Shown here: positions 1-62,880 of the stretch, piece by piece
How positions within the stretch are numbered: the first letter of the stretch is position 1
Layout of the letters: every line of letters starts with the position of its first letter
Origin: a virus
IMG/VR virus record: IMGVR_UViG_3300038468_000027
Location: 1 to 62,880 of that record
Strand: one strand, 5' to 3'
DNA length: 62,880 nt
Program-made: the position numbers and the translations under genes
The notes under the pieces: model-generated
What the model saw: only the letters and a program-made list of their open reading frames with translations
Told to the model about the DNA's origin: nothing
The model's database searches: none

Positions 1-263
1 TTTCTGAGATGAACGCCGTCTGCGTAGACATCTATGGGAGCGACGGCTGTCCACCGTGCGGTCACGAGGCCATAGACTCGGCAATTCTGCGGGAGATCGC
101 CGCGCTGAAAGCCGAGGTGGCCTCCCTCCGCCGCGCCCAACTCCGCCAGCCTGCCATTTGCGCTCATCATCGTAAATACGAGCCGTGCGTGTGGGGTACT
201 GAAACTAAGTGCGGGGCTTTGGTCTGCGAATTTACTCCGCGCAAACAGCAGGCGGGTGGCTGA
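1..263 (+). CDS. 3' part of a Cys-rich hypothetical protein (full copy at 59422..59706)
   Basis: Same frame and translation as 59422..59706, truncated by the window start. Confidence 0.6.
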   Translation, partial: SEMNAVCVDIYGSDGCPPCGHEAIDSAILREIAALKAEVASLRRAQLRQPAICAHHRKYEPCVWGTETKCGALVCEFTPRKQQAGG

Positions 264-321
264 CCGCTGTCTGCAATTTCGGTTTCTCTGGAATTGTAGG
301 CGGCGCGAAGAAAGGGAGATT

Positions 322-603
322 ATGATTTTTGCTGTGGCTGGGACTTTTACAAAGCATATACCATCTGGCCTAAACATACAGTGTGCTATACGAAAGATTG
401 AGGCGGTATCTGGTGATGAGGCAGCAGGTAAATTTCTACGTATTATGACTGATGAGTTACCAGAGCATGGTATACACGTTCGACCTGTTTATGTACCGAT
501 GGAAGACGCGCCGCAGGACACTGTGGAAGAAACCGAAACAGCAGACAACAGCCGCGTTACGCAAGGGGTGAGTACACCCACATTGCCAGAGGCAACGTCG
601 TAA
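322..603 (+). CDS. Hypothetical early protein (93 aa)
   Basis: ORF with GGGAG 6 nt upstream of ATG 322; acidic C-terminus. Confidence 0.55.
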   Translation: MIFAVAGTFTKHIPSGLNIQCAIRKIEAVSGDEAAGKFLRIMTDELPEHGIHVRPVYVPMEDAPQDTVEETETADNSRVTQGVSTPTLPEATS

Positions 604-641
604 CACGGCGCACGTTAGCGGCCATTGCGCCGGAGGGCGAT

Positions 642-1286
642 ATGATAGGTGCGCCGTCCTTTAACAAGCAATGGAGTAGCGTTTGTCGCATTTATGATGC
701 GCCGCGCTCTTCCGTCAATTGGATGGTTCGTAGACACTATTTGGGCAAGTGGCCTGGCGTCGTGAGATGCTGCCTTGTAATGGTAGCCAAAGCCGAGCCG
801 GTCGGCTGCATCATTTTCTCGGAGCCGCCGCGAGAAACAAACGTCCGTTACGGTGGCAAGGGTTTTGAGTTAGCTCGGCTTTGGATTGATGATAATGTGC
901 CGCGGAATGCGGAAACGTGGTTCATTGCGCAGTCTGTCAAAATCGTTCGCAGGAGATTTCCGGGGCTGTCTTATCTTGTTAGCTACGCAGATCCAAGCGC
1001 GGGGCACCGCGGCACGATATACAAGGCAGCAAATTGGACTGCTGACGGTATGACTGACGCCGGGCGGAAGACACCTCGTTGCGATTACGTGGATGAGCGC
1101 GGCAAGAAGTATTCGAGGCGGTCTCACGTTCCTCATGGTTCGGTGATATCAAGGGTTCCTCGCGTATCAAAGTTCCGGTTTGTGTACCGGCTGAACGGCG
1201 CACTGAAGACTGCGGAATCCGGCGCAACAGCCGCTAACAGCGGTAGGGATGCCATGCCGCTGACATTGTGGAATGATGATAAATAG
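642..1286 (+). CDS. Mom-family-like (GNAT-fold) DNA-modification acyltransferase candidate
   Basis: 214 aa. Motif series RRHYLGKW ... FELARLWIDD..PRNAETWF ... LVSYADPSAGHRGTIYKAANW matches my recollection of the Mom/XF1762 acyltransferase family pattern (HHY .. ELxRL .. SYAD..GHxGxIYxAxNW). Confidence 0.6.
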   Translation: MIGAPSFNKQWSSVCRIYDAPRSSVNWMVRRHYLGKWPGVVRCCLVMVAKAEPVGCIIFSEPPRETNVRYGGKGFELARLWIDDNVPRNAETWFIAQSVKIVRRRFPGLSYLVSYADPSAGHRGTIYKAANWTADGMTDAGRKTPRCDYVDERGKKYSRRSHVPHGSVISRVPRVSKFRFVYRLNGALKTAESGATAANSGRDAMPLTLWNDDK

Positions 1287-1357
1287 GCGGCACGGCATCC
1301 GTACCGCGAACGTTGGCAGAAACTCCAGTCATGCTCTTTACATTAAGGAGGTCGGCT

Positions 1358-1621
1358 ATGTGGGTTGTCGTAGCATTTGTGGTTGGAGTAGCGGTTGGCG
1401 TGATCTTGGAATGGTCAGCCTGGACTCGGTGTCGCCGACAGCACATGGGGGTAGGCATTCCTTCCGCATCTGCCAACTCACGCATGGCGCAACTTCCGCC
1501 TATTGATAGGGCCATTGCTGAGTGTGGTATTCGGCCTGGCAGGAGTGATCGTGCCGCGTTTGAGTATACTGGTGCAAATTTCATGTATCAATATCTGCGG
1601 CGGAAACTACCGCCATGCTGA
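1358..1621 (+). CDS. Small membrane protein (N-terminal TM helix)
   Basis: AGGAGG 6 nt upstream of ATG 1358; MWVVVAFVVGVAVGVILEW hydrophobic helix. Confidence 0.6.
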   Translation: MWVVVAFVVGVAVGVILEWSAWTRCRRQHMGVGIPSASANSRMAQLPPIDRAIAECGIRPGRSDRAAFEYTGANFMYQYLRRKLPPC

Positions 1622-1669
1622 ACCGTTGTGGTACATTGTCAATTTATCTTATGGTATTGAGGCGGCTCT

Positions 1670-1885
1670 ATGAATATATGCGATGATTGCCCTAATTCGG
1701 CTGAAGTGGAACGTAGGCGGCAGTGCTTCGATTGTGTCGGCGGGGACGAGCCGCTGGACACTGAGGTAGAAATTGCCAACGCCCCACAACAGCCGCAGGA
1801 ACGCCATTGCTCACACGATGAGTGGAGCAGCGATCCATGTACTGGCATCAAGGTGTGTGTAGATTGCGGTCGAGTTATCAATTAG
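1670..1885 (+). CDS. Cys-rich zinc-ribbon-like small protein
   Basis: CDDC ... CFDC ... C..C pairs; GAGGCGG upstream of the ATG. Confidence 0.6.
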   Translation: MNICDDCPNSAEVERRRQCFDCVGGDEPLDTEVEIANAPQQPQERHCSHDEWSSDPCTGIKVCVDCGRVIN

Positions 1886-1954
1886 CAACGGCGTCCGTGC
1901 GGCGGGCGTTGTGCGAAATAACCGCCCGGAACTTTACAGAAAGGCGCGGCCAAG

Positions 1955-2287
1955 ATGACACTACCTCAGTGTGGATGTAAGCTACAAAATTATTTAGGAT
2001 TACCGAAGCCGACGATGTCCGGTGCACTGGCGAAATATTGGATCGAATGCCCGTGCTGTGGCAAAAGCACGTCGCAGTGTTGCAGCAAGTCAGTTGCTCG
2101 TCGTCAGTGGCGGGTGATGGCCGCGCTGGACATTAAGGAGCGGGCGGTTAAATCTCCTAACCCACGAAGCCCGAAATTGCCGACACTCGAAGAGTTTGCT
2201 TCAGAGTGCTATAAGCACGGCATGGTAGAGTGGCAGGCACGGTTGTTTTACGAGTGGGTGTGTCAGCAACTTCGGGCGGGTGCGTGA
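1955..2287 (+). CDS. Cys-rich small protein, weak Lar-like (restriction alleviation) resemblance
   Basis: IECPCCGKSTSQCCSKSVARRQWRVMA resembles the CxxCG...A..W(N)R core of Lar-family proteins. This is a weak call from memory only. Confidence 0.5.
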   Translation: MTLPQCGCKLQNYLGLPKPTMSGALAKYWIECPCCGKSTSQCCSKSVARRQWRVMAALDIKERAVKSPNPRSPKLPTLEEFASECYKHGMVEWQARLFYEWVCQQLRAGA

Positions 2288-2344
2288 GCGCGTTAGGCAA
2301 AATTTGCGGGGCTTTGAATTTATAGGCCGCCGCAGGGAGGTGGT

Positions 2345-2644
2345 ATGACAGACGTTGAACAGGCTACGGAGCTTTTGCGCAAACTCGCAGCAGCGCAACG
2401 AGCTTTTGACAGGTTGGATGGCTTCGATAAGCTGATTACAGAATCGGAAGTCCGGTTGCGTTACGATGCCATTGTTGGCTCGTTGCTTGTCTTTGAAAGT
2501 GACGTTCGTTCTATGCGCGACCAGTGGAAGGCGGAGGACATTGCTCAATCGGCGGCGGCAGAACTGGCGGAAGCCCCGCAAACTTCGCCTAACAAACCAA
2601 TGGTGTCCGCTTCGCAAATTGCCGCTGACACTAACGAATTATAG
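2345..2644 (+). CDS. Hypothetical protein (helical/coiled)
   Basis: ORF with GGGAGG upstream. Confidence 0.6.
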   Translation: MTDVEQATELLRKLAAAQRAFDRLDGFDKLITESEVRLRYDAIVGSLLVFESDVRSMRDQWKAEDIAQSAAAELAEAPQTSPNKPMVSASQIAADTNEL

Positions 2645-2653
2645 GAGGCGGCG

Positions 2654-2908
2654 ATGCGTGATCTAAAGTGGTTTCGCTCTCTTGGAAAAAGAGACTTTGC
2701 TAATGGTGCTGTGCTCAACGACATTGATGAGGTTTTCCGGTATGCCGCCGCCAAACTGGAGGAACCCGCTCCTTCCACAACCGGCAACACGGCCAATACT
2801 GCCATTGGGCTGCTTCGTGCCGTGGTCTTTCACATTGACGAAATCAAGTTCGGTTGTCTCAAGGGGCTGGAATCCGATATTCGCGAGTGGGCAGCCCAAC
2901 AGCAGTAG
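2654..2908 (+). CDS. Hypothetical protein
   Basis: AGGAGGCGG 2 nt upstream of the ATG. Confidence 0.6.
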   Translation: MRDLKWFRSLGKRDFANGAVLNDIDEVFRYAAAKLEEPAPSTTGNTANTAIGLLRAVVFHIDEIKFGCLKGLESDIREWAAQQQ

Positions 2909-3099
2909 TTGGCCAGGGCGTTGCCGGAAATAAATCCGGCTTTGGAGGTTGTAGTTTGAAAACGCTCATCGAACACATAGCGGCGACGGCCCTGCCCGAT
3001 CAGCGGGGTCCAAGTGTAGGGGTACTCGTTCCTGGTAGTTGCGCCATTTCCCCCGTGGCCGTGGATGTCCTGAACAGTCGCTGCGCTTATCATAGAGAA

Positions 3100-3129
3100 G
3101 CGGGGTGCCGCAAGGTGCCCCGCGTTTTC
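3100..3129 (+). terminator. Rho-independent terminator (GCAA tetraloop hairpin + T-run)
   Basis: GCGGGGTGCC-GCAA-GGTGCCCCGC followed by GTTTTC. Confidence 0.7.
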
Positions 3130-3204
3130 AAAAGAGGACGCACTGTGGCCGGGTTTACATCCGACAACAGGGGCAAGTAAGAAATTGACGAAAGGAGTCT
3201 TGGT

Positions 3205-3282
3205 GTGTTTATCATCGGCGGGTTGCTTGCAGGTGGTATTGCGGTTGCAGTGGTTATTGCCGGGTGGAAGTTGGGTCGATAA
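3205..3282 (+). CDS. Candidate 25-aa single-TM micropeptide
   Basis: AAAGGAG 7 nt upstream of GTG 3205; VFIIGGLLAGGIAVAVVIAGWKLGR then TAA. Below the ORF-track cutoff. Confidence 0.3.
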   Translation: MFIIGGLLAGGIAVAVVIAGWKLGR

Positions 3283-3362
3283 TAGTTCGTCAACTTCTCA
3301 CTTGCCCAGGCGTTGGCAGAAACTACAGTCGCTCAAAGTCAACATATTCATAGGCGGCAACG

Positions 3363-3620
3363 ATGAGCAAAGTATACAGCATAGGCCTTAAGTGCAAGTG
3401 CGGTGAATACGTGACGTTCGACATCGTGCCGAAGGTTGCCGCTGATATTGTGGAATCCGCTCCCTCCGCATCAACTAACACGCTTAGGGATGCCATTGCG
3501 CTACTGGTGGAATGTCGTTCTAAGTTGATTGATATTATGGGTGAGTGTGATAGTGCATTTAATTGCGACTGTTTACCAATGAGAGTAAAACGATTTATAG
3601 ACGCGCAACAGCACCAGTAA
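3363..3620 (+). CDS. Hypothetical protein
   Basis: AGGCGG 5 nt upstream of the ATG. Confidence 0.6.
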   Translation: MSKVYSIGLKCKCGEYVTFDIVPKVAADIVESAPSASTNTLRDAIALLVECRSKLIDIMGECDSAFNCDCLPMRVKRFIDAQQHQ

Positions 3621-3652
3621 GCGGGACGTTAGCCGAAATAAAGGCGGTTTTT

Positions 3653-3907
3653 ATGGATTATAGTTTGGCGCGCAAAGACATTACACCTGCTCAGTATCAG
3701 CAGGAATACTTAGGTAAATTTGTTGCTCAGTGTGCTGTGCATACTCGCAAAGGTGAGCATTGCCCAGATGAGCCTGTGCGCTATATAGAGTTCAACGGTA
3801 AAAAAGTTGGTCTGTGTGAACGGTGCTACCAGAACTATCTCAACGGTGCTTTCGACAAAGAGCGCGCCAAAAGGATAGCTGTGGAAGACCGCCTTTACAT
3901 CGGCTAA
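3653..3907 (+). CDS. Cys-containing hypothetical protein
   Basis: AGGCGG upstream of ATG 3653. The longer upstream ORF extension overlaps the previous gene. Confidence 0.6.
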   Translation: MDYSLARKDITPAQYQQEYLGKFVAQCAVHTRKGEHCPDEPVRYIEFNGKKVGLCERCYQNYLNGAFDKERAKRIAVEDRLYIG

Positions 3908-4004
3908 CAGGCGCAAGTTGACATTAAATCGATCAACTGTGCGCCGGGACGTTGTGGTACATTTACGGTTGCGAAAACCGATATTTGAAAGGCGGCGCGA
4001 AGAA

Positions 4005-4271
4005 ATGAACCACAAACGAGATTTGATTACTGACGGACCTACGTTGTCAATTCAGGCGTGTGATGATGGTGTATGGTTGCATTTTACTACTGCCAGCGGG
4101 AAGCTGCATTGTTCCCTCAATCTGCCGGTGAAATTTGCCAAGGGAACTTATTTATACGACAGTGTGATTTGTCAGTGGGCGCACGATTTTGCGGTCAAAA
4201 ATCAAGACGCTCCGCAGGATACTAAGGAAGCAAAACGGGCACATCGCCCAACAGGCAAAGTGTCGCAATAG
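4005..4271 (+). CDS. Hypothetical protein
   Basis: AGGCGG upstream of internal ATG 4005. Confidence 0.55.
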   Translation: MNHKRDLITDGPTLSIQACDDGVWLHFTTASGKLHCSLNLPVKFAKGTYLYDSVICQWAHDFAVKNQDAPQDTKEAKRAHRPTGKVSQ

Positions 4272-4345
4272 TCAAGGCACTACTGCGCACGTTTGCCGAA
4301 CCGTTGCCGGAAATAGCCCGGCGACCAATTTGTAGGAGGGCGGCT

Positions 4346-4552
4346 ATGAAACGGTATCGCATATTGCGTGAAGACGAATATGTGCGTCGCGGAGATCAGG
4401 TTAGGTTGTCTGATGAGTGGCGTCCTACTGCATACACGCTATCCGATTTGGTAAGGGCCGGTTGTGGTAAAAACTACCGTCGCCCGCTGAGGAAAGCTGA
4501 GCGCCGGTCTACATCCGGCAAGAGGACCGAGTATGCCAAGTGGGGTGGTTAG
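4346..4552 (+). CDS. Hypothetical basic protein
   Basis: GGAGGGCGG 2 nt upstream of ATG 4346. Confidence 0.55.
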   Translation: MKRYRILREDEYVRRGDQVRLSDEWRPTAYTLSDLVRAGCGKNYRRPLRKAERRSTSGKRTEYAKWGG

Positions 4553-4665
4553 CATTAAGTGCGAGCGGACAGGGGGACGAGCAGGAACTCCGCTATGTGG
4601 CTTTGTCCCCCCACCCCCACTCAGCATGTGTCGGCCAGGTCGTTGGTTGAAACGGCAATTTACTT

Positions 4666-4914
4666 TTGACTATGGAGGCCGCCGTGCATCCTTTTCACAA
4701 GTTTGTTCCTATGCCGATCAGTCTTGGCTTAATGAAGCGTGAGGTGGTGGCTCGTCGCAGTTGCGTTGTTTGTGGCCGTACTTTTATCCGGAAGCCTTGG
4801 TATGTCAACTTGTTTGGTTGCCGTAAGTGGATGGAGACACGGCGACTGGACATTGCTGAGGTAAAACGCCACATCAGCCAACAAACCAATGGCGGCGCTT
4901 CGCTAAATGGTTGA
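4666..4914 (+). CDS. Hypothetical protein with CxxC; start uncertain
   Basis: ORF. GGAGG lies inside the first codons, so a GTG a few codons downstream is possible. Confidence 0.45.
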   Translation: MTMEAAVHPFHKFVPMPISLGLMKREVVARRSCVVCGRTFIRKPWYVNLFGCRKWMETRRLDIAEVKRHISQQTNGGASLNG

Positions 4915-4980
4915 AGCAACCACTTCGCCATTGGTCAACCGTTACACGCCATTGTCAATTCACAATATTGGAGGCGCACC

Positions 4981-5178
4981 ATGTTTATTCCGGGGTTTGT
5001 TTTCCACATTGCCGCAACACTCCTAATGCTTGCCGGCCTCGTCTGGTCGTTCAGCCGACGTTCGGGTGGTTGGTGGGATATTGATTTTCTTGCTCCAGCC
5101 AAGGCATTAGGAGTGTTGCTGATTTATGCCTTGTACTGGATTTTAATACTATCAATAAAGGGGTGCGCAGGACACTAA
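4981..5178 (+). CDS. Small membrane protein (2 TM)
   Basis: GGAGGCG upstream; two hydrophobic helices. Confidence 0.6.
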   Translation: MFIPGFVFHIAATLLMLAGLVWSFSRRSGGWWDIDFLAPAKALGVLLIYALYWILILSIKGCAGH

Positions 5179-5278
5179 GGAATCTTGCCAACGGCGTATA
5201 ACTCACGCAATGGACGCCACTCAGTCGCAGCGCACTTGCTCGCCGTTGGGAGAAACGAGGGCATTCACTGGAGGTTAT

Positions 5279-5491
5279 ATGGCGCGGAATAAGTTAGATG
5301 AGTGGTGGGCGGATATGCGCAAAATGCCAAAGGATTTTCTGATATTTATGCTGCGTCGCGCAACGATCCGCGCCAAGCGTGCGGAATCTGCCCTCGCATC
5401 TGCCAACAAGCGCCAGGGACGCCACGCCAAAGCGCGCAGCGCCCGTGGCGCGAAACCGTTGGGTGCAATTCGCGCCCGACCATACAGATAG
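5279..5491 (+). CDS. Small basic protein
   Basis: GGAGG upstream of ATG 5279; Arg/Lys-rich C-terminus. Confidence 0.55.
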   Translation: MARNKLDEWWADMRKMPKDFLIFMLRRATIRAKRAESALASANKRQGRHAKARSARGAKPLGAIRARPYR

Positions 5492-5501
5492 GCGGTTGGC
5501 T

Positions 5502-5759
5502 ATGTGGAATAACGCAGCTTCGGTGCCGTTACCGTCAGATGGTGCCGCTTTTCTTGGTTGTATGCCGGGGCCTCAAGTTGACATTTGCTATTATGATAAG
5601 CAGGATGGGTGCTATCACGATTACTTTTACAAGCAGGTTGTGGAGCCGTGGTTTTGGATGCCTTTGCCAGCCCCGCCAACCGCTCAGGAATGGGGAGCGG
5701 GCGCGAACAGCAGCCCGCCAGTACAAAACGATTGCAGCCCTAGTGGTAGTGGATCATAG
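5502..5759 (+). CDS. DUF551-like protein
   Basis: W..A..LP.DG ... EPWFWMPLPAPP is the DUF551 signature (WMPLPxPP). Confidence 0.6.
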   Translation: MWNNAASVPLPSDGAAFLGCMPGPQVDICYYDKQDGCYHDYFYKQVVEPWFWMPLPAPPTAQEWGAGANSSPPVQNDCSPSGSGS

Positions 5760-5820
5760 GCAATCGCTTCGCACTGGCGCAGATCGTTCTGCGAAATTCC
5801 GCTTTTCTTTGGAGGTTAAT

Positions 5821-6069
5821 ATGGCGGGAGTTTGTAAATACTGTGGGTTTAGTGGTACTCACGAAGCGCTGGCGGATCACGCAGGGCATTGCCCTCCCGA
5901 GCAGTCCCCGCCGGACGCTGTGGAAGAAAAGCTCCACATCGCAGAAGAGCCGCAGCACAAAATTTGCCGCACTTGTTGGGGGTCTGGCCGTCGTCGAAAC
6001 GGATTTGCCGGGTGGAGGCCCTGTAAAAAGTGTGGCGGTAGCGGCAAACTTCGTGCAAGTGCGGCGTGA
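5821..6069 (+). CDS. Small protein with DnaJ-type CxxCxGxG zinc-finger motifs
   Basis: GGAGG upstream of ATG 5821; CRTCWGSG and CKKCGGSG. Confidence 0.6.
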   Translation: MAGVCKYCGFSGTHEALADHAGHCPPEQSPPDAVEEKLHIAEEPQHKICRTCWGSGRRRNGFAGWRPCKKCGGSGKLRASAA

Positions 6070-6107
6070 CATTGGTGGAAATAAACCGGCCTTAATAGGA
6101 GGAACGT

Positions 6108-6332
6108 ATGGTTTGTTCAAGTTGCGGTAGTCGAAAAGTGAAGTACGTGAAGCGCCTCGGTCCAGCGCGAAAGGGTCCCAAGTATGTAACAGATTTCGAA
6201 GGTCGAAAGAAGCTCGCTCCATGTAACGGGGAGGCGCTTCACTATTGCCGTAAGTGTCAGTTGGCGCGCAGGACATTAAGGAGTGCCCCGGTACAGCAAA
6301 CAACAAGCGCCAGTGACGCAATTGGAAACTGA
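6108..6332 (+). CDS. Zinc-ribbon small protein
   Basis: CSSCGS ... CRKC; AGGAGG upstream. Confidence 0.6.
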   Translation: MVCSSCGSRKVKYVKRLGPARKGPKYVTDFEGRKKLAPCNGEALHYCRKCQLARRTLRSAPVQQTTSASDAIGN

Positions 6333-6345
6333 AAGGCGGTTGGCT

Positions 6346-6666
6346 ATGAGGATTGTGCAGATAGCAGCTACTCCAGAAACGACTGATCGGTATGCCGCGC
6401 TTTTTGCGCTGTGTGATGACGGCTCATTATGGTCAGCCATTTGGATGGGGCGTAGTGCCGTAGAGTGGGTCCCGGTGTCAGCACCGCCAACCGCAGCGGA
6501 CAGCGGAGCGCCTGTCGAACAGACAGGCAACACGCTAAAGGCGGCTATTGCTCGCGTCGTCGAGGCGTCCAGTGAGTTGGCCGACTGTGGCGAGGATCAC
6601 GATACGCTGAAGCGGTTGCTGGCGGTGATCGAGCAACGGGCCGCTGTAAGGAAAGGTGCAACATGA
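6346..6666 (+). CDS. Hypothetical protein
   Basis: AAAGGCGGTTGGCTATG, the same leader as gene 5502. Confidence 0.55.
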   Translation: MRIVQIAATPETTDRYAALFALCDDGSLWSAIWMGRSAVEWVPVSAPPTAADSGAPVEQTGNTLKAAIARVVEASSELADCGEDHDTLKRLLAVIEQRAAVRKGAT

Positions 6667-7403
6667 GAGGCATCTACGAACCTGCCGGGCGCGCTCGGGA
6701 GTATGCGGAACTCGCCTGCAACCTCTATACGTCATGCAATCATGGGTGCCGGTACTGCTATGTCAACCTGATTCCGGGGTTCGCCTGCCGGAACACGACG
6801 AGAGCGGTCCCCGAGCCGCGGAAAGGAATCCTGGAACAAGTGGGGCGCGACGTGAGGAAGAAGCCGGGAGATCCGCGCGAGATTCTACTCTGCTTCACCT
6901 GCGACCCCTATCCGGCGCGCGTGGAGACAGTGGTCACCAGGGAGGCTTTGCTCCAACTCGGTTATGGGAAAAGGAAGACCACGGTCCTCACCAAGGGCGG
7001 GATGCGCGCCGCAAGGGATTTCGACATTCTCGCGCGCAATCGGTGGGCGTTCGGACAGTCGATCGGACTTCACACCGAGGCGAAGCTCTCGTTTTGGGAA
7101 CCCCGCGCTGCATCGTTTCAGGATCGTCTCGGAGCCTTTATTCTCGCCAAGGATTTGGGGATACGCACCTGGGCAAGCATCGAGCCGGTCATCGACGCGC
7201 AAGAAGCCTTGGAATGCATCGAGTGGTGCCGGCGATATGTTGACTTCTGGAAGTTCGGAAAAACCAACCACACGAACGCGATTGCCGAGGCGGATCCTTT
7301 CTGGGAGGAGCCGGATTGGAAATCATACCTCACCAAGGCTCTCAAGATCATAGGGAAGACTCCGCACATGGTCAAGGTTGACCTGAAGAAGGCGGTCGCA
7401 TGA
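6663..7403 (+). CDS. Radical SAM enzyme (small, SplB/COG1533-like?)
   Basis: CNHGCRYCY is a CxxxCxxC cluster near the N-terminus, preceded by AREYAELACNLY; 246 aa. Confidence 0.7.
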   Translation: MRGIYEPAGRAREYAELACNLYTSCNHGCRYCYVNLIPGFACRNTTRAVPEPRKGILEQVGRDVRKKPGDPREILLCFTCDPYPARVETVVTREALLQLGYGKRKTTVLTKGGMRAARDFDILARNRWAFGQSIGLHTEAKLSFWEPRAASFQDRLGAFILAKDLGIRTWASIEPVIDAQEALECIEWCRRYVDFWKFGKTNHTNAIAEADPFWEEPDWKSYLTKALKIIGKTPHMVKVDLKKAVA

Positions 7404-7945
7404 TCGCCTTCCCCAAGATCGGAAAGAAGTCCCGATCCCGCAAGTCCTGGAAAGACGCCTGCCTGCGTTTGTGGGGTGAGGCGATCCGTCTCCGCGCAGG
7501 CGGCCGCTGTCAGCGGTGCGGGAAGGAGGCGAGTCTCGACGCGCATCATATCATCCCGCGGGGGACCAGTCCGCACATGGGTTGGTTCGATCCGAACAAC
7601 GGAGTCGCCCTCTGCTTCCAGTGCCACCGGGTTCACGGTCCTCATTCGCTTGACATAGACGAACAGATCGCCTTTCGGTCGTGGGTCGCGGCGTGGCTAA
7701 AGGGAAGAAGCGTCGATTACGAGATACTGAAGATCAAGTGCAAGTCCCGCGACGGTGGAAGGATCACGGAGTTTGAATACCAGATACTTCGCAGATTGCT
7801 TATTGACGAGCGCAACAAGGCAAGGGGGACGCATGACCGTGTGGTGGAAACCAGACCAGGCAGCGAGGGCTCTGGGAGTGCATCGGGTGACGATCTACAA
7901 GTGGTGCCGGGCAAACCTCCTGCACGTCACGACGCATCACGGTAG
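7400..7945 (+). CDS. HNH/NinG-like endonuclease
   Basis: CQRCG ... DAHHIIPR ... NGVALCFQCH; ATGA overlap with the radical SAM gene. Confidence 0.7.
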   Translation: MIAFPKIGKKSRSRKSWKDACLRLWGEAIRLRAGGRCQRCGKEASLDAHHIIPRGTSPHMGWFDPNNGVALCFQCHRVHGPHSLDIDEQIAFRSWVAAWLKGRSVDYEILKIKCKSRDGGRITEFEYQILRRLLIDERNKARGTHDRVVETRPGSEGSGSASGDDLQVVPGKPPARHDASR

Positions 7946-8174
7946 GATGCGCATCCGTCCTACGGGCCATTGGTTTACAACTGAGCAGCTTGGGAACGCG
8001 GCGGGCTATTCTCGGCAGTGGATTTGGGTCCTCATTGACTGCGGGAGAATCAAGGCGCGGATGTGCGGGCGGAGATACATGATCCCTCTGGAAGAAGCCC
8101 GGGATCTCATCGTGGCGCGGGTAACGGGCAACCGTAAGTCTTTGAGTATTCGGAAGATAGAAAATAGTAGATGA
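7833..8174 (+). CDS. Excisionase/MerR-type HTH DNA-binding protein (two HTH-like segments)
   Basis: ALGVHRVTIYKWCRANLL and AAGYSRQWIWVLIDCGRIKA...YMIPLEEA; GGGGGA upstream of ATG 7833. Overlaps the HNH tail. Confidence 0.55.
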   Translation: MTVWWKPDQAARALGVHRVTIYKWCRANLLHVTTHHGRMRIRPTGHWFTTEQLGNAAGYSRQWIWVLIDCGRIKARMCGRRYMIPLEEARDLIVARVTGNRKSLSIRKIENSR

Positions 8175-8180
8175 AATGGC

Positions 8181-8209
8181 TTGGCTCGGGATGTGTTTGG
8201 ATGTATACT
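8181..8209 (+). promoter_or_regulatory. Sigma70-like promoter TTGGCT-N17-TATACT
   Basis: Read directly from the sequence; 19 nt upstream of ATG 8228. Confidence 0.5.
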
Positions 8210-8227
8210 TATATACGAGGTTATCCA

Positions 8228-8566
8228 ATGACCACCACCAAACAGCCCCTTCCTCTCACCGAGATCAGCGACCCCTCGGACCTCACCCCGGCCCAGCGCC
8301 TTTCCCTGCACCTATCCGCCCCAGCGTGGATGGGAGGATTGCGCGGAGAGGTGCGGATGATCCGCGGGACTCTTGTTTCCGTTCGATCGGGGTACTCCGA
8401 TCGGCTTCTCCACCAGTGCTGCGTCTGCGGCGATTTCAGGGACGCTGAGGGCTGGTCCTCCGGATCCGCTCTCAGGCAGCACCGCATCAGTCACGGGCTC
8501 TGTCCAACCTGTAGGTCCGACTACTACGGCGACAGGGCGCGTCTGATGGAGGGGGTCGCATCATGA
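8228..8566 (+). CDS. Cys-containing hypothetical protein
   Basis: GAGG upstream of ATG 8228; CCVCG ... CPTC. Confidence 0.55.
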   Translation: MTTTKQPLPLTEISDPSDLTPAQRLSLHLSAPAWMGGLRGEVRMIRGTLVSVRSGYSDRLLHQCCVCGDFRDAEGWSSGSALRQHRISHGLCPTCRSDYYGDRARLMEGVAS

Positions 8567-8775
8567 TCCACATCATGTCGCACAAGACCATCCCGGACCG
8601 CTGGATCATCGTCACGGTGATCGGCGGGACTGTCGATCGCCGGGAGGTGGACGGATTCGGCGCCGTCCGTGCCGCGGTCGAGGGGATGCCGCGGGAGGCT
8701 CTCAATGCGATCTGTGCGGCTTCATCCCCAGATAGGCAGGAGTTGACAATCAACCCGCGAGACTCTATATTATGA
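8563..8775 (+). CDS. Hypothetical protein
   Basis: ATGA overlap with the previous gene. Confidence 0.55.
   Translation: MIHIMSHKTIPDRWIIVTVIGGTVDRREVDGFGAVRAAVEGMPREALNAICAASSPDRQELTINPRDSIL
8743..8771 (+). promoter_or_regulatory. Consensus-like sigma70 promoter TTGACA-N17-TATATT
   Basis: -35 at 8743..8748, 17-nt spacer, -10 at 8766..8771. Confidence 0.7.
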
Positions 8776-8777
8776 GC

Positions 8778-8980
8778 AGATCTTTGCCATACGATTCAAT
8801 CTCCGCCTGTGTGCGCAGGCCGTGGGAACCAGAAGAGCCGTTCGGTTCACCCCCACTTTTCCCTGCGCACACAGGGCGATGTGAAGGCAATGGACCGAAT
8901 GGCTCTTTTGCTTTCTACGGCAACCCCCGAGGCGTAAAGGCGGGGACCGCCGGCCCCGAGGGCGGGCGGTTCTTTTCTCT
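8778..8980 (+). ncRNA. Candidate ~200-nt structured non-coding RNA or regulatory leader
   Basis: Lies between the promoter and an intrinsic terminator. A 14-bp long-range stem pairs 8806..8819 (CCTGTGTGCGCAGG) with 8862..8875 (CCTGCGCACACAGG). An inner hairpin pairs GAACC with GGTTC. The overlapping 100-aa ORF is low-complexity and reads through the terminator. Confidence 0.45.
8946..8980 (+). terminator. Rho-independent terminator
   Basis: ACCGCCGGCCC-CGA-GGCGGGCGGT stem (10 bp, one G.G mismatch), followed by TCTTTTCTCTCTC and a long pyrimidine tract. Confidence 0.6.
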
Positions 8981-9084
8981 CTCTTCTCTTTTCTTTTTCC
9001 CTTCTTACAGTGTCAACACGTTTCTTCCCTTGTTTCTTTTCGGGCAATCGCAGGACACGCCCCGAAAACGGTAGGAGGTGTCCG

Positions 9085-9246
9085 ATGTCGCATGATCGGC
9101 CGGCCATACTCGGCATTCTCGTTGGGTGCATCGTCGTGATTGTGGTGGTCATGTGGGCGGTCGAGCCTGGGTCATGGCTTCAAATCTGGACCATCCGCGC
9201 GCAACTGGTCTTGCAGGAGTGGCAATCGCACCTAAACGGGAGGTAA
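9085..9246 (+). CDS. Small membrane protein
   Basis: AGGAGG upstream of ATG 9085; ILGILVGCIVVIVVVMWAV TM helix. Confidence 0.6.
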   Translation: MSHDRPAILGILVGCIVVIVVVMWAVEPGSWLQIWTIRAQLVLQEWQSHLNGR

Positions 9247-9252
9247 GGACGC

Positions 9253-9555
9253 ATGAAAGAGCTTGCATCAATCGCGCGCAACTTCGGGCTGACGGAATCA
9301 GACGACGGACTTATCCCGATGGTCGAACTTGTGTTGACAGTATCAGAGCCGAAATATGAGCCCGATGACAGCGGCAGGATGATGCGTAGACGTCGATATG
9401 AAACCTTGCGCATTGGGATGCAGCGCCGGTCTCTGCGATTTTTGATGGACGATCTTGCTGACATCGACACACGTATGGAGGAAATGGAAAAGTTGATCGG
9501 CATCATCCGTCCGCCGGCAGAGTCAACCGTTGACACCAGCAAGGAGGGCGCATGA
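9253..9555 (+). CDS. Hypothetical protein
   Basis: ORF with GGGAGG upstream. Confidence 0.6.
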   Translation: MKELASIARNFGLTESDDGLIPMVELVLTVSEPKYEPDDSGRMMRRRRYETLRIGMQRRSLRFLMDDLADIDTRMEEMEKLIGIIRPPAESTVDTSKEGA

Positions 9556-9725
9556 TGTTCCGCAACTCACGCCGACAGTGGTTTCAGTCCTCTTCTGCCG
9601 GGTGCTATCCCGTCAACGATCGGGACCCGCAGAATGAGGTGGATGATTTCGACGAGGACGCGGAGAACGACAAGGCCGACGCGCAGGAGGAAGACGCCTG
9701 GGATCGGAGGTGGGATCGTGGCTGA
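9552..9725 (+). CDS. 57-aa highly acidic protein (not in the ORF track)
   Basis: AGGAGG 5 nt upstream of ATG 9552. DDFDEDAENDKADAQEEDAWD, with GC3-rich codons. The stop overlaps the next GTG start. Confidence 0.5.
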   Translation: MMFRNSRRQWFQSSSAGCYPVNDRDPQNEVDDFDEDAENDKADAQEEDAWDRRWDRG

Positions 9726-10026
9726 GTCTGTGTGGCAGGGGATTCTCAGAATCCTCCGGGACGGGCGCCGGCACACCGCGGCATCGATCGGGGACGCGCT
9801 CGGATGCCAGCACAACACGGTGCAGAGATACATCCACGATCTGCGCCACGGAGAGACGGTGGTGGGGACGGTCGATATACAGGACTCGCCGGTTGACGGA
9901 AAGCCATACAAGGAATATTGGTTGGCCGGGAAGGAAGATCCCTATCGGTCATGGCGCGACACTCTCGCGAGCTATCCGGCTGGCCATGTTGAAAAAGTGA
10001 AGTATGAAGCGATGATGGGAGCATGA
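9718..10026 (+). CDS. Winged-HTH-like DNA-binding protein
   Basis: GTG 9718 after GGAGG; ILRILRDGRRHTAASIGDALGCQHNTVQRYIHDL. Confidence 0.45.
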   Translation: MAESVWQGILRILRDGRRHTAASIGDALGCQHNTVQRYIHDLRHGETVVGTVDIQDSPVDGKPYKEYWLAGKEDPYRSWRDTLASYPAGHVEKVKYEAMMGA

Positions 10027-10094
10027 GTGCGACGAAGAGGCGCAACGGCGCACAGGAGAGGATGTGGAGAAGGATTGGAAATTAGGAGTACCTT

Positions 10095-10388
10095 ATGGAC
10101 GAGAAATTATTCCGTGAGTTAGACGAGGTTTCGCGTAAACTCGATGGGTTGTCACGGACAGTCGAGCACATCGCCTATCGTGCTAGTGGCAAGCGCGTCC
10201 CCCAGAATGTTGAATCAGGCCCACCAGCGTCTGAGCTAAAAGCCGCCATTGCAAAATTTACATTTGCGTTGGAATATCGCGGCGAAGCATGGGTATTGCA
10301 GGAAAAGAATGGTGGGTGCCGTCCAGCTACTATGTACGAAGTGGTGTTGTGGAGTTGTTTACAGCAGGCGGCTACTCAAAAGCCGTAG
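10095..10388 (+). CDS. Hypothetical protein
   Basis: ORF with AGGAG upstream. Confidence 0.55.
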   Translation: MDEKLFRELDEVSRKLDGLSRTVEHIAYRASGKRVPQNVESGPPASELKAAIAKFTFALEYRGEAWVLQEKNGGCRPATMYEVVLWSCLQQAATQKP

Positions 10389-10417
10389 CCAATTACCATT
10401 AACGAAAGGAAGGCGGC

Positions 10418-11719
10418 ATGAAGATCCTAAGATTCCTGGTGGAAAATGTTAAGGGCATTCGCGTACTTTTCTTTGATGCGCTCGGAGATTTGATCACACT
10501 CTCCGGAAAAAATGGCGCGGGGAAATCAGCCGCGCTCGATGCGATTGAGGCGGTCTTGGTCGGCGGTCCCCTCCCGGTGCGCAACGGGGAGTCCAGGGCA
10601 AAGGTGGAAATACAACTCGGGGAATACACTCTGACCAGAACGGTCACTGATAAGACGGATCGGTTCATTGTGAAAAATAGGGACGGTGCAACGTATCCAT
10701 CCCCGAGGAAGTTTCTGTCTGATATTGTCGGCCCGATCGCGATCAGACCACTCGCGTTCGCCAGTCTCAAGACGAAAGAACAACTCGACGTGCTCTTCGG
10801 CCTGCTCCCAGAACTCAAGGAAGGGCTCGACGTGGCGGAGAAGCGCATCTCCGAGATCAAGCAGACGAGGAGCGACTTGCTGCGCGATCAGAACCGGCTA
10901 AAGGTGGAGCTCGAGAAGGCGCCTGCGGAGGACCCGGGCAGCGAGGTTGACATCAAGACCCTTACCGATCAACTCGCCGCGGCCATGCAGGAGAACCGCA
11001 TCAGGGCGGAACGCCGGAGTGCGGCGCACCGCAAGGAAGACGACCTCCATCATCTGGGTACCGACAAAGAAGCGGTGACGAAGGAGATACGAGAAATCAA
11101 CACGCGCCTGGAAACACTCCAGAAAAAAATCGCGGCCATGACCGAGCGCGAGAAGACGCTCTCCGCCGAGATCGCTGCGGCTATCGACGCGCCGGAGGAC
11201 ATCGACACCGACCAGATTGCGCGCGCGATCGACGACGCAGAAGACCACAACCGCAAGGTGCGGGCCATGGCCCAGATCCGGGAGAAGCGCGTCCTCCTGG
11301 ATCAACTCGCAGGAAAGTTCTCGGCGGCCGGCGATGACCTCAAGGAAGCCGAGGCCGACAAGGCGATGCTACTCAGGACCGCTCTCATGCCGATCGACGG
11401 CCTCGGGGTCACGGAGGGCGCCGTCACCTACAAGGGGATCCCGGTGTCGGACCTCAGCACCTCGGAGAAGGTCCGGGTCGGCGCCGCGATTGCGGTTGCC
11501 CAGAACCCGAAGGCGCGGGTGATCCTTTGCGACGACATCAGCCTGCTTGACTCGAAGAGCCTGGCGACGCTGCATGAGATCTGCGCGGGTTTCCAGATCT
11601 GGCAAGTTGTCAACGACGAGAGCGGGACCAAGGGCTTTTACATCGAGGATGGAACGATCAAGGAATCGGAGAAGACGGCAGAGAACGTCCTGAAGTTCCC
11701 GGAGGTGGGGGAGAACTGA
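10418..11719 (+). CDS. SMC/SbcC/RecF-like ABC-type ATPase with coiled-coil insert
   Basis: Walker A GKNGAGKS near the N-terminus, a central heptad-rich segment, and Walker B ARVILCDDISLLD near the C-terminus. Confidence 0.75.
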   Translation: MKILRFLVENVKGIRVLFFDALGDLITLSGKNGAGKSAALDAIEAVLVGGPLPVRNGESRAKVEIQLGEYTLTRTVTDKTDRFIVKNRDGATYPSPRKFLSDIVGPIAIRPLAFASLKTKEQLDVLFGLLPELKEGLDVAEKRISEIKQTRSDLLRDQNRLKVELEKAPAEDPGSEVDIKTLTDQLAAAMQENRIRAERRSAAHRKEDDLHHLGTDKEAVTKEIREINTRLETLQKKIAAMTEREKTLSAEIAAAIDAPEDIDTDQIARAIDDAEDHNRKVRAMAQIREKRVLLDQLAGKFSAAGDDLKEAEADKAMLLRTALMPIDGLGVTEGAVTYKGIPVSDLSTSEKVRVGAAIAVAQNPKARVILCDDISLLDSKSLATLHEICAGFQIWQVVNDESGTKGFYIEDGTIKESEKTAENVLKFPEVGEN

Positions 11720-11832
11720 GCGCCGGCCATCATCCGGTATTCACGGAAAGGAGGAGCGAGGCAAGAAATGTCGATGCGGGATGTCAACAACCACACACAC
11801 GCGGCGCAATGCGCCAAAAAAGGTTGACGATT

Positions 11833-12456
11833 ATGGAAAAGCAAGTGCAAATCAAAGCCCCGAATATCAAGACAGCGGTTTTCTCAATCAAGGGAACGGC
11901 CCCGCTGGTCGTGCATCGGTTCTCCCACAAGGCGCAGCTCGGCATGCTCCAGAAGATGGAACTCGGAAGCGTCGCCAAGAAGGGAAAGCAGCGTGAGGCC
12001 GCCGACCTTGACGAAGTGTTCAATGAGGCGCGCTATCACGCCAAGGAGGGATGGGACGGCTTTAACGCATCCGGATTGAGATGCGCGTTGATTTCCGCAT
12101 GCCGTTTAGTCGGATTCAAGATGACCCTGGCGAAGATGTCGGTCTTCGTGGTTCAGGACGGATGGGACGAGGTTGAGCCGCAGATTCCGCTTGTGCGCAT
12201 CTACGGGAAGGCGCGCAGGCTCGACATGCACGCGCGGGTTGAGACGGGGCAGGCGTACATGACCGTGCGCCCGTGCTATGACGACTGGTCTGCGAAGGTG
12301 ACGGTCAGATTCGACGCGGATCAGTTCAGCGTTGACGATGTGACCAACCTCCTCATGAGGGTCGGGACTCAGGTGGGGCTCTGCGAGGGCCGACCGGACA
12401 GCAAGAACAGCGCCGGGATGGGCTGGGGCACGTTCATCGTTAGCAATACGAAGTAA
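11833..12456 (+). CDS. Hypothetical protein (207 aa), partner of the SMC-like ATPase
   Basis: ORF; no motif recognised. Confidence 0.6.
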   Translation: MEKQVQIKAPNIKTAVFSIKGTAPLVVHRFSHKAQLGMLQKMELGSVAKKGKQREAADLDEVFNEARYHAKEGWDGFNASGLRCALISACRLVGFKMTLAKMSVFVVQDGWDEVEPQIPLVRIYGKARRLDMHARVETGQAYMTVRPCYDDWSAKVTVRFDADQFSVDDVTNLLMRVGTQVGLCEGRPDSKNSAGMGWGTFIVSNTK

Positions 12457-12484
12457 GACCAAAAAACTGGGAGGGGCACGGATT

Positions 12485-12725
12485 GGTACGGAGTAGTGAG
12501 GTGCGGCAAAACAAGGATAGGCATGGCAGGCATGGAGAGAATCGGTCAGGATTTGCCGGGAGGGATCAGGCCGGGATCGGCAGGCGAGGAGTGGAGCGGA
12601 CGGGACTGGCCCGACAAGGATAGGATCGGAAATGCAGGAATGGCAAGGCGCAGCGTGGACGGGTCGGGTTGGGCTCGGTTAGGCCTGGACGGGTCGGGTC
12701 TGGACCGGTGGGGTTTGGAAAGTAG
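12485..12725 (+). repeat. G-skewed degenerate short-repeat block 1 (GG every 4-6 nt; 19 GGA motifs)
   Basis: Hand count on line 12541-12600 gives G 29, C 11 of 60. Repeated words: CAAGGATAGG x2, GGACGGGTCGGGT x2, TGGCAGGC. Several overlapping ORFs on both strands (3 on +, 3 on -) stay open across this and block 2, which is a composition artefact. Confidence 0.8.
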
Positions 12726-12734
12726 CTTGACAAT

Positions 12735-12758
12735 GGGCGGTGCCGCAAGGTGCCGCCC
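12735..12758 (+). terminator. GCAA-tetraloop hairpin (possible terminator or processing site) between G-rich blocks
   Basis: GGGCGGTGCC-GCAA-GGTGCCGCCC. Shares the 16-nt core GGTGCCGCAAGGTGCC with the terminator at 3100. Only TT follows, so terminator function is uncertain. Confidence 0.4.
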
Positions 12759-12761
12759 TTC

Positions 12762-12960
12762 ATGGATTGGCAGGCGCGGTTTGGCGGGGCGAGGATTGGC
12801 TCGGAGAGGTACGGAGTGGTTTGGCAGGCAGGGCGAGGCCCGGTAAGGTCGGGAAGGGCTGGGCCGGACAGTCTTGGATCGGTCGGGATAGGTCGGGTAA
12901 GGCAGGAGAGGCTGGGCGAGGCGAGGCCGGGCATCGCCGGGCAATGCTGGTTCGGAACCA
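12762..12960 (+). repeat. G-skewed degenerate short-repeat block 2 (10 GGA motifs)
   Basis: GGTTTGGC x2, GGTCGGG x3, GGCGAGG x3; same GGNNN-like cadence. Confidence 0.75.
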
Positions 12961-12982
12961 CAACATCAACAGAAAGGGCGGT

Positions 12983-13438
12983 ATGAACAAAGCAGCGGTC
13001 AAGAAGCGATACATCACCAATCCAGCGATCATCGAGGAGCTTCGTTCTCTCGTGTCGAGAAAGGGAATCCTGAAGCCCGAGGACGTGGTAGAGAAGGCGC
13101 GTGATCCGAAGTCAGCCATGCACGATTCCTTTGTGTGGGACGACACGCGCGCAGCAGAACTCTATCGCATCGAGCAGGCCCGCGGCCTTCTCCAGATCAC
13201 GGTGGAGATGTTGTCGGAGAACAGCGACCATCCCACGCGCGTCTTTGTATCCCTGAGCAATGATAGAACGCGAGGGGGATACAGATCCATGGTGGAGGTA
13301 CTGAGCGACAAAGAACTGCGGGCGCGCTTGCTCAGAGATGCTCTCGACGAGATGCAGCGATTCGAGCAGCGATATCACGACCTCAAAGAGCTTGCCGCCG
13401 TGTTCGCAGCGGTCAGGCGGGTGCGTGCGAAGCGGTAA
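12983..13438 (+). CDS. Hypothetical protein (151 aa) flanked by G-rich blocks
   Basis: AGGGCGG upstream of ATG 12983. The sequence looks like a normal globular protein (FVWDDTRAAELYRIEQARGLL...). Confidence 0.65.
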   Translation: MNKAAVKKRYITNPAIIEELRSLVSRKGILKPEDVVEKARDPKSAMHDSFVWDDTRAAELYRIEQARGLLQITVEMLSENSDHPTRVFVSLSNDRTRGGYRSMVEVLSDKELRARLLRDALDEMQRFEQRYHDLKELAAVFAAVRRVRAKR

Positions 13439-13444
13439 AGCAAT

Positions 13445-13590
13445 CGCGGATGGGCGTGGTTGGGATGGGCAGGTCAGGCGCGGACGGTTATGGCAAGTCC
13501 TGGCGGGGTTTGGCAGGAATGGAGCGACAGGGCAAGGACAGGTCAGGAAGGATGAGGACTGGGTTGGAATGGACAGGTGGGGCAGGCAAT
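13445..13590 (+). repeat. G-skewed degenerate short-repeat block 3 (11 GGA motifs)
   Basis: CAGGAATGGA, CAGGAAGGATGAGGA, TTGGAATGGACAGG; C-poor. Confidence 0.75.
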
Positions 13591-13627
13591 TCTTGACATC
13601 ACGCCGGTAACGAAAAAGGGACCACGC

Positions 13628-13888
13628 ATGAAAACCCGTCCCTGCCGCGGTTGCGGCTGGCCCATGCCGGCACTACCCGGCAAGATCTACGGCATCCGGT
13701 GCGGTTGTGCGTATTGGTACACGCTGCGGCAGGCAGCGCGCAGGAAGCGGGCACAGCACGATCCGGAGGCCGAGCGCCGGAGGAAGGGCGGACCAACGCG
13801 GCTATTGAGAATCAATGGGGAATGGGTGCGCATTTCGAGGAGGCGGCGGCGATCATCCAGAAAAGAGGTTCGGCATGTTGATGCCTGA
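13628..13888 (+). CDS. Small basic Cys-containing protein
   Basis: CRGCGW ... CGC; Arg-rich tail. Confidence 0.5.
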   Translation: MKTRPCRGCGWPMPALPGKIYGIRCGCAYWYTLRQAARRKRAQHDPEAERRRKGGPTRLLRINGEWVRISRRRRRSSRKEVRHVDA

Positions 13889-14489
13889 GACAATCGAATC
13901 CTTCTGCTCAGATGACCCGGTGATGCTTCGCGGTATACTCCTCAAGCCCTTCAACGTCGGTGCGTACACCTACGCGGCTGATAGGACCGTCGCCATCAGG
14001 ATAGATCGAAGAGAGAAGTACGACGACAATCCGCGGAAGGAAAGCATCGTAGGGTGCGGATGGATGGAGAACGTGCCGGAGACGCTATACGAATCCCTCC
14101 CCGCATTCGACGCGACTCCTGAACTCATTACGTGTCCCGACTGCAAGGGGGAGACAAAGAATGCCAATTGCAGCGATTGCGACGGTGACGGCAATCTGTG
14201 CTGGTACTCACGATCCGGGATACGATACGAGGAGGAATGTGATCTATGCAATGGTACCGGGAAACAGCCGGTGTGCGAATTGTGCGACGGAGCAGGAAAG
14301 ATCCAGAAGCCAAAATGGGTTGACATGGGAACGAAGCGACTCAACGTCCGGCTTCTGGAGAAAATGGCAAGACTTCCGAATGTGAAGATCGCGACAGAGG
14401 CGGTTGATGGGCTAACAGCAATCCCATTCCGCTTCGATGGTGGAATCGGAATCGTCATGCCAATGAGAAAAGAAGTGGACATAACCTGA
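13875..14489 (+). CDS. Protein with DnaJ-type CxxCxGxG zinc-finger repeats
   Basis: CPDCKGE, CSDCDGDG, CDLCNGTG, CELCDGAG in the central part. Confidence 0.6.
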   Translation: MLMPETIESFCSDDPVMLRGILLKPFNVGAYTYAADRTVAIRIDRREKYDDNPRKESIVGCGWMENVPETLYESLPAFDATPELITCPDCKGETKNANCSDCDGDGNLCWYSRSGIRYEEECDLCNGTGKQPVCELCDGAGKIQKPKWVDMGTKRLNVRLLEKMARLPNVKIATEAVDGLTAIPFRFDGGIGIVMPMRKEVDIT

Positions 14490-14677
14490 TGGAAGCATCG
14501 CTCGCACAGCGCCGTTATCTCTTCAATCTCCGGATCTCCCTGGGATGGCCGATCAAAGGTATCAGGGAGATGGATTCACGACAGGCGTCCCTTGCGATCG
14601 ACGAGGCGAAGGAGGAACTTTTGAGACGCAATGCGCGCGGCAACGTCGGGGAGAATGGGGAGCAGGATGCTGAGTGA
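14489..14677 (+). CDS. Hypothetical protein
   Basis: ORF with TGATG junction to the previous gene. Confidence 0.5.
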   Translation: MEASLAQRRYLFNLRISLGWPIKGIREMDSRQASLAIDEAKEELLRRNARGNVGENGEQDAE

Positions 14678-15254
14678 GGGCGACATCCAGATCGCACTTT
14701 TCCATTACTGCCATGCGAAGCGCCATGTTTACATGACGCCGAACGTATATCTTTACGATTGGGAAAGCGACTTCATCAGTCTAACCAAGGCAGGAACCGT
14801 GTGGGAGTACGAGATCAAGACATCCCGCCAGGACTTCAAGAAGGACGCCGGTAAGGTCGGGAGGCACCAAGGACTTGAAACGGGATCGCGAGATCCGGAC
14901 GAAGACGAAAGAAGGAGCCTCTCTTCCGGCGGATATTATTGGGACTGGATTCGGAAAAAGATGGACGCATCCGGAAGGATCGCTGTAAGGAGACCGAACT
15001 ATTTCTTCTACGTGGTTCCGGAAGGGCTGATCTCCATTGATGAGGTTCCAAAATACGCAGGACTGATCTATGTCAAGCAAGAGAAGGCGATAAACTGGCC
15101 CCTGTGCTTTCCTGTGAAGCTCCCCATCGAGAGGCCTGCACCGCGGTTGCACAGCGACCCGATTGACATCACAAGAGAAAATGCGATAATCGAGAGCCAC
15201 TATTGGAAATACTGGAAGCTTCGTCTATCCCGCGCAGGGGTTGGAGGAATATGA
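14667..15254 (+). CDS. MmcB-like PD-(D/E)xK nuclease-fold protein
   Basis: ESDFISLTKAGTVWEYEIKTSRQDFKKD matches the D..ExK core as in the MmcB family. Confidence 0.5.
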   Translation: MLSEGDIQIALFHYCHAKRHVYMTPNVYLYDWESDFISLTKAGTVWEYEIKTSRQDFKKDAGKVGRHQGLETGSRDPDEDERRSLSSGGYYWDWIRKKMDASGRIAVRRPNYFFYVVPEGLISIDEVPKYAGLIYVKQEKAINWPLCFPVKLPIERPAPRLHSDPIDITRENAIIESHYWKYWKLRLSRAGVGGI

Positions 15255-15685
15255 AAGCGATTACTCTCTATCAACCGTGGGCGACATGGATTGCTCTTGG
15301 CCTCAAAACAATCGAGACGCGGACCCACGCGCGCTTCCGAAACCTACTCGGTCAGAAAATCGCCATCCATGCCGGCCAGCGATTTGATCCGAGCGCACTG
15401 GCGCAGGCGCGGGCGTGGTGCGGATGGAAGGAAACCCCATCGGCGATACGATACATGAGCGATCATGACTATCCCCACGGGCTGATAGTCTGCACGGCCA
15501 CGGTCCTGTCCGCTCGGTGGCTTCTCCCCGGTGACTCGACTGCGGCCATGACTGCGACTGTGGGCAAGTTCGGTCTTGTCCTGGGGGACATTCATCCACT
15601 AGTCTCCCCGCTGCGGTGGATTGGGCTCCAGGGGATATTCGACGTGCCGGATCAGTTGATTTATGCGAAAGAAGGCATCCTATGA
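15251..15685 (+). CDS. ASCH domain protein
   Basis: MKAITLYQPWATWIALGLKTIETR is a typical ASCH N-terminus. Confidence 0.6.
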   Translation: MKAITLYQPWATWIALGLKTIETRTHARFRNLLGQKIAIHAGQRFDPSALAQARAWCGWKETPSAIRYMSDHDYPHGLIVCTATVLSARWLLPGDSTAAMTATVGKFGLVLGDIHPLVSPLRWIGLQGIFDVPDQLIYAKEGIL

Positions 15686-15930
15686 CCGACGGCGACCGCG
15701 CGTTTGCAGGGGGCTGCCTCATTGCTCTATACCGGGACATTGCGGGTGAACCCCGCACACAGCACACCCCGGCCCATGCAGCCGAGACAATCAACGCCGT
15801 ACTCAGGTACGCGGACAGTATGGGCTGGGACATCGGCGAGATTGTCGGAGATGCGATGGGGGCCGAATTTGTCACCGCAGACCGAATCTGGGCATCCGTG
15901 ACGGGCTGGCTGCGCCGGCACATCCATTGA
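15682..15930 (+). CDS. Hypothetical protein
   Basis: ATGA-type overlap with the ASCH gene. Confidence 0.5.
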   Translation: MTDGDRAFAGGCLIALYRDIAGEPRTQHTPAHAAETINAVLRYADSMGWDIGEIVGDAMGAEFVTADRIWASVTGWLRRHIH

Positions 15931-15967
15931 TGTATTTTGAGGATACACGCACATTCAAGGGGCACCA

Positions 15968-16150
15968 ATGGACGACGACAAGCGCAAGCGGCGACTCTCC
16001 TACCCGGTCCGGCTCAATCACCCGCGGTTCCCGGGACTGGCGGAGAGGTTGGAGAAGGTGGTCCGGACGCACGGGAAGAAGAAGGGCGATGTGATTCTGG
16101 AGGGGACTGACATCCGCGTATCGCAACTGGAGAAGAAGGAACCGGTGTGA
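15968..16150 (+). CDS. Hypothetical basic protein
   Basis: ORF. Confidence 0.45.
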   Translation: MDDDKRKRRLSYPVRLNHPRFPGLAERLEKVVRTHGKKKGDVILEGTDIRVSQLEKKEPV

Positions 16151-16524
16151 TCACCACCTCGAATTTCCGGCGAGCGGGGAAACTCCCTACCGCGGTATCC
16201 ATTGCGCGAGGGACTCCCCGCCAATACCGGGGATCAACCTACCCGCCCCTGTACCCGCCCGACGACCTCGTGAGATGCCACAGGCAGCACAGGATCACCG
16301 ACGACGAGTACGTGAGGCGCTATACCGCTGAGATCCTGGACCGTCTCACCCCGGGAGAGGTCCTGCGCGACCTCGGACCGGACGCCGTGCTTCTGTGTTG
16401 GGAGGGACCGGGCGAGTTCTGCCACAGGCGTCTCGTGGCAGCCTGGCTGCAGGAGGTGGCGGGATGTGAGATCGTGGAACTGTCCGAGGACTACGTCCCG
16501 CCGCCGGAACCAGCTCGCCCCTGA
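16147..16524 (+). CDS. DUF488 domain protein
   Basis: ITTSNF...VSIARGTP...LYPP ... VLLCWEGPGEFCHRRLVAAWL. Confidence 0.65.
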   Translation: MITTSNFRRAGKLPTAVSIARGTPRQYRGSTYPPLYPPDDLVRCHRQHRITDDEYVRRYTAEILDRLTPGEVLRDLGPDAVLLCWEGPGEFCHRRLVAAWLQEVAGCEIVELSEDYVPPPEPARP

Positions 16525-16703
16525 CGCCGTCTCTTCTCCGGCGACTTGATCCCCTCCCCTGCGTCCAGTCGATCCAGCAGGGCCTCGACTCCAAGCTCCA
16601 CTTGATCCGTCAGGTGAATCCTCGTGCGCTCTGCCGTCGTCCTCATCCTCTCAAGCAGTTCCGGGGCGACTCGCACCCCGAGCGGGACTTTCGTGGTTGC
16701 CAT
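16491..16703 (-). CDS. Ribbon-helix-helix (CopG/Arc-like) regulator candidate
   Basis: LGVRVAPELLERMRTTAERTRIHLTDQVELGVEALL; AAAGGAG upstream. Confidence 0.5.
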   Translation of the reverse strand: MATTKVPLGVRVAPELLERMRTTAERTRIHLTDQVELGVEALLDRLDAGEGIKSPEKRRRQGRAGSGGGT

Positions 16704-16779
16704 GGGTACTCCTTTGGTTGATCGCCCCTCGTCAGGTGCCGCGCTACGGCACGACGCCCCAGCGCGGGGCGTTTCGGGC

Positions 16780-16950
16780 TTAGTCCTCTTTGTAATGGTC
16801 GGTGTCCTGCTTGTCCAGTCGCGTTACGATCACATACACCTCACCCGTATCACATCCCCAATACGGTCCGGTTGTTGTGCGCCCCTCTATACGGGCCTTA
16901 CCCTCTCTCACCAGTCGTTGAGCGTACTTTTTGCTGATAATCATGCTCAT
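16780..16950 (-). CDS. Small hypothetical protein (56 aa), first gene of the minus-strand island
   Basis: GAGGAGG upstream of ATG 16950. Confidence 0.5.
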   Translation of the reverse strand: MSMIISKKYAQRLVREGKARIEGRTTTGPYWGCDTGEVYVIVTRLDKQDTDHYKED

Positions 16951-16989
16951 CCTCCTCGGTTGGTGGTGGTTTCTGTCCTTCCTTATGAT

Positions 16990-17018
16990 AATATACACTA
17001 CTTCGCATGACTTGTCAA
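16990..17018 (-). promoter_or_regulatory. Consensus-like sigma70 promoter TTGACA-N17-TATATT (minus strand)
   Basis: -35 at 17018..17013, -10 at 16995..16990 on the reverse complement. Confidence 0.65.
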
Positions 17019-17214
17019 TACCTTTCTATACAAATCCGCTCACTGAGTGCTCACCAATGAAATCAATGGGTTACGCGCCGTCATATAGGTACCCGCATGC
17101 ACCTGCGCGCGCGATAAGAGAAATCAAGGGGTGAGGATAGGAGAGGGGGACCCATGGGGAGATCAACTCCGATCGTCCCCGTCCAGGCCGACTCGCGCCC
17201 CACGAAACCCCAAG

Positions 17215-17244
17215 TTGACAGGCGGCAGCACTGTTGCGTATGGT
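17215..17244 (+). promoter_or_regulatory. Candidate promoter TTGACA-N18-TATGGT upstream of packaging genes
   Basis: Read from the sequence; the -10 is weaker. Confidence 0.35.
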
Positions 17245-17370
17245 CTATACAGGCGATAGGAATAATCGCTTCGCAGGACCTATACTGAGTATGTCGTCGA
17301 TGTGCCTCAAGGGGGTGTCCGGAGTCCCGCCGGCACCCCATCTTTCACCGCAAAAATCAGGCAAAACTCG

Positions 17371-17940
17371 GTGGAAACCAGCCAAAAAACGGGGAAATCC
17401 TCCAAAATTACCCCCCGGCAGGAGATGTTTTGCCAGGAATATGCGATCAGCCACAACGGGGCAGATGCCGCGAGAAAAGCAGGATACAGCGAAAAAGCGG
17501 CCAGGGAACAGGCGTCGCTGCTGCTGACAAAAACAAACATCCGCGCACGCATCGCCGAGATCGAAGGCGGCTATCTCAAGCGGCTGAACATCACCAAGGA
17601 GGCCGTGCTCTCCGAGATCAGAAAGATTGCGTTCTCGGACATGCGGAACTTTGCCGACTGGGGTCCCCGCGGAGTGACGCTCAAGGAGTCTGAAGATCTC
17701 GACAGCGACTCGACCGCGTGTGTCGCGGAAGTATCGGAGAGTCCCGGGGAACACGGATCGACGATACGCTTCAAGCTCCATGACAAGAAGGGCGCGCTCG
17801 AACTCCTCGGCAGGCACCTTGCTCTCTTTACGGACAAAGTAGACGCGAAGTTGACTCAAACACAATTCGTGTTCAATGTCCGAGATCAGGCGCAGAAAGA
17901 TCTCGTGCAGAAACTACTTGACCATGGGCAAACTTCTTAG
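17371..17940 (+). CDS. terS: Terminase small subunit (Terminase_2/P27-like)
   Basis: TPRQEMFCQEYAISHNGADAARKAGYSEKAAREQASLLLTKTNIRARI. The start (GTG 17371 or ATG 17425) is uncertain. Confidence 0.8.
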   Translation: METSQKTGKSSKITPRQEMFCQEYAISHNGADAARKAGYSEKAAREQASLLLTKTNIRARIAEIEGGYLKRLNITKEAVLSEIRKIAFSDMRNFADWGPRGVTLKESEDLDSDSTACVAEVSESPGEHGSTIRFKLHDKKGALELLGRHLALFTDKVDAKLTQTQFVFNVRDQAQKDLVQKLLDHGQTS

Positions 17941-19162
17941 CTTCATCATCGGTATGGCCTCTGCAATGATCCTGACCTCGGTCTTCGACAGGACGGCTCA
18001 AGCATTCCTTGATCCGAACATACGGTACATCGTCAACGAGGGCGGGACGTGGTCGTCGAAGACCATTTCCTCCCTTCAGGTGCTCGACACTTTTTGCGCA
18101 GGACACAGGAGCAAGATTCTGTGCTCCGTCGTCTCCGAGTCCTTCCCCCACCTGCGCATCGGCGCCATGCGGGACTATCAGACCATTCTCGGCGATCGCT
18201 TCTCCGAGGATCGCTGGTCCGCAATGGAGCACATGTACTCCTATCCGGGCGGGGCTGAGATCGAGTTCTTCTCCGCCGATCAACCGGGCAAGGCCCATGG
18301 CCCCAGGCGCGACATCCTCTTTCTCAACGAGGCGATCAACATTCCGCGCCCGATATGCGATCAGTTGGTGATGCGCACGAGGATGAAAATCCTTATCGAC
18401 CACAACCCCTGCGAGGAGTATTGGGTTCACGAGCTCCGCGGCCGGCCGGATGTGGCGTGGATTCACAGCACGTACAAAGACGCTCTGGAGGTCACACCGG
18501 CAGACGTTCGCGCCGACATCGAGCGCAGGGAAAAGACAGACCCGAACTGGTGGAACGTCTACGGCCTCGGACTCGTCGGCAACGTCGTGGGCCTGGTGCA
18601 TGCGTTGTTCTCGCAGATTGAAAGGCTTCCGGAGGGCGGCATCGAGTTCTACGGTCTGGACTACGGGTACACCAACGATCCAACCTGTTTGACGCGCAAC
18701 GTCATTATCGGCGAAGATCTTTTCTCCGATGAACTGATTTACGAGAAGGGGCTGGACAACAATCAGATCGCACACCGAATGGAGTCACTCGGGGTCCGCA
18801 AGGGATATGACGAGATCTTCTGCGACGCCGCGGAACCGAAGTCGCGCGATGAGATCGCGGGATACGGTTTCAACATCAAGTCTTGCCCCAAGGGGCCGGA
18901 CTCAGTACGCGCGCGAATTCAGCTTGTGAACCAGTACCACCAGCACTGGACAAAGCGAAGCGTCAACTGCATCAAGGAACAGCGCAACTACCGGTACATC
19001 GCCGACAAAAACGGTAATCCGACCAACAAGCCGATTGACAACTGGAATCACGGCATGGACTCACGAGGGTATGGAGTCGCCGGCAAGCTGGACAACTCCA
19101 AGACCGGAGTCCTTTACGTCTACAGCGGCGAGTCGGAGCAGCCCGGACAGGAGTCCGCATAG
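17924..19162 (+). CDS. terL: Terminase large subunit (PBSX/Terminase_3-like)
   Basis: Walker-A-like EGGTWSSKT, DILFLNEA Walker B, and a C-terminal nuclease region (YGLDYGYTNDPT ... DNWNHGMDSRGY). Confidence 0.85.
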   Translation: MGKLLSFIIGMASAMILTSVFDRTAQAFLDPNIRYIVNEGGTWSSKTISSLQVLDTFCAGHRSKILCSVVSESFPHLRIGAMRDYQTILGDRFSEDRWSAMEHMYSYPGGAEIEFFSADQPGKAHGPRRDILFLNEAINIPRPICDQLVMRTRMKILIDHNPCEEYWVHELRGRPDVAWIHSTYKDALEVTPADVRADIERREKTDPNWWNVYGLGLVGNVVGLVHALFSQIERLPEGGIEFYGLDYGYTNDPTCLTRNVIIGEDLFSDELIYEKGLDNNQIAHRMESLGVRKGYDEIFCDAAEPKSRDEIAGYGFNIKSCPKGPDSVRARIQLVNQYHQHWTKRSVNCIKEQRNYRYIADKNGNPTNKPIDNWNHGMDSRGYGVAGKLDNSKTGVLYVYSGESEQPGQESA

Positions 19163-21309
19163 TGGAATCACAAATACTCAATGCCCAGGGACAACCCTAT
19201 CGCGCCGCAGAAGAGCCGGTCGTCCGTGGTGTTTACAACCTCGACAGCGGGTTCTTTGGCAAGTTGAGCCCTCAAGCCATCATCAGCTTCGAGCGGGCAA
19301 TGACACAGCCCTACACCTACAACCCATGGGTCTACGCCTGCGCCCGCACGATTTCATTTAACCTCTGCCGGTTGCCGCAGGAAATGGTGTCGGTTGTCAA
19401 CGAGGAGCAGTCGCTCAAGGATCATTTGATACTCAAGCTGCTGGCGAAACCGAACCAGCAGATGAGCGGCATGGTGTTTCGGCAGACCGTGGTTCTCAAC
19501 CTGCTGCTTTCCGGAGAGTGCTTTCTCGTGCCGTGGGACACGAAAAAGGACAGTCAGGTTGATCTATCGCGCGGTCAGATGCCGGATGAGTTGATGCCTT
19601 TCGGAAGAAAGTTCTTCGAGGAATGGACTGAGGATGCAGGGAAGGGCCGCAAGCGGTTGATAGGATGGAAGTTCTCGATTGAGAAAAGTCCTGCGACCGA
19701 GATACCGTTCAGATACAACGAGATCATCCGTATTCACCTTGTCAATCCATACGACTTTCTCAAGTCCCAGGCGCCTTACATTGCGGCATCGGTCGCGGTC
19801 GCGCAGGACACCAAGGCCGACATCTACAACACGCGGCTTTTCGACAACGACGCGCGCGTCGCCGGCCTACTTTCGACTGAGGGAACTCTGACGGCGCAAC
19901 AGGCCGAGGAAAACGCCAAGCGGTGGATGCAGAAGCACGGGGGGCCGGGCAACGTCGGCGGGATCGCAGTCCTCGGGAACGGATTGAAGTATCAGCAGTT
20001 CGGGTTGACACTTGCCGACATGCAGTTCCTTGAGCAGAAGAAGTGGAACAAGGATCAGACCCTCGCTGCGTTCGGCCTCAACAAGATTGCCGTTGGTGAC
20101 TACGAGCAGATCAACAACGCCACGATCCGCGAGGGGCGTCGGATACTGTGGTACGACACGTACATCCCGCTTGACGAGATCTACAACGACGCGATCACAT
20201 GTCAATGGGTCGTCTATCAGGACAATGGAAATTGGAAGCTCAAGAGTAATTACAGCGACGTGGAGAGCCTGCGCGTTGACCTGCCGATGTACGCAACCGG
20301 CGCAAAGGTACTCGTTGACATCGGCCTTCCCCCGGCGTTGGCGTGCAAGAAAATGGGCATCAGTCTCACGCAGGAAGAGTTGAAACAATACCCGTACCTG
20401 AGTGAGCGATTGCAGCCCATCGCACCGATCATGCCGGCTGTACCGGGGAACGAACCTCCCGCTGCGTCTCCGACCAAGGCGCCATCGGCGAAAGTCACGC
20501 GCGAGATCTCGATCGAGGAGCTGCGTCGGAAAAGTGATGAGTACATCGTCCGAGCTTTGGTCCCGGCTGAAAAGGCAATGGTCGTTGACCTCAAGCGGTA
20601 CTTCTTCGCCCAGCGCAACTACATGCAGGACCAGATTGACCGATGGCTCGCGAGTCAGAAATCAGTCCGCGCCACGGCAGATTACAGTATTGACGAGTTC
20701 GACGACATTTACCCCAACGCAGAGAAGGAACTTAACCGGTTCCTGGAGCGGGTGTACACGCCTAATGTAGGGAAGCAGATCAAGCTCGAAGTGGACCACA
20801 TTGAAAGCGAACTCGGTGAACCCATCGAATGGAACGTGTCGGACAAGCGTATCGATGCATTTGCAGACAAACGCAAGGAAGATCTTGCCTCAATCAACGA
20901 GACCACTTTCGAGCAGGTCAAGGGAAAGGTGAGCGACACCGTGTCTCAGGCGATGAAAAACAACTGGACGCCCAATGAACTCGCCAAGGCTTTGAAGACC
21001 GACATCTTCGACGTGGCGCAGAACCGAGTATCGAATGCCCAGACCATCGCCCGCACCGAGATGGGGATCGTGGCCAGCGAGACGCGGTTCGACGTTTACA
21101 AACAAGAGGGCATCGAGAAGTGGGTGTGGGCGACGGCGCAGGACGATCGAGTGCGCGAATTGCATGCCGTCCTTGAGGGGGATATCGCCAATGTCGGGGA
21201 GGCGTTCCCGAAGAGCGGTGGACAACTGCGGTATCCACGTGATACACAGGCCTCTCTTGACAACATAATAAATTGCCGATGCGTGGCGCTGGGTTACTTC
21301 GAGGACTGA
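19162..21309 (+). CDS. Portal protein fused to a Mu F / SPP1 gp7-like minor head protein domain
   Basis: N-terminal ~450 aa is portal-like. C-terminus TIARTEMG...WVWATAQDDRVRELHAVLEGD...NCRCV is the MuF signature. Confidence 0.75.
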   Translation: MESQILNAQGQPYRAAEEPVVRGVYNLDSGFFGKLSPQAIISFERAMTQPYTYNPWVYACARTISFNLCRLPQEMVSVVNEEQSLKDHLILKLLAKPNQQMSGMVFRQTVVLNLLLSGECFLVPWDTKKDSQVDLSRGQMPDELMPFGRKFFEEWTEDAGKGRKRLIGWKFSIEKSPATEIPFRYNEIIRIHLVNPYDFLKSQAPYIAASVAVAQDTKADIYNTRLFDNDARVAGLLSTEGTLTAQQAEENAKRWMQKHGGPGNVGGIAVLGNGLKYQQFGLTLADMQFLEQKKWNKDQTLAAFGLNKIAVGDYEQINNATIREGRRILWYDTYIPLDEIYNDAITCQWVVYQDNGNWKLKSNYSDVESLRVDLPMYATGAKVLVDIGLPPALACKKMGISLTQEELKQYPYLSERLQPIAPIMPAVPGNEPPAASPTKAPSAKVTREISIEELRRKSDEYIVRALVPAEKAMVVDLKRYFFAQRNYMQDQIDRWLASQKSVRATADYSIDEFDDIYPNAEKELNRFLERVYTPNVGKQIKLEVDHIESELGEPIEWNVSDKRIDAFADKRKEDLASINETTFEQVKGKVSDTVSQAMKNNWTPNELAKALKTDIFDVAQNRVSNAQTIARTEMGIVASETRFDVYKQEGIEKWVWATAQDDRVRELHAVLEGDIANVGEAFPKSGGQLRYPRDTQASLDNIINCRCVALGYFED

Positions 21310-21348
21310 CCATGCCACTACCAACCAATAGAGCGGTGATGTACACCT

Positions 21349-21636
21349 ATGGAAACATCCATGATCGCCGTGTTTTTCGCCGGGGTCCTGACGGGAGTAT
21401 ACGTAAGCTCACTGATATGGAAATTGACAGACTCCAGGGGAAAGAAAAAGACCGAGACGACAATATCGACGATACGGGTGAACGTGGAAGCGGCACAGGC
21501 ACACAAGGAAATTGCACTACTCACCGAGCGCGCGGAAAAGCTGCTCGGCTTATACTCGAAAATCAATCTTGAAGCGGAGGCGCACAATGGAAAAGGAACT
21601 GTTGAAGGCCCTGTACGGCACGGCGTCGGCGGCTGA
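21349..21636 (+). CDS. Small membrane/coiled-coil protein
   Basis: TM helix MIAVFFAGVLTGVYVSSLIW. GC3-rich codons favour this frame over 21273..21572. Confidence 0.45.
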   Translation: METSMIAVFFAGVLTGVYVSSLIWKLTDSRGKKKTETTISTIRVNVEAAQAHKEIALLTERAEKLLGLYSKINLEAEAHNGKGTVEGPVRHGVGG

Positions 21637-23011
21637 GATACTCAGGCGCAAGTCTGAATGCAAGCAGATCCGGGCGATGGCCGGCGGGGCCGATGGTCTG
21701 AGGACACTCACCGAAGACGAATGCCGGAAGATGTGCGCCAAGGTCAACGGGAAAGGCATCGAGTACCTCAGCGGATACGAGGCGCGTGTGGTGTCCTATA
21801 CCATCACCGACGAGACGGTTGACCGGTATGGCGACATCGTGCGGGCGAAGGGCGTGCGGCTCGCCAACTACGTCAATAACTCTGTGATCCAGTTCGCCCA
21901 CGACTACGAGCAGCCCCCGGTGGGGGTGTCGCTAAAGACGTGGTATGACAAGCAGGCGAACGCCGTCAAATCCCTCGGGCTGTTCTATGACGACAGAGTT
22001 GATTCGACCGGCCGGTCGGACCTGATCTTCCGTTTTGTGGCGTCGGGCGGGATGCCGGGAACATCCATCGGGTTCATGCCGATGAAGACCACGCGCCCCA
22101 CAGACGACGAGCGGACCGAGTTGCACATGGGAGAGTATGGCGTGATCTTCGACGAGTGCGACCTGATGGAGTTTTCGGTTGTCCCGGTTCCTGCGAATCC
22201 AAACGCGCTGAAAGACGACATCGCGGGCGCATGGCGGGAAAGAATGACCAAGGCCGTGAGCGGTGGTATGTTCCGACAGGCCGATTTGAAACGAATCGAG
22301 GCCATGCCGCAGATCGACAAGGCGGTTGTGGAACTGTTCGCCAAGGAGTTCAGGAGGGCGGTGCCGGTGACAAATTCTAATGAAAAAACATGTGATAAAT
22401 GCAAGGCGTTTTCAGATAGGGTAAAGCAATTGTGGATTTTTTATGACTCAGAAATAATTGAGCGGGATGCTGTTCTCCGCCCCTATCCCAATGAGCACGC
22501 CGCTCGATTGGCCGACCCGGACAGCATGGACGAGTTCCGCCGCAAGGCAGATGGTGAAGTGCGCGGGAAGAAAGTCCCGGATACTGCCGATGTGATATGG
22601 GGCCATCTCAAGGACGGTGATGAGAACGCATGGGCGCCACAAGCCATTCGCTTCCCGACAAAGGACTGGACCGTCGAGCAGGCCAAGAAGTGGCTCGAAG
22701 ACAACGACATCAAGCCGATTCTGTTTGAGCCGGCCAAGGAAGAGGGCGCGGAATCTCCCGCGGCAGAATCACCCGCGGCAAAGACAGTTGATCCGGTGAT
22801 TGTAAATCTTTCTGTCAACGTCCCGCTTGATACATTCGTGAAGCAAGTCAACGAACTTACGGAGTCGGTGAAATCCGTACTCGCCGAGATACAGACAGCC
22901 AAGGACGCGGCACTCGCCGAAATCAATGCGGCTCGCACAGCAGCGCAGCCCGCAAAGACAGAGCCGAAAATGGGCTCCGGCATCTATCGCCAGATCCTCG
23001 GTCTGAAGTAG
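21587..23011 (+). CDS. HK97-family prohead protease (S78) fused to a scaffold-like C-terminal region
   Basis: TDETVDRYGDIV ... SIGFMP ... FSVVPVPANPNA, then PNEHAARL and an Ala/Glu/Lys-rich helical tail. Confidence 0.8.
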   Translation: MEKELLKALYGTASAAEILRRKSECKQIRAMAGGADGLRTLTEDECRKMCAKVNGKGIEYLSGYEARVVSYTITDETVDRYGDIVRAKGVRLANYVNNSVIQFAHDYEQPPVGVSLKTWYDKQANAVKSLGLFYDDRVDSTGRSDLIFRFVASGGMPGTSIGFMPMKTTRPTDDERTELHMGEYGVIFDECDLMEFSVVPVPANPNALKDDIAGAWRERMTKAVSGGMFRQADLKRIEAMPQIDKAVVELFAKEFRRAVPVTNSNEKTCDKCKAFSDRVKQLWIFYDSEIIERDAVLRPYPNEHAARLADPDSMDEFRRKADGEVRGKKVPDTADVIWGHLKDGDENAWAPQAIRFPTKDWTVEQAKKWLEDNDIKPILFEPAKEEGAESPAAESPAAKTVDPVIVNLSVNVPLDTFVKQVNELTESVKSVLAEIQTAKDAALAEINAARTAAQPAKTEPKMGSGIYRQILGLK

Positions 23012-23038
23012 TAACGACAACCAACCAAGGAGATTGAC

Positions 23039-24457
23039 ATGAGTGATACCCCCGACACCTCTGTTGAGCAGGTCAAGTCCGCTCTCGCCGACTACAAGGT
23101 GCAGATCGAGACCCGCATGACCAGCCTGCTTGCGGAGCAGAAAAAAGCCAACGACGCGGAAGTCACGAAACTCCGCGAGGCTCTCGCGAAGTGCGAACAG
23201 ACGATCGACGGACTGAACAAGGCCGGCAAGGGCTTCGGTCTCCCGGGATTTGAGGAGAAGGACGCCAAGAAATGGAGCTGGCAAAAGTTCTTCTACGCAC
23301 AGTACCTTGCGGCTGCTGGCGGCAAGGGCAACTGTCCGGTGATCGAAAACCCGTTCGACAAGGTCGCTCCGTATGAGAAGGAAGTATGCCAGGCGTACAT
23401 GAAGAAGCGCCAGGCCGATTTCAATCTCGAAATGGAGCGACTCAATGTCATGCGCTTCGGCGATGAAATTGCCAAGCGAACGGTCAACGCTTCCGACGGA
23501 AGCCAGGGCGGGTTCTTGGTTCCCGACGCGGTGTATCAGGGCCAGATCGTGGACGTGGTGTACGCCCAGACGCCCATCCTGAAGTTCCCCTGCATGAAGC
23601 TGGAAGGGCTTCAGGGAGATCTGCCGATTCCAAAGGATTTGTCGAATCTCACAGCGTACATGGTTGGCGAGACTGGCAAGCCGACTGTGACGAATCCGTC
23701 CTATGGCCAGCTCTGGTTGCGCCCGAAGAAGATGGGTATCTTCTGCAAGGTCAGCAATCGAATCATCAGCTTCACCAACAACCTGGCCGAGCAGATCGTG
23801 CGTAAGAGCATGACAGAATCAGCATCTGTCAAAGTCAGCCAGCAGTTGACGGCTGGCACAGGTTCGGAAAAGCAGGTTCTCGGCGTTGAGACGGTGGCCG
23901 CATCTGACAACAACGGCATGACTGCCGGCACGGCAATCGGAACGACCGGAGGTCGATTCACCATTGACCATGCGTCTTCAATGCAACAGTCGCTTGCTGT
24001 TGTCGATGAGCTGCGCGAGACCAACACCTACGCATATCTGATGCGTCCCGAGGTGCTGTGGGGGATGAAGCGTGAGCGCATTCTTCAGTACAATGGACAA
24101 TCCGCGAAAAACGGTATGCCCATTGCGATGCCGACGCTGCTTCTCACCAACGCACAGCTTCAGGATGCGCTCGGTGCACAGATCGGTCACACCACGCAGC
24201 TCGCCAAGAATCTGACAAAAAGCTCAGGAACGACTCTGTCGCGCGTGCTATACGGCGACTGGAGCAAGTTTTGTTGGGCGACGTTCCGTGAGCCTGCCTT
24301 CCGCGTTTCCGACGTGGCTGGCGACGGCTCGACCGGTTCGGCGTTCCTGGAGGACGAGCTGTTCATGGTCATGTTCTGGGAGTTCGACGCCCAGATCCTG
24401 CGACGCGCGGCGTTCTGCTACATCGCCGACGCGCAGACCACCGAAGCAAGCTGGTAG
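23039..24457 (+). CDS. Major capsid protein (HK97 fold) with N-terminal delta domain
   Basis: Coiled N-terminus, GGFLVPD motif, size, and position after the protease. Confidence 0.85.
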   Translation: MSDTPDTSVEQVKSALADYKVQIETRMTSLLAEQKKANDAEVTKLREALAKCEQTIDGLNKAGKGFGLPGFEEKDAKKWSWQKFFYAQYLAAAGGKGNCPVIENPFDKVAPYEKEVCQAYMKKRQADFNLEMERLNVMRFGDEIAKRTVNASDGSQGGFLVPDAVYQGQIVDVVYAQTPILKFPCMKLEGLQGDLPIPKDLSNLTAYMVGETGKPTVTNPSYGQLWLRPKKMGIFCKVSNRIISFTNNLAEQIVRKSMTESASVKVSQQLTAGTGSEKQVLGVETVAASDNNGMTAGTAIGTTGGRFTIDHASSMQQSLAVVDELRETNTYAYLMRPEVLWGMKRERILQYNGQSAKNGMPIAMPTLLLTNAQLQDALGAQIGHTTQLAKNLTKSSGTTLSRVLYGDWSKFCWATFREPAFRVSDVAGDGSTGSAFLEDELFMVMFWEFDAQILRRAAFCYIADAQTTEASW

Positions 24458-24530
24458 TTGTGTGAGGTAGTCGCGCGCATGGGCGTGCGTGAGTGATGAT
24501 AGTGTTTGACAATCAAACAAGGAGCAACAT

Positions 24531-25013
24531 ATGAGCGTTGGACTTGGAAAAACTGCTGAGGCGGTACTCGTTACCTGCCTCATGAGAAGCGAGCGTCTTC
24601 AGCCCGCTTCCGGCACGACCGGAACTTTCTACTACAACGGCGCGCCGATCACCACGGCGTCGGGGTACGGCCTTGACACAAAGGACTTTGACGATGTCGT
24701 CATTGCCCTGAACATCGGGACCGTTCTGGGTGCGACCGTCACACTGTCGAACTCGATCTATGAGTCCGACTCCGACGATCCGACGGAAGCGACGTTGCTT
24801 TCAGGCGCTGCCTTCGATGACGTCGGCGTGAGCACTGATGAGATCCTTCAGGTCGCGTCGATCAACTGCAGCGAGACCAAGCGGTATCTGTTCCTGGTCA
24901 CGCAGATTGCCAGGCCGACCACGACCACGCCGACCGTCGACATGGGCGCGGTTGCAATCCTGAGTCGCGCGGACAGTCAGCCGACCAGCCAGACGCTTGA
25001 CTTCGATGTGTAG
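24531..25013 (+). CDS. Putative head decoration/structural protein with a Thr-rich patch
   Basis: Positioned after the capsid gene; ARPTTTTPTVD. Confidence 0.45.
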   Translation: MSVGLGKTAEAVLVTCLMRSERLQPASGTTGTFYYNGAPITTASGYGLDTKDFDDVVIALNIGTVLGATVTLSNSIYESDSDDPTEATLLSGAAFDDVGVSTDEILQVASINCSETKRYLFLVTQIARPTTTTPTVDMGAVAILSRADSQPTSQTLDFDV

Positions 25014-25029
25014 TCTGTGAGGATGGGAA

Positions 25030-25056
25030 GCGGGGGTCGCAAGGCCCCCGCTGTTT
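25030..25056 (+). terminator. Rho-independent terminator (GCAA tetraloop)
   Basis: GCGGGGGTC-GCAA-GGCCCCCGC + TGTTT. Confidence 0.7.
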
Positions 25057-25094
25057 AACCACAAACCATTTACAATCAAAGAAAGGCGGGACGT

Positions 25095-25352
25095 ATGAAT
25101 TCGCACTGCGCTTTCGGGATGAGGGATGTTCTGAAGGACGACGTTTCTGGTTACCAAGGTGTCGTCATGGGAGTCACTTTCTATGATACGGGATGCATTC
25201 ACTATGGTCTCGCGCCTCAGAAAGTGAAATCTGATGGTACCTTGAATGATTGGCAATGGTTTGACGAGTCTCGCCTGACGTTGGTCAAGGCCGGGAACAT
25301 GAGAAAAGGCAAGCCGCACAGCGGCCCCGACATGAACCAGAAACACTACTGA
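25095..25352 (+). CDS. Hypothetical protein
   Basis: AGGCGGG upstream of the ATG. Confidence 0.55.
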   Translation: MNSHCAFGMRDVLKDDVSGYQGVVMGVTFYDTGCIHYGLAPQKVKSDGTLNDWQWFDESRLTLVKAGNMRKGKPHSGPDMNQKHY

Positions 25353-25360
25353 GGCTCCAG

Positions 25361-26218
25361 ATGTCTTTGATGCTTCTCAGCAGCTACGAACGCCTGCGGC
25401 GCTACATCAGCGATCAGGACGGCACGGCAATGACCGACGGCCACGGTCTGGAGCGTGAGTTGACCAACTGGATCATGTCAACTTCTCGCCAGATCGAGCA
25501 GTATTGCGGGCGGGAGTTTCACATCGAGAGCCGCACTGAGTATTTCGACGTGGACGCCCAGCGGTATGAGTTCTGGCCGAAGGCGGCGCCGGTCGTGACA
25601 CTGACCTCAATCTATGAGGACTCCGATGGCGAGTGGGACGGTGATGAGTCTGAGATCACCGACAGCTTTATCGGGGTCAACGGCGAGTCCGTGGTGTTGC
25701 CTGAGCCGATAGGGTATCAGGCGCGAAAGGCCGTGCGGGTGATCTATACCGGCGGGCTGGCGTATCACGGCGTTCGATCTACGTTTGCTGTGGCGTCCGG
25801 CGCGGACTTCACCGCAGCACGGTACGTCAAGGGCGGGACCAGTCTGGCGAAGGGCATTGTGCGGACCGCTGCCGCCACGTCCCTGGTAGTGGAGAACCTG
25901 TACGGCATCTTTGAAGCCGGGGAGACGCTGACTGAGTACACGGACGAGGCGTGCACTGCGGCCAGCGGAATCACCGAGGCGATCGTTTCAATCACCTACC
26001 AGTCCCTTGCCGAAGCGCATCCCGACCTAGTGCGGGCATGTGAGATTCAGTGCCGCCAAAACTACAAGCACAAGAGCGATTTCGAGATCACCGGGTCGAA
26101 CAAAGACGGATCGACGAATCGACAAGGCGGGATGCACTCTTCGATCATGTTGCCGCAGGCATTTCTTACCGAAGCTATTATCCTCCTCGAACCATACCGG
26201 AGGTTCCAGTATGCCTAA
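25361..26218 (+). CDS. Head-tail connector (gp6-like N-terminus) with extended C-terminal domain
   Basis: LRRYISDQD...LERELTNWIMSTSRQIEQYCGREF resembles gp6-like connectors. Confidence 0.55.
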   Translation: MSLMLLSSYERLRRYISDQDGTAMTDGHGLERELTNWIMSTSRQIEQYCGREFHIESRTEYFDVDAQRYEFWPKAAPVVTLTSIYEDSDGEWDGDESEITDSFIGVNGESVVLPEPIGYQARKAVRVIYTGGLAYHGVRSTFAVASGADFTAARYVKGGTSLAKGIVRTAAATSLVVENLYGIFEAGETLTEYTDEACTAASGITEAIVSITYQSLAEAHPDLVRACEIQCRQNYKHKSDFEITGSNKDGSTNRQGGMHSSIMLPQAFLTEAIILLEPYRRFQYA

Positions 26219-26843
26219 CGTCGGCATCACTGGAAACTTCGACGCGGTGAAACGTAAGATCGCGTTGACAAAGCAGCAGATCATTAACGCAACGAAAGCC
26301 GGTATGCGTAATGGCATGCATGAGATCAACCAGACTCAGGTGCGCACGCAGATGCGCGGGCGTCCTGGTCTCAACATGCGGCATGGTGGAGGGGCTGGAC
26401 TTTCCGGGTCGTGGTTCGTGCGGGAAATACACGGCATCTCCGACTCCGTGTACCGGCTCGCCACACGGTCGAAGTATGCCGCGGTTCACCAGTACGGTGA
26501 CGGTGGAAAGGTCTTTGCCAAAAAGTCAAAGATGCTTGCAATTCCAATAAGCCCACAAGCGCAGGGCAAAAGCCCGCGGGACTTTCACGACCTGATAATG
26601 ATTTCCCGTCCTGGACATCCACCGCTTCTCGTGCGGCAATATCGCAAAGGGGGTGCGGCAAGAACGGCCGGAGCAGAGCGGCAAATCGTCCGCGAAGACA
26701 TCATGTTCGTGCTAAAGCGGTCAGTCAAGATTCCAAAGCGTCTGCATCTCTTGGAGCATTTCAGATCGCAGGGCCGACAGATTATCCTTCAGAACATCCT
26801 GCGTCAGATGAAAAAAGTCGCAGAGATCAAGGGGACGAAATGA
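26211..26843 (+). CDS. Head-tail adaptor / virion morphogenesis (HK97 gp10 / Mu G-like) protein
   Basis: KYAAVHQYGDGG...AIPISP..G.SPRDF pattern; position. Confidence 0.5.
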   Translation: MPNVGITGNFDAVKRKIALTKQQIINATKAGMRNGMHEINQTQVRTQMRGRPGLNMRHGGGAGLSGSWFVREIHGISDSVYRLATRSKYAAVHQYGDGGKVFAKKSKMLAIPISPQAQGKSPRDFHDLIMISRPGHPPLLVRQYRKGGAARTAGAERQIVREDIMFVLKRSVKIPKRLHLLEHFRSQGRQIILQNILRQMKKVAEIKGTK

Positions 26844-27502
26844 AGCGCATTATCTCATTCGCCCTGTGGGGACAGAACACGCTCTATACGCACGGTGCAG
26901 TCCGCAACGCCGAGCGGTACGCGGAGTTCTATCCAGGCTGGACGTGCAGGTTCTACCATGACGACACGGTTCCCTCTGACATCCTGGAGAAGATCGCGGC
27001 GACCGGTGCGGAGATGTGGGTCATGGGGCGATCTACCGACGTACTCGGGATGTACTGGCGCTTTCATCCGATGTTCGACGACCCGCAGGTCGAGCGGTTC
27101 ATCGTGAGGGATACCGACAGTTTCTTCACAAAGCGAGAAGCCATGGCGGTGCAGGAGTGGATAGACTCAGGACTCCCGTTTCACATCATGCGAGACAATC
27201 AGGTCCACAACGTGTCGATACTTGGCGGGACCTGGGGAGCGGTGCCGGGATGCGTGCCGAACTTCCAGCGCCGGTTGTCGATGTGGATGGCGACTGTTCG
27301 TCCGCAGCCGAAGAACGATCGCGGACTCTTCCACGGCACGGATCAGATTTTCCTCCACTGCCTTGTATGGCCGGAGATCAGAGACAAGCACATGGCCCAT
27401 GTACGGGAAGGCATGGAGCATCTCAAGTGCACGACGAAAGACCGGTGGTTCCCAGTTCCGGTCGAGACGGAAAACGGACATTACGTAGGGATGGTAGCAT
27501 GA
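26840..27502 (+). CDS. Putative glycosyltransferase, uncharacterised DxD family (RDTDS)
   Basis: ATGA overlap with the adaptor gene. About 50% identical by eye to the N-terminal half of the next protein (IISFALWG..Y..GA..N....PGW.CR.Y ... ERFIVRDTD ... ILGGTWGA.PGCVP). Confidence 0.55.
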   Translation: MKRIISFALWGQNTLYTHGAVRNAERYAEFYPGWTCRFYHDDTVPSDILEKIAATGAEMWVMGRSTDVLGMYWRFHPMFDDPQVERFIVRDTDSFFTKREAMAVQEWIDSGLPFHIMRDNQVHNVSILGGTWGAVPGCVPNFQRRLSMWMATVRPQPKNDRGLFHGTDQIFLHCLVWPEIRDKHMAHVREGMEHLKCTTKDRWFPVPVETENGHYVGMVA

Positions 27503-28989
27503 ACAAAATCATTTCTTTCGCCCTGTGGGGAGATCAGCCGCTTTACATTGAAGGGGCAATCAACAACATTACCGGAAGGGACAAGTTTTTCCCAGGATGG
27601 GTATGCCGATATTACATTGACGAAACGACTGTGCCGACAGAAGTTCAAAAAACGCTGAAAGAGTCGGCTGGCGTCGAGGTTGTCAATATGGGGCACGCCG
27701 AAGATGTTCTCGGAATGTTCTGGCGATTTTATCCTATGTGGGATATCGAAAACGTCGAGCGGTTTATTGTCAGGGATACGGATTGTCAATTTACAGAGAG
27801 AGAGCGGGCTGCGGTGCTTGAATGGGAAAACAGTGGAAAGCCGTTCCATATCATCAGAGACAACCAGGCCCACAACATACCGATACTCGGTGGAACATGG
27901 GGCGCGATTCCTGGATGCGTTCCAGGAATGGAGTCTGCCGCAAGGCTGTTTTTGTCAAGTGTTAAAGAAACAAAATCGCAGCACCCAACTCGGAAGTATC
28001 ATGGAGTGGATCAGATCTTTCTGTGTCAATACGCTTGGCCATTAATCAAAAACAATCACATCGCCCACATTCGGGCTAACGAGCCAGGGCTGATATTTTC
28101 TGGCGATGAAGTATGGCTTCCACATCTTGAGGATGGCGGACATTTCGTTGGGATGCCGTGCGCCAAGGTTGATGACAAGCTGGTGAGAATCGAGAGCCAT
28201 CTAATCAATCACAATCCAACTATTCCGACTGACAAGACGAAGAAAAAAACATACGACAAAATCTGCATCATGCTTCCGACGTACAAGCGGCCCGAGCGGC
28301 TGCGCAAGTTCATTTTGTCGGCGCTCAAACACGCGACGGACCCCCACTGCCTGCGGTTCTGTTTCTGCGTGAACAAGAAGGACACCGATACCATTGTCAT
28401 GTTGGAAGAAATGTATTGGCCGTCTCCGCTGTGCTGGGAAATCGTCTTTGAGTCCACGCGCCAGCCGAATCTTTCTCTTTACTTCAACATGATGTATGAC
28501 AAGACGCGATTCAATGATGACGGAACACTCGTCACGATGTTCGGCGATGACATGGTATTCGTCAGCAACGGATGGGACGAGAAGTTTCTCGCGGCTATGA
28601 ACAAGGCAGACGGCAACGCAATCGTCTACGGCGACGATGCCTTTATCGCACACGACAAGTTAACGGTACACTTCTGTACATCGCGCAAGGTGGTCTGCGC
28701 AACCGGCCTGCCGTTTATGTGCACCAAGTATCACGCGGAGATGATCGACGTGGTGTGGACCAATGTCGGGCAGACCACCGGGATACTCAAGTATCTACCG
28801 GATGTCATCATCAAACACGATCACGACAGCGGGAAAACGGAGGACAAGTGGGATGACACTTTTCGCCGACTGTCGCCGCTACGTAAGATGGCAAACAGTC
28901 AGGACCGTCAACGTCCGGCTATCGTGTGGTCAACGGTCGCCAGTGCCAACCTAATCAAAAACGGGATAGGCCAATGGAACGTCCTCTGA
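27499..28989 (+). CDS. Two-domain glycosyltransferase: paralog of 26840 fused to a GT-A/GT2-like domain
   Basis: N-terminal half is the paralog (RDTDC). C-terminal half has ICIMLPTYKRPERL ... FGDDMVF. ATGA overlap. Confidence 0.6.
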   Translation: MNKIISFALWGDQPLYIEGAINNITGRDKFFPGWVCRYYIDETTVPTEVQKTLKESAGVEVVNMGHAEDVLGMFWRFYPMWDIENVERFIVRDTDCQFTERERAAVLEWENSGKPFHIIRDNQAHNIPILGGTWGAIPGCVPGMESAARLFLSSVKETKSQHPTRKYHGVDQIFLCQYAWPLIKNNHIAHIRANEPGLIFSGDEVWLPHLEDGGHFVGMPCAKVDDKLVRIESHLINHNPTIPTDKTKKKTYDKICIMLPTYKRPERLRKFILSALKHATDPHCLRFCFCVNKKDTDTIVMLEEMYWPSPLCWEIVFESTRQPNLSLYFNMMYDKTRFNDDGTLVTMFGDDMVFVSNGWDEKFLAAMNKADGNAIVYGDDAFIAHDKLTVHFCTSRKVVCATGLPFMCTKYHAEMIDVVWTNVGQTTGILKYLPDVIIKHDHDSGKTEDKWDDTFRRLSPLRKMANSQDRQRPAIVWSTVASANLIKNGIGQWNVL

Positions 28990-29561
28990 GCTGCGAAAAT
29001 CCGCTTCTGTCAATTTTGATTTGCTCGCTCAATGCGCGCAAGGTCATGCTTGACAGCATTGTCTCCAAGCTCTCCGGTCAGTGCAAAGGCAAAGTCGAAA
29101 TCGTGGTTGACTCTGACAATGGAGAGAAGGTTGTCGGCAAGAAGCGCAACGACCTCATCGCCGCGGCGCGCGGGGAGTACGTGGTGTTCGTGGACGACGA
29201 CGACGACGTGTCAGATGACTACGTGCAGAAGATCCTTGCCGCCCTGCGCACGCGTCCCGACTGCGTTGGAATGGAGGGGATTATCACAGTCGGCGACGCA
29301 TCGTCACTGTTCAAGCACTCGATTGAGTATTGCGGATGGTATACCGGGATCGACGGATACTACCGCACGCCCAACCACCTGAATCCCATCAGGCGATCCA
29401 TTGCGGTTGCCGTGGGGTTCCCGTCAAGCGTGCAGTTCGGTGAGGATCAAAGGTACAGCGAGGCCATCGTCAAGCATTTGAAGACCGAGAAGTACATTGA
29501 GGGTCCCATTTACTTCTACAAGTGCACGAAGAAACTCACGGCGGTACGGGTGCCAGCATGA
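28974..29561 (+). CDS. GT2-family glycosyltransferase
   Basis: LSILICSLNARK...VGKKRNDLIAAARGEYVVFVDDDDDVSDDY. Confidence 0.75.
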   Translation: MERPLSCENPLLSILICSLNARKVMLDSIVSKLSGQCKGKVEIVVDSDNGEKVVGKKRNDLIAAARGEYVVFVDDDDDVSDDYVQKILAALRTRPDCVGMEGIITVGDASSLFKHSIEYCGWYTGIDGYYRTPNHLNPIRRSIAVAVGFPSSVQFGEDQRYSEAIVKHLKTEKYIEGPIYFYKCTKKLTAVRVPA

Positions 29562-30634
29562 GACTGTTCAACGTCGATCAACACATCTCAGTCGTTGCCG
29601 ATCTGAAAAACGTCTGGCGCGACTTCGGCCACACGATAGAGGACTGGTGTCTGTCTGGTCACTCGTTTGTCTTTGGCCGCAAGGACGACCGGGACAAGAT
29701 ACCGGAGATGGCCGACGATGCTTGGTGCGCCGTGAGCAACGAGGACAGATGGGGCGAACTGGCGGAGAAATACCGGCCGGTCTGGGATCAGTACGACGGC
29801 TATGTCGTGACCTATCCCCCAGTATTCGCCCGCCTGTTCGAGACCTACGGAAAACCGATCATTGTGCACATTCCGATCCGGTTCGATTACGGGGTCCACG
29901 ACAAGCCTGAGCTTTTGGACAAGCTGATCACATGCCTTCGACAGAACAATGTTTATTTGTGCGCCAATAACAAATTCGACAAGGCATACGCCGAGGCATT
30001 TATCGGCAAGGAAGTGAGGCACATCCCAAGCCTCTGCCGGTATACCGGGATGCGGTACAATCCGACCGACCCGCGCATACTGGTTCAGGAGCATGTTCAC
30101 ATGGCGGAGCTTGACCGCAATATGTTTGTCAACAAGCACGTCGCCTTGAAGGCTGGATACCAATGGAGCGAGATGGCGAGATTCCGGGCCATCGCACATT
30201 TTCCGTATCAGATTTCTACCATGTCAATTCTCGAGCAGTACACGGCCCAGATACCGCTATTGTTCCCGACGAAAGACTTGATGCTGCGGCTGTGGAAAGA
30301 GAAGCGAGTCCTTGAGCACATGACTCACTATCCGCTGTGGCGGACGGCGCCAGGATCACAGCGCGCATATGCCCCAGGATGGGAACCGTCCACCGACCCC
30401 AACGCATACGACAAGGAGGAGGCCGTGTCCTACTGGTTGGACAAGGCCGACTATTACGACGCGGAGTTGATGCCTGATATCATGTACTTCGACAGCATGC
30501 AGGAGCTTCACGAGATGGCGGCAGAGGACATGCGACCCGCGCACTATGCCATGCTGGCAACGAACATCACGCGCCGGCAGTTGGTGTATCGAGAATGGGA
30601 ACAGGTATTTAAGGAGATCGCATGCGCTTCCTAA
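29558..30634 (+). CDS. Uncharacterised GT-B-like protein, tandem paralog 1
   Basis: About 45-50% identity by eye to 30622..31692 (M.F/L..DQHISV.AD.K..... PYQ.STMSI.EQYTA.IP.L.P). ATGA overlap. Confidence 0.45.
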   Translation: MRLFNVDQHISVVADLKNVWRDFGHTIEDWCLSGHSFVFGRKDDRDKIPEMADDAWCAVSNEDRWGELAEKYRPVWDQYDGYVVTYPPVFARLFETYGKPIIVHIPIRFDYGVHDKPELLDKLITCLRQNNVYLCANNKFDKAYAEAFIGKEVRHIPSLCRYTGMRYNPTDPRILVQEHVHMAELDRNMFVNKHVALKAGYQWSEMARFRAIAHFPYQISTMSILEQYTAQIPLLFPTKDLMLRLWKEKRVLEHMTHYPLWRTAPGSQRAYAPGWEPSTDPNAYDKEEAVSYWLDKADYYDAELMPDIMYFDSMQELHEMAAEDMRPAHYAMLATNITRRQLVYREWEQVFKEIACAS

Positions 30635-31692
30635 GCATCGATCAACACATCTCGGTAATCGCCGACATCAAGGCGATACTTCGCGCCATGGGCCACACGG
30701 TGGATGACCTGTGCCTTTCAGCGCACGCTCACATCATGGGCCGTGAGCAGGACCGCGCGCGCATTCCGGAACTGGCCGGCGACCTGTGGCAGAGAGTCAG
30801 CGACGAGAACCGATGGAATGAGGTTGCCGCGGCACATGCTGATGAGTGGAAGCAGTACGACGGATTCATCACCACCCATCCGCCGCTATTCGCGCGATTG
30901 TTCATTGACTTTGGGAAGCCTGTTGTATCGGTTATGTCCATTCGTGTCGATAACGGAGTTCACGACAAGCCGGACCTGCTCAATGCCTTACTCGATGATC
31001 TGCGCAAGCCCAATGTAATCCTATGCGCCAACAACAAGGTGGATGCCATGTACGGGCTGGCTTTGGTGCGAAAGCCGGTGGTGCATATCCCGAGCCTGTG
31101 CGCGTACACGGCAGCGCGGTACGAACCGCGTGATCACCGAGTATTGTCGTATGAGCACATCCCGGCGCCTGAGCTTGATCGATCGGTATTCGTGGAGAAG
31201 TCGGTCCTGGGCAAGGACTACAAGTGGCAGGACGTGGCGAACTTTCGGGCCGTGCTGCACCTCCCCTATCAGGTGAGTACCATGTCGATCTTCGAACAGT
31301 ACACGGCAGGCATCCCGATATTGGTCCCCGACATAGATCTGATGATGCGCCTGTGGTCAGAGGTCCGGGTGTTAAATCACTTGTCGAATGCGTCACTGTG
31401 GGGAACCGCGCCACAATGCGCCGTGGCCTATGACGAGGAAATCGCGCACCACGACCTTAACGACTATCGCAACGTTGACTCCGTAAGGTGGTGGGCAAAG
31501 TACGCAGACTACTATGATACCGAATGGATGCCGGATGTTATGCAGTTTGAGTCCTTTGGCGATCTTGAAATACTTGCCTCTGGAGAGCTTCGATACATCA
31601 GCGAGAACATGCGCGTCACCAACATCGAGCGACGGCAGCGGGTCTATGGTCTTTGGGAAGGCATCATGCGCAAGGCAAAGGACATGCTGTGA
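30622..31692 (+). CDS. Uncharacterised GT-B-like protein, tandem paralog 2
   Basis: See the previous entry. Confidence 0.45.
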   Translation: MRFLSIDQHISVIADIKAILRAMGHTVDDLCLSAHAHIMGREQDRARIPELAGDLWQRVSDENRWNEVAAAHADEWKQYDGFITTHPPLFARLFIDFGKPVVSVMSIRVDNGVHDKPDLLNALLDDLRKPNVILCANNKVDAMYGLALVRKPVVHIPSLCAYTAARYEPRDHRVLSYEHIPAPELDRSVFVEKSVLGKDYKWQDVANFRAVLHLPYQVSTMSIFEQYTAGIPILVPDIDLMMRLWSEVRVLNHLSNASLWGTAPQCAVAYDEEIAHHDLNDYRNVDSVRWWAKYADYYDTEWMPDVMQFESFGDLEILASGELRYISENMRVTNIERRQRVYGLWEGIMRKAKDML

Positions 31693-32549
31693 TCGGGGTT
31701 CACGTAGACGGCGACATCATCAACCGGGCGAAGCGAAACGGGCCGAACATTCGGGCTGTTCACTTGCTGCGCGAGTTGGACAAGATGGGTGTCGAGTATA
31801 CCAGAGATCGCACCATACAGGCAAAGAACGCCGCAATCCATCCCGGCGCGTTCAATGTTCTGTGCGACCAACTTCCCGCATGTACTCCGGTAGGACCGAA
31901 CATCGTTCATGAGGCGCGGGGACACACGGCGATCGGGTCGAAGTTTCACAATATCATCGTGCAGGGACAATGGGTCGCCGACTACTGGCGCTGGTATGAT
32001 CCTGAGATATGCAAAAACCTGACGTTTTACGTCTGGCCGAGCGGTGTTGACACAGAGATATACAAACCAGACGATACGCCAAAGGACATTGATTGCCTTT
32101 GGTACTGCAAGTACGTGAACCAGGACGCTCGGGTTGCGGTGAGTCAGGAACTTGCCAAGAAAAACCAGTCGTTTCGCGTTGTCGAGTACGGGCAATACGA
32201 GCAGGCTGAGATGGTTGCCGTTGCTGCGCGGTCGCGGTACTGCGTGTATAGTTCGTGCTGCGAGAAGTCTCCACATGCACTACTGGAGATCATGTCAATG
32301 GGCCTTCCGGCATTTGTGATTGACTCAAAGAAGTGGATTGGCGATGACAAGTTCGACCAGTGCACGTCCGCCCCGGACTGGTCTGATGAATGCGGCATCA
32401 AGTCCAGCAACGAACAGATCGACGACAGGTTCAGCACGTTCCTTGCCCGCTTGGATCAGTTCAAGCCGCGCGAGTACGTGTGCCGGGAAAGAACGATACG
32501 GCAGTTCGCGCAGCGGTTTCTGGATATCGTGGAGGCGTGCCATGTCTAA
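31689..32549 (+). CDS. GT-B (GT1/GT4-like) glycosyltransferase candidate
   Basis: SSCCEKSPHALLEIMSMGLPAFV resembles the E..(x7)E / EAMA.G.P region. GTG start overlaps the preceding stop. Confidence 0.5.
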   Translation: MIGVHVDGDIINRAKRNGPNIRAVHLLRELDKMGVEYTRDRTIQAKNAAIHPGAFNVLCDQLPACTPVGPNIVHEARGHTAIGSKFHNIIVQGQWVADYWRWYDPEICKNLTFYVWPSGVDTEIYKPDDTPKDIDCLWYCKYVNQDARVAVSQELAKKNQSFRVVEYGQYEQAEMVAVAARSRYCVYSSCCEKSPHALLEIMSMGLPAFVIDSKKWIGDDKFDQCTSAPDWSDECGIKSSNEQIDDRFSTFLARLDQFKPREYVCRERTIRQFAQRFLDIVEACHV

Positions 32550-33477
32550 GATGCGCGTCTTGGGATTCCCCTACTACCCGAACAGCGAATCAGGATCCGC
32601 GCGCATGCGGTTCTGGGCGCGGTTAGCAGCAATTGCCGAACTGATTGCGCTCAAGATCTTCGAGATCAGCGACGATCCCGGAGACTTCGACGTGGTCTAT
32701 TTGCAAAAAAAGTGCGACGCCGTGTCAATAGAATTGTGTGAACGGGCAGCGAAGTGCGGCGTACCGATAGTCTATGACTTCGACGACGCATTCGGCACGT
32801 TTGTCTCCCAAGAACTCGGAGTGCAGATGCTTGCGCGCGCCGACGCCGTAGTGACAGATACTCGATTCAAGGTTGACGCATACGGAAAGTATTCGCGTAG
32901 TCGCATGAGGGTCATTCCTGACGGCCTCGACTACTATGATAATTGGTTTGACATTACACCAAAGAACGAAGTTCGATCGGCCTGCACGTTTGGCTGGGAC
33001 ATCAACGTCGAGGCAGCGACCCCGTACATGCTCGCGGCAAGGCAGAATCTTGACGGGCCAATGTCGTATATCAGCAACAAAACGCAACCGGCCTATGAAG
33101 CAGCCGGCGTGAAGTTCTATAAGTGGCAGCAGGCTGACTTTTTGGCGAATCTGACAGCGCATGATTGTGCGATAATCTGTCACGGCGACAGCATCCATGA
33201 CCGCATGAGATGCACGAATCGCTTTCTTACCGCTGCGTTCTCCGGACTGTTGCCGATACCGCGGGATTCCATCGAATATGCGGAAATCGCGCTGCACCTC
33301 GGGGTTCCATTTTTATGCGCCCGCACGCCCGCGCATGTACCGAAGATCATTTCCGAGTACGGGTCACGGCGGGCGGAAATCATCACGGCGTTGCGTCCGA
33401 AGATCTGGCAGGAGTTCAATCCGCGCGTGGGCGGTGAAAAGCTATACGATGTCATGCGAGGAGTGTGTCGAACATGA
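32542..33477 (+). CDS. Hypothetical protein, possibly GT-B-like
   Basis: GGAGG upstream of ATG 32542; Rossmann-like alternation, with no firm motif. Confidence 0.4.
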   Translation: MSKMRVLGFPYYPNSESGSARMRFWARLAAIAELIALKIFEISDDPGDFDVVYLQKKCDAVSIELCERAAKCGVPIVYDFDDAFGTFVSQELGVQMLARADAVVTDTRFKVDAYGKYSRSRMRVIPDGLDYYDNWFDITPKNEVRSACTFGWDINVEAATPYMLAARQNLDGPMSYISNKTQPAYEAAGVKFYKWQQADFLANLTAHDCAIICHGDSIHDRMRCTNRFLTAAFSGLLPIPRDSIEYAEIALHLGVPFLCARTPAHVPKIISEYGSRRAEIITALRPKIWQEFNPRVGGEKLYDVMRGVCRT

Positions 33478-34580
33478 TACCGGTTTTCTCCAACACCCTC
33501 GGTCAGGAAGAACTCGTCGCAGTCGGCCGAGTAATGGCATCGCGTTGGCTTGGTGTCGGCCAGGAATGCGCGGCATTCGAGAGGGAACTCGCGGCCTATT
33601 GGAAAACGGACACGGTTTTGCTGCACAACTCATGCACATCGGCGACGTACAACGCGGTGAAGGCCCTTGGAGTCCGTGAGTTCAACGAGATCATCATCAC
33701 CACAGTCGGATTCGTGGCGACCCTCTCCGCCGTCCTGGACCTGGGCGCGGAGCCGGTATTCGCCGACGTGGATCCGCGCACCCTCAACATCCTGCCGTCC
33801 GAGATCAAGCGTCTACGGACCCACAAGACTCGGGCCGTGATCGTTTTGCACTACGGCGGGCACCCGGCGCCGATAGATGACATACTGGATGCCGCCCAGG
33901 GTATCCCGGTGATCGAGGACGCCGCCAACGCCCCTGCCTCTACGCACGCGGGGCGGGCCTGTGGTACGATCGGGGCCGCAGGGGTATGGAGCTTCGACGC
34001 GATGAAGATACTGTCCTGTGGCGACGGAGGGGCCTTGAGGATAGCCCCTGAGTACGTGGACCGGGCTCGGCGCCTGCGGTATCTGGGGCTGGACGAGAGC
34101 GGCACGACCGGCATGGCAAAGGCGGGATCCGGGGCGGATCGCTGGTGGGAGTACAATCTGACCGAGCCGGCCGGCCGGCATGTGTCCAATGACCTGTGCG
34201 CCGCCATTGGGCGCGAACAACTCCGGAAGCTGCCGGCATTCGTTGTCAGGCGCCGGGCGATCTGGGACACCTACCAGCGCGAACTCACGGGTATGGGCGA
34301 CCTACAGACGCCCCCGGAGCCAATGGACGGTTGTACGTCCAGCTACTACCTGTATTGGGTCCAGACCTCACGCCGGGACGCTTTGGCCGCACATCTCAAA
34401 GGTAGGGGCATTTACACCACCTACCGGTATCATCCGCTGCACCGGGCGTGGCGATATCACTGCGAGTTGACCAACTCGGAATCGGCATCGGCGCGAACGC
34501 TCAACATCCCGCTTCACCAGAACCTAACTGACGACGATGTGGGCATGATCGTTGAGGCTATATGGGAGTTCTACCGATGA
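33474..34580 (+). CDS. DegT/DnrJ/EryC1/StrS-family PLP-dependent sugar aminotransferase
   Basis: MIPVFSNTLGQEEL..., VIEDAANA, and SFDAMKIL (the PLP lysine context). Confidence 0.85.
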   Translation: MIPVFSNTLGQEELVAVGRVMASRWLGVGQECAAFERELAAYWKTDTVLLHNSCTSATYNAVKALGVREFNEIIITTVGFVATLSAVLDLGAEPVFADVDPRTLNILPSEIKRLRTHKTRAVIVLHYGGHPAPIDDILDAAQGIPVIEDAANAPASTHAGRACGTIGAAGVWSFDAMKILSCGDGGALRIAPEYVDRARRLRYLGLDESGTTGMAKAGSGADRWWEYNLTEPAGRHVSNDLCAAIGREQLRKLPAFVVRRRAIWDTYQRELTGMGDLQTPPEPMDGCTSSYYLYWVQTSRRDALAAHLKGRGIYTTYRYHPLHRAWRYHCELTNSESASARTLNIPLHQNLTDDDVGMIVEAIWEFYR

Positions 34581-34876
34581 GCATGCGCGACCACAATCAC
34601 ATGCTGACTATCTGCGAGGTCTTGCGCTGTATCAATGATCGGGTGCAGAGCAATGACCCAAACTCGGTTATGATCCGAGACATGCTGGCCCTGGCAGAAC
34701 GCATGGGCAAAAGCATGATGGAAAAGCTGCACAGCTACAGCGAACTGGCAGACCCTGTGTGGTGGGAGAAGAACCCGGAGTACGGGAAGCAACTCACGCG
34801 CACGGTTAGAGAGTATCGTATAGGTGATGCCGACGCCGCAGCGCGGGCGCTGGCACTACTGCGAGGTGAAAGATGA
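34577..34876 (+). CDS. Hypothetical protein (99 aa)
   Basis: ATGA overlap on both sides. Confidence 0.55.
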   Translation: MSMRDHNHMLTICEVLRCINDRVQSNDPNSVMIRDMLALAERMGKSMMEKLHSYSELADPVWWEKNPEYGKQLTRTVREYRIGDADAAARALALLRGER

Positions 34877-35427
34877 AGGCATACGTGGACTGCGGCGCGT
34901 TCCGTGGGCGCACCATAGATCGGTTCCTGAGCAAGCGCGAAGACCGCGACGAGTTCCGCGTGTGGGCATTCGAGTGTAACCCGTTGCTGGAGTCCGTAGA
35001 CTACGGGCCGCGTGTGACCAAGATTAGGAAAGCGGTATGGACTACCGACGAGGCGCTTCATCTCTACGTGTGTCCGTCAAACGTCGATAGTGAAGGAGCG
35101 TCATTGCACCGGGAGAAAACCACCGGCGAACTCGACCTGGCAAACCCGGTTCTGGTTGGCGGCATTGATTTCAGCAAGTGGGTGTCGTCAACGTTCAACT
35201 CGTTCGACATGCTCATCGTCAAAATGAACATCGAGGGCGCGGAATACGACGTGCTTCCGAAGATGGTCTGGGATAAATCGATCGAATTGATATCGGAGCT
35301 GCATGTGCAGTGGCACTGGCAAAAGTTGGGCATGGTTCAAGCGGCACACGAGCAGGTGCGCAGCATGGTACACGCCGCGTGTCCTGGAATCGTGTATGAC
35401 AACAACGATTCATGGGAGTCCCTGTGA
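34873..35427 (+). CDS. FkbM-family methyltransferase
   Basis: YVDCGAFRG...VWAFECNP ... IVKMNIEGAEYDVLPKM. Confidence 0.7.
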   Translation: MKAYVDCGAFRGRTIDRFLSKREDRDEFRVWAFECNPLLESVDYGPRVTKIRKAVWTTDEALHLYVCPSNVDSEGASLHREKTTGELDLANPVLVGGIDFSKWVSSTFNSFDMLIVKMNIEGAEYDVLPKMVWDKSIELISELHVQWHWQKLGMVQAAHEQVRSMVHAACPGIVYDNNDSWESL

Positions 35428-36065
35428 TTGACTTTCTTGCGGTCACTATTTGTGTCGGCGACTTTCTCTACCAGGAGTATGCACACCTGGCTCTGAAAGC
35501 ACAGAGCAAGTATTGGGGACACTTTAGGATACCATTCGAAGTATGCACGGAGCACTTCGAGGAGATGCGCGGCACGTCTCCGTCATGGCAGCGGGTGGTC
35601 ATGCACGAGCATTACGACGCTAGGTTCATTCTCGTACACGGTCTCGACATGCTCCCCTGCAATCTCAAGTATGACATCCGAGACTTTCTCATGATAGATC
35701 AAGTCAACATGGCGACGGACTGCAGTGTGATCGGATGCGACCCGGAAGCGCATACCTTTCCGCATTTCAGGTACAACGCGGACATGATCGGGTATCCGCG
35801 GACGATGGCGCCGTTCTTCCGCAGCGTCTGGGATAAGTACCGGGACGATCCGAAGTACAAGGACACCTTCGAGCAATACTGCCTTAACAAAGAACTTCAC
35901 GAGCAGCGGGTATACGTCAACGAAATACCAAACTGTTTCAACCGGTTCTTCTATCCTGGCATCGACTACTCTCATACGGCCTTTTGCCATTACACGAATT
36001 ACATGGGCAGTCACCAGAAGACGGAATACATCGTCAATCATCACCCCAAGGAGATGATCGAATGA
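35424..36065 (+). CDS. Hypothetical protein (possibly nucleotide-sugar transferase-like)
   Basis: GGGAG upstream of GTG 35424; no firm motif. Confidence 0.45.
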   Translation: MIDFLAVTICVGDFLYQEYAHLALKAQSKYWGHFRIPFEVCTEHFEEMRGTSPSWQRVVMHEHYDARFILVHGLDMLPCNLKYDIRDFLMIDQVNMATDCSVIGCDPEAHTFPHFRYNADMIGYPRTMAPFFRSVWDKYRDDPKYKDTFEQYCLNKELHEQRVYVNEIPNCFNRFFYPGIDYSHTAFCHYTNYMGSHQKTEYIVNHHPKEMIE

Positions 36066-36964
36066 AGACCGCCCGGTTCAACTCAGTTGCCAAGTTGGCC
36101 ATGCGGCCGGAGTTCCGAGAGTATGTGCGTACCGGCATTTGCACACCGGTCAATGTCGAGATATCTCCAGTCGGCCACTGCAATTCAACCTGCTGGTATT
36201 GCCTATACAAGACGAAACGGTATTCGGGAATAATGGACATAACCATGGCGCTGGCGCTAATTGACGAGTTGCAGAGCATGGGGGTTCCGGCGCTTACCTG
36301 GTCAGGCTGCGGAGAGCCGACGCTACATCCTCAGTTCTCGACAATGGTCAAGCGTGCGGCGGCATTGAACCAGGGAATGTTTACTAATGCATTATTGTAT
36401 CCCGAATACGATCCGTCTCATTTTGACTGGATACGGGTAACAGTGGTGCCGGGCCGCGCGCTGAATCTGGACAATCTACGAAAACTTCGGGAGGCCAAGA
36501 CTCTCGGGCTGTGCTGCAATGTCGGTCCGGATGATGATGATGAGATATGCAAAACGCTCGACGCTGCAAAGAAAATCGGGGCCGATTATGTGCACGTACG
36601 CCCGGTTCTTTTGACCGAAGGGCAGTCGTGGGAAGTGCGCCGGCCAACCATCGACGATCCGCTGTTGGTGTATGACGAGGGGAAATTCTCAGATCCTTAC
36701 TGTGAGCGCAACTATCGGGAATGCCGCGGCTTTCACTTCTCGCCCTTCGTCTGGTTTGACGGAGAGGTCACGATCTGCGCGTATCTCAAGGGCAATCCGG
36801 CATACAGTCTTGGGAACCTTCGAAACACGTCGTTTAACAAAATCATGATGACCGCCATGGACTTCGCGCCGGTGATAAGAGATTGCCAGGTCAACTGCAA
36901 AAACCACGAGGCCAACGAACTCACTAACGCCGCGATGAAGATTCGGGATCCGAACTTTGTATGA
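36062..36964 (+). CDS. Radical SAM enzyme
   Basis: CNSTCWYC (CxxxCxxC) and SGCGEPTL SAM-binding motif. ATGA overlap. Confidence 0.8.
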   Translation: MKTARFNSVAKLAMRPEFREYVRTGICTPVNVEISPVGHCNSTCWYCLYKTKRYSGIMDITMALALIDELQSMGVPALTWSGCGEPTLHPQFSTMVKRAAALNQGMFTNALLYPEYDPSHFDWIRVTVVPGRALNLDNLRKLREAKTLGLCCNVGPDDDDEICKTLDAAKKIGADYVHVRPVLLTEGQSWEVRRPTIDDPLLVYDEGKFSDPYCERNYRECRGFHFSPFVWFDGEVTICAYLKGNPAYSLGNLRNTSFNKIMMTAMDFAPVIRDCQVNCKNHEANELTNAAMKIRDPNFV

Positions 36965-37695
36965 AAACCTGGACACCCAATATCCGCGTGCTTGAACTGT
37001 GCATCACCTATCGGTGCAATGTGAAGTGCGACAACTGTTCGAACCTGTGCACCCAGGCTCCGATGGATGATAGTGGAGACCTGACGTATGATGAGATCGA
37101 GTCGATGATACGCGAGTCCGCTGACTGCGGGTATCAATGGGGACAAATCTCGCTGCACGGCGGGGAACCTCTTTTGCATCCTGAGGTATTGGCGATCGGG
37201 CACCTACTCGTGGACTACCGGAGGGTGCACAGTCCCGGCTTGGCCTTGCAGGCCTTGACCAATTGGAGCACGGAGAAGATACGGGTTGTCGGCGACTCGC
37301 TGCGGTCGATGGGGATTAATCTCGGAATCAGCGAGAAGCATGTGCGCAACCAAATGGCGAACGGATCACCGATACCATACGTTCCGGTCAATGAGTCGCC
37401 GGAGGACCTTGGTCTATCACACGACGGTGGATGCTTTCAGACGGAGAACTGCGGGATCTGCCGCAACTATCTGGGATTCTGGCCGTGTTCTCCGATGGCC
37501 GCTGCCGCTCGGGTATTCGGGTATACTACTCCGATTCTGCGCGTGAATGATATCGCGGTTGATGGAATGCGCGATCTGTTGCCGATGCATTGTAAGCACT
37601 GCGGATTCTCGATGCCTGACCGACCGCGGGTCATAGACCAGATTTCGACAAAGACGTGGACGGAAGGATTCAAACAATACCAGGAGGTCGCGTGA
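36961..37695 (+). CDS. Radical SAM enzyme with Cys-rich (SPASM/twitch-like?) C-terminus
   Basis: CNVKCDNC, HGGEPLL, and C-terminal GGCFQTENCGICRNY...CS...CKHCG. Confidence 0.75.
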   Translation: MKTWTPNIRVLELCITYRCNVKCDNCSNLCTQAPMDDSGDLTYDEIESMIRESADCGYQWGQISLHGGEPLLHPEVLAIGHLLVDYRRVHSPGLALQALTNWSTEKIRVVGDSLRSMGINLGISEKHVRNQMANGSPIPYVPVNESPEDLGLSHDGGCFQTENCGICRNYLGFWPCSPMAAAARVFGYTTPILRVNDIAVDGMRDLLPMHCKHCGFSMPDRPRVIDQISTKTWTEGFKQYQEVA

Positions 37696-38867
37696 GTACG
37701 CTTGCGCTCAATATCATCGTCGGTGCTGGAGAATCGGCAGAGTTGTATCATTGCCTGTCCACCTTCCGCGCGCGTGAGACGTTTGATGAAATCGTGATAT
37801 GCCAGACCGCAACGGACGATGCGGTGAAAGCCGTGTGTGATGACTTCGGCGCAAAGGTCGTGACGTTCGAGTGGAAAACGCCGGAGCATCCTTTCGGAGA
37901 CTTCGCGGGCGCGCGCAACACAGCACTCCACGCTACCACCAGCGATTACGTGATGTGGCTTGACGCTGACGACATGTGCCTTGAGCAGTATCAGGAAAAG
38001 TTGATCACCGTTCGTGACATAGTGAGGGACGACAAAAACAGCGAGGTCGATGCGTACTTCATGCGGTACGACATTATCTCCGAGATCGACGGCACTCCGA
38101 CAACCGTTTTCTGGAGAGATCGGATATTCAAGCGCGGTCCGCGCTTCCGATGGGAACGGGCGGTGCATGAGTTCTCGTGCCGGGACTGGACCAACATCGT
38201 GCATGGCAAGATCAACAACATGGCGGTCACGCACGAGCCGCAGAAGCCCAATTACGTCTCTGCAATGCGGAATGTCGCCATCCTTGAACATGAGTACAAA
38301 GTCAAGAAGGATATGTCGCACGAGACGCGATACTTCCTTGGGCGTGATTTGCTGTGCTGCGGTCGAGAGGCGGAGGGGCTTGCGTTGTTCGAGGAATTGC
38401 TCTGCGATCAAGAGGCGTCACCGGAGAACATGTATCTGATGTGCATCACCGCTGCGTTTTATATGGCCTATGGCGCTCACATCACGCGGCCTGGCATTGG
38501 GGACGTAGTCGAGACCGCGCTGACAGATGCGGAACGGTGGGCGAGGTTGTCTCTTGGCATGGACAATCGATATGCCGAGCCCTATGTGATTCTGGGTGAC
38601 GTATACATGAAGCGTGGTCTTGTGGATGCGGCGGAACGCATGTACTCCATTGCGCTGAAAAAGAAACTCAACGCCGGGACGTTGCAGAACGTGCCGTTTT
38701 ATGAGGAGGTTCCAGCGGAGAGGTTAAGTGATATTTACATCATGCGAAACCAACTCGAAAAGGCACTATGGTACAACTCGCGAAGCATGGCGCACAATCC
38801 TGGATGCGAATACTGCAAATCCATGCGAAAAAAAATGCTCGAAGTGCTTGTGTCCAAGTGTGACTGA
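37692..38867 (+). CDS. GT2 glycosyltransferase with C-terminal TPR-like domain (SunS-like architecture)
   Basis: FDEIVICQTATDDAV ... FAGARNTAL..TSDYVMWLDADD ... RWERAVHE ... then helical repeats. Collinear with my recollection of SunS-type peptide glycosyltransferases. Confidence 0.65.
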   Translation: MSTLALNIIVGAGESAELYHCLSTFRARETFDEIVICQTATDDAVKAVCDDFGAKVVTFEWKTPEHPFGDFAGARNTALHATTSDYVMWLDADDMCLEQYQEKLITVRDIVRDDKNSEVDAYFMRYDIISEIDGTPTTVFWRDRIFKRGPRFRWERAVHEFSCRDWTNIVHGKINNMAVTHEPQKPNYVSAMRNVAILEHEYKVKKDMSHETRYFLGRDLLCCGREAEGLALFEELLCDQEASPENMYLMCITAAFYMAYGAHITRPGIGDVVETALTDAERWARLSLGMDNRYAEPYVILGDVYMKRGLVDAAERMYSIALKKKLNAGTLQNVPFYEEVPAERLSDIYIMRNQLEKALWYNSRSMAHNPGCEYCKSMRKKMLEVLVSKCD

Positions 38868-38884
38868 CACCAGGGAGTAACAAC

Positions 38885-39064
38885 ATGGAATCCATCTGCG
38901 AGGAATGTCTCCAACACAGCGGAATCGAGGGGCGCATGAAACGGGCCGAAGCTGACGTGCAGGCGATATGGCGGTCAATCGACTCCATGAAGGCGTGGGT
39001 GATCGCCGGCATGGGGTCGATGGTGGGAACCTTTCTGGTGTTGGCACTCAACAAGATTTTCTGA
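38885..39064 (+). CDS. 59-aa protein with C-terminal TM (holin/antiholin candidate; not in the ORF track)
   Basis: GGGAG upstream of ATG 38885; WVIAGMGSMVGTFLVLAL. Confidence 0.45.
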   Translation: MESICEECLQHSGIEGRMKRAEADVQAIWRSIDSMKAWVIAGMGSMVGTFLVLALNKIF

Positions 39065-39074
39065 GGAGGCAAGT

Positions 39075-39260
39075 ATGGCAAATAGCATGAGGAAAAACGC
39101 GGTGAAGGGCACAGTCGCCGGGATTGCGGCAACCATCGCAACGTGCGCCGTGGCTTTCATTTCGAAGCTCGACTCCGCTCAGAAGGCCGCGTTGGTGCCG
39201 GTGATCGCGGCTGGAATCGTGGCGCTGTACGACGCCATCAAGCATAGGGGCAAGAAGTGA
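39075..39260 (+). CDS. Holin candidate (2 TM, basic C-terminus)
   Basis: GAGGAGG upstream; VAGIAATIATCAVAFI and LVPVIAAGIVALY; ends HRGKK. Confidence 0.55.
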   Translation: MANSMRKNAVKGTVAGIAATIATCAVAFISKLDSAQKAALVPVIAAGIVALYDAIKHRGKK

Positions 39261-39691
39261 CACCGCGAGAACTCTTTGTCACCTTCATGCGAAACAGTGC
39301 CGGGCTGCCGTACATCTTCGGCGGGAACGGTCCGGAGACGTACGACTGTTCCGGTGTGGTCTGCGCGGCTCTGCGGGCGGCCGGGGTACACATCGGGGAC
39401 CACAGCGCTCAGGACATCTACGCCCTCTGGAAGGACCGCACCGTGCCGGAGTATTCGCGCGAGGGGCAACTGTTTTTTTACCGGGACGCACCCGCCGGTC
39501 CCGTGACTCACGTCATGGCCGGCATCCGGTATTGGGGCAAGGGCCGGGGGTGGCTGGTGGGCGCGCGCGGGGGCGGGCACACGACGTTGACCGTAGACCT
39601 GGCCTGGGCGGCCAAGGCGTGCGTGGATCTGGTGCGGAGCGATTACTGGCAGGACGCCCGGGTGGCGATCTGCGATCCGTGGGACGATTAA
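39257..39691 (+). CDS. NlpC/P60-family cell-wall hydrolase (endolysin)
   Basis: PYIFGGNGPETYDCSGVV catalytic Cys context, with a downstream His. Confidence 0.8.
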   Translation: MTPRELFVTFMRNSAGLPYIFGGNGPETYDCSGVVCAALRAAGVHIGDHSAQDIYALWKDRTVPEYSREGQLFFYRDAPAGPVTHVMAGIRYWGKGRGWLVGARGGGHTTLTVDLAWAAKACVDLVRSDYWQDARVAICDPWDD

Positions 39692-39715
39692 CCGGCCCGC
39701 GCCGGTGGAGGTGAT

Positions 39716-40003
39716 ATGAAAGTCCAGTTCGTCACGAAACCCGATGCTGCCGGATTCGTTCGCGCCCATGTGGAGCTATCGAAGGACGAGGCGATTCCGC
39801 TGAAATATAAAGAGAAGGACTACACCGAGGAGCGTGCTTTGAAGGACGCAGAGGCATACGTCGTGGCAAGAGCAAAAGCGCAGGCTGACGAGGCGGCAAA
39901 GGTCGCGCTGGAATCGTCGTTGTCCTACAAGTTGGACAAGTTGACTGAGGAGTTCGGGGCTGCTGCTGTCAAGGCTGCGGTCGGCGTGAAGGAGATTGCG
40001 TAA
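39716..40003 (+). CDS. Hypothetical helical protein
   Basis: GGAGG upstream; Ala/Lys/Glu-rich. Confidence 0.55.
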   Translation: MKVQFVTKPDAAGFVRAHVELSKDEAIPLKYKEKDYTEERALKDAEAYVVARAKAQADEAAKVALESSLSYKLDKLTEEFGAAAVKAAVGVKEIA

Positions 40004-43000
40004 TGCCTTCCATTCTGCGCGTAGACTATCTCAACGGCTTGGACACGGTTGGTCGCACTGGAGGTGATTGGGGGGCGAACCTACTCAAGACGATTGACCG
40101 TGCTTCGACGCTGGCCGCCGCTGGTGATAGTGGGTACCTCGCCGTAACCCCCGAGGCGGACAGCGGGATCAATGCGACGTGGCCGACGCCTTCAGCAGCT
40201 TCACCCTCAGCGGCACGAAATGTGGCTGTTGATACATTCACGGGCAAGGTTGCGCTGATTACGGACTGCATCTCTACAAGTGGGTGGGTTGCCGATGCTG
40301 GTGGGGACGTGGTAGGCGCATTGACATACAACACGGCCAATACCAAATACGGTACTGGTGGAAAGCTTCGAATGACGTTCGATGCGGCCCCGCAAACCAA
40401 CAAGCTCCAAGCATATTGCCCCGTCGGTGGGGCTGGCGGACTTGATCTATCCGCATTTCAAGACCTTGAATGCTGGATTTCCTGCACTACAGGAACTATG
40501 CCAGCAACATCACTCGTGATAAAACTCTGCTCGGATGCCGCAGGCGCGACCCCGGTAGATACTCTCACCTTTTCAGAAGCAAGCGCAGGAACGAATCTAT
40601 TTCCGTTGTGTATTCGTAAAGGTTCAGCATTCGGCAATGCGATTAAGTCGATTGCGATCTATACAGGTGCGGTCGCTCCTGCTGGAGCAAGTGTCTGGAA
40701 CTTCGATTGCTTCTACGCGACCAACTGTCACACTGCTGGCAACCCCGGTCTATGCAAAATGCATAAGAAGCCCTTCCCTACACAGTGGGCCGCGACGACC
40801 ACTTACATTGTAAATGATATTCGCATGCCCACGTTTGCGAATGGATGCAACAAGCTATTCAAGGTGCAATCCATCACCACTGGTGTTTCTGGCGGCACGG
40901 AACCTTCTTGGTACAATGCGCGGCACCTCAATGACACGATTGTAGATGGCGGTGTGACTTGGGTTAATATTGGTTGGAATGAGGCATATATTCTCTGGAC
41001 CGTCAAAAGCTACAATGTTGCTGGCCTCACATTCGAGATTGATAACTCGGCTACAAATCTGGGCAATACCGGTCGAGGATATTGGGGAACCGCCGAGACG
41101 ACAGATCTTTACACCATTGAACCCTTGCGGCCTACCATGGCCGCTGCGTCTACGACGTTGGTGCAGAACACCGTCACTGCCGGAACGGATGGAGTCCCGG
41201 TATCGTGGCAGGGTGGAGTCAACACCTCGGATGTGGTAGTCGGAATTACCGTATTTGACGGAAGGAACTGCCTTGGATACGGAATCAGCGACCAGAAAGC
41301 GTTTCAGAACTGGAGAAACGTTTTCATGGTGCGATACACGTACGGCCTGTATATGTCCGTCAGCACTGGCAAACAGATAGTCGGTTGTGGTGGTTCATCG
41401 TGCAATGGATCACCAATTTATTCGGCCCCTGGGTTAACCAACGGGACATTTGGCTGGATCACGGTAGAGAACTGTGGCACAACAGACAGTAATTTTAATT
41501 GTGTTGTTGGGCTTTCCAGTTATGTCTATGGTATACTGTCCACGGGGGCATTGTACCGAGCATTTGGTCCAACGGGAACTAACTCAATAACGCGGGCGCT
41601 CATTGATGAAGTGGGGCTCTATAATTCAGTCCAGGGCCTTGTCAATACGGGTGAAGTATTGGTAAGCAATCTTGACACGGCGTATAATACCACGAGTGGC
41701 GCAGTGACCCCCGGGCAAGCTCTTCGTCTTGTAAATGCCACGATAGCTGAGGCAACTGAATTTGTGGGTATGGTACAAGGATATATTGCCTATTCATTCA
41801 ACCATGATGGATCGGCAGGGAACCACAAGATCTTTGCGCTTGGAGGTAACGCCAATTATACGAGCGCGACTCACCTTTGGACGTTGTATATAACATCGGC
41901 TGCCAAGACGACGACCTTGCCCATCCAGGTTCGCATCGGCCAAGTCTACTGCGACGTGGCGTCAGTCGCCTACACGGTCACGCTCCAGGTCACTCCGTCA
42001 GACGCTGCGATTTTTGGACGACTCCGCATCCTCGCCCAATCCCTTCCTGGAATCACGGCGGACCAGACGGCTACTTCCAGCGGAACAGGATTACAGACTC
42101 TCACCTTGACGTTCACCCCCACGGCAACTGGGGACATCGACGTGTTCCTCGAAATCTATGTGTCCAGCGGAACCACGTACAATCTGACTTGGGATGAGGA
42201 CTCGCTGTCCTGCGTGCGTGGGGCGCTCTCTACGCGAGTGTGGTCGGGGGTGTTTCTAAATGCGCTGCCGTCCACGCTGGCAATGCCGGATGCGGATGTG
42301 TTCCCGGCGAACGACAAGGTACTCAACACCGAACTGGCATGGGGCCACGATGGCACAGGGTACGGCCCCGGTACGGCGGTGGCGGAGGCGCACGCGGCAA
42401 AGATCCGGTCTATCTCCCCGGCCACGGATGTCATCACCGGGGGGCGTACTGTCGTCCTCCGAGTGTCCGGTGCTGGCGCGACTCAATCCAGCGGAACACT
42501 GACTTTTGGCGGTACGGCCGCGACTATCGTCTCGTGGTCCGATACGCTTATCACCTGTCTCGCTCCTGCGCACGCGGCTGGAACCGTTGATGTGGTGCTC
42601 ACCAATAGCAGCGCAGACACCGACACCTATACCGGTGGGTTCACCTATTACGACCCGGCCACGGCAGACAGTGTTCGCACGAAACTTCGAGAGGCGGTCA
42701 AGTGGAACCTCGAACAGATCACTGAATCCAACGGCTACCGCAAGACCATCCGGGCCGTATACGACCCGCCGAAGAATATGGATCAGTTCGCGGAGTATCC
42801 GGCGGTGAATCTCAATTGGGGCGCGGAGACGCGTGGAAACGAGACCATTGCCGGCAACAACCCGCTTCTTGACCTGCGACTCCAAGTCCGCATCGATGTC
42901 TTCATGTCGGAGGTCAACGACATCCAATCAGAAGTAGACAAGGTGATTGCCGACGTTCAACAGCGATTTGGGACCTACTACTACATCCCGGAGAGCACAG

Positions 43001-43140
43001 GTGGTCAGTCGGCGTTCAACTGTTTGTATCTCGGAAGCGAGCCCTTTGGGACTGACAGCACAGTCCCTAACTGCGGCGTATCGATAGATCTTGAAGTGTG
43101 GTATCGTATCAATCTTGACGACCCGGCAACCATGCAATAA
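40003..43140 (+). CDS. 1045-aa structural protein: large N-terminal region, IPT/TIG Ig-like domain, tail-terminator-like C-terminal domain
   Basis: IPT/TIG-like segment ISPATDVITGGRTVVLRVSGAG...LTFGGTAATIVSWSDTLITCLAPAH..GTVDVVL (~42370..42630). The last ~165 aa have a gpU/DUF3168-like pattern and lie directly before the tube gene. Confidence 0.55.
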   Translation: MPSILRVDYLNGLDTVGRTGGDWGANLLKTIDRASTLAAAGDSGYLAVTPEADSGINATWPTPSAASPSAARNVAVDTFTGKVALITDCISTSGWVADAGGDVVGALTYNTANTKYGTGGKLRMTFDAAPQTNKLQAYCPVGGAGGLDLSAFQDLECWISCTTGTMPATSLVIKLCSDAAGATPVDTLTFSEASAGTNLFPLCIRKGSAFGNAIKSIAIYTGAVAPAGASVWNFDCFYATNCHTAGNPGLCKMHKKPFPTQWAATTTYIVNDIRMPTFANGCNKLFKVQSITTGVSGGTEPSWYNARHLNDTIVDGGVTWVNIGWNEAYILWTVKSYNVAGLTFEIDNSATNLGNTGRGYWGTAETTDLYTIEPLRPTMAAASTTLVQNTVTAGTDGVPVSWQGGVNTSDVVVGITVFDGRNCLGYGISDQKAFQNWRNVFMVRYTYGLYMSVSTGKQIVGCGGSSCNGSPIYSAPGLTNGTFGWITVENCGTTDSNFNCVVGLSSYVYGILSTGALYRAFGPTGTNSITRALIDEVGLYNSVQGLVNTGEVLVSNLDTAYNTTSGAVTPGQALRLVNATIAEATEFVGMVQGYIAYSFNHDGSAGNHKIFALGGNANYTSATHLWTLYITSAAKTTTLPIQVRIGQVYCDVASVAYTVTLQVTPSDAAIFGRLRILAQSLPGITADQTATSSGTGLQTLTLTFTPTATGDIDVFLEIYVSSGTTYNLTWDEDSLSCVRGALSTRVWSGVFLNALPSTLAMPDADVFPANDKVLNTELAWGHDGTGYGPGTAVAEAHAAKIRSISPATDVITGGRTVVLRVSGAGATQSSGTLTFGGTAATIVSWSDTLITCLAPAHAAGTVDVVLTNSSADTDTYTGGFTYYDPATADSVRTKLREAVKWNLEQITESNGYRKTIRAVYDPPKNMDQFAEYPAVNLNWGAETRGNETIAGNNPLLDLRLQVRIDVFMSEVNDIQSEVDKVIADVQQRFGTYYYIPESTGGQSAFNCLYLGSEPFGTDSTVPNCGVSIDLEVWYRINLDDPATMQ

Positions 43141-43153
43141 CAAAGGAGAAAGT

Positions 43154-44125
43154 ATGCCTCTCAGACTCATTGAACAGAAGCGGACGCTCGGCCTCAAGAT
43201 TGAGACCACGCCGTACACTGCGGAAACCCTCACCGTAAGCGACTATGACATTCAGGCGCGCGACATTTCCTACTCCCCCGAAGTCGAGATGTACCTGCGC
43301 AAGCTGGCGCGCGGGGACTACTCGCGCGATCCCTCTGTCCCCGGACGGCGCAAGTGTACCGTGTCCTTCAAGGTTGACATGCACCGCGGATCGGCAGCCG
43401 GAACCCCTCCGCAGTATTTCGACGCCCTACGCTGCTGCGCGCTCAAGCAGGTGGTCCACGGATCAACCGGAGTGTCTTTGATCACCGACGCCAATTACGA
43501 TCGCGTGCCGTGCACTATCGAGGTTGTAGAGCGGCAGGAAGGCGCAGCCCCGAACCAGCTTGTCACGAAGCTGCACGGATGCATGGGCAATGCCAAGCTG
43601 GTGTGCTCACAAACCGGACAGCCGATCGCTATCGAGTTCGAGTTCACCGGGGTCCTCAACACGCCCACGACCCGCGCATACGCTTCGATGATCACGCCGA
43701 CAGCGTTTGACACGGCAGTCCCGTCCGCCGTTCTGGCCGCAACCATTTGGCTCTACGGCACGGACCAGTATCTCGGGCAATTCAGCATCGATCTGGGGAA
43801 CGTGGTCGAGTTGTTCACGGACCCGTCGAAGACCCAGGGATACGAAGGCGCCCGAGTGGTTGACCGTCAGCCGATTCTCGAACTCGACCCGGACCTTCTC
43901 GTCACCTCCGACGTTGACCACTTAACGAATATGATCAACGCCACGACCGGCGCCCTGAGCGTGACCATCGGGCAGAATCTGTACATCAGCGCCCCGGCCT
44001 GCCAGATCGTTGACACCAACAAGCCCGGTTCGCGCGAGGGCCACGTGACGAATCAGCTTCGTCTCGAACTCAAGCGCAGCGCCGGAAACGATGAACTCAC
44101 CATCCGCCAAGGGAGCGTGTCGTAA
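43154..44125 (+). CDS. Major tail tube protein
   Basis: AAAGGAG upstream. Placed before the chaperone pair, with size and beta-rich composition consistent. Confidence 0.6.
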   Translation: MPLRLIEQKRTLGLKIETTPYTAETLTVSDYDIQARDISYSPEVEMYLRKLARGDYSRDPSVPGRRKCTVSFKVDMHRGSAAGTPPQYFDALRCCALKQVVHGSTGVSLITDANYDRVPCTIEVVERQEGAAPNQLVTKLHGCMGNAKLVCSQTGQPIAIEFEFTGVLNTPTTRAYASMITPTAFDTAVPSAVLAATIWLYGTDQYLGQFSIDLGNVVELFTDPSKTQGYEGARVVDRQPILELDPDLLVTSDVDHLTNMINATTGALSVTIGQNLYISAPACQIVDTNKPGSREGHVTNQLRLELKRSAGNDELTIRQGSVS

Positions 44126-44562
44126 TGAAGATCAAAGACATCGACCTCACCCCTGAGCAGGAGGCCGCACTCCGCGACTACCTGCCGATCAAGACATCCC
44201 CGGACTTCCGGTACGTCCCGAAGGCTTTCCGTGCGTCGGGACTGCCGAAAACCGCATGGCCTGTCTTCGAACTGAAGCGGCTGTCTGGCACCGAGATCGC
44301 GGCCAGCGAGGATCTGATGAACGGCAACGTCTTAGTGTCTGCCGGCGCCGGGAAGGTCGAGGTCAAGCGCGGGGAGTACGCGGTCCTGATGTGCCGCAGA
44401 GGCATTAAGGGCTGGCGGAATCTGTACGACAAGGAAGGCGCGGAGGTGGCGTACAATCAGGAGGCGGTCAATCGGCTGTCTCCGGCGTTGCTGTTCGAAC
44501 TCTGCAACGCCATCACCGAGCAGACTGACTTGACCGAGGCGGAGTTGTTGGGTTTAGGATAG
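44125..44562 (+). CDS. Tail assembly chaperone (gpG-like)
   Basis: Positioned between tube and tape measure; slippery site 2 codons before the stop. Confidence 0.7.
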   Translation: MKIKDIDLTPEQEAALRDYLPIKTSPDFRYVPKAFRASGLPKTAWPVFELKRLSGTEIAASEDLMNGNVLVSAGAGKVEVKRGEYAVLMCRRGIKGWRNLYDKEGAEVAYNQEAVNRLSPALLFELCNAITEQTDLTEAELLGLG

Positions 44563-44912
44563 CCGCCTGGCTGCGCGCGGGAGGCGCAGGCGGTAACTAT
44601 TCCTGCGCAAAGTGTCAGGATAACCCGACGAATCGAGAGACGTGGGGATGTGACAGGCGGACGCGCATGGCATCCCCCACCTTCGCGGAGGACGTGGGAG
44701 ACGAGCGGCGAAAGTATTGGCGGTGTCCGGTGCGGTACATCCCGCGGTCTGTCGAGCAGTTCTTTGCCGAGTACGATTACGCCAAGGGGTTCCCCAATGC
44801 ACCGATGCCACCATACGACGAACTGAACCCGAGGTTTCGACAGGCGATGTTCTATTACGAACGACAGTACGTGATTGCGCTTGAGGAAGCGAGGAAGACC
44901 AATGGCCGATGA
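44125..44912 (+). CDS. Tail assembly chaperone frameshift product (gpGT-like; -1 shift at 44550..44556)
   Basis: The -1 frame is open from 44529 to 44912 and contains track ORF 44667..44912. Confidence 0.6.
44550..44556 (+). promoter_or_regulatory. Programmed -1 ribosomal frameshift slippery heptamer G_GGT_TTA
   Basis: X_XXY_YYZ in the gpG frame (codons GGT 44551, TTA 44554). Confidence 0.65.
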
Positions 44913-46452
44913 AACACTGGTGATGGAAGCTCGGCTCAAGGACTACATCTCCGGGGAGCTTGACAAGATATCTGGAAAGTTTCGTGGACTCGAAAGCTCA
45001 ACAAGATCGGCGGATCGAGCCACGCGAAGTCTTGGTGACGCCTACGCCAGCAAGTTTAGCGGACCGATGGTTCGTCGAATGATGAGCACCTTTTTGGGAT
45101 TTGGTGCAGTCTATAAAACCATATCATCATTGAGCAAGGGGCTAACTGATGCTGGCCTTGACACCGAGAGGTGGAACAAGGATTGGAGATCCATTTATGC
45201 AACCGTGGCGAACGAAGTGCTTCCTGAAGTTCAAACGCTGTTTGAATACGTTCATAGTAATGCTGGTCCAATTTCTACCACAATGTCGTCAATTGTCAAT
45301 TCGATAATGGCACCGTTTCGAGCCGTGACGGGGGCCGGGCTTCTTGCGAAAGCTGCGTGGTCCAGCCTGATTGCGGGCGCAAGAATTAAGGAAGATGATC
45401 TTCGGAAAAGACCCGGCGAATCTAATAGAGAATTTGTCCAGCGAGCAGAAGCGGCAAGAAAAATCGCCTATGGCGAAGCGAATGCCTACTATGATGCATG
45501 GAAGGAAGTTGCTGACAAACTAAAAGGAACGTTCTCGCCTTCCCCGCTGATTGAACCAAAAACCAAAGAAAAAAAAGAAAAGAGTTCGCTTGATCTTGGG
45601 AAGATTGACACGTCTTTTGTTATCACCGAACGCGAAAAAACCATTGGCGCACTTAGTGAAACGAGAACAAAGTACTATCAAGATCAGATACAATGGGCGC
45701 AGAAATCCGCCGACATAATTCAGGGCAAGGATACGGAGACGACTCGACTTGAGGAAGACAATCGAAAAAAGTTGCTTGAAGCTGTTGAGTGGGTAAATGA
45801 CGGAATCACGGCAAGCAATCAGCGAATGACGGACATGGACAAGCAACTTTCCGATGAGCGCATCGCCCAAGCCGAACGCGAGCGCGACGCCCGCATCAAC
45901 GCCGGATTGCAGATCGCCTCTTCGTTCTCGACTACCCTTGTGATGATGGGCCAGGCGGCAAAAGCATCCGCCGAGGAGATGAAGGCTATTCGCATAGCGG
46001 CGGCAATCATCGACGGCGCTGCCGCATCGGTCAGTGCCGTGCGCGCTACTATGCAATCGTCAATGTCATGGCAGGAGGCCACTGCGGTATCCGCTGTCAT
46101 GGTGGGACTTATCGCAGCACAAACGGCTGCACAAATCGCGATAATTGAGAACCAGTCCTTCCAGCACGGCGGAGTCGGCAAGGTGGTCCCAGGCTCCTCC
46201 CTGAGCGGCGACCACATGACGGCCAACGTGAACAGTGGGGAAATGGTGCTCACCCGGCAGATGCAGGTTGAGTTCATGGCCGCTCTGCGCGGGGGAGGAC
46301 TGCGGAACCAGGACCGCGGGCGATCGCAGATCGTATTCAACGTCGCTCCGGGCGCAACGGTTGATCGCAATTCCGTGAGAGATATCGAACGCATTCTTCT
46401 TCAGGCCGAACGCGAGGGCCGTCTTGAAACGGTGAAAGCGAAGTTGCGATAA
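44902..46452 (+). CDS. Tape measure protein
   Basis: Position, helical low-complexity sequence, hydrophobic Ala/Ile-rich segments. Confidence 0.75.
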   Translation: MADETLVMEARLKDYISGELDKISGKFRGLESSTRSADRATRSLGDAYASKFSGPMVRRMMSTFLGFGAVYKTISSLSKGLTDAGLDTERWNKDWRSIYATVANEVLPEVQTLFEYVHSNAGPISTTMSSIVNSIMAPFRAVTGAGLLAKAAWSSLIAGARIKEDDLRKRPGESNREFVQRAEAARKIAYGEANAYYDAWKEVADKLKGTFSPSPLIEPKTKEKKEKSSLDLGKIDTSFVITEREKTIGALSETRTKYYQDQIQWAQKSADIIQGKDTETTRLEEDNRKKLLEAVEWVNDGITASNQRMTDMDKQLSDERIAQAERERDARINAGLQIASSFSTTLVMMGQAAKASAEEMKAIRIAAAIIDGAAASVSAVRATMQSSMSWQEATAVSAVMVGLIAAQTAAQIAIIENQSFQHGGVGKVVPGSSLSGDHMTANVNSGEMVLTRQMQVEFMAALRGGGLRNQDRGRSQIVFNVAPGATVDRNSVRDIERILLQAEREGRLETVKAKLR

Positions 46453-47309
46453 TGCCGACTGACGGAAAAATCACGCTTGACAACGGCCTATGGACCATAG
46501 AGGTTGCTGCGCCAATTTTCGGTTACAAAAGCACGCTGGATCTTCCGCTCGACGTGGTCCGCCTGGACAACGGGTCCTATGCTACAAGATGCGAGGAATC
46601 TACATACGACAAGCGGTGGTGCGACTGCACTCTCGAACTCAGCGCGGCAGAGATGGCAACGCTCAGTGATTTCCTGCGTGACGTGAATCTCGAAGGTAGC
46701 GGGGCGCGCGCGGAGGACGTAACGCTGACCATGCCGGCTGACTCCGGATTCTTCCCATTCGGTCCGGACAAGGGCGATGCCGGCCCGTTCACCGTGGCTG
46801 TTGAGATGCTGGACTCGGGAGGAGTCACCGGGGCGCCATACGGTCACTTCCGGCCGAGGCTGCGTCTGACCAATACCGGGGCGTTCCCGGCGTACACCCT
46901 CCCCACGCAGATCAATGACGGACCTATCGTGTTCGGCACGGTCACGGCCTGCCGGTTCCCGCAGGACTACTTTCAGCCAGCGGCCGATTACGGGTATGAC
47001 GCAACAATGCTTGAGGACTCGGATGTGGAGTGGGTGGACAGATCGACCACGGCGGACTCATATACCGTGACGTGGCCGTGGAGTGGAAACGAATCGAAGA
47101 GCGCCGCGGTGCTGGCGTACATCGCCGGGACAGTGCGTGCCGCGTCGTTCCCGCTGATCGTCCCTGCCGGATGTTACATATTCGGAATTGACAAGTCATC
47201 AAGTGGTGCGTACTCTGTGAAGATGATTCGCGGGAACATCGAGGTCACGCACACGCGGCATAATGAGTTCTACTTTGAGATCGAGCTTTCACACGTTGGC
47301 GGTCCATGA
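46452..47309 (+). CDS. Distal tail protein candidate
   Basis: Position immediately after the tape measure gene. Confidence 0.45.
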   Translation: MPTDGKITLDNGLWTIEVAAPIFGYKSTLDLPLDVVRLDNGSYATRCEESTYDKRWCDCTLELSAAEMATLSDFLRDVNLEGSGARAEDVTLTMPADSGFFPFGPDKGDAGPFTVAVEMLDSGGVTGAPYGHFRPRLRLTNTGAFPAYTLPTQINDGPIVFGTVTACRFPQDYFQPAADYGYDATMLEDSDVEWVDRSTTADSYTVTWPWSGNESKSAAVLAYIAGTVRAASFPLIVPAGCYIFGIDKSSSGAYSVKMIRGNIEVTHTRHNEFYFEIELSHVGGP

Positions 47310-50300
47310 TGGCAACTCAGATTTTCGGTATCAAAATCATACTGGATGACTACACGCGCAGCGCCGTGGTCGCGGCAGATGCCAGCATTGGACTGTACAA
47401 CGTGGCGTCCGCCAATAGCGAGCTCAGGTGGTATCAGGCCGACATATCAGGACTCTCACCTGACTGGTGCGAGACCATGATTGCCGAGAAGGGTATCGGA
47501 AAATACAGTCGTGAAATCAAACTGGACGACGGTGGGAACATCGCGCAGCCTGGGACCGCTTCGGTGATAGTAAAGAATACCGCGAAGTTCGATAACACCA
47601 TCAAGGGATTGTCGATCTACTTGCAGGGGTGCGCGTTCGAGGTATGGCTGTTCACAGACTCCACCCCGGCGCGGCAATGGAGCGGGATCATTGACGGAAT
47701 AGAGCGCACGGCTAGGACGTACACCATCAGCGCCAAGGGTTTCCACGAGAAGCGCATTGCGAATATCGGAACGCTGATAACAGACTCGGCCTATTCCAAT
47801 CCCGAGAGCCAAGGGACGATGATACCCGTCAGCTTCGGCAAGTTCGTGCCGGAGTTCGACGGAGAAGACGCGCTGCGGAACACCTATGCAAAGTTCGTGC
47901 GAACGAACAACGAGCGGTCGATATTCCAAATCTCCCATGTAATGACGCTGGACGTTGGGACTGTCATACGCCTAACATGCGCAGGATCAGCGGCAGGAAG
48001 AATGTCCTTTCCGATTATCGGAAACGATGGCGACGACCCACCAATCATGTACAAAATGCAAATACTTGATGACGACCCAACCGAGGTTGCAACGTGGACG
48101 CAGGCCGGATTGCCGATAAGCGGGACGTATTCATTGGACTATTTTGTTGGGAAATATATCCATGTTGTAAAGGGTACGGGTGAAGGACAGTACAGAAAGA
48201 TCAGTGCGGCCCAAGTTATCATTGATACCGATGCAATCAACACGCGCACCATTGAATTGACACTCGCAAACTATTTCCCGGATACACTTGCCGGGAATAG
48301 CACGGCTACCGCCTCTGGTCAATCGTGGGTTCAGATCGAGACGATCAACATGGACTTCGAGTGTGACAAATGGCCCTGTAAAGACTTCCTTGATATCGAT
48401 GGAGCAAGCGCAACGCTACCGGATATTTTTGGGTATGGCTCGAAGCAATCTAGCACTACCGATGCAGATGACAAAGTGACAATACACAACTCGCAGAAAA
48501 TGTTTTATGAGATACCAAAATATGCATTCGAGGAAATCGGAAGTTCGAACAACGGTCTTACTCTAAGGGACAAATTCGGCAAAGGCGATGTTGACACCAT
48601 CTACAGCCATAGTATCATTCCGTTCGACAGCATTGAGCCATACAGTGGTGCCTTGACGAGATGGAAGCTATCATCCGGTGATAATGTGTTTCATGACTTT
48701 CATGAGAAAGAAGATGGAATATACACATCTATTGATGATATCTCTCTCGTGAGTGCGCGATTCATTCCGAGCGCAAATTACTATAGCAGTACAGAGCGGG
48801 CAAAATGCTTGGATAGGGATCTCGCTACGTCTTGGGGTTTTACCGTTGACACGTTTTACCCAGGCGATGTTAGCCTTGGGTTGGCGCTTAAGCTGAAGTT
48901 TCCACAAATAAAGCAAAACGTTGATTTTGACAGCGTCGCTTTTATGATAGCTTTGACTTGCTCTTGCGGAGGGTTTGTCGATGGAGAATTGTACGAAAGT
49001 GGTACTGGCGTCAAATTAAGAGCGAAGCCATGGAAAGGGTATTCTGCCTTTGCGTTGGTAGAATCAGATGGGGATGATTTTTGGTTTCCAACACCATTTC
49101 TTCCTCTTGATGGCGGATTTCTTTATTCCTATCTCGATCAATATTGCGGTGGATCTTCTAACAATAAATATTTTTATTACGTCAATCCTGTTTCTGGAAA
49201 CAATGACGACCAGGTACTTGGGGGAATAGAAAGATACAAGATTGACGGCATTGATGATGTTGCCAAGTATCGCACGCTGCAAAACGCGCTTATTTGGCTT
49301 TACGTTCATTATTTCCTTACCGGGGTTGATGATCCGTCATTGACGGTAAACCTGTTTGAATGTGCTGTGGTTTTTCTCAAAACACTCAGCATTTCCGAAG
49401 CCATCTACGCCACCTGTTCCGCCCGCATCTACAACGACACCTGGGGATCACGCAAGACCGCGGCTGACCTCATGGAGTCACCTCTCGACGTCCTGGAGCA
49501 CGTTTGCCGGCTACAAAACTGGTATGAGGTCGGCGCCATGCCGGCCGGCGGATGGGGCAAGGCCTATGCTTCCGGGGCGCTGGTCAAGACCACGGGCGAC
49601 GGCAGCTTCGACGCATCAGACGGATACCTGGAGGTGGTGCGCAACTTCCGCACGGCATTTCAGGTTCTGGATTACAGCGAGGCGTACACGGACAAAATCA
49701 AGCGGACACTCTGCCGCAACTTTCACCTTGCTTCATGGGTGGACAAGGACGGCAAGGAGTGCGTGAAGCGCATCGTGAAGCCACAGGATGCATCTACGGA
49801 TACGATTGCGCTCGGTGACATCATCGACCGCAGGCAGATTAAGGTCACGGACCCCGAGGCGTCCACGATATACCCAGAGCCGTTTGTGCGGTACAACTAC
49901 AACTCGGCCACGGGAAAATACGACAGCGCCATCAGGATCACGCAAAGCGCGGCGGCAACGTGGTCCGAGGCGTACACCGAGGGATTAGACGGTGGAGAGT
50001 CGGAGGAGTATTGGGGGCGCTGCCATGCGCTCTGGGCGAAGTGCAAGCAGATCAACAACCCGCCGAGTGACCTCACGGACCTGCGGTACATCGGCGGACA
50101 AGATGCTGACGCTATGGCGAAGGAGTATTTGACCAACTGGATTGACTGGATGTTCAATCCGTCCATCGAGTTCTCGGTACATTTCAACAAGGCCGGCGCA
50201 TGGGAAGAGTGTCATCGATTCATTCTCAATTTGCCACATCAGACAAACGCCGCAAACATCGAGTGCATGGTAACGGAGATTGAAGTCAATCCAAACGCGC

Positions 50301-50455
50301 CGTATGACGTTCGCATTAAGGCAATTATGTACTCCGAGACTATCCCGGAGGACTTCAACATACAGAAGACGCTAGATGATTTGACCGGAGAAGCCGAGTG
50401 GATCAAGTCGCTCGACGCTCAAGGCGGAACAAACGACATACAGAAAGTGAACTAA
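47306..50455 (+). CDS. Large tail tip / baseplate hub protein candidate
   Basis: Position and size (1049 aa). Confidence 0.5.
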   Translation: MMATQIFGIKIILDDYTRSAVVAADASIGLYNVASANSELRWYQADISGLSPDWCETMIAEKGIGKYSREIKLDDGGNIAQPGTASVIVKNTAKFDNTIKGLSIYLQGCAFEVWLFTDSTPARQWSGIIDGIERTARTYTISAKGFHEKRIANIGTLITDSAYSNPESQGTMIPVSFGKFVPEFDGEDALRNTYAKFVRTNNERSIFQISHVMTLDVGTVIRLTCAGSAAGRMSFPIIGNDGDDPPIMYKMQILDDDPTEVATWTQAGLPISGTYSLDYFVGKYIHVVKGTGEGQYRKISAAQVIIDTDAINTRTIELTLANYFPDTLAGNSTATASGQSWVQIETINMDFECDKWPCKDFLDIDGASATLPDIFGYGSKQSSTTDADDKVTIHNSQKMFYEIPKYAFEEIGSSNNGLTLRDKFGKGDVDTIYSHSIIPFDSIEPYSGALTRWKLSSGDNVFHDFHEKEDGIYTSIDDISLVSARFIPSANYYSSTERAKCLDRDLATSWGFTVDTFYPGDVSLGLALKLKFPQIKQNVDFDSVAFMIALTCSCGGFVDGELYESGTGVKLRAKPWKGYSAFALVESDGDDFWFPTPFLPLDGGFLYSYLDQYCGGSSNNKYFYYVNPVSGNNDDQVLGGIERYKIDGIDDVAKYRTLQNALIWLYVHYFLTGVDDPSLTVNLFECAVVFLKTLSISEAIYATCSARIYNDTWGSRKTAADLMESPLDVLEHVCRLQNWYEVGAMPAGGWGKAYASGALVKTTGDGSFDASDGYLEVVRNFRTAFQVLDYSEAYTDKIKRTLCRNFHLASWVDKDGKECVKRIVKPQDASTDTIALGDIIDRRQIKVTDPEASTIYPEPFVRYNYNSATGKYDSAIRITQSAAATWSEAYTEGLDGGESEEYWGRCHALWAKCKQINNPPSDLTDLRYIGGQDADAMAKEYLTNWIDWMFNPSIEFSVHFNKAGAWEECHRFILNLPHQTNAANIECMVTEIEVNPNAPYDVRIKAIMYSETIPEDFNIQKTLDDLTGEAEWIKSLDAQGGTNDIQKVN

Positions 50456-50456
50456 T

Positions 50457-52424
50457 ATGTCAACCACAAAGCATATCGCCGAAGTCGATTGTACATGGGC
50501 GACATTTCTTTCTGACGCCGACGAAAACCAGGACGGTTTCATCAATGACCAGGGCATGGTCATGGCTCTATACGACGGCTCAGACTACTACCAGTGGCAA
50601 CCGAACAGGTCATGGGACGGCGCGGCGTGGACCTACTACGACGTGACGTATGACGACATCACGACCGTCGGTGATTTGACGGTCGGTGACGACGCGTGGG
50701 TCACCGGGGACATAGGCATCGGCACGACATCGCCATCGGCATATCTGGACATCGAAAAGGCCGGAACCGTAACTGCCGTGACCGACTTTCTTGAGTTGAC
50801 CAACACGGTCAACGCGGCCACTGGCGACGGCGGCATGATTGGCACCGGAACCGGGATTCTGTGGAAGCAGTATTACTATGATGCCGTGACACCCGCTGCG
50901 GTGGATGCGTGCAGGATTGCGTATGTGACAAAGGCCGATTGGACTTCATCAGCAATTACGCAGGATGGATATTTGTCAACTTCATTGGCATGTGACGGTG
51001 TTCTTACTGAAATGCTTCGTATAACTAGTGATGTAACTAGTGAGGCGTTTAGTCTGCGAGATAAGGAACCACTTTGGGACAGTGATAATGAGCGGGCATC
51101 AATGGGTATGGTTGATGGAGAATATGCGAATATTGGAAGATCGAGTAAAACAACTGGAGGACTTCGACTGACTGGTGCGAGCGACGCAAATACAGGAATC
51201 CAATTGTATTCAAAAGCAACTGGTGAAAGCGCCACACAGGCGAGCCTCATAATGCAGAGCGCGATTGCTGATGGGGCTGGTGCGCTGACTGCACTTGCTG
51301 GAACCTCACAGCTTCTTTCGGTGGTGAATAGCACGACGCGCTTTGCCATCTACGGCGACGGCGAAATCCAGCAGCACGATCCTGGCGTCGGTCACGGCAT
51401 GACTAACCTCCTGCCGACGACGGCGTACTCCTCTCTCGGGCCGTGTGACGACGCGCATCCCCAATACGGCGGACTGCGGATCATCGGCGCGAGTAATAGC
51501 GTTACTGAGCCTGGTCTGAAGATTTACGGGATACGATCAACTAACTGCGCGTCAACTGATTACATCCGCCTAATTGCTGGTGTAGCAAGCGGGCTAGACA
51601 TCACAAACATCGATTCCAGTGAATACGCGCTGAGGATGCTGAACGCATCGGATCAACTTTTCGGCATCTACGGCGACGGCAACATCGTGATCGGCAACGG
51701 GGCAGCGGGACATGATTACGTAACCACTTGGAATGGAGAGACGCACGAAGGCACGTTGACATACATGGAGGATGAGGACCGATTCGACTTCAATAACGAC
51801 CTACACGTTACAAACGCTCTCGGCGTCGGGGCCAGCACGCCCACGACGGCGGGAAGGATACAGTGCAGTGAGGCGCTTTATGCAGGAGACAACGCATATC
51901 TTGACACCGTCTCACTCAACATTAACAGAAATACAAATAATCCAGTAGTCTATCTGACTACTTACAGTGCAACCGCCACTCGACATGGAGAATTGTACCT
52001 AGCTCATTATCGTGGATCGATAGGATCTCCATCAAACAACAGTGCTGATGATGTTCTTGGTATTGTTTCATTTTACGGTTATACCGATGCTCCAAAATGT
52101 GCAGCGGACATCGTGGGATACGCAGATACTGGATGGGGAACGACTGGTAATGACGCCCCTGGGAAATTGATTCTCAGGACATGCTCAGACGGCAACGCAA
52201 CATTAGTCCCAAGGTTGACGGTTGGAAGCGACGGCGCAATAACCGTTGCCGGCGCATTTGGCTGTAACGGCGCGACCGCACAGACCGCATACGCCAGCGG
52301 CGGCGCACTTGCCGCATACGGCGCGGGAACCAATGGCCTCGACTCTGGAGCGAATATGAGTGCTCTGCATGCGCTTGTTGTTGCGATGCGCGCGGCACTC
52401 GTAGCAAATGGGATTATGTCATGA
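50457..52424 (+). CDS. Tail fiber / receptor-binding protein candidate
   Basis: Position; Gly/Thr/Ala-rich repetitive beta-like sequence. Confidence 0.5.
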   Translation: MSTTKHIAEVDCTWATFLSDADENQDGFINDQGMVMALYDGSDYYQWQPNRSWDGAAWTYYDVTYDDITTVGDLTVGDDAWVTGDIGIGTTSPSAYLDIEKAGTVTAVTDFLELTNTVNAATGDGGMIGTGTGILWKQYYYDAVTPAAVDACRIAYVTKADWTSSAITQDGYLSTSLACDGVLTEMLRITSDVTSEAFSLRDKEPLWDSDNERASMGMVDGEYANIGRSSKTTGGLRLTGASDANTGIQLYSKATGESATQASLIMQSAIADGAGALTALAGTSQLLSVVNSTTRFAIYGDGEIQQHDPGVGHGMTNLLPTTAYSSLGPCDDAHPQYGGLRIIGASNSVTEPGLKIYGIRSTNCASTDYIRLIAGVASGLDITNIDSSEYALRMLNASDQLFGIYGDGNIVIGNGAAGHDYVTTWNGETHEGTLTYMEDEDRFDFNNDLHVTNALGVGASTPTTAGRIQCSEALYAGDNAYLDTVSLNINRNTNNPVVYLTTYSATATRHGELYLAHYRGSIGSPSNNSADDVLGIVSFYGYTDAPKCAADIVGYADTGWGTTGNDAPGKLILRTCSDGNATLVPRLTVGSDGAITVAGAFGCNGATAQTAYASGGALAAYGAGTNGLDSGANMSALHALVVAMRAALVANGIMS

Positions 52425-52915
52425 CCGTACTAATCCCTCTCGCCCCCGGCACCACGCCGCACCCGGAGACGCTGGCGTCGATTGATCGCCAGGCCATCCC
52501 GTGCGAGGTGGTCACGCGGTCACTGCCGTATCGCGTGCGTCCGTCACAGCGGTTGATGCGGAAGAGGGTCAACGAATGCGACAACCGGAACGCGCTGATG
52601 GCAGAGGCGTCGCGACCGTATTTCGCGATGCTGAACCACAACGTAAAGCTGAGTAGTAGTCACGACATGGCGGATTGCGTGTCGTTTCTACAAACGCACC
52701 CCGAGTGGGACGTCGTGGCGCTCAACACGAAACGCGGACAGAACATTGCCAAAACCGAGAAGCAAGGCCATGTTGTCAACGCCTGCATCGTGTTCCGCGC
52801 AAGCGCAATGGCAGGATTTTTGTGGGAGGTGGACGAGAACCATTGCTCGTGCTGGAAGATCAACGAGAAGAAAATCAGATATCTTGACAACAGACAACTG
52901 AGAGAGGCCGAATAA
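52421..52915 (+). CDS. Hypothetical protein, weak GT-A-like N-terminus
   Basis: MTVLIPLAPG...ETLASIDRQ resembles the start of GT2 enzymes. Weak call. Confidence 0.4.
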   Translation: MTVLIPLAPGTTPHPETLASIDRQAIPCEVVTRSLPYRVRPSQRLMRKRVNECDNRNALMAEASRPYFAMLNHNVKLSSSHDMADCVSFLQTHPEWDVVALNTKRGQNIAKTEKQGHVVNACIVFRASAMAGFLWEVDENHCSCWKINEKKIRYLDNRQLREAE

Positions 52916-52937
52916 CCACCAATCATGGGGAGGAAGC

Positions 52938-53300
52938 GTGTCCAAGCATTTTCGCATCAAGTTCAGCCCGCCGGAGATCGAGATCGATGTGGTAACAGAA
53001 GAGGGTATCAAAAAACTCTCGGTGCGGAAAATCGAACGACAGATGCTCTGCAATCTATTCGACACCTTTGGGGCTCACGCAAAAACGATCCGCGAGCAGA
53101 GGATCGCAGCCGACAATTGGGCTAACGTGGACGCCGTTCCTCTGGATACGCCCGAGGCATCAGTACTTCTCACCGAAGACGACCACAAGCAATTGGTCAA
53201 GGCGCATGAGATTTCCGCAGGCAGTCGACCCCACGTGTGGAGCAGGTGCCGGGAAATGATCGCGCAGCTTGAGAATCCGACGGAAGAGGACGTGAAGTAG
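52938..53300 (+). CDS. Hypothetical protein
   Basis: GGGGAGG upstream of GTG 52938. Confidence 0.55.
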   Translation: MSKHFRIKFSPPEIEIDVVTEEGIKKLSVRKIERQMLCNLFDTFGAHAKTIREQRIAADNWANVDAVPLDTPEASVLLTEDDHKQLVKAHEISAGSRPHVWSRCREMIAQLENPTEEDVK

Positions 53301-53330
53301 TCCGTCCGTCGCCCGCGCGTTCAGTTCATC

Positions 53331-53360
53331 AGGCCCCGCCTTTGCTGGGCCTTTTTTGTT
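53331..53360 (+). terminator. Rho-independent terminator
   Basis: AGGCCC-(10 nt)-GGGCCT followed by TTTTTGTTT. Confidence 0.7.
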
Positions 53361-53375
53361 TGGTTGGGGTGGGTA

Positions 53376-53404
53376 TTGACTTTTTTTGCCCGGCAATGTA
53401 TATT
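53376..53404 (+). promoter_or_regulatory. Sigma70-like promoter TTGACT-N17-TATATT
   Basis: Read from the sequence, directly after the terminator. Confidence 0.65.
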
Positions 53405-53465
53405 TAATGCCAGGACGATAGTTTTGGTGTATATTTAGAGAAACAACAACGGGAGCACCAAGCCA

Positions 53466-53795
53466 ATGCCGAAGCCCAACGATCGATCCGACACTCACGA
53501 GGTCCGTTTTAGGGCCGCCAATGCCTCTCCTGTAGCATCCCAGCGACTGATCGATATGCAGGCGGCCGCAGAATCAGCCCCCACATCTACCGGCCGTAGG
53601 AATGCTCTTTTGCATGTTTCAGGACATAAGCTCTCAGCGAGCGCCGCCATATCCGTGAAGTGCTGGGACTGCTGCGGCCACTACGTAGACGGTCGCGATG
53701 ACTGTCTGGTGCCGTGGTGTCCGCTGTACCCGTGGATGCCATACGGCACGATGCGGAAACGATACATCCGGAAAGATCGCCAACCACCAACCTAA
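53466..53795 (+). CDS. Cys-rich small protein
   Basis: CWDCCGHYVDGRDDCLVPWCPLYPWMPYG. Confidence 0.55.
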   Translation: MPKPNDRSDTHEVRFRAANASPVASQRLIDMQAAAESAPTSTGRRNALLHVSGHKLSASAAISVKCWDCCGHYVDGRDDCLVPWCPLYPWMPYGTMRKRYIRKDRQPPT

Positions 53796-53811
53796 TCGAA
53801 AGGGGCACAGC

Positions 53812-54855
53812 ATGACGACAGCATTGTCGGTTGCGCTCGGGACAAGCGCGCCGGAACAGAAACCGCCGCAACTGCCGGTACTGAGGGGAAGCCTCGATCT
53901 CTTTGAGGGATCAACCGCATCAAAGGTGATGGACCTCGCGGACCTCGTGTCGAAGAGTGCACTCATCCCGGAGCACTTTCGGGGAAAGCCGTCGGACTGT
54001 TTCATTGCCCTTTATCGGGCGCATCGCCTCGGGTGCGATCCGTTCGGCTTCATGGAGCAGACCTACGTCGTAAAGGGCAAGCTCGGGTACATGGGGCAAC
54101 TCATCATTGCCGTGCTCAATAACTCCGGCAAGTTTTCCACCCCGATTGCATTCGAGTACAGCGACGGCCCGACGATCCGCGCCGCGGGGAAGGACCGTCC
54201 TGATCGGATTTGCAGGGCCACAGCCACGCTCAAGGCGAGTGGCGCAGTCGTGACGACTACGGTGAGTCTTGGCATGGCAGTAGAGAACGGATGGGATCAG
54301 ACGCCGACCACCGGCAAACAGTGGCATACGCTGACTGACCTGCGCCTCGCGTACAGGGCCTCCACCTTTCTGGGCAGGTTGTACGCCCCGGATGTGGTTC
54401 TCGGGATGCAGGCCACGGACGAGCTTGAGGACATTTCCGACGGTTCCTACACCGATCCGTCGAAGCCCGGAAAGCCCCTATTCCCCTCCGTCTCCGACGT
54501 TTCCAAGACCACGCCCGCGCCGGTTCCAGCCACCCAACCCCCAAATCCTGCGCCTGACACGCCCCCGCTGGGCGCTGTCGTAGCTCCGGGGCCTGAGGCC
54601 GGCAACGGCACCCCCGCCCCCGAGCCGACGCTGGAGGCCAAAAGAGCGGCCTTCCTTGAGGTCTACGGCACCGACGCCGAGCATGACATGGCGATCAGAT
54701 TCTTCCGCCAGAAGGAGTGGATCCCGAAAGGCGGGGTGCTGAGCGACATGGACGACGGGCACATCGACCGCGCCTACAAGACGCGCGAGGAACTTCTGCG
54801 GTTCTACACCGCATGGAAAAAGACGGCGAAACCGGAGAATGGGGGCGCAAAATGA
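53812..54855 (+). CDS. recT: RecT-family single-strand annealing protein
   Basis: SKSALIPEHFRGKPSDCFIALYRAHRLGCDPFGFMEQTYVVKGKLGYMGQLIIAVL; Pro-rich acidic C-terminal tail. Confidence 0.7.
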   Translation: MTTALSVALGTSAPEQKPPQLPVLRGSLDLFEGSTASKVMDLADLVSKSALIPEHFRGKPSDCFIALYRAHRLGCDPFGFMEQTYVVKGKLGYMGQLIIAVLNNSGKFSTPIAFEYSDGPTIRAAGKDRPDRICRATATLKASGAVVTTTVSLGMAVENGWDQTPTTGKQWHTLTDLRLAYRASTFLGRLYAPDVVLGMQATDELEDISDGSYTDPSKPGKPLFPSVSDVSKTTPAPVPATQPPNPAPDTPPLGAVVAPGPEAGNGTPAPEPTLEAKRAAFLEVYGTDAEHDMAIRFFRQKEWIPKGGVLSDMDDGHIDRAYKTREELLRFYTAWKKTAKPENGGAK

Positions 54856-55940
54856 AGCAGCATCATCCTACCCTATCCCCGTCGAGCTTCCCAGCGATCC
54901 TGCAATGTGCATGCTATGAGTCGGCAGGTGAGATCTCCGAAGAGGCGGATGAGTACGCCTCCCTGGGGACCGAGATGCACGCCCACGTCGAGGCACTTCT
55001 GACCGGAGGGGAGCCCCCGGCGCACGCCCTCATGGAGCAGTCCGACGTCGAGGACTGCGAATGGGCGGCGGACGAGATCAGGCAGTTCTGCGCGGCCAAC
55101 GCTCCTCAATCGCCCATCGAGACCGAGATTCAGGTGCGGCTCTTCGGACGCGACCAGTCGGAGATCACCCACGGGACAAAGGATATCCGCTGCCGCCACA
55201 TCACCGGGGACCTCAAGGCGTGTCTGGACTACTCCCGGGACTACGAGCGGCACGTCCCGCAGCTTGACGTCTACGGACTCGCGGACATGATCGACAACGA
55301 GTGGGATGAGGGGCTGTTCTTCGTCTGCCTGATCCGGCCGCGGAAATTCTACTCCTGGACGCGGACCCGGGCCGAGTGTCAGGCGACGGTTGACTGCGCC
55401 GTCGCTCGCCGCGCCGATCCGGAGAGGTATCCGCAGCCCTGCTTCTACTGCCGGTTCTGCAAGCGGATCCTAAATTGCCCGGCGGTGAACAAGCGCATCG
55501 CGTTGGTGGAGCAGTGCTTCTCCGATTTCTTCGAGGGGGATCTCGACAGTCCGAGCACCATCATCGATCCCGCGAAGATGGACGCGGCCCTGTGCTTTGT
55601 GAGGGAGCAACTCAAGCCATACGCCAAGCGGGTCACGGCGATCGCAGAATCATTCGAGGCCGCGGCTCTTGCGCTCTCCGAGAGGTCGGAACTTCCGCAC
55701 TTCGAGAGACGCGCCAAGTCAACGAAGACCATAGAGAACCTGCCGCGGGCCCTCGAGTTATCAGGATTGCCGGTGGAGGCGTTCTACACGGCGCTGAAAC
55801 TATCCATCCCAAAACTCGCCGCGGCCTACGCGCAGGCGAACGGGCTGAAGCAGAATCCCGCGCGCGCGGAACTTGAGGGTAAGCTCAATGAGGTGATCGT
55901 GTCAGGCGATCCAACGATCTCCCTGGAGTTCCGGCCGTGA
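54852..55940 (+). CDS. PD-(D/E)xK exonuclease with Cas4/AddB-like Cys cluster
   Basis: N-terminal LQCACYES, GTKD...GDLKA core, C-terminal CFYCRFCKRILNC. ATGA overlap with recT. Confidence 0.6.
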   Translation: MKQHHPTLSPSSFPAILQCACYESAGEISEEADEYASLGTEMHAHVEALLTGGEPPAHALMEQSDVEDCEWAADEIRQFCAANAPQSPIETEIQVRLFGRDQSEITHGTKDIRCRHITGDLKACLDYSRDYERHVPQLDVYGLADMIDNEWDEGLFFVCLIRPRKFYSWTRTRAECQATVDCAVARRADPERYPQPCFYCRFCKRILNCPAVNKRIALVEQCFSDFFEGDLDSPSTIIDPAKMDAALCFVREQLKPYAKRVTAIAESFEAAALALSERSELPHFERRAKSTKTIENLPRALELSGLPVEAFYTALKLSIPKLAAAYAQANGLKQNPARAELEGKLNEVIVSGDPTISLEFRP

Positions 55941-57133
55941 CCATCGAGCAGGCACTTTCGTCCCTCGGGTATTCCTCCCTGCGTCCTGGGCAGCGGGAGA
56001 TAATCGAGGCGTCTCTGTCCGGCCGGGACGTTCTCGGGGTGATGCCGACAGGTGGGGGGAAGTCGCTCTGTTATGTCCTCCCCGCGGTCGTGCGGCCCGG
56101 GCTGACGGTCGCGATATCCCCTCTCATTGCCCTCATGATGGACCAGGTGGAGGGACTTCGACGTCGTGGGGTCCGGGCTGAGATGTTGACCTACCATACA
56201 ACCCGCGGACAGGCGTCCGGAATCATCGCTGCTGCATCGAGAGATCTGCAGCTCCTGTACGTCTCCCCGGAGCGCGCGGCCAAGCACGACTTCCGCGAGA
56301 TGATTCGGCGGTCCGGGCGCCTTCGGGCGGTGGTGATCGATGAGGCTCACTGCGTTCTGCAATGGGGCGGGGAGTTCCGGCCGGAATACCTGCAAATCAA
56401 ATCCCTGCGCGAGTCATTCGGGGCGGTGAGGTATTCTGCATACACGGCGACGGCGACCCCATCGGGACGCGACGAGATCTCCGCCGCTCTCGGGCTGCGC
56501 GATCCGTTCCGCCTTGTCGCGTCGTTTGATAGGGTGAACATCCGGTACGTCGTGGCGCCGAAGCTCTTCCGGCTTGAGTCGGACATGAACGATATCCTGC
56601 ATCACATCGGCTCCGGTCCGGGAATCATCTACAGGGCAACCAGGTACTCAGTCGAGGATACCTGCCGGTGCCTGGGCTATACCAACATCGACGCGCTTCC
56701 ATACCACGCTGGTCTGGACGGGCGCGTGAGGAACCGAAATCAGGCGGCGTTCCTAAGCGGAAGGACCCGGGTCATCGTCGCCACGATCGCATTTGGGATG
56801 GGAATCGACAAGCCCGACGTGCGGTGGGTTCTGCACGCGGATCTTCCTCAGAGCATCGAGGCATACTACCAGGAATCAGGGCGGGCGGGAAGGGACGGAA
56901 AGCCGGCGACGGCTACTCTGCTGTGGTCCTACCGAGACATACCCATTGTCCGCCGCATGATCGACTCTGTGAGGTCCCCTGCGATGAGGGAGAGGAACCG
57001 CGCGCAGTTCGAGAGCGTCATCCAGTACGCGACTTCCACCACATGCCGACGGGCGGTGCTTCTTCGGTACTTCGGGCAGAAGGTGGATGGGGATTGCGAG
57101 GTCTGCGGGAACTGCGACGTGTGTGGAGATTGA
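55937..57133 (+). CDS. recQ: RecQ-family helicase core (no WH/HRDC domains)
   Basis: MPTGGGKSLCYVLPA, DEAHCVLQWGGEFRPEY, YHAGL, ATIAFGMGIDKPDVRWVLH..PQSIEAYYQESGRAGRDG, and Zn module CRR..LLRYFG..C..CGNCDVC. Confidence 0.9.
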   Translation: MTIEQALSSLGYSSLRPGQREIIEASLSGRDVLGVMPTGGGKSLCYVLPAVVRPGLTVAISPLIALMMDQVEGLRRRGVRAEMLTYHTTRGQASGIIAAASRDLQLLYVSPERAAKHDFREMIRRSGRLRAVVIDEAHCVLQWGGEFRPEYLQIKSLRESFGAVRYSAYTATATPSGRDEISAALGLRDPFRLVASFDRVNIRYVVAPKLFRLESDMNDILHHIGSGPGIIYRATRYSVEDTCRCLGYTNIDALPYHAGLDGRVRNRNQAAFLSGRTRVIVATIAFGMGIDKPDVRWVLHADLPQSIEAYYQESGRAGRDGKPATATLLWSYRDIPIVRRMIDSVRSPAMRERNRAQFESVIQYATSTTCRRAVLLRYFGQKVDGDCEVCGNCDVCGD

Positions 57134-57144
57134 CAAAATACTAC

Positions 57145-57173
57145 TTGCGCGAATGCCGTGCGAGTGTTATATT
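57145..57173 (+). promoter_or_regulatory. Promoter TTGCGC-N17-TATATT
   Basis: Read from the sequence. Confidence 0.5.
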
Positions 57174-57192
57174 ACTTCTATGCGACATCGGC

Positions 57193-57300
57193 CTGTTACT
57201 CCATTAACAGACTAAACAGCCCAGCGAGCAACCCTCGCCATGCCCCTCGTTTGTCCGTGCCGGTGTCGCAGCCTCAACGGACAGGCAGGGGCGGGCTTTT
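57193..57300 (+). promoter_or_regulatory. Structured 5' leader (three hairpins, the last followed by a T-run) upstream of the replication gene
   Basis: CTGTTA/TAACAG (57193..57210), GCGAG/CTCGC (57224..57238), and a bipartite 6+7-bp stem at 57242..57292 followed by GGGCTTTT. Confidence 0.4.
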
Positions 57301-57312
57301 ACATCGGCGGCG

Positions 57313-58122
57313 GTGGTGGCGCGTAACCCGGCATTCCTTTTCTACCCGGATTCGTGGATCGGTGGGACTCATCTTCTGTCGCGGCTGCAACGAGGTGGAT
57401 ACCACGACATACTGATGGAGCAGTTCAACGACCCGAACCACTCCCTGAGTCCAGACCAAATACGGCAGATCCTTGGACCAGATTACGATGTAATATGGCC
57501 TGCAATCATGTCTAAATTCATATCATCTTCGGACGGTAGGTTGTACAACGAAAGACTCAACACCGAAATTGACAAAAGGGCTGCATATTGTGATTCGAGG
57601 GGGTCCAATAAGCGCGGTAAGTGTATGTCGAAAAACACGATGGGTAGAAAATCATATGATAATCATACGGTTTCGTATGATAATCATATGGGAAATAGGA
57701 AAGAGGAAATAGGAAAGAGGAAAGAGGAAGATGGAAAAGAGGGGGTGCAGGGGGAGACTGAAAAGTCACTCCACACCCAGATCATCGAAACATGGTTCCG
57801 GGTATTTGAGGAAGTCCGCAAAGTGAAGCCGGCATTCATCCGGCAGGGCAAGGGCAACTATCCAAAGGCAGCCCAGGCGCTGGCAGCGTTCGGCCGGCCG
57901 ATCGGGGACTATGAAAGGGCCATGCACAACGGATTTGCGGATTATTCTTGGCACGGACCAAAGATGGAATTGGGGTATCTCGCGGACCATTTCAATGAGC
58001 TCCTGACCTTGGTTCCGCCAAAACCAAAACAGCAGATCGGTCCGCAGCACATCACCAAACAAGAACTGGAAGACCAGGCGCGGGAATTTATGAGGAGGAC
58101 AGCACATGAGCGTCAGCCATGA
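57313..58122 (+). CDS. DUF1376 (YdaU-like) replication-associated protein
   Basis: NPAFLFYPDSWIGGTHLLSRLQRGGYHDILMEQF. The central low-complexity linker coincides with DNA repeats. Confidence 0.6.
   Translation: MVARNPAFLFYPDSWIGGTHLLSRLQRGGYHDILMEQFNDPNHSLSPDQIRQILGPDYDVIWPAIMSKFISSSDGRLYNERLNTEIDKRAAYCDSRGSNKRGKCMSKNTMGRKSYDNHTVSYDNHMGNRKEEIGKRKEEDGKEGVQGETEKSLHTQIIETWFRVFEEVRKVKPAFIRQGKGNYPKAAQALAAFGRPIGDYERAMHNGFADYSWHGPKMELGYLADHFNELLTLVPPKPKQQIGPQHITKQELEDQAREFMRRTAHERQP
57655..57746. repeat. Ori-like element: two 13-bp palindromes 21 bp apart plus a purine-tract direct repeat
   Basis: TATGATAATCATA at 57655..57667 and 57676..57688. GGAAATAGGAAAGA x2 (57691..57718), then GGAAAGAGGAAGATGGAAAAGAGGGGG. 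Confidence 0.55.
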
Positions 58123-58756
58123 GAAATTTGCAGTTGCTATGACCTATCTACAAAGCATGTTCGGCAAGAAACTTGATAGCGACGTGATGGTCGTCTACTG
58201 GACACGTCTCAAGGTGCTATCCGATGCCCAATTCGACGCCGCTGTCAAAAACATCATCGACAACTTCACACCATCGGCCGCGTGCCCTTTCCCGGTTCCA
58301 GCCACGTTTCTCAAGGGCTGTGGCCAGGATCTTGACTCCCTGGCGCAGAGTGCAATCGGAGCAATCAAAAGGGCGGCAGAGATACACGGCGCATACATGA
58401 CTATTGATTTTGGGGACCCGGCACTACACGCTACTATCAACAGATTTGGCGGTTGGCCGGAGATTGCGCGATGGGCGTGCCACGTTCCGAGCAAGTGGGA
58501 GTTTCAGGAACGCAACTTCATTGCCGCATACAAAGCGGCTAGGGAATCGGGCGACGGAGACGGACCGTGCGCTGGCATATTCCTGATAGAGAACTCGATC
58601 AAGACGCTCAGTGACAGACAAAAACAGCTTGTCAAAAAAGAGATGACTCCGGTCAAAGTCGGGTGGAGCGGTTCCAACTTTCAACTGGAATACAAGGATC
58701 GAGATCAAATAACAATGGCTGATTGTATGGGTGGGCTTGTGAAGTCAATGCCATGA
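58106..58756 (+). CDS. Replication-associated protein (helicase-loader-like?)
   Basis: Position after the DUF1376 gene. The N-terminus YLQSMFGKKL...VVYWTRLKVLSDAQFDAAVKNII..F.PS is reminiscent of G39P-type loaders. Weak call. Confidence 0.4.
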   Translation: MSVSHEKFAVAMTYLQSMFGKKLDSDVMVVYWTRLKVLSDAQFDAAVKNIIDNFTPSAACPFPVPATFLKGCGQDLDSLAQSAIGAIKRAAEIHGAYMTIDFGDPALHATINRFGGWPEIARWACHVPSKWEFQERNFIAAYKAARESGDGDGPCAGIFLIENSIKTLSDRQKQLVKKEMTPVKVGWSGSNFQLEYKDRDQITMADCMGGLVKSMP

Positions 58757-58808
58757 TGAACACAGCAGATGACCACCACACCGGCGGCATGAGCCGCGAG
58801 GGGGATAG

Positions 58809-59036
58809 ATGATTGATCGTGCCGACATTCGCCGCCGCTGGTGTTTGATGATAGAGCCTGCGCTGATCCGTGCGTGTAAGGCGCAGTCCAAGAAGTATCC
58901 CGGCACGGTGCGCGGCAAAATCGGGGCGGCTGGAGGGTACGTGCGCAATGCGGTGATTCGTGCTCTCAAGGCGGATGGGGTAGATTTCACCAAAATCACC
59001 CCGGACGTTTATGTGATTGATCGTCCTGACAGATAG
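58809..59036 (+). CDS. Hypothetical protein
   Basis: ORF with GGGGGA upstream. Confidence 0.5.
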   Translation: MIDRADIRRRWCLMIEPALIRACKAQSKKYPGTVRGKIGAAGGYVRNAVIRALKADGVDFTKITPDVYVIDRPDR

Positions 59037-59098
59037 ATATATATACTTCGTCATGGAGCGAGTTAGGCGAAACTCCAGTCGCGAAAGGAACATCTTGT

Positions 59099-59371
59099 AT
59101 GGCGCAACGAAAAGTCAAACGGTATCGCCCTTCGTGGGAACGGCAGAAAATGGTCTGGGACCCTTTTGGTATGTGGGTTCGGTACGTTGCGCCGGACACC
59201 AAGGAAATCGCTCCTTCCGCATCGCCTAACTACCGCAAGGGCAAAACCGTGCGCTCACTGAATGGGTGGAGACCCTACAGTGATTGCGTGTTAGATTGTT
59301 CTGGTAAGTACATTCGTGGCAACTGTATAGATTGCCCAACTTATAGGCGCACGGCATCGCCCGTTGCGTGA
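59099..59371 (+). CDS. Hypothetical basic Cys-containing protein
   Basis: ORF. Confidence 0.5.
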   Translation: MAQRKVKRYRPSWERQKMVWDPFGMWVRYVAPDTKEIAPSASPNYRKGKTVRSLNGWRPYSDCVLDCSGKYIRGNCIDCPTYRRTASPVA

Positions 59372-59421
59372 TCGTTGGGACGCCACTCCGGTCGGCTTTT
59401 ATGTAAAGGAGGCGCGGCGAT

Positions 59422-59706
59422 ATGACACGATGCGAAAGATGCGTTTCTGAGATGAACGCCGTCTGCGTAGACATCTATGGGAGCGACGGCTGTCCACCGT
59501 GCGGTCACGAGGCCATAGACTCGGCAATTCTGCGGGAGATCGCCGCGCTGAAAGCCGAGGTGGCCTCCCTCCGCCGCGCCCAACTCCGCCAGCCTGCCAT
59601 TTGCGCTCATCATCGTAAATACGAGCCGTGCGTGTGGGGTACTGAAACTAAGTGCGGGGCTTTGGTCTGCGAATTTACTCCGCGCAAACAGCAGGCGGGT
59701 GGCTGA
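59422..59706 (+). CDS. Cys-rich hypothetical protein (94 aa)
   Basis: AGGAGGCG upstream; CERC ... CPPCG ... further Cys residues. Confidence 0.6.
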   Translation: MTRCERCVSEMNAVCVDIYGSDGCPPCGHEAIDSAILREIAALKAEVASLRRAQLRQPAICAHHRKYEPCVWGTETKCGALVCEFTPRKQQAGG

Positions 59707-59764
59707 CCGCTGTCTGCAATTTCGGTTTCTCTGGAATTGTAGGCGGCGCGAAGAAAGGGAGATT

Positions 59765-60046
59765 ATGATTTTTGCTGTGGCTGGGACTTTTACAAAGCAT
59801 ATACCATCTGGCCTAAACATACAGTGTGCTATACGAAAGATTGAGGCGGTATCTGGTGATGAGGCAGCAGGTAAATTTCTACGTATTATGACTGATGAGT
59901 TACCAGAGCATGGTATACACGTTCGACCTGTTTATGTACCGATGGAAGACGCGCCGCAGGACACTGTGGAAGAAACCGAAACAGCAGACAACAGCCGCGT
60001 TACGCAAGGGGTGAGTACACCCACATTGCCAGAGGCAACGTCGTAA
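59765..60046 (+). CDS. Second copy of 322..603
   Basis: Inside repeat copy B. Confidence 0.55.
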   Translation: MIFAVAGTFTKHIPSGLNIQCAIRKIEAVSGDEAAGKFLRIMTDELPEHGIHVRPVYVPMEDAPQDTVEETETADNSRVTQGVSTPTLPEATS

Positions 60047-60084
60047 CACGGCGCACGTTAGCGGCCATTGCGCCGGAGGGCGAT

Positions 60085-60729
60085 ATGATAGGTGCGCCGT
60101 CCTTTAACAAGCAATGGAGTAGCGTTTGTCGCATTTATGATGCGCCGCGCTCTTCCGTCAATTGGATGGTTCGTAGACACTATTTGGGCAAGTGGCCTGG
60201 CGTCGTGAGATGCTGCCTTGTAATGGTAGCCAAAGCCGAGCCGGTCGGCTGCATCATTTTCTCGGAGCCGCCGCGAGAAACAAACGTCCGTTACGGTGGC
60301 AAGGGTTTTGAGTTAGCTCGGCTTTGGATTGATGATAATGTGCCGCGGAATGCGGAAACGTGGTTCATTGCGCAGTCTGTCAAAATCGTTCGCAGGAGAT
60401 TTCCGGGGCTGTCTTATCTTGTTAGCTACGCAGATCCAAGCGCGGGGCACCGCGGCACGATATACAAGGCAGCAAATTGGACTGCTGACGGTATGACTGA
60501 CGCCGGGCGGAAGACACCTCGTTGCGATTACGTGGATGAGCGCGGCAAGAAGTATTCGAGGCGGTCTCACGTTCCTCATGGTTCGGTGATATCAAGGGTT
60601 CCTCGCGTATCAAAGTTCCGGTTTGTGTACCGGCTGAACGGCGCACTGAAGACTGCGGAATCCGGCGCAACAGCCGCTAACAGCGGTAGGGATGCCATGC
60701 CGCTGACATTGTGGAATGATGATAAATAG
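60085..60729 (+). CDS. Second copy of the Mom-family-like acyltransferase (642..1286)
   Basis: Inside repeat copy B. Confidence 0.6.
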   Translation: MIGAPSFNKQWSSVCRIYDAPRSSVNWMVRRHYLGKWPGVVRCCLVMVAKAEPVGCIIFSEPPRETNVRYGGKGFELARLWIDDNVPRNAETWFIAQSVKIVRRRFPGLSYLVSYADPSAGHRGTIYKAANWTADGMTDAGRKTPRCDYVDERGKKYSRRSHVPHGSVISRVPRVSKFRFVYRLNGALKTAESGATAANSGRDAMPLTLWNDDK

Positions 60730-60800
60730 GCGGCACGGCATCCGTACCGCGAACGTTGGCAGAAACTCCAGTCATGCTCTTTACATTAAGGAGGTCGGCT

Positions 60801-61064
60801 ATGTGGGTTGTCGTAGCATTTGTGGTTGGAGTAGCGGTTGGCGTGATCTTGGAATGGTCAGCCTGGACTCGGTGTCGCCGACAGCACATGGGGGTAGGCA
60901 TTCCTTCCGCATCTGCCAACTCACGCATGGCGCAACTTCCGCCTATTGATAGGGCCATTGCTGAGTGTGGTATTCGGCCTGGCAGGAGTGATCGTGCCGC
61001 GTTTGAGTATACTGGTGCAAATTTCATGTATCAATATCTGCGGCGGAAACTACCGCCATGCTGA
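60801..61064 (+). CDS. Second copy of 1358..1621
   Basis: Inside repeat copy B. Confidence 0.6.
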   Translation: MWVVVAFVVGVAVGVILEWSAWTRCRRQHMGVGIPSASANSRMAQLPPIDRAIAECGIRPGRSDRAAFEYTGANFMYQYLRRKLPPC

Positions 61065-61112
61065 ACCGTTGTGGTACATTGTCAATTTATCTTATGGTAT
61101 TGAGGCGGCTCT

Positions 61113-61328
61113 ATGAATATATGCGATGATTGCCCTAATTCGGCTGAAGTGGAACGTAGGCGGCAGTGCTTCGATTGTGTCGGCGGGGACGAGCCGCTGG
61201 ACACTGAGGTAGAAATTGCCAACGCCCCACAACAGCCGCAGGAACGCCATTGCTCACACGATGAGTGGAGCAGCGATCCATGTACTGGCATCAAGGTGTG
61301 TGTAGATTGCGGTCGAGTTATCAATTAG
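61113..61328 (+). CDS. Second copy of 1670..1885
   Basis: Inside repeat copy B. Confidence 0.6.
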   Translation: MNICDDCPNSAEVERRRQCFDCVGGDEPLDTEVEIANAPQQPQERHCSHDEWSSDPCTGIKVCVDCGRVIN

Positions 61329-61397
61329 CAACGGCGTCCGTGCGGCGGGCGTTGTGCGAAATAACCGCCCGGAACTTTACAGAAAGGCGCGGCCAAG

Positions 61398-61730
61398 ATG
61401 ACACTACCTCAGTGTGGATGTAAGCTACAAAATTATTTAGGATTACCGAAGCCGACGATGTCCGGTGCACTGGCGAAATATTGGATCGAATGCCCGTGCT
61501 GTGGCAAAAGCACGTCGCAGTGTTGCAGCAAGTCAGTTGCTCGTCGTCAGTGGCGGGTGATGGCCGCGCTGGACATTAAGGAGCGGGCGGTTAAATCTCC
61601 TAACCCACGAAGCCCGAAATTGCCGACACTCGAAGAGTTTGCTTCAGAGTGCTATAAGCACGGCATGGTAGAGTGGCAGGCACGGTTGTTTTACGAGTGG
61701 GTGTGTCAGCAACTTCGGGCGGGTGCGTGA
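61398..61730 (+). CDS. Second copy of 1955..2287
   Basis: Inside repeat copy B. Confidence 0.5.
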   Translation: MTLPQCGCKLQNYLGLPKPTMSGALAKYWIECPCCGKSTSQCCSKSVARRQWRVMAALDIKERAVKSPNPRSPKLPTLEEFASECYKHGMVEWQARLFYEWVCQQLRAGA

Positions 61731-61787
61731 GCGCGTTAGGCAAAATTTGCGGGGCTTTGAATTTATAGGCCGCCGCAGGGAGGTGGT

Positions 61788-62087
61788 ATGACAGACGTTG
61801 AACAGGCTACGGAGCTTTTGCGCAAACTCGCAGCAGCGCAACGAGCTTTTGACAGGTTGGATGGCTTCGATAAGCTGATTACAGAATCGGAAGTCCGGTT
61901 GCGTTACGATGCCATTGTTGGCTCGTTGCTTGTCTTTGAAAGTGACGTTCGTTCTATGCGCGACCAGTGGAAGGCGGAGGACATTGCTCAATCGGCGGCG
62001 GCAGAACTGGCGGAAGCCCCGCAAACTTCGCCTAACAAACCAATGGTGTCCGCTTCGCAAATTGCCGCTGACACTAACGAATTATAG
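61788..62087 (+). CDS. Second copy of 2345..2644
   Basis: Inside repeat copy B. Confidence 0.6.
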   Translation: MTDVEQATELLRKLAAAQRAFDRLDGFDKLITESEVRLRYDAIVGSLLVFESDVRSMRDQWKAEDIAQSAAAELAEAPQTSPNKPMVSASQIAADTNEL

Positions 62088-62096
62088 GAGGCGGCG

Positions 62097-62351
62097 ATGC
62101 GTGATCTAAAGTGGTTTCGCTCTCTTGGAAAAAGAGACTTTGCTAATGGTGCTGTGCTCAACGACATTGATGAGGTTTTCCGGTATGCCGCCGCCAAACT
62201 GGAGGAACCCGCTCCTTCCACAACCGGCAACACGGCCAATACTGCCATTGGGCTGCTTCGTGCCGTGGTCTTTCACATTGACGAAATCAAGTTCGGTTGT
62301 CTCAAGGGGCTGGAATCCGATATTCGCGAGTGGGCAGCCCAACAGCAGTAG
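62097..62351 (+). CDS. Second copy of 2654..2908
   Basis: Inside repeat copy B. Confidence 0.6.
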   Translation: MRDLKWFRSLGKRDFANGAVLNDIDEVFRYAAAKLEEPAPSTTGNTANTAIGLLRAVVFHIDEIKFGCLKGLESDIREWAAQQQ

Positions 62352-62542
62352 TTGGCCAGGGCGTTGCCGGAAATAAATCCGGCTTTGGAGGTTGTAGTTT
62401 GAAAACGCTCATCGAACACATAGCGGCGACGGCCCTGCCCGATCAGCGGGGTCCAAGTGTAGGGGTACTCGTTCCTGGTAGTTGCGCCATTTCCCCCGTG
62501 GCCGTGGATGTCCTGAACAGTCGCTGCGCTTATCATAGAGAA

Positions 62543-62572
62543 GCGGGGTGCCGCAAGGTGCCCCGCGTTTTC
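62543..62572 (+). terminator. Second copy of the terminator at 3100..3129
   Basis: Inside repeat copy B. Confidence 0.7.
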
Positions 62573-62805
62573 AAAAGAGGACGCACTGTGGCCGGGTTTA
62601 CATCCGACAACAGGGGCAAGTAAGAAATTGACGAAAGGAGTCTTGGTGTGTTTATCATCGGCGGGTTGCTTGCAGGTGGTATTGCGGTTGCAGTGGTTAT
62701 TGCCGGGTGGAAGTTGGGTCGATAATAGTTCGTCAACTTCTCACTTGCCCAGGCGTTGGCAGAAACTACAGTCGCTCAAAGTCAACATATTCATAGGCGG
62801 CAACG

Positions 62806-62880
62806 ATGAGCAAAGTATACAGCATAGGCCTTAAGTGCAAGTGCGGTGAATACGTGACGTTCGACATCGTGCCGAAGGTT
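62806..62880 (+). CDS. 5' part of the second copy of 3363..3620 (cut by the window end)
   Basis: Inside repeat copy B. Confidence 0.6.
   Translation, partial: MSKVYSIGLKCKCGEYVTFDIVPKV

Follow-up and report, generated by a model that had tools for sequence, protein, structure and literature searches.

The window analysed here, a stretch of 62,880 nucleotides, comes from an uncultured tailed (siphovirus-like) phage with a 59-kb genome. Between positions 26840 and 38867 it carries 14 consecutive genes on the + strand, numbered g1 to g14 in order (Table 1), which follow one another without a gap between a neck gene and two holin-like genes. This island of approximately 12 kb occupies about 20% of the genome. 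On its 5' side lie genes for terminase, a portal-MuF fusion, protease/scaffold, an HK97-type capsid protein, and weak adaptor/neck matches; on its 3' side are two small membrane proteins, an NlpC/P60 hydrolase, a protein with a tail-terminator domain, the tail tube and the tape measure. From the neck gene through g14 all junctions overlap, 11 of them as ATGA/GTGA, exactly those listed in the original prediction, and the other three by 16, 13 and 8 nt. The 14 genes are translationally coupled to the late structural genes. Their coordinates and number held on re-reading of the open reading frames, and all boundaries were identical in an independent gene call of the same contig (Logan SRR12953107). 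The original prediction of a soluble pathway with many glycosyltransferases within a late structural operon is borne out.

Table 1. Genes of the island and of its two borders
Feature	Position	Strand	Remarks
Neck/connector gene	26211..26843	+	Weak PHROG match to Neck1/tail completion (E = 2.4e-4); stop overlaps g1 start (ATGA)
g1, single-domain GT-A-like glycosyltransferase, motif RDTDS	26840..27502	+	In most relatives
g2, two tandem GT-A domains (g1-like N-terminal, core C-terminal)	27499..28989	+	AlphaFold2 model
g3, GT2-family glycosyltransferase, invariant DDDD motif	28974..29561	+	In most relatives
g4, GT-B-fold glycosyltransferase	29558..30634	+	AlphaFold2 model; in most relatives
g5, paralogue of g4	30622..31692	+	50% identity to g4 over 353 aa
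g6, probable GT-B, GT1/GT4-like C-terminal domain, accessory	31689..32549	+	Weak profile matches
g7, probable GT4-like GT-B glycosyltransferase, accessory	32542..33477	+	Weak profile matches
g8, DegT/DnrJ/EryC1 PLP-dependent NDP-keto-sugar aminotransferase	33474..34580	+	Pfam 1.2e-75, full length
g9, 99-aa protein	34577..34876	+	Co-occurs with g11
g10, FkbM-family methyltransferase	34873..35427	+	Pfam Methyltransf_21 3.7e-5; NCBIfam fkbM_fam 1.8e-6
g11, 213-aa conserved protein, invariant LDxxPCN motif	35424..36065	+	No family match
g12, radical SAM enzyme with SPASM domain, accessory	36062..36964	+	Radical_SAM 4e-9; SPASM 2e-4
g13, compact radical SAM enzyme, Cys-rich C-terminal region	36961..37695	+	Radical_SAM 9.8e-7; Fer4_12
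g14, GT2-TPR glycosyltransferase	37692..38867	+	Glycos_transf_2 1.3e-9 and TPR matches
Probable lysis cassette	38885..39691	+	Two small membrane proteins and NlpC/P60 hydrolase (NLPC_P60 3.8e-10)
Tail-terminator-domain protein, 1045 aa	40003..43140	+	Marks downstream boundary of the island

Promoter-like and terminator-like sites were found at chance level (11 against 9.9 expected, and 15 against 14.6 expected, respectively). The GC content of the island is 0.552, compared to 0.560 for the rest of the genome, which suggests that it is old and resident rather than a recent moron. For the upstream neighbour, the weak Neck1/tail-completion match is the only one behind the label of head-tail adaptor; its orthologue lies directly upstream of the island in relatives. 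In the downstream boundary protein, a TIG domain (residues 800-882, 3.5e-13) precedes a Phage_tail_terminator_7 match (residues 890-987, 6.4e-6). The terminator domain corresponds to the C-terminal 157 aa or so, and relatives have it as a stand-alone protein of 158-171 aa matching residues 889-1044. In most of them the lysis cassette is absent from this position and the terminator gene lies directly 3' of g14.

At the level of domains, glycosyltransferases dominate the island: nine domains in eight proteins, namely g1, g2 (two domains), g3, g4, g5, g6, g7 and g14. The original prediction had counted about nine glycosyltransferase-like proteins; g6 and g7 are weak members. No Pfam, PHROG, NCBIfam or PDB sequence match was obtained for g1. 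It shares 48% identity with residues 1-219 of g2, the N-terminal half of that protein, and its residues D91, D93, R118 and D119 are nearly invariant among 36 homologues. The AlphaFold2 model of g2 (pLDDT 87) consists of two tandem GT-A domains, the second of which matches PHROG 14945 (glycosyltransferase, 8.6e-12), while the first resembles GT-A proteins from phages and giant viruses. Among viral proteins, those structurally closest to g1 and g2 come from giant viruses, including a mimivirus, Heterosigma akashiwo virus and Aureococcus anophagefferens virus. In the PDB, the best structural matches of g2 were enzymes that likewise have two GT-A domains in tandem, K4CP of E. coli, LARGE1, CHSY3/CHPF and COLGALT1 (E down to 8e-11; 8e-11 to 1e-9 for the polymerases K4CP, LARGE1 and CHSY/CHPF). 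LARGE1 makes a repeating disaccharide on a protein-linked glycan; for g2, polymerase activity is a candidate function. The overall TM-score with these polymerases is low (about 0.3) because the domains are oriented differently. Several relatives, unlike the polymerases, split the two domains into separate genes, g1 and a short g2; in contigs L011-L014, g2 is represented by its C-terminal domain only (residues 255-496), in a gene of about 248 aa. For g3, matches were found with Pfam Glycos_transf_2 (5.6e-9) and PHROG 14775 (glycosyltransferase, 9.9e-33), and its acidic motif is invariant throughout the orthologue alignment.

The model of g4 (pLDDT 95.5, pTM 0.92) has a GT-B fold, and its top PDB matches were all GT-B glycosyltransferases (SpnG, BshA, OleD, Gtf3; E = 1.6e-5, TM about 0.45). 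None of 118 homologues had a Pfam domain over the g4 region, and no match was found among 50,697 GenBank phages. Together, g4 and g5 constitute a new, undescribed family of GT-B-fold glycosyltransferases. The duplication that gave g5 was seen in this phage only, being absent from all relatives examined. Both g6 and g7 are probable glycosyltransferases, their GT1/GT4 matches being weak but consistent across orthologues: Glyco_trans_1_4 in three orthologues of g6 (E = 0.0007-0.04), which had no PDB sequence match, Glyco_trans_4_4 in g7 itself (E = 0.0035) and Glyco_trans_1_4 in its L002 orthologue (E = 0.0016). The first is present in L002, L011, L026 and L071; g7 occurs only where g8 occurs.

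A DegT-type sugar aminotransferase, an FkbM methyltransferase and two radical SAM enzymes had been predicted in the island, and all four were recovered. The NCBIfam models nearest to g8 are PseC (3e-57), dTDP-4-amino-4,6-dideoxygalactose transaminase (1.5e-55) and ArnB (1.8e-50); in no case did the score reach the equivalog cut-off. The FkbM assignment of g10 is marginal (24.4 bits for a cut-off of 22.7), and its product is probably a sugar O-methyltransferase; the L071 island also has an FkbM gene. In g12, the CxxxCxxC motif reads CNSTCWYC, and a weak PDB match to BtrN was obtained (0.003); this gene is found together with g7 and g8 in four phages, and the truncated locus L072 contains a similar one. 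About half of the relatives have g13; its C19, C23 and C26 and six more cysteines are invariant, and its profile matches generic radical SAM cores only, the best being YydG (3e-4). Two genes had no match in Pfam, PHROG or NCBIfam: g9, with orthologues in L002, L005, L011, L026 and L071, and g11, which had none in PDB either, whether searched as a single sequence or as a profile, and for which hhalign gave only 10% probability of a relationship to the g1 family.

The last gene, g14, was present in every relative examined, which is true of no other island gene. Its WLDxDD motif is invariant, and its 62 homologue clusters all lie on contigs of at most 64 kb. Against the PDB, the profile of g14 matched GmaR across the whole glycosyltransferase domain (1.9e-16) and SunS into the helical domain (4.2e-11); with the SunS-family model the match was 2e-8, at 33.5 bits compared to an equivalog cut-off of 350. 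GmaR and SunS each add one sugar. Among the sequence relatives of g14, SunS (an S-glycosyltransferase) and ThuS act on peptides, whereas GmaR is a flagellin O-GlcNAc transferase with glycosyltransferase-plus-TPR architecture (PMC9638930). In all three, as in g14, helical TPR repeats come after an N-terminal GT-A (GT2) domain that contains a DxD motif. Identity is at most 25-30% or so, and g14 differs from this group in having no antirepressor domain and from the single-sugar enzymes in being embedded in a pathway with multiple extending glycosyltransferases. We consider g14, from these similarities, a candidate initiating protein glycosyltransferase. Its universality and the nature of its best solved relatives point to a protein acceptor.

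Transmembrane segments are absent from all 14 proteins, and the window as a whole contains no open reading frame with three or more hydrophobic segments or predicted membrane helices. Nor did any Pfam or NCBIfam match point to a pyrophosphorylase, a 4,6-dehydratase, WecA, WbaP, Wzx or Wzy. These absences, of a flippase, polymerase, initiating phosphoglycosyltransferase and sugar-activating enzymes, agree with what had been predicted. The argument drawn from them against envelope targets was too strong, however. Soluble or peripheral glycosyltransferases commonly work on lipid-linked intermediates, so that the island could remodel a host glycopolymer at the cytoplasmic face (intermediates of LPS or O-antigen, wall teichoic acid, capsule, or the glycans of S-layer, pilin or flagellin), using the lipid carrier, flippase and polymerase of the host; this could block superinfection or keep progeny off debris. 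One of the solved structures neighbouring g2 is that of TarP, a prophage-encoded wall-teichoic-acid glycosyltransferase that is soluble and membrane-free and acts on a lipid-linked polymer. GT2 enzymes with catalytic domains related to that of g14 act on lipo-oligosaccharide or teichoic acid, relatives of g14 are labelled 'LOS beta-1,4-glucosyltransferase' (PHROG, GenBank) or 'cell wall biosynthesis' (JGI), and g8 is nearest to surface-glycan enzymes of the PseC, WecE and ArnB type. We nevertheless regard a host envelope target as unlikely. The genes are coupled to late neck and tail genes, not to early or lysogeny genes, and one fifth of a lytic genome seems a poor investment in a cell about to lyse. 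Phage-borne GT-A enzymes of the TarP and Gtr (O-antigen glucosylation) type come as one to three genes expressed from the prophages of temperate phages, and Gtr systems include membrane proteins. In contrast, no integrase was seen among the scanned open reading frames, a subset of the total, and 185,579 species genomes yielded no prophage relatives, which makes seroconversion of a lysogen unlikely. Finally, the enzymes to which g14 is best related glycosylate proteins or peptides and bear a TPR domain for recognition.

A search for the island in related phages, as the original prediction had proposed, found it in each of the 21 related metagenomic contigs and always at one structural position, a constancy hard to reconcile with a host-directed role. 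In relatives retrieved through g2 or g14, the order was always neck, island, g14, terminator, tube. Retrieval by the capsid protein only, which is blind to the island, gave the same picture: seven of seven relatives had g1-g3 directly after the neck gene. The island ranges from a 4.9-kb core to 12 kb (6 to 15 genes). Most relatives have g1, g2, g3 and g4, the middle is variable, and g14 is always last; other islands hold alternative glycosyltransferase-methyltransferase fusions, other radical SAM enzymes or an RXYLT1-like domain. Such variability of content between fixed flanks is as expected for an exposed glycan under diversifying selection. Two relatives, L005 and L009, have a GDP-L-fucose synthase gene adjoining the portal gene (1.2e-145), which suggests that this phage family tops up host sugar-nucleotide pathways at steps after the dehydratase. 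That relatives bring only this enzyme is consistent with the predicted dependence on host nucleotide sugars.

The fixed place of the island within the structural module argues for a structural acceptor. It bears on another possibility, that the acceptor is soluble and outside the virion: a protein of the host (takeover or anti-defence) or a non-structural one of the phage, a glycocin/RiPP-like peptide, or a free or nucleotide-linked oligosaccharide. The peptide substrates of SunS and ThuS would fit such a role, as would g12 and g13, whose nearest relatives, solved or curated, include, weakly, the peptide-modifying YydG, PqqE and WgkB; in a bacterial metagenome-assembled genome, moreover, a homologue of g4 lies close to a GT2-TPR gene in surroundings that are not those of a phage. 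No conserved small open reading frame resembling a precursor peptide was seen beside g14, however, many relatives are without g9, and nine glycosyltransferase domains plus an aminotransferase far exceed the needs of a glycocin, so that we hold a non-virion acceptor to be improbable. Hypermodification of phage DNA with sugars, as in T4 glucosylation or the multi-glycosyltransferase glycans on 5hmC, is the classical role of phage glycosyltransferases (PMC12619734). Distant homologues of the g2 C-terminal domain do lie in DNA-metabolism rather than structural modules of cultured Streptomyces and Arthrobacter jumbo phages, adjoining a nucleotidyltransferase, which indicates that the fold family alone does not fix the target. 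Here, the island is in the structural operon and not the replication module, g14 bears a TPR protein-recognition domain, and DegT aminotransferases use NDP-sugars. Moreover, the larger early open reading frames included neither a thymidylate-synthase-like hydroxymethylase nor any other enzyme that hydroxymethylates bases, and the phage has a separate Mom-family DNA-modification gene (3.3e-25). A DNA target thus seems very improbable.

We consider it rather probable that the island serves to glycosylate a phage protein in the cytoplasm, probably a virion protein. The kinship of g14 with the protein- and peptide-directed GmaR and SunS speaks for a protein acceptor; neither the capsid nor the tail-tube protein has the Ser/Thr-rich C-terminal tail of the mycobacteriophage type, which speaks against the virion acceptor originally proposed. 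The PTTTTPT patch singled out as acceptor in the product of 24531-25013 turned out to be specific to this phage, relatives having QGTPIT, PSTTVPT or QGSPIT instead. The likeliest acceptors would be the capsid protein, that 160-aa product, the tail tube and the terminator protein.

The order of steps, the sugars and the pairing of g12 with g8 that we infer would give a fully cytoplasmic assembly line, expressed with the late structural genes, which builds a glycan directly on protein from nucleotide sugars of host metabolism. The TPR half of g14 may recognise the folded acceptor and its catalytic half place the first sugar on Ser/Thr (or Cys), in the way that flagellin is modified by GmaR and a peptide by SunS. 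The chain would then be extended by the GT-A enzymes g1, g2 (with two active sites) and g3 and by the GT-B enzyme g4. Further sugars could be added by g6 and g7 and an extra linkage by the duplicated g5, while g8 would convert a keto-sugar to an NDP-amino-sugar, g10 would O-methylate, and g13 would alter sugar or acceptor. The source of the keto-sugar would be a 4,6-dehydratase of the host or, possibly, the radical SAM/SPASM enzyme g12. The product would be a complex, aminated and methylated oligo- or polysaccharide.

Precedents for the island are the Corndog genes gp35-38 and the glycan clusters of giant viruses. In the latter, glycosylation is virus-encoded, cytoplasmic and independent of the ER, multidomain GT-A enzymes take part, and unusual methylated or aminated glycans are placed on capsid proteins. 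The systems compared were A064R and A111/114R of chlorovirus PBCV-1 and the sugar clusters of Megavirinae, which serve glycosylation of capsid or fibril proteins (literature on giant-virus glycosylation: PMC7826918, PMC5408694, PMC9614988). They are eukaryotic viruses of 300-1200 kb with scattered or separately clustered glycosylation genes, as opposed to one contiguous operon in a 59-kb siphovirus-like phage, and the GmaR/SunS-like candidate initiating enzyme sets the present system apart.

Closer in setting are the mycobacteriophage cassettes (Corndog gp35-38, Che8 gp107-110, Myrna), also phage-encoded sets of soluble glycosyltransferases and an O-methyltransferase. According to papers citing Freeman et al. 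(2023), Che8, Corndog and Myrna have glycosylated capsid and tail-tube subunits. In mycobacteriophages the glycans are on the Ser/Thr-rich C-terminal tails. If our reading is true, the island is a larger, highly variable version of these cassettes, a device demonstrated up to now in a few mycobacteriophages only. It goes beyond them by its aminotransferase, its two radical SAM enzymes and its glycosyltransferase with two domains; no sequence relatives of g2, g4 or g14 could be detected in any Mycobacterium phage, and the host shows no sign of being an actinobacterium. The original prediction had called so complex a pathway inside a head-to-tail module unusual. The gene number is larger here (14 genes, and 6 to 15 in this phage family, compared to two to four in the mycobacteriophages), but the location has parallels, so that the word needs qualifying. 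The Corndog cassette, an O-methyltransferase and three glycosyltransferases, also lies within the virion structural operon, between the genes for portal and protease (PMC4351075) rather than between neck and terminator, and in an unrelated podophage from GenBank the capsid gene is directly followed by about 9 kb of genes annotated as glycosyltransferases and methyltransferases.

Comparison of the two ends of the window showed the same 3,437 bp at each; the window therefore holds one complete phage genome of 59,443 bp plus a wrap-around that reflects either a circular assembly or a long terminal repeat. The island, that is, the consecutive + strand genes g1 to g14 listed in the table, makes up 20.2% of this genome and has the same base composition. 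The original prediction had counted 14 genes here; this was confirmed, and the boundaries given in the table match those called independently for this contig in Logan run SRR12953107. From the neck gene through g14, there is an overlap at every junction: 11 are of the ATGA or GTGA type, in exact agreement with the prediction, and the remaining three are 16, 13 and 8 nt long. Promoter-like and terminator-like sites in the island region showed no excess over shuffled sequence. Upstream lie genes for a large terminase, a portal-MuF fusion, a protease/scaffold, an HK97-type capsid protein (Phage_capsid, 3.2e-18) and a 160-aa protein, followed by weak adaptor and Neck1 matches; downstream are two small membrane proteins, an NlpC/P60 hydrolase, a protein with a tail-terminator domain at its C-terminal end, a Phage_tube_2 tail tube and a tape measure. 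The phage is of the long-tailed type, and no sheath gene was found. Placed between the neck and tail-terminator genes, the glycosyltransferases are inside the virion structural operon; a position within or next to that operon is one feature of virion glycosylation cassettes of the Corndog/Che8/Myrna type.

Coordinates and assignments of the island genes and of other features of the window and of other contigs
Feature	Location	Assignment or observation
Identical ends	1-3437 and 59444-62880	Zero mismatches; ORFs 256-3180 repeated at 59699-62623
Mom-family gene	642-1286 (copy 60085-60729)	Pfam PF25680, E 3.3e-25
Third radical SAM gene	6663-7403	Early region; Pfam 2.4e-8; PHROG 13321 (unknown function)
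HNH endonuclease gene	7400-7945	Directly after the third radical SAM gene
DUF488-N3a gene	16147-16524	5.2e-9; directly upstream of the small terminase region
Capsid protein gene	23039-24457	HK97 type
160-aa structural protein	24531-25013	Contains PTTTTPT; 24% Ser/Thr
Neck gene	26211-26843	
g1	26840-27502	Glycosyltransferase; 48% identity with g2 residues 1-219
g2	27499-28989	Glycosyltransferase, two GT-A domains
g3	28974-29561	GT2 (Pfam, PHROG, NCBIfam)
g4	29558-30634	Glycosyltransferase, GT-B fold
g5	30622-31692	Glycosyltransferase; 50% identical to g4
g6	31689-32549	GT1/GT4 matches
g7	32542-33477	GT1/GT4 matches
g8	33474-34580	DegT/DnrJ/EryC1 aminotransferase, 1.2e-75; 255 bits (gathering score 19.8), residues 9-363 of 368
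g9	34577-34876	
g10	34873-35427	FkbM methyltransferase, barely above threshold
g11	35424-36065	
g12	36062-36964	Radical_SAM 37.3 bits; SPASM 22.0 bits (cut-off 21.5)
g13	36961-37695	Compact radical SAM; Radical_SAM 29.5 bits, equal to the cut-off
g14	37692-38867	GT2 + TPR
Holin-like and NlpC/P60 genes	38885-39691	Between g14 and the tail genes
Terminator-ending protein	40003-43140	1045 aa
Tail tube gene	43172-44125	Phage_tube_2
GDP-L-fucose synthase, L005	1440-2372	Between terminase and portal genes, outside the island
GDP-L-fucose synthase, L009	5463-6395	Beside the portal gene
Lipase_3 and GDSL-lipase/Laminin_G_3 proteins, L004	1-2527	Directly upstream of the portal gene
Sugar genes of podophage L016 (MW202524.1)	1656-11978	About 9 kb, directly after the capsid gene
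Bacterial contig L017 (GCA_964455095.1)	3459-10612	g4-family and GT2-TPR genes

Families were assigned with Pfam, PHROG and NCBIfam. As this left seven proteins without a family, paralogy, homologue alignments and structure prediction were applied as well. Nine catalytic domains were counted in eight glycosyltransferase proteins; the island further encodes an aminotransferase, a methyltransferase, a pair of radical SAM enzymes and two proteins without assignment. This tally bears out the predicted inventory in its essentials. The model of g4 (pLDDT 95.5) has a GT-B fold with two Rossmann-like domains, and all 23 of its PDB matches with E <= 1e-3 were GT-B glycosyltransferases. No named CAZy or Pfam family was found for it, a Pfam domain was absent in 118 homologues, and no homologue was detected among 50,697 GenBank phages. 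The island defines two glycosyltransferase families lacking a Pfam model, those of g1 and g4. The model of g2 (pLDDT 87), together with a fold search, shows two catalytic GT-A domains in one chain. The best matches were the dual-GT-A enzymes K4CP, LARGE1, CHSY3/CHPF and COLGALT1, and the neighbours among viral models were glycosyltransferases of giant viruses and uncultured phages. The predicted architecture of g2 resembles that of the co-polymerases K4CP and LARGE1, with the difference that in some relatives the two domains are encoded by separate genes. Matches of g6 and g7 were weak but repeated across several orthologues.

The aminotransferase g8 is nearest to PseC, WecE and ArnB-type enzymes, below every NCBIfam equivalog cut-off. 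Both g12 and g13 combine the CxxxCxxC motif and radical SAM core with a C-terminal Cys-rich auxiliary-cluster domain; in g13, C19/C23/C26 and six more cysteines are invariant. No specific radical SAM subfamily was found for either, generic radical SAM cores alone being matched, and g12 had a weak match to BtrN (0.003). Neither g9 nor g11 gave a significant match in Pfam, PHROG, NCBIfam, PDB sequence and profile searches, or in hhalign comparisons with the g1 family.

A hydropathy scan revealed no transmembrane segment in the 14 island proteins, and in the entire window not one ORF reached three hydrophobic segments. There was no Pfam or NCBIfam match to a WecA/WbaP phosphoglycosyltransferase, a flippase or a polymerase, and the phage was found to have no multi-pass membrane components of its own of the kind that mark an Und-P-linked O-antigen or capsule pathway (Wzx/Wzy or ABC type), although it may use those of its host. 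Neither a pyrophosphorylase nor a 4,6-dehydratase was detectable. Host envelope polymers could also be the targets of the island enzymes: the absence of transmembrane segments is compatible with this, since soluble glycosyltransferases act on lipid-linked intermediates, and TarP is among the structural neighbours of g2.

The case for a protein acceptor comes from g14, the sole island gene found in every relative examined. Its N-terminal GT2 (GT-A) domain carries a DxD motif (Pfam Glycos_transf_2, 1.3e-9), and WLDxDD is invariant in seven orthologues. Its C-terminal half matches TPR_MalT and TPR_14, and consensus-TPR proteins of the PDB match profile positions 275-323. As a single sequence, g14 matched GmaR (8.7e-12), SunS (2.8e-8) and ThuS, the last two of which glycosylate peptides. 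With a profile of the seven orthologues, GmaR (1.9e-16, across the whole catalytic domain) and SunS (4.2e-11, reaching into the helical domain) were the top two among 177,635 PDB sequences. GmaR is the flagellin O-GlcNAc transferase of Listeria, in which an N-terminal glycosyltransferase domain precedes a TPR domain believed to hold the substrate protein (PMC9638930). Against the SunS model (NCBIfam TIGR04195), g14 scored 33.5 bits for a cut-off of 350, as a distant relative and not an orthologue. This homology is the best positive evidence for a pathway starting on a protein; given identities of 25-30% and a score that falls well short of the SunS equivalog cut-off, it amounts to a lead rather than proof.

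We conclude that a protein-directed, membrane-free glycosylation pathway is well supported, while virion proteins as its acceptor are plausible but unproven. A virion protein would be the most economical acceptor, because translation of the island is coupled to that of neck and tail genes, because it holds the same position in every relative examined, and because the variability of its middle part recalls loci that specify exposed surface glycans. The original prediction had proposed a cytoplasmic system glycosylating virion proteins, for example on the PTTTTPT patch of the 160-aa protein. Its protein-directed, membrane-free character agrees with the relatives of g14 and the lack of transmembrane segments, but the patch itself is not supported: relatives have QGTPIT, PSTTVPT or QGSPIT at the same place, although one Thr of the loop is invariant. 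The 160-aa protein is the most Ser/Thr-rich structural protein, and has no GenBank phage homologue and no Pfam domain. A scan of all structural proteins for Ser/Thr-rich segments and C-terminal tails returned nothing convincing. A candidate acceptor is the terminator-ending protein, in which about 890 extra residues, including an IPT/TIG domain (residues 800-882, E 3.5e-13), precede the C-terminal terminator domain, and which may be a terminator that displays a fibre or adhesin. In relatives, the tail terminator is a stand-alone protein of 158-171 aa, with shorter extensions in contigs L005 and L032 (356 and 271 aa). An NlpC/P60 gene also follows g14 in contig L029; most relatives, however, show a direct overlap of g14 with the terminator gene, so the lysis cassette seems to have been inserted into the structural operon in a lineage-specific manner.

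To our knowledge, glycosylation of phage virions has been demonstrated only in a few mycobacteriophages with small cassettes, whose acceptor C terminus we take to be a Ser/Thr-rich tail. The capsid and tube proteins of the window differ in this respect: no Ser/Thr-rich tail was found at their C termini, and the conserved capsid terminus ...ADAQTTEASW has no extension. The likeness lies in the presence of glycosyltransferases and a methyltransferase within the virion structural operon, as in Corndog, where an O-methyltransferase and three glycosyltransferases are encoded between its genes for the portal and the protease (PMC4351075). Papers citing Freeman et al. (2023) report for Che8, Corndog and Myrna that subunits of the capsid and tail tube carry the glycans, with the acceptor at the subunit "C terminus", and describe the role as antibody evasion. 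Searches by tblastn of 50,697 GenBank phages gave no sequence relatives of g14, g2 or g4 in Mycobacterium phages. The kind of system is known, from these cassettes and from giant-virus capsid glycosylation; the window's island is a much larger, radical-SAM-containing and highly variable variant from an uncultured lineage of phages, partly built from undescribed glycosyltransferase families.

Glycosylation or hypermodification of DNA by the island was also considered. Distant relatives of the g2 C-terminal domain in cultured jumbo actinophages sit among DNA-metabolism genes, so the fold alone does not define the target. However, the island belongs to the structural module and not to a nucleotide-metabolism module, and no base-hydroxymethylating enzyme of the thymidylate-synthase family was found among the larger early ORFs. 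Moreover, the phage has a separate gene of the Mom family, that of the adenine-modifying enzyme of phage Mu, and the modification of its own DNA probably takes a route that does not involve the sugar island. A DNA target is thus unlikely.

Megablast of the island detected no close relatives among GenBank phages, and single-protein scans of IMG/VR with the capsid protein or g4 gave none either; relatives were retrieved solely via homologous proteins and scans based on alignments. Starting from g2 homologues, phage contigs of about 54 kb were reached that share the layout of the window. An IMG/VR scan with a capsid-protein alignment, a query that cannot favour the island, yielded seven relatives, all seven of which carry g1, g2 and g3 directly after the neck gene. 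With others from a g14-alignment scan and look-ups, 21 related contigs were examined in all. Wherever the region was covered, the order was neck, island, g14, tail terminator, tail tube. The homologues of g14 form 62 clusters (30-47% identity), all on contigs of at most 64 kb, so the family is large and, as far as visible, purely viral.

The middle of the island is variable. The smallest island (4.9 kb, L012) comprises g1, the g2 C-terminal domain, g3, g4, g13 and g14, and the largest (window, L002 and L071) have 14 to 15 genes. Each of the four phages carrying g7 or g8 has the full set of g7, g8 and g12, and a g12-like gene is also present in L072, the upstream part of which is truncated; g9 and g11 co-occur in six. 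Among the related contigs examined, g5 was found in the window's phage alone, and a Glyco_trans_1_2 gene common to many relatives is absent from the window's island. Other middle genes of relatives encode Caps_synth/DXD glycosyltransferase-methyltransferase fusions, two or three Methyltransf_24 proteins, another radical SAM protein and an RXYLT1-like domain. The GDP-L-fucose synthases of L005 and L009 (NCBIfam Fcl, 1.2e-145), 73% identical to each other, show that host pathways are supplemented by this phage family at a point beyond the dehydratase step. The lipase-like proteins of L004 may be virion-associated esterases.

Most likely, the island is a late-expressed soluble assembly line, which would work as follows. 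Gene product g14 would prime a phage protein, and g1, g2, g3 and g4 would extend the glycan with NDP-sugars supplied by host metabolism. Accessory modules would diversify the glycan: the transferase g7, the aminotransferase g8 and g12 would form an amino-sugar module, g10 would methylate, and g5 and g6 would add further linkages. As a speculation, g12 could make the keto-sugar for g8; this is suggested by their co-occurrence, by the weak BtrN match and by butirosin biosynthesis, where a DegT-type aminotransferase acts after BtrN, a radical-SAM dehydrogenase. A more ambitious reading, which we consider improbable as a whole, would make the island a hypervariable virion-glycan serotype locus, the phage counterpart of a bacterial O-antigen locus. 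The conserved flanking g1-g4 and g14 would prime a virion protein, and its outer glycan structure would be determined by interchangeable accessory modules; like LARGE1 and K4CP, the dual-GT-A g2 would polymerise a repeat, here into a true polysaccharide coat; and g12, instead of a 4,6-dehydratase, would oxidise a sugar to the keto form, then aminated by g8.

If the island does glycosylate the particle, a whole uncultured family from environmental metagenomes (at least 62 g14 clusters) would share complex particle glycans as an ancient and conserved trait. These would cost 20% of the genome, and their composition would vary between relatives like bacterial surface antigens. In an environmental setting without antibodies, their role would have to be ecological: the glycans might, for example, serve in adhesion, shield the particle against proteases or grazers, or help it to escape host sensors or decoys. 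A radical-SAM-containing glycosylation core is also defined by the island, which offers a compact, soluble, membrane-free toolkit for protein glyco-engineering.

No tRNAs were found in the phage, and no prophage relatives in GTDB genomes. A 56.7-kb relative was binned with a Chitinivibrionales metagenome-assembled genome, an unreliable hint of the host. In an unrelated 42.6-kb freshwater podophage (L016), annotated glycosyltransferase and methyltransferase genes follow the capsid gene; the first encodes a 761-aa protein whose N terminus is 25% identical to g14, the others being identified by annotation. Sugar islands next to the capsid gene may recur among aquatic phages. A 42.6-kb NCBI contig with a g4 homologue, suspected of being the Manatee Spring podophage, was rejected as bacterial. 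On L017, a contig of a bacterial metagenome-assembled genome, a g4-family gene lies within 7 kb of both a GT2-TPR gene and an 892-aa GT2/NTP_transf_5 gene; the pairing of g4 with GT2-TPR may therefore also exist in cells.

Follow-up and report, generated by a model that had tools for sequence, protein, structure and literature searches.

The window analyzed here is the whole 62,880-nucleotide stretch of IMG/VR record IMGVR_UViG_3300038468_000027, in which the initial annotation had described two radical-SAM genes (here rSAM1 and rSAM2) followed by a glycosyltransferase (GT) gene (here GT2-TPR). All three ORFs (36062-36964, 36961-37695, and 37692-38867) were found together with the motifs quoted for them, and Pfam domains agreed with the assignments (Radical_SAM in rSAM1 and rSAM2; Glycos_transf_2 and a weak TPR match in GT2-TPR). 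The described translational coupling is seen in 4-nt overlaps, the junctions of the three genes being ATGA, ATGA, and GTGA, and AGGAG-type ribosome-binding sites precede rSAM1 (36062) and GT2-TPR (37692). The three genes are the final ones of 15 successive genes (26211-38867), for which every overlap measures 4-40 nt and no transmembrane (TM) segment was predicted in any product. This set lies between the neck genes and the tail genes in a phage genome of 59,443 bp. Most likely, it is one late operon with tight overlaps throughout, a glycosylation island of approximately 12 kb in a tailed phage, of which the three genes form the 3' end. The features of the region are as follows:

26840-33477, + strand: upstream part of the island, encoding soluble proteins and conserved in relatives
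26840-27502 and 27499-28989, + strand: paralogous 'IISFALWG' domains, the second also with a GT-like C-terminal part
28974-29561, + strand: GT2 (Pfam GT2, 7.6e-9)
29558-30634 and 30622-31692, + strand: tandem paralogues, 50% identical
31653-32549 and 32542-33477, + strand: genes without family match
33465-34580, + strand: DegT/DnrJ/EryC1-family PLP-dependent sugar aminotransferase (Pfam, 1.3e-75)
34562-34876 (104 aa) and 35412-36065 (217 aa), + strand: two proteins without family match
34873-35427, + strand: FkbM-family methyltransferase (Pfam Methyltransf_21, 3.7e-5; TIGR01444, 1.8e-6, its 28.5 bits below the cutoff of 37.7)
36062-36964, + strand: rSAM1, radical-SAM enzyme of 300 aa whose C-terminal part is a twitch/partial-SPASM domain (Pfam Radical_SAM, 4e-9; SPASM; family alignment)
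36961-37695, + strand: rSAM2, small twitch-like radical-SAM enzyme of 244 aa from a GT-coupled family (Pfam Radical_SAM and Fer4_12; alignment; AF2/Foldseek)
37692-38867, + strand: GT2-TPR, 391 aa, GT-A domain with a helical TPR-like domain C-terminal to it (Pfam GT2, 1.3e-9)
38885-39691, + strand: lysis-like cassette between GT and tail genes (two small membrane proteins of 59 and 61 aa; NlpC/P60 peptidase)
40003-43140, + strand: tail-terminator-like protein, much extended at its N terminus and containing a TIG domain (TIG, 3.5e-13)
43151-44125, + strand: tail tube protein (Pfam Phage_tube_2)

Within the upstream part of the island (26840-33477), a match to the glycosyltransferase family phrog_14945 was obtained (1.6e-11). 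The DegT-family protein has PseC- and WecE-like NCBIfam matches, all of which lie under the curated cut-offs. The FkbM gene interrupts the gene pair for the 104-aa and 217-aa proteins, which had no match in Pfam, NCBIfam, PHROG, or PDB and whose genes co-occur with rSAM2 in relatives (co-occurrence matrix). The lysis-like cassette, recognized by TM prediction for the small proteins and by Pfam NLPC_P60 (3.8e-10), lies outside the glycosylation module. Beyond it lie the conserved downstream neighbors (40003-44125), which are candidate acceptors: the tail-terminator-like protein, whose match to Pfam Phage_tail_terminator_7 (6.4e-6) scored 26.3 bits with the cutoff at 27, and the tail tube protein.

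GT2-TPR, which carries the motifs FDEIVICQTATDDAV, WLDADD, and RWERAVHE, had been proposed to be SunS-like in fold and domain order, and structural comparison bore this out. The top Foldseek matches of its AF2 model (pLDDT 94) were SunS (7MSN, 2e-16, TMq 0.60) and ThuS (7MSK, 7.5e-14), aligned at full length over approximately 400 columns, followed by a next tier of AvpGT, TarP, TarS, and WrtF (1e-8 to 1e-6). In a phmmer search against PDB, GmaR was the top match (E 8.7e-12; residues 10-161 of GT2-TPR aligned with 16-155 of 22AO), and SunS (3e-8) was also among the best. As modeled, the protein thus has a SunS/ThuS/GmaR-like fold composed of GT-A and TPR domains. Since SunS, ThuS, and GmaR all glycosylate polypeptides, a polypeptide acceptor, as initially proposed, can reasonably be expected by analogy; for a TPR-containing GT2 enzyme, a non-protein acceptor is in principle conceivable as well. 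The glycocin S-glycosyltransferases SunS and ThuS (7MSN, 7MSP, 7MSK; TIGR04195) share the GT-A and helical TPR-like architecture (TMq approximately 0.6), their DxD (WLDADD / FIDADN) and VHE motifs align with those of GT2-TPR, and SunS is encoded by a prophage gene (SPbeta yolJ). However, identity amounts to only approximately 15% in the structural and 24% in the local sequence alignment. Membership in the SunS family itself (TIGR04195, cutoff 350) was ruled out by a score of 33.5 bits. In PHROG, the full-length protein matches phrog_13126 (4e-21), and approximately 60 homologues were found.

Nearly all related phages keep GT2-TPR, which is retained wherever an island is present, while the remaining island is variable, and the neck-to-tail position is common to the window and every island-bearing relative. 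In the relatives, GT2-TPR lies directly 5' of the tail-terminator and tail-tube genes, with the tail-tube gene less than 6 kb downstream in all 23 relatives with enough downstream sequence, and in a minimal relative (L346) it is the sole recognizable GT between neck and tail. The order rSAM1-rSAM2-GT2-TPR was seen again in three relatives (L003, L102, and L364; 35-51% amino-acid identity to the window proteins), with identical 4-nt overlaps in the gene calls of L003, and is not a chance arrangement. The radical-SAM genes, in turn, are optional passengers that assort independently: 14 of 22 relatives have none, 5 have only rSAM2, 1 has only rSAM1, and 2 have both. The DegT gene is limited to loci carrying rSAM2 (3/7, compared to 0/15 without rSAM2). 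No obvious glycosylation tail was seen on the related tube, terminator, or capsid proteins. Cys C96 of the tube protein is invariant in all 29 GT-bearing relatives but is uninformative on the acceptor, since a relative without the island (L360) has it too.

The fold comparison and the gene order also bear on the nature of the acceptor. Polysaccharide GTs fit only the GT-A half of GT2-TPR (TMq 0.31-0.42), whereas SunS and ThuS fit its full length, which argues against remodeling of the host envelope, an explanation that we consider unlikely. It would have the island build or alter an LPS, teichoic acid, or capsule glycan, e.g., against superinfection, with lipid-linked or polymer acceptors and with GT2-TPR as a polysaccharide GT whose TPR domain serves protein-protein contacts. 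The many GTs in the island are in line with this, as are the second-tier fold matches to GTs of wall teichoic acid and O-antigen, prophage TarP among them, and an rSAM1 homologue (41% identical) in a cellular Wzx-type polysaccharide cluster (GT1/GT2/GT4, NTP-transferase, SDR epimerase, and Wzx genes). However, no membrane protein, flippase, polymerase, or initiating phosphoglycosyl transferase was found in the island, a scan of ten of the larger non-structural genes yielded no integrase match, and the island has its fixed place in the late structural operon beside tail genes in all island-bearing relatives.

GmaR, the flagellin O-GlcNAc transferase of Listeria (PDB 22AO, 637 aa; PMC9638930), likewise has an N-terminal GT2 domain followed by TPRs and acts on a large structural filament protein, but its linker and anti-repressor domains are missing from the 391-aa GT2-TPR. 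Its rank as best PDB sequence match, together with the role of TPR domains as general protein-binding modules (PMC9638930), would fit a GT that modifies a host flagellin, pilin, receptor, or defence protein during infection. A host acceptor of this kind nevertheless appears rather improbable, given that the gene is located in the late structural operon and not among early takeover genes, and that a hypervariable 12-kb island with multiple GTs better suits a displayed surface glycan. Furthermore, no flagellin was found near the fetched GT2-TPR loci by tblastn with an approximate Hag query sequence.

Both radical-SAM enzymes contain the CX3CX2C core (PF04055; invariant Cys triads). In rSAM1 (motifs CNSTCWYC and GCGEPTL), the family alignment revealed an invariant C40/C44/C47 triad as well as C221, C239 (CX12GX4C), C275, and C279, predicted to form a four-Cys auxiliary [4Fe-4S] site. 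With only these four extra invariant Cys, rSAM1 is twitch-like, compared to the 7 Cys (two auxiliary clusters) of a full SPASM domain. The public JGI call for rSAM1 begins at an internal Met (243 aa), and the CX3CX2C motif is therefore lost from it. The sequence match of rSAM1 to BtrN and SpeY is confined to the N-terminal core, and DegT-like genes lie near rSAM1-like genes in 9 of 71 other viral loci.

For rSAM2 (motifs CNVKCDNC and HGGEPLL), a C-terminal SPASM/twitch-like Cys cluster had been proposed. The cluster itself was confirmed by the family alignment, in which C158, C164, C176, C211, and C214 are invariant besides C19/C23/C26, and these five residues may likewise form an auxiliary [4Fe-4S] site. 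However, the SPASM signal was found in rSAM1 instead (PF13186, partial match, 24.3 bits with the gathering score at 21.5), while the SPASM/twitch HMM search of rSAM2 gave no match and TIGR04085 matched the C-terminal fragment of neither protein. An absence of auxiliary clusters, which the initial annotation had named as an argument against its own proposal, was not encountered, because both enzymes have conserved extra Cys; yet auxiliary clusters do not tell peptide from sugar radical-SAM enzymes.

The best full-length folds for the AF2 model of rSAM2 (pLDDT 95) were SpeY (7WZV, 5.7e-6, 291 columns) and BtrN (4M7S/4M7T, 6e-5), both of which are also among the best PDB sequence matches of the two radical-SAM enzymes. 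Both are twitch radical-SAM dehydrogenases of sugars or cyclitols, small in size and with a single auxiliary cluster ligated by Cys, and BtrN converts an amino-cyclitol alcohol to a ketone (PMC10337720). The model aligns with them over 225-295 columns, compared to a core of only approximately 110-160 columns for peptide maturases, but TM is only approximately 0.5, identity is 15-18%, and the C-terminal Cys spacing differs. Whereas BtrN and SpeY stem from aminoglycoside antibiotic pathways and not from phages or glycoprotein pathways, members of the rSAM2 family, which comprises 331 clusters at E<=1e-30, are typically fused or coupled to GTs: among 38 multidomain proteins that include rSAM2, 15 carry GT2, 1 is fused to GT1 (P0223), and further fusions involve GT25, Nucleotid_trans, GT_PLOD, NDP-sugar epimerase/dehydratase, and methyl- or sulfotransferase domains. 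RRE, peptidase, transporter, or other peptide-related domains were found in none of the 38 fusions scanned. The neighborhoods of cellular rSAM2 homologues (Desulfobacterales, Omnitrophota) are heterogeneous and uninformative. The coupling of rSAM2 to the GT, as pointed out initially, is seen in the translational overlap and, moreover, in a single fused rSAM2::GT2-TPR ORF from one phage of the same lineage; this fusion, found in one assembled contig, could be an artefact, since with the usual 4-nt overlap of the two genes a 1-nt assembly error would be enough to join them.

These data do not support the suggestion that the three genes form a RiPP-like sub-module with peptide-maturase radical-SAM enzymes. 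Under this hypothesis, rSAM1 and rSAM2 would modify the same polypeptide that the GT glycosylates, e.g., by anSME-like Ser/Cys oxidation, thioether formation, or epimerization, so that the three proteins jointly mature a peptide or protein. While the SunS/ThuS-like GT, the auxiliary Cys clusters of both radical-SAM enzymes, the tight gene coupling with one rSAM2-GT fusion, and weak NCBIfam/PDB profile matches including the maturases WgkB, PapB, YydG, CteB, and DynA are compatible with it, those maturase matches occur only in the common radical-SAM core and far under the family cut-offs. Furthermore, the GT occurs without radical-SAM genes in most relatives (14/22), with independent assortment, and the fusion partners of rSAM2 and the polysaccharide cluster of the rSAM1 homologue point to sugars. 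No precursor peptide, leader peptidase, C39 peptidase, or ABC exporter was found at the locus, no RRE/PqqD domain was matched by Pfam among the genes, and no conserved small ORF was found near the three genes across related loci, with the small ORFs adjoining the GT (59 and 61 aa) being absent in all of them. In comparison with glycocin clusters, the window lacks a glycocin precursor, a SunT-type exporter/peptidase, a Bdb oxidoreductase, and an immunity gene, and GT2-TPR is instead adjoined by sugar enzymes, the lysis cassette, and tail genes of a phage structural operon. The case for the RiPP reading is therefore weak, and we regard it as quite improbable; the second option of the initial annotation, radical chemistry with the sugar as its target, has more support.

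Phages are also known to glycosylate DNA bases, and some hypermodification pathways employ PLP and radical-SAM enzymes, as in thymidine hypermodification. The island could accordingly attach or tailor sugars on modified phage DNA bases, but this is highly improbable: no hydroxymethylase, kinase, or other base-modification match was obtained in the same ten larger non-structural genes, DegT-family enzymes use keto-sugars, the nearest relatives of the GT are peptide/protein GTs, and the island sits in the structural module.

We therefore favor, if only with somewhat better than even confidence, glycosylation of a phage protein with radical-SAM tailoring of the sugar, encoded by an island in the late structural operon. 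Gene structure, folds, synteny, presence/absence pattern, and fusions were observed; which acceptor and sugar are involved, and precisely which radical reaction takes place at which stage (nucleotide sugar or post-transfer), we infer as follows. GT2-TPR, the constant element of the island, would by homology be a cytoplasmic, protein-directed GT of the SunS/ThuS/GmaR type that uses a nucleotide sugar and a DxD/Mn site to transfer the first sugar onto Cys, Ser, or Thr. Its helical TPR domain would hold the acceptor polypeptide, probably a phage (virion) protein made concurrently, and the remaining soluble GTs of the island may lengthen the glycan. As optional sugar-tailoring enzymes, rSAM1 and rSAM2 would each contain a single SAM cluster plus a single auxiliary cluster bound by Cys and could, in a BtrN/SpeY-like step, abstract a hydrogen from a sugar C-H, oxidizing a secondary alcohol to a ketone or causing epimerization. 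The resulting ketone might then be aminated by the DegT aminotransferase of the island, and the FkbM enzyme could add a methyl group. BtrN partners a DegT-family aminotransferase in butirosin biosynthesis, to which the DegT-family gene of the island may be compared.

Regarding virion glycosylation, Freeman et al. are said to have reported in Cell Host Microbe in 2023 that mycobacteriophage-encoded GTs, together with methyltransferases, glycosylate capsid and tail-tube subunits, and in some mycobacteriophages the glycosylation genes reportedly lie among structural genes. We know of no radical-SAM or aminotransferase genes described in mycobacteriophage virion glycosylation, and tblastn with GT2-TPR gave no mycobacteriophage match. 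The GTs of the window likewise lie within or beside the structural module, a position expected for a phage virion glycosylation system. Furthermore, GT2-TPR proteins occur in other phages and giant viruses (BFVD models; Pseudomonas phage PaBG); radical-SAM coupling has not been reported for these proteins, which are annotated merely as 'beta-1,4-glycosyltransferase' or similar and have the same two-domain fold (TMq 0.73-0.79).

The window begins with an exact copy of its own end (1-3437 duplicating 59444-62880; 3,437 bp), and thus consists of one 59,443-bp genome unit plus the duplicate. The latter reflects overlap in a circular assembly or else a long direct terminal repeat. It is a complete phage genome, with nearly all genes carried on the + strand. 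Between the neck and tail genes, 15 consecutive genes overlapping by 4-40 nt each form a 12-kb island (26211-38867). At its end, two radical-SAM genes (rSAM1 and rSAM2) precede a gene for a glycosyltransferase (GT) with a GT-A domain and a helical TPR-like domain (GT2-TPR).

Features of the window, by position
17876-19162, large terminase
19162-21309, portal
23039-24457, major capsid protein
26840-27502, 27499-28989 and 28974-29561, soluble GT or GT-like proteins
29558-30634 (29522-30634 as PDB query) and 30622-31692, tandem paralogues of unassigned family, 50% identical
33465-34580, DegT-family sugar aminotransferase (Pfam, 1e-75)
36062-36964, rSAM1, 300 aa, Pfam Radical_SAM
36961-37695, rSAM2, 244 aa, Pfam Radical_SAM
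37692-38867, GT2-TPR, 391 aa, Pfam Glycos_transf_2 and weak TPR
38885-39691, lysis-like cassette between island and tail genes (two small membrane proteins and an NlpC/P60 peptidase)
40003-43140, TIG and tail-terminator-like protein, 1045 aa
43151-44125, tail tube protein

The genes at 26840-27502 and 27499-28989 constitute a second pair of tandem paralogues (48% identical). Both pairs lack Pfam, NCBIfam or PDB matches, are kept in most related islands, and probably represent new glycosyltransferase-like families. The island furthermore encodes an FkbM-family methyltransferase and two proteins of no assigned family, one of them at 35412-36065; PDB sequence searches with the latter and with the 29522-30634 protein returned no match. 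No GenBank phage matched the island in megablast, and a single-sequence scan of IMG/VR gave only one distant match, so that alignment-based scans were needed.

The three open reading frames that had been proposed to form a RiPP-like, peptide-directed sub-module were found at exactly the positions listed, with every motif quoted for them. Their junctions are ATGA, ATGA and GTGA overlaps, AGGAG-type ribosome-binding sites precede 36062 and 37692, and the coupling between rSAM2 and the GT is real. The JGI gene call for rSAM1 takes an internal Met as its start (243 aa), which leaves out the CX3CX2C motif; public annotation may therefore miss a complete radical-SAM enzyme.

The description of the GT as SunS-like is correct at the level of the fold. 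An AlphaFold model built from 33 homologues (pLDDT 94) has SunS (2e-16, TMq 0.60) and ThuS (7.5e-14) as its best PDB fold matches over approximately 400 columns, followed at 1e-8 to 1e-6 by AvpGT, TarP, TarS, WrtF and cellulose/heparosan synthases, mostly in the GT-A half only. The two-domain fold is common among uncharacterised proteins of phages and giant viruses (TMq 0.73-0.79; phrog_13126). The best NCBIfam match is SunS (TIGR04195), scoring 33.5 bits where the cutoff is 350, and judged by sequence GT2-TPR would not be counted as a member of the SunS family. Among PDB sequences, it matches GmaR best (8.7e-12), ahead of SunS (3e-8) and ThuS (1e-3). GmaR, whose domain layout has been described (PMC9638930), is the flagellin O-GlcNAc transferase of Listeria; a neighbourhood test found no flagellin match near the fetched GT2-TPR loci. 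Since SunS, ThuS and GmaR all glycosylate polypeptides, we infer a polypeptide acceptor for GT2-TPR as well.

The radical-SAM enzymes point in a different direction from peptide maturation. The SPASM-like signal that the initial annotation assigned to the second enzyme belongs to the first: rSAM1 matches PF13186 (24.3 bits versus a gathering score of 21.5) with the motif CX12GX4C, while rSAM2 has no SPASM or TIGR04085 match, although its family alignment shows five invariant C-terminal cysteines. In the rSAM1 family, the invariant cysteines are C40/C44/C47 together with C221, C239, C275 and C279, a set that reads as a one-cluster, twitch-like pattern. An rSAM1 homologue (41% identical) lies within a cellular polysaccharide gene cluster encoding GT1/GT2/GT4 enzymes, a nucleotidyltransferase, an SDR epimerase, a Wzx flippase, and PMT_2 and B12-radical-SAM proteins. 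In 9 of 71 other viral loci, a DegT-like gene lies no more than 8 kb from a distantly related rSAM1-like gene. The rSAM1 and rSAM2 families are related in the radical-SAM core only (85 columns in hhalign of the two family alignments), and profile searches of PDB sequences with either family recovered only the common N-terminal core, with peptide and sugar enzymes mixed.

For rSAM2, the family model (pLDDT 95) has its best PDB fold matches among twitch radical-SAM dehydrogenases, namely SpeY (7WZV; 5.7e-6, 291 columns) and BtrN (6e-5), although these matches are modest (TM approximately 0.5). The name SpeY was taken from the Foldseek description of 7WZV, for which a literature search returned nothing. 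ChlB, anSME, CteB and SuiB match the model over approximately 100-160 core columns only. When 1.84 billion representative proteins were searched with the family profile, 331 rSAM2 clusters (50% identity) were obtained at E<=1e-30, and about a quarter of the best 150 matches were multidomain proteins. Scanning 38 of the latter revealed a GT2 domain in 15; other partners were GT25, Nucleotid_trans, PLOD-GT, NDP-sugar epimerase/dehydratase, methyltransferase, sulfotransferase and phosphatase, whereas no peptide-recognition, peptidase or transporter domain was detected in these 38 fusions. In individual proteins, the rSAM2 domain is joined to GT1 (P0223) or to a BtrN-like radical-SAM/SPASM domain (P0201). 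A protein of 638 aa from a phage of the window's lineage (P0175; 1271-3187 of the related locus L364) is an in-frame fusion of rSAM2 and GT2-TPR, its GT part being 35% identical to that of the window, in the gene order rSAM1, fusion, terminator, tube. Its junction lies at about 1990-2030 of L364. The fusion was found on one assembled contig and could be genuine, or could stem from an assembly error of 1 nt where the two genes normally overlap by 4 nt.

To establish the gene content of relatives, homologue loci were fetched and searched with the window proteins by tblastn. GT2-TPR has at least approximately 60 homologues (30-47% identity), many on 45-64-kb contigs, and is nearly always located directly upstream of the terminator-like and tail-tube genes: the tube gene follows within 6 kb in all 23 non-redundant loci whose downstream sequence is long enough, and in 19 of them it lies no more than 2.5 kb away. 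Upstream, gene content differs between relatives. Twenty-two non-redundant loci include 2 kb or more of upstream sequence; of these, 14 lack any radical-SAM gene, 5 carry rSAM2 only, 1 carries rSAM1 only and 2 carry both; the full trio is found in four genomes once L364 and the window are added. DegT is confined to rSAM2-bearing relatives (3/7 versus 0/15). In one relative (L346), GT2-TPR is the sole recognisable GT between neck and tail, and at least two relatives (L349 and L360) lack any island. These counts mark GT2-TPR as the core of the island and the radical-SAM genes as accessory cargo, a pattern not to be expected of a dedicated peptide-maturation trio. The RiPP-like reading thus retains the GT type and the rSAM2-GT coupling in its favor, but the radical-SAM enzymes look like carbohydrate enzymes and the rest of a RiPP system is absent.

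The genes downstream of the GT do not supply a precursor peptide. The small open reading frames considered for this role are conserved nowhere, contain transmembrane segments and lie upstream of the NlpC/P60 gene, and are therefore assigned to a lysis cassette. One of its small membrane proteins has an N-terminal CEEC motif. The position of the cassette between island and tail genes is unusual; an NlpC/P60 homologue is similarly placed in three related loci (L026-L028). In the 40003-43140 product, the last ~155 residues match the 158-159-aa terminator-like protein of relatives and are preceded by a TIG domain, with an ~800-aa extension of unassigned fold that is absent from relatives; this looks like a terminator that has been fused or decorated. 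In the tube protein, residue 96 (about 43436-43438) is Cys in 29 of 29 non-redundant GT-bearing relatives and Val in the island-less L349. C96 is a possible S-glycosylation site, but the island-less L360 has the Cys as well.

The three-gene feature is thus real and conserved, and combines known kinds of component: a phage glycosylation island, a SunS/GmaR-like protein GT and twitch radical-SAM sugar enzymes. Of the models considered, the one with the most support is a late-expressed, cytoplasmic glycosylation pathway, in which GT2-TPR would place a sugar on a polypeptide, the remaining island GTs would lengthen the glycan, and the radical-SAM enzymes, DegT and FkbM would tailor the sugar, first by oxidising an alcohol or by epimerisation and then by amination and methylation. 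The polypeptide is most likely a structural protein of the phage, candidates being the tube, TIG/terminator and capsid proteins and the product of 24531-25013. Host-envelope remodelling, DNA glycosylation or modification of a protein other than a virion protein are less likely, given that the island proteins are all soluble, with no transmembrane segment predicted in any of them, and that the island occupies a constant place within the structural operon. Furthermore, a scan of ten larger non-structural genes gave no integrase or base-modification match. A more specific proposal, which we put forward tentatively and regard as rather improbable, is that rSAM2 represents a large, uncharacterised GT-coupled, twitch-like family with many members fused to GT2 or GT1 domains, in this lineage docked to or once fused with the protein GT, which may oxidise or epimerise the sugar at or just after its transfer to a virion protein, possibly the tail tube via S-linked Cys96; such chemistry would have no described precedent among viral glycoproteins.

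To our knowledge, experimental proof of virion glycosylation in phages is limited to a few actinobacteriophages, in which the modification influences recognition by the immune system. Here, a lineage of ~45-64-kb environmental phages devotes up to a fifth of the genome to a hypervariable glycosylation island, whose constant part is a peptide/protein-type GT and which carries radical-SAM sugar chemistry otherwise known from aminoglycoside antibiotic pathways. The three-gene feature is open to direct testing and, if confirmed, would offer a tractable model for unusual phage-particle glycans (amino, methylated, possibly S-linked) and a first functional handle on a widespread GT-coupled radical-SAM family. 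Within an incomplete coverage of the literature, we found no published description of this family or of radical-SAM enzymes in phage glycosylation islands. Confirmation would also advise caution in labelling phage DegT and radical-SAM pairs "antibiotic synthesis" or "peptide maturase". In the cyanomyovirus S-SCSM2R, adjacent genes for a DegT/AHBA_syn-like aminotransferase, a radical-SAM "maturase" and an amidinotransferase (ORF305-309) were read as antibiotic synthesis genes (PMC12801897); by analogy with the island, these genes may serve to tailor a sugar.

Outside this lineage, rSAM2 homologues of huge phages adjoin either another radical-SAM gene, split thiamine-diphosphate enzymes and methyltransferases, or GT2/GT1/GNT-I genes. 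Full-length cellular homologues (L173-L199; 28-36% identity) come mostly from Desulfobacterales and some from Omnitrophota, a concentration that hints at anoxic habitats or hosts for the family. Their neighbourhoods are heterogeneous (GT2, MoaA, HD, GDSL lipase, histidine kinases) and allow no functional inference. A further homologue (43%) is located on a 68-kb contig binned as Phycisphaerales. On a 199-kb phage-like contig (L011), the radical-SAM gene preceding the rSAM2 homologue (7881-10004; 707 aa) contains Hint/intein domains and appears to be intein-interrupted; the near-identical L012 has a 391-aa version at the same position.
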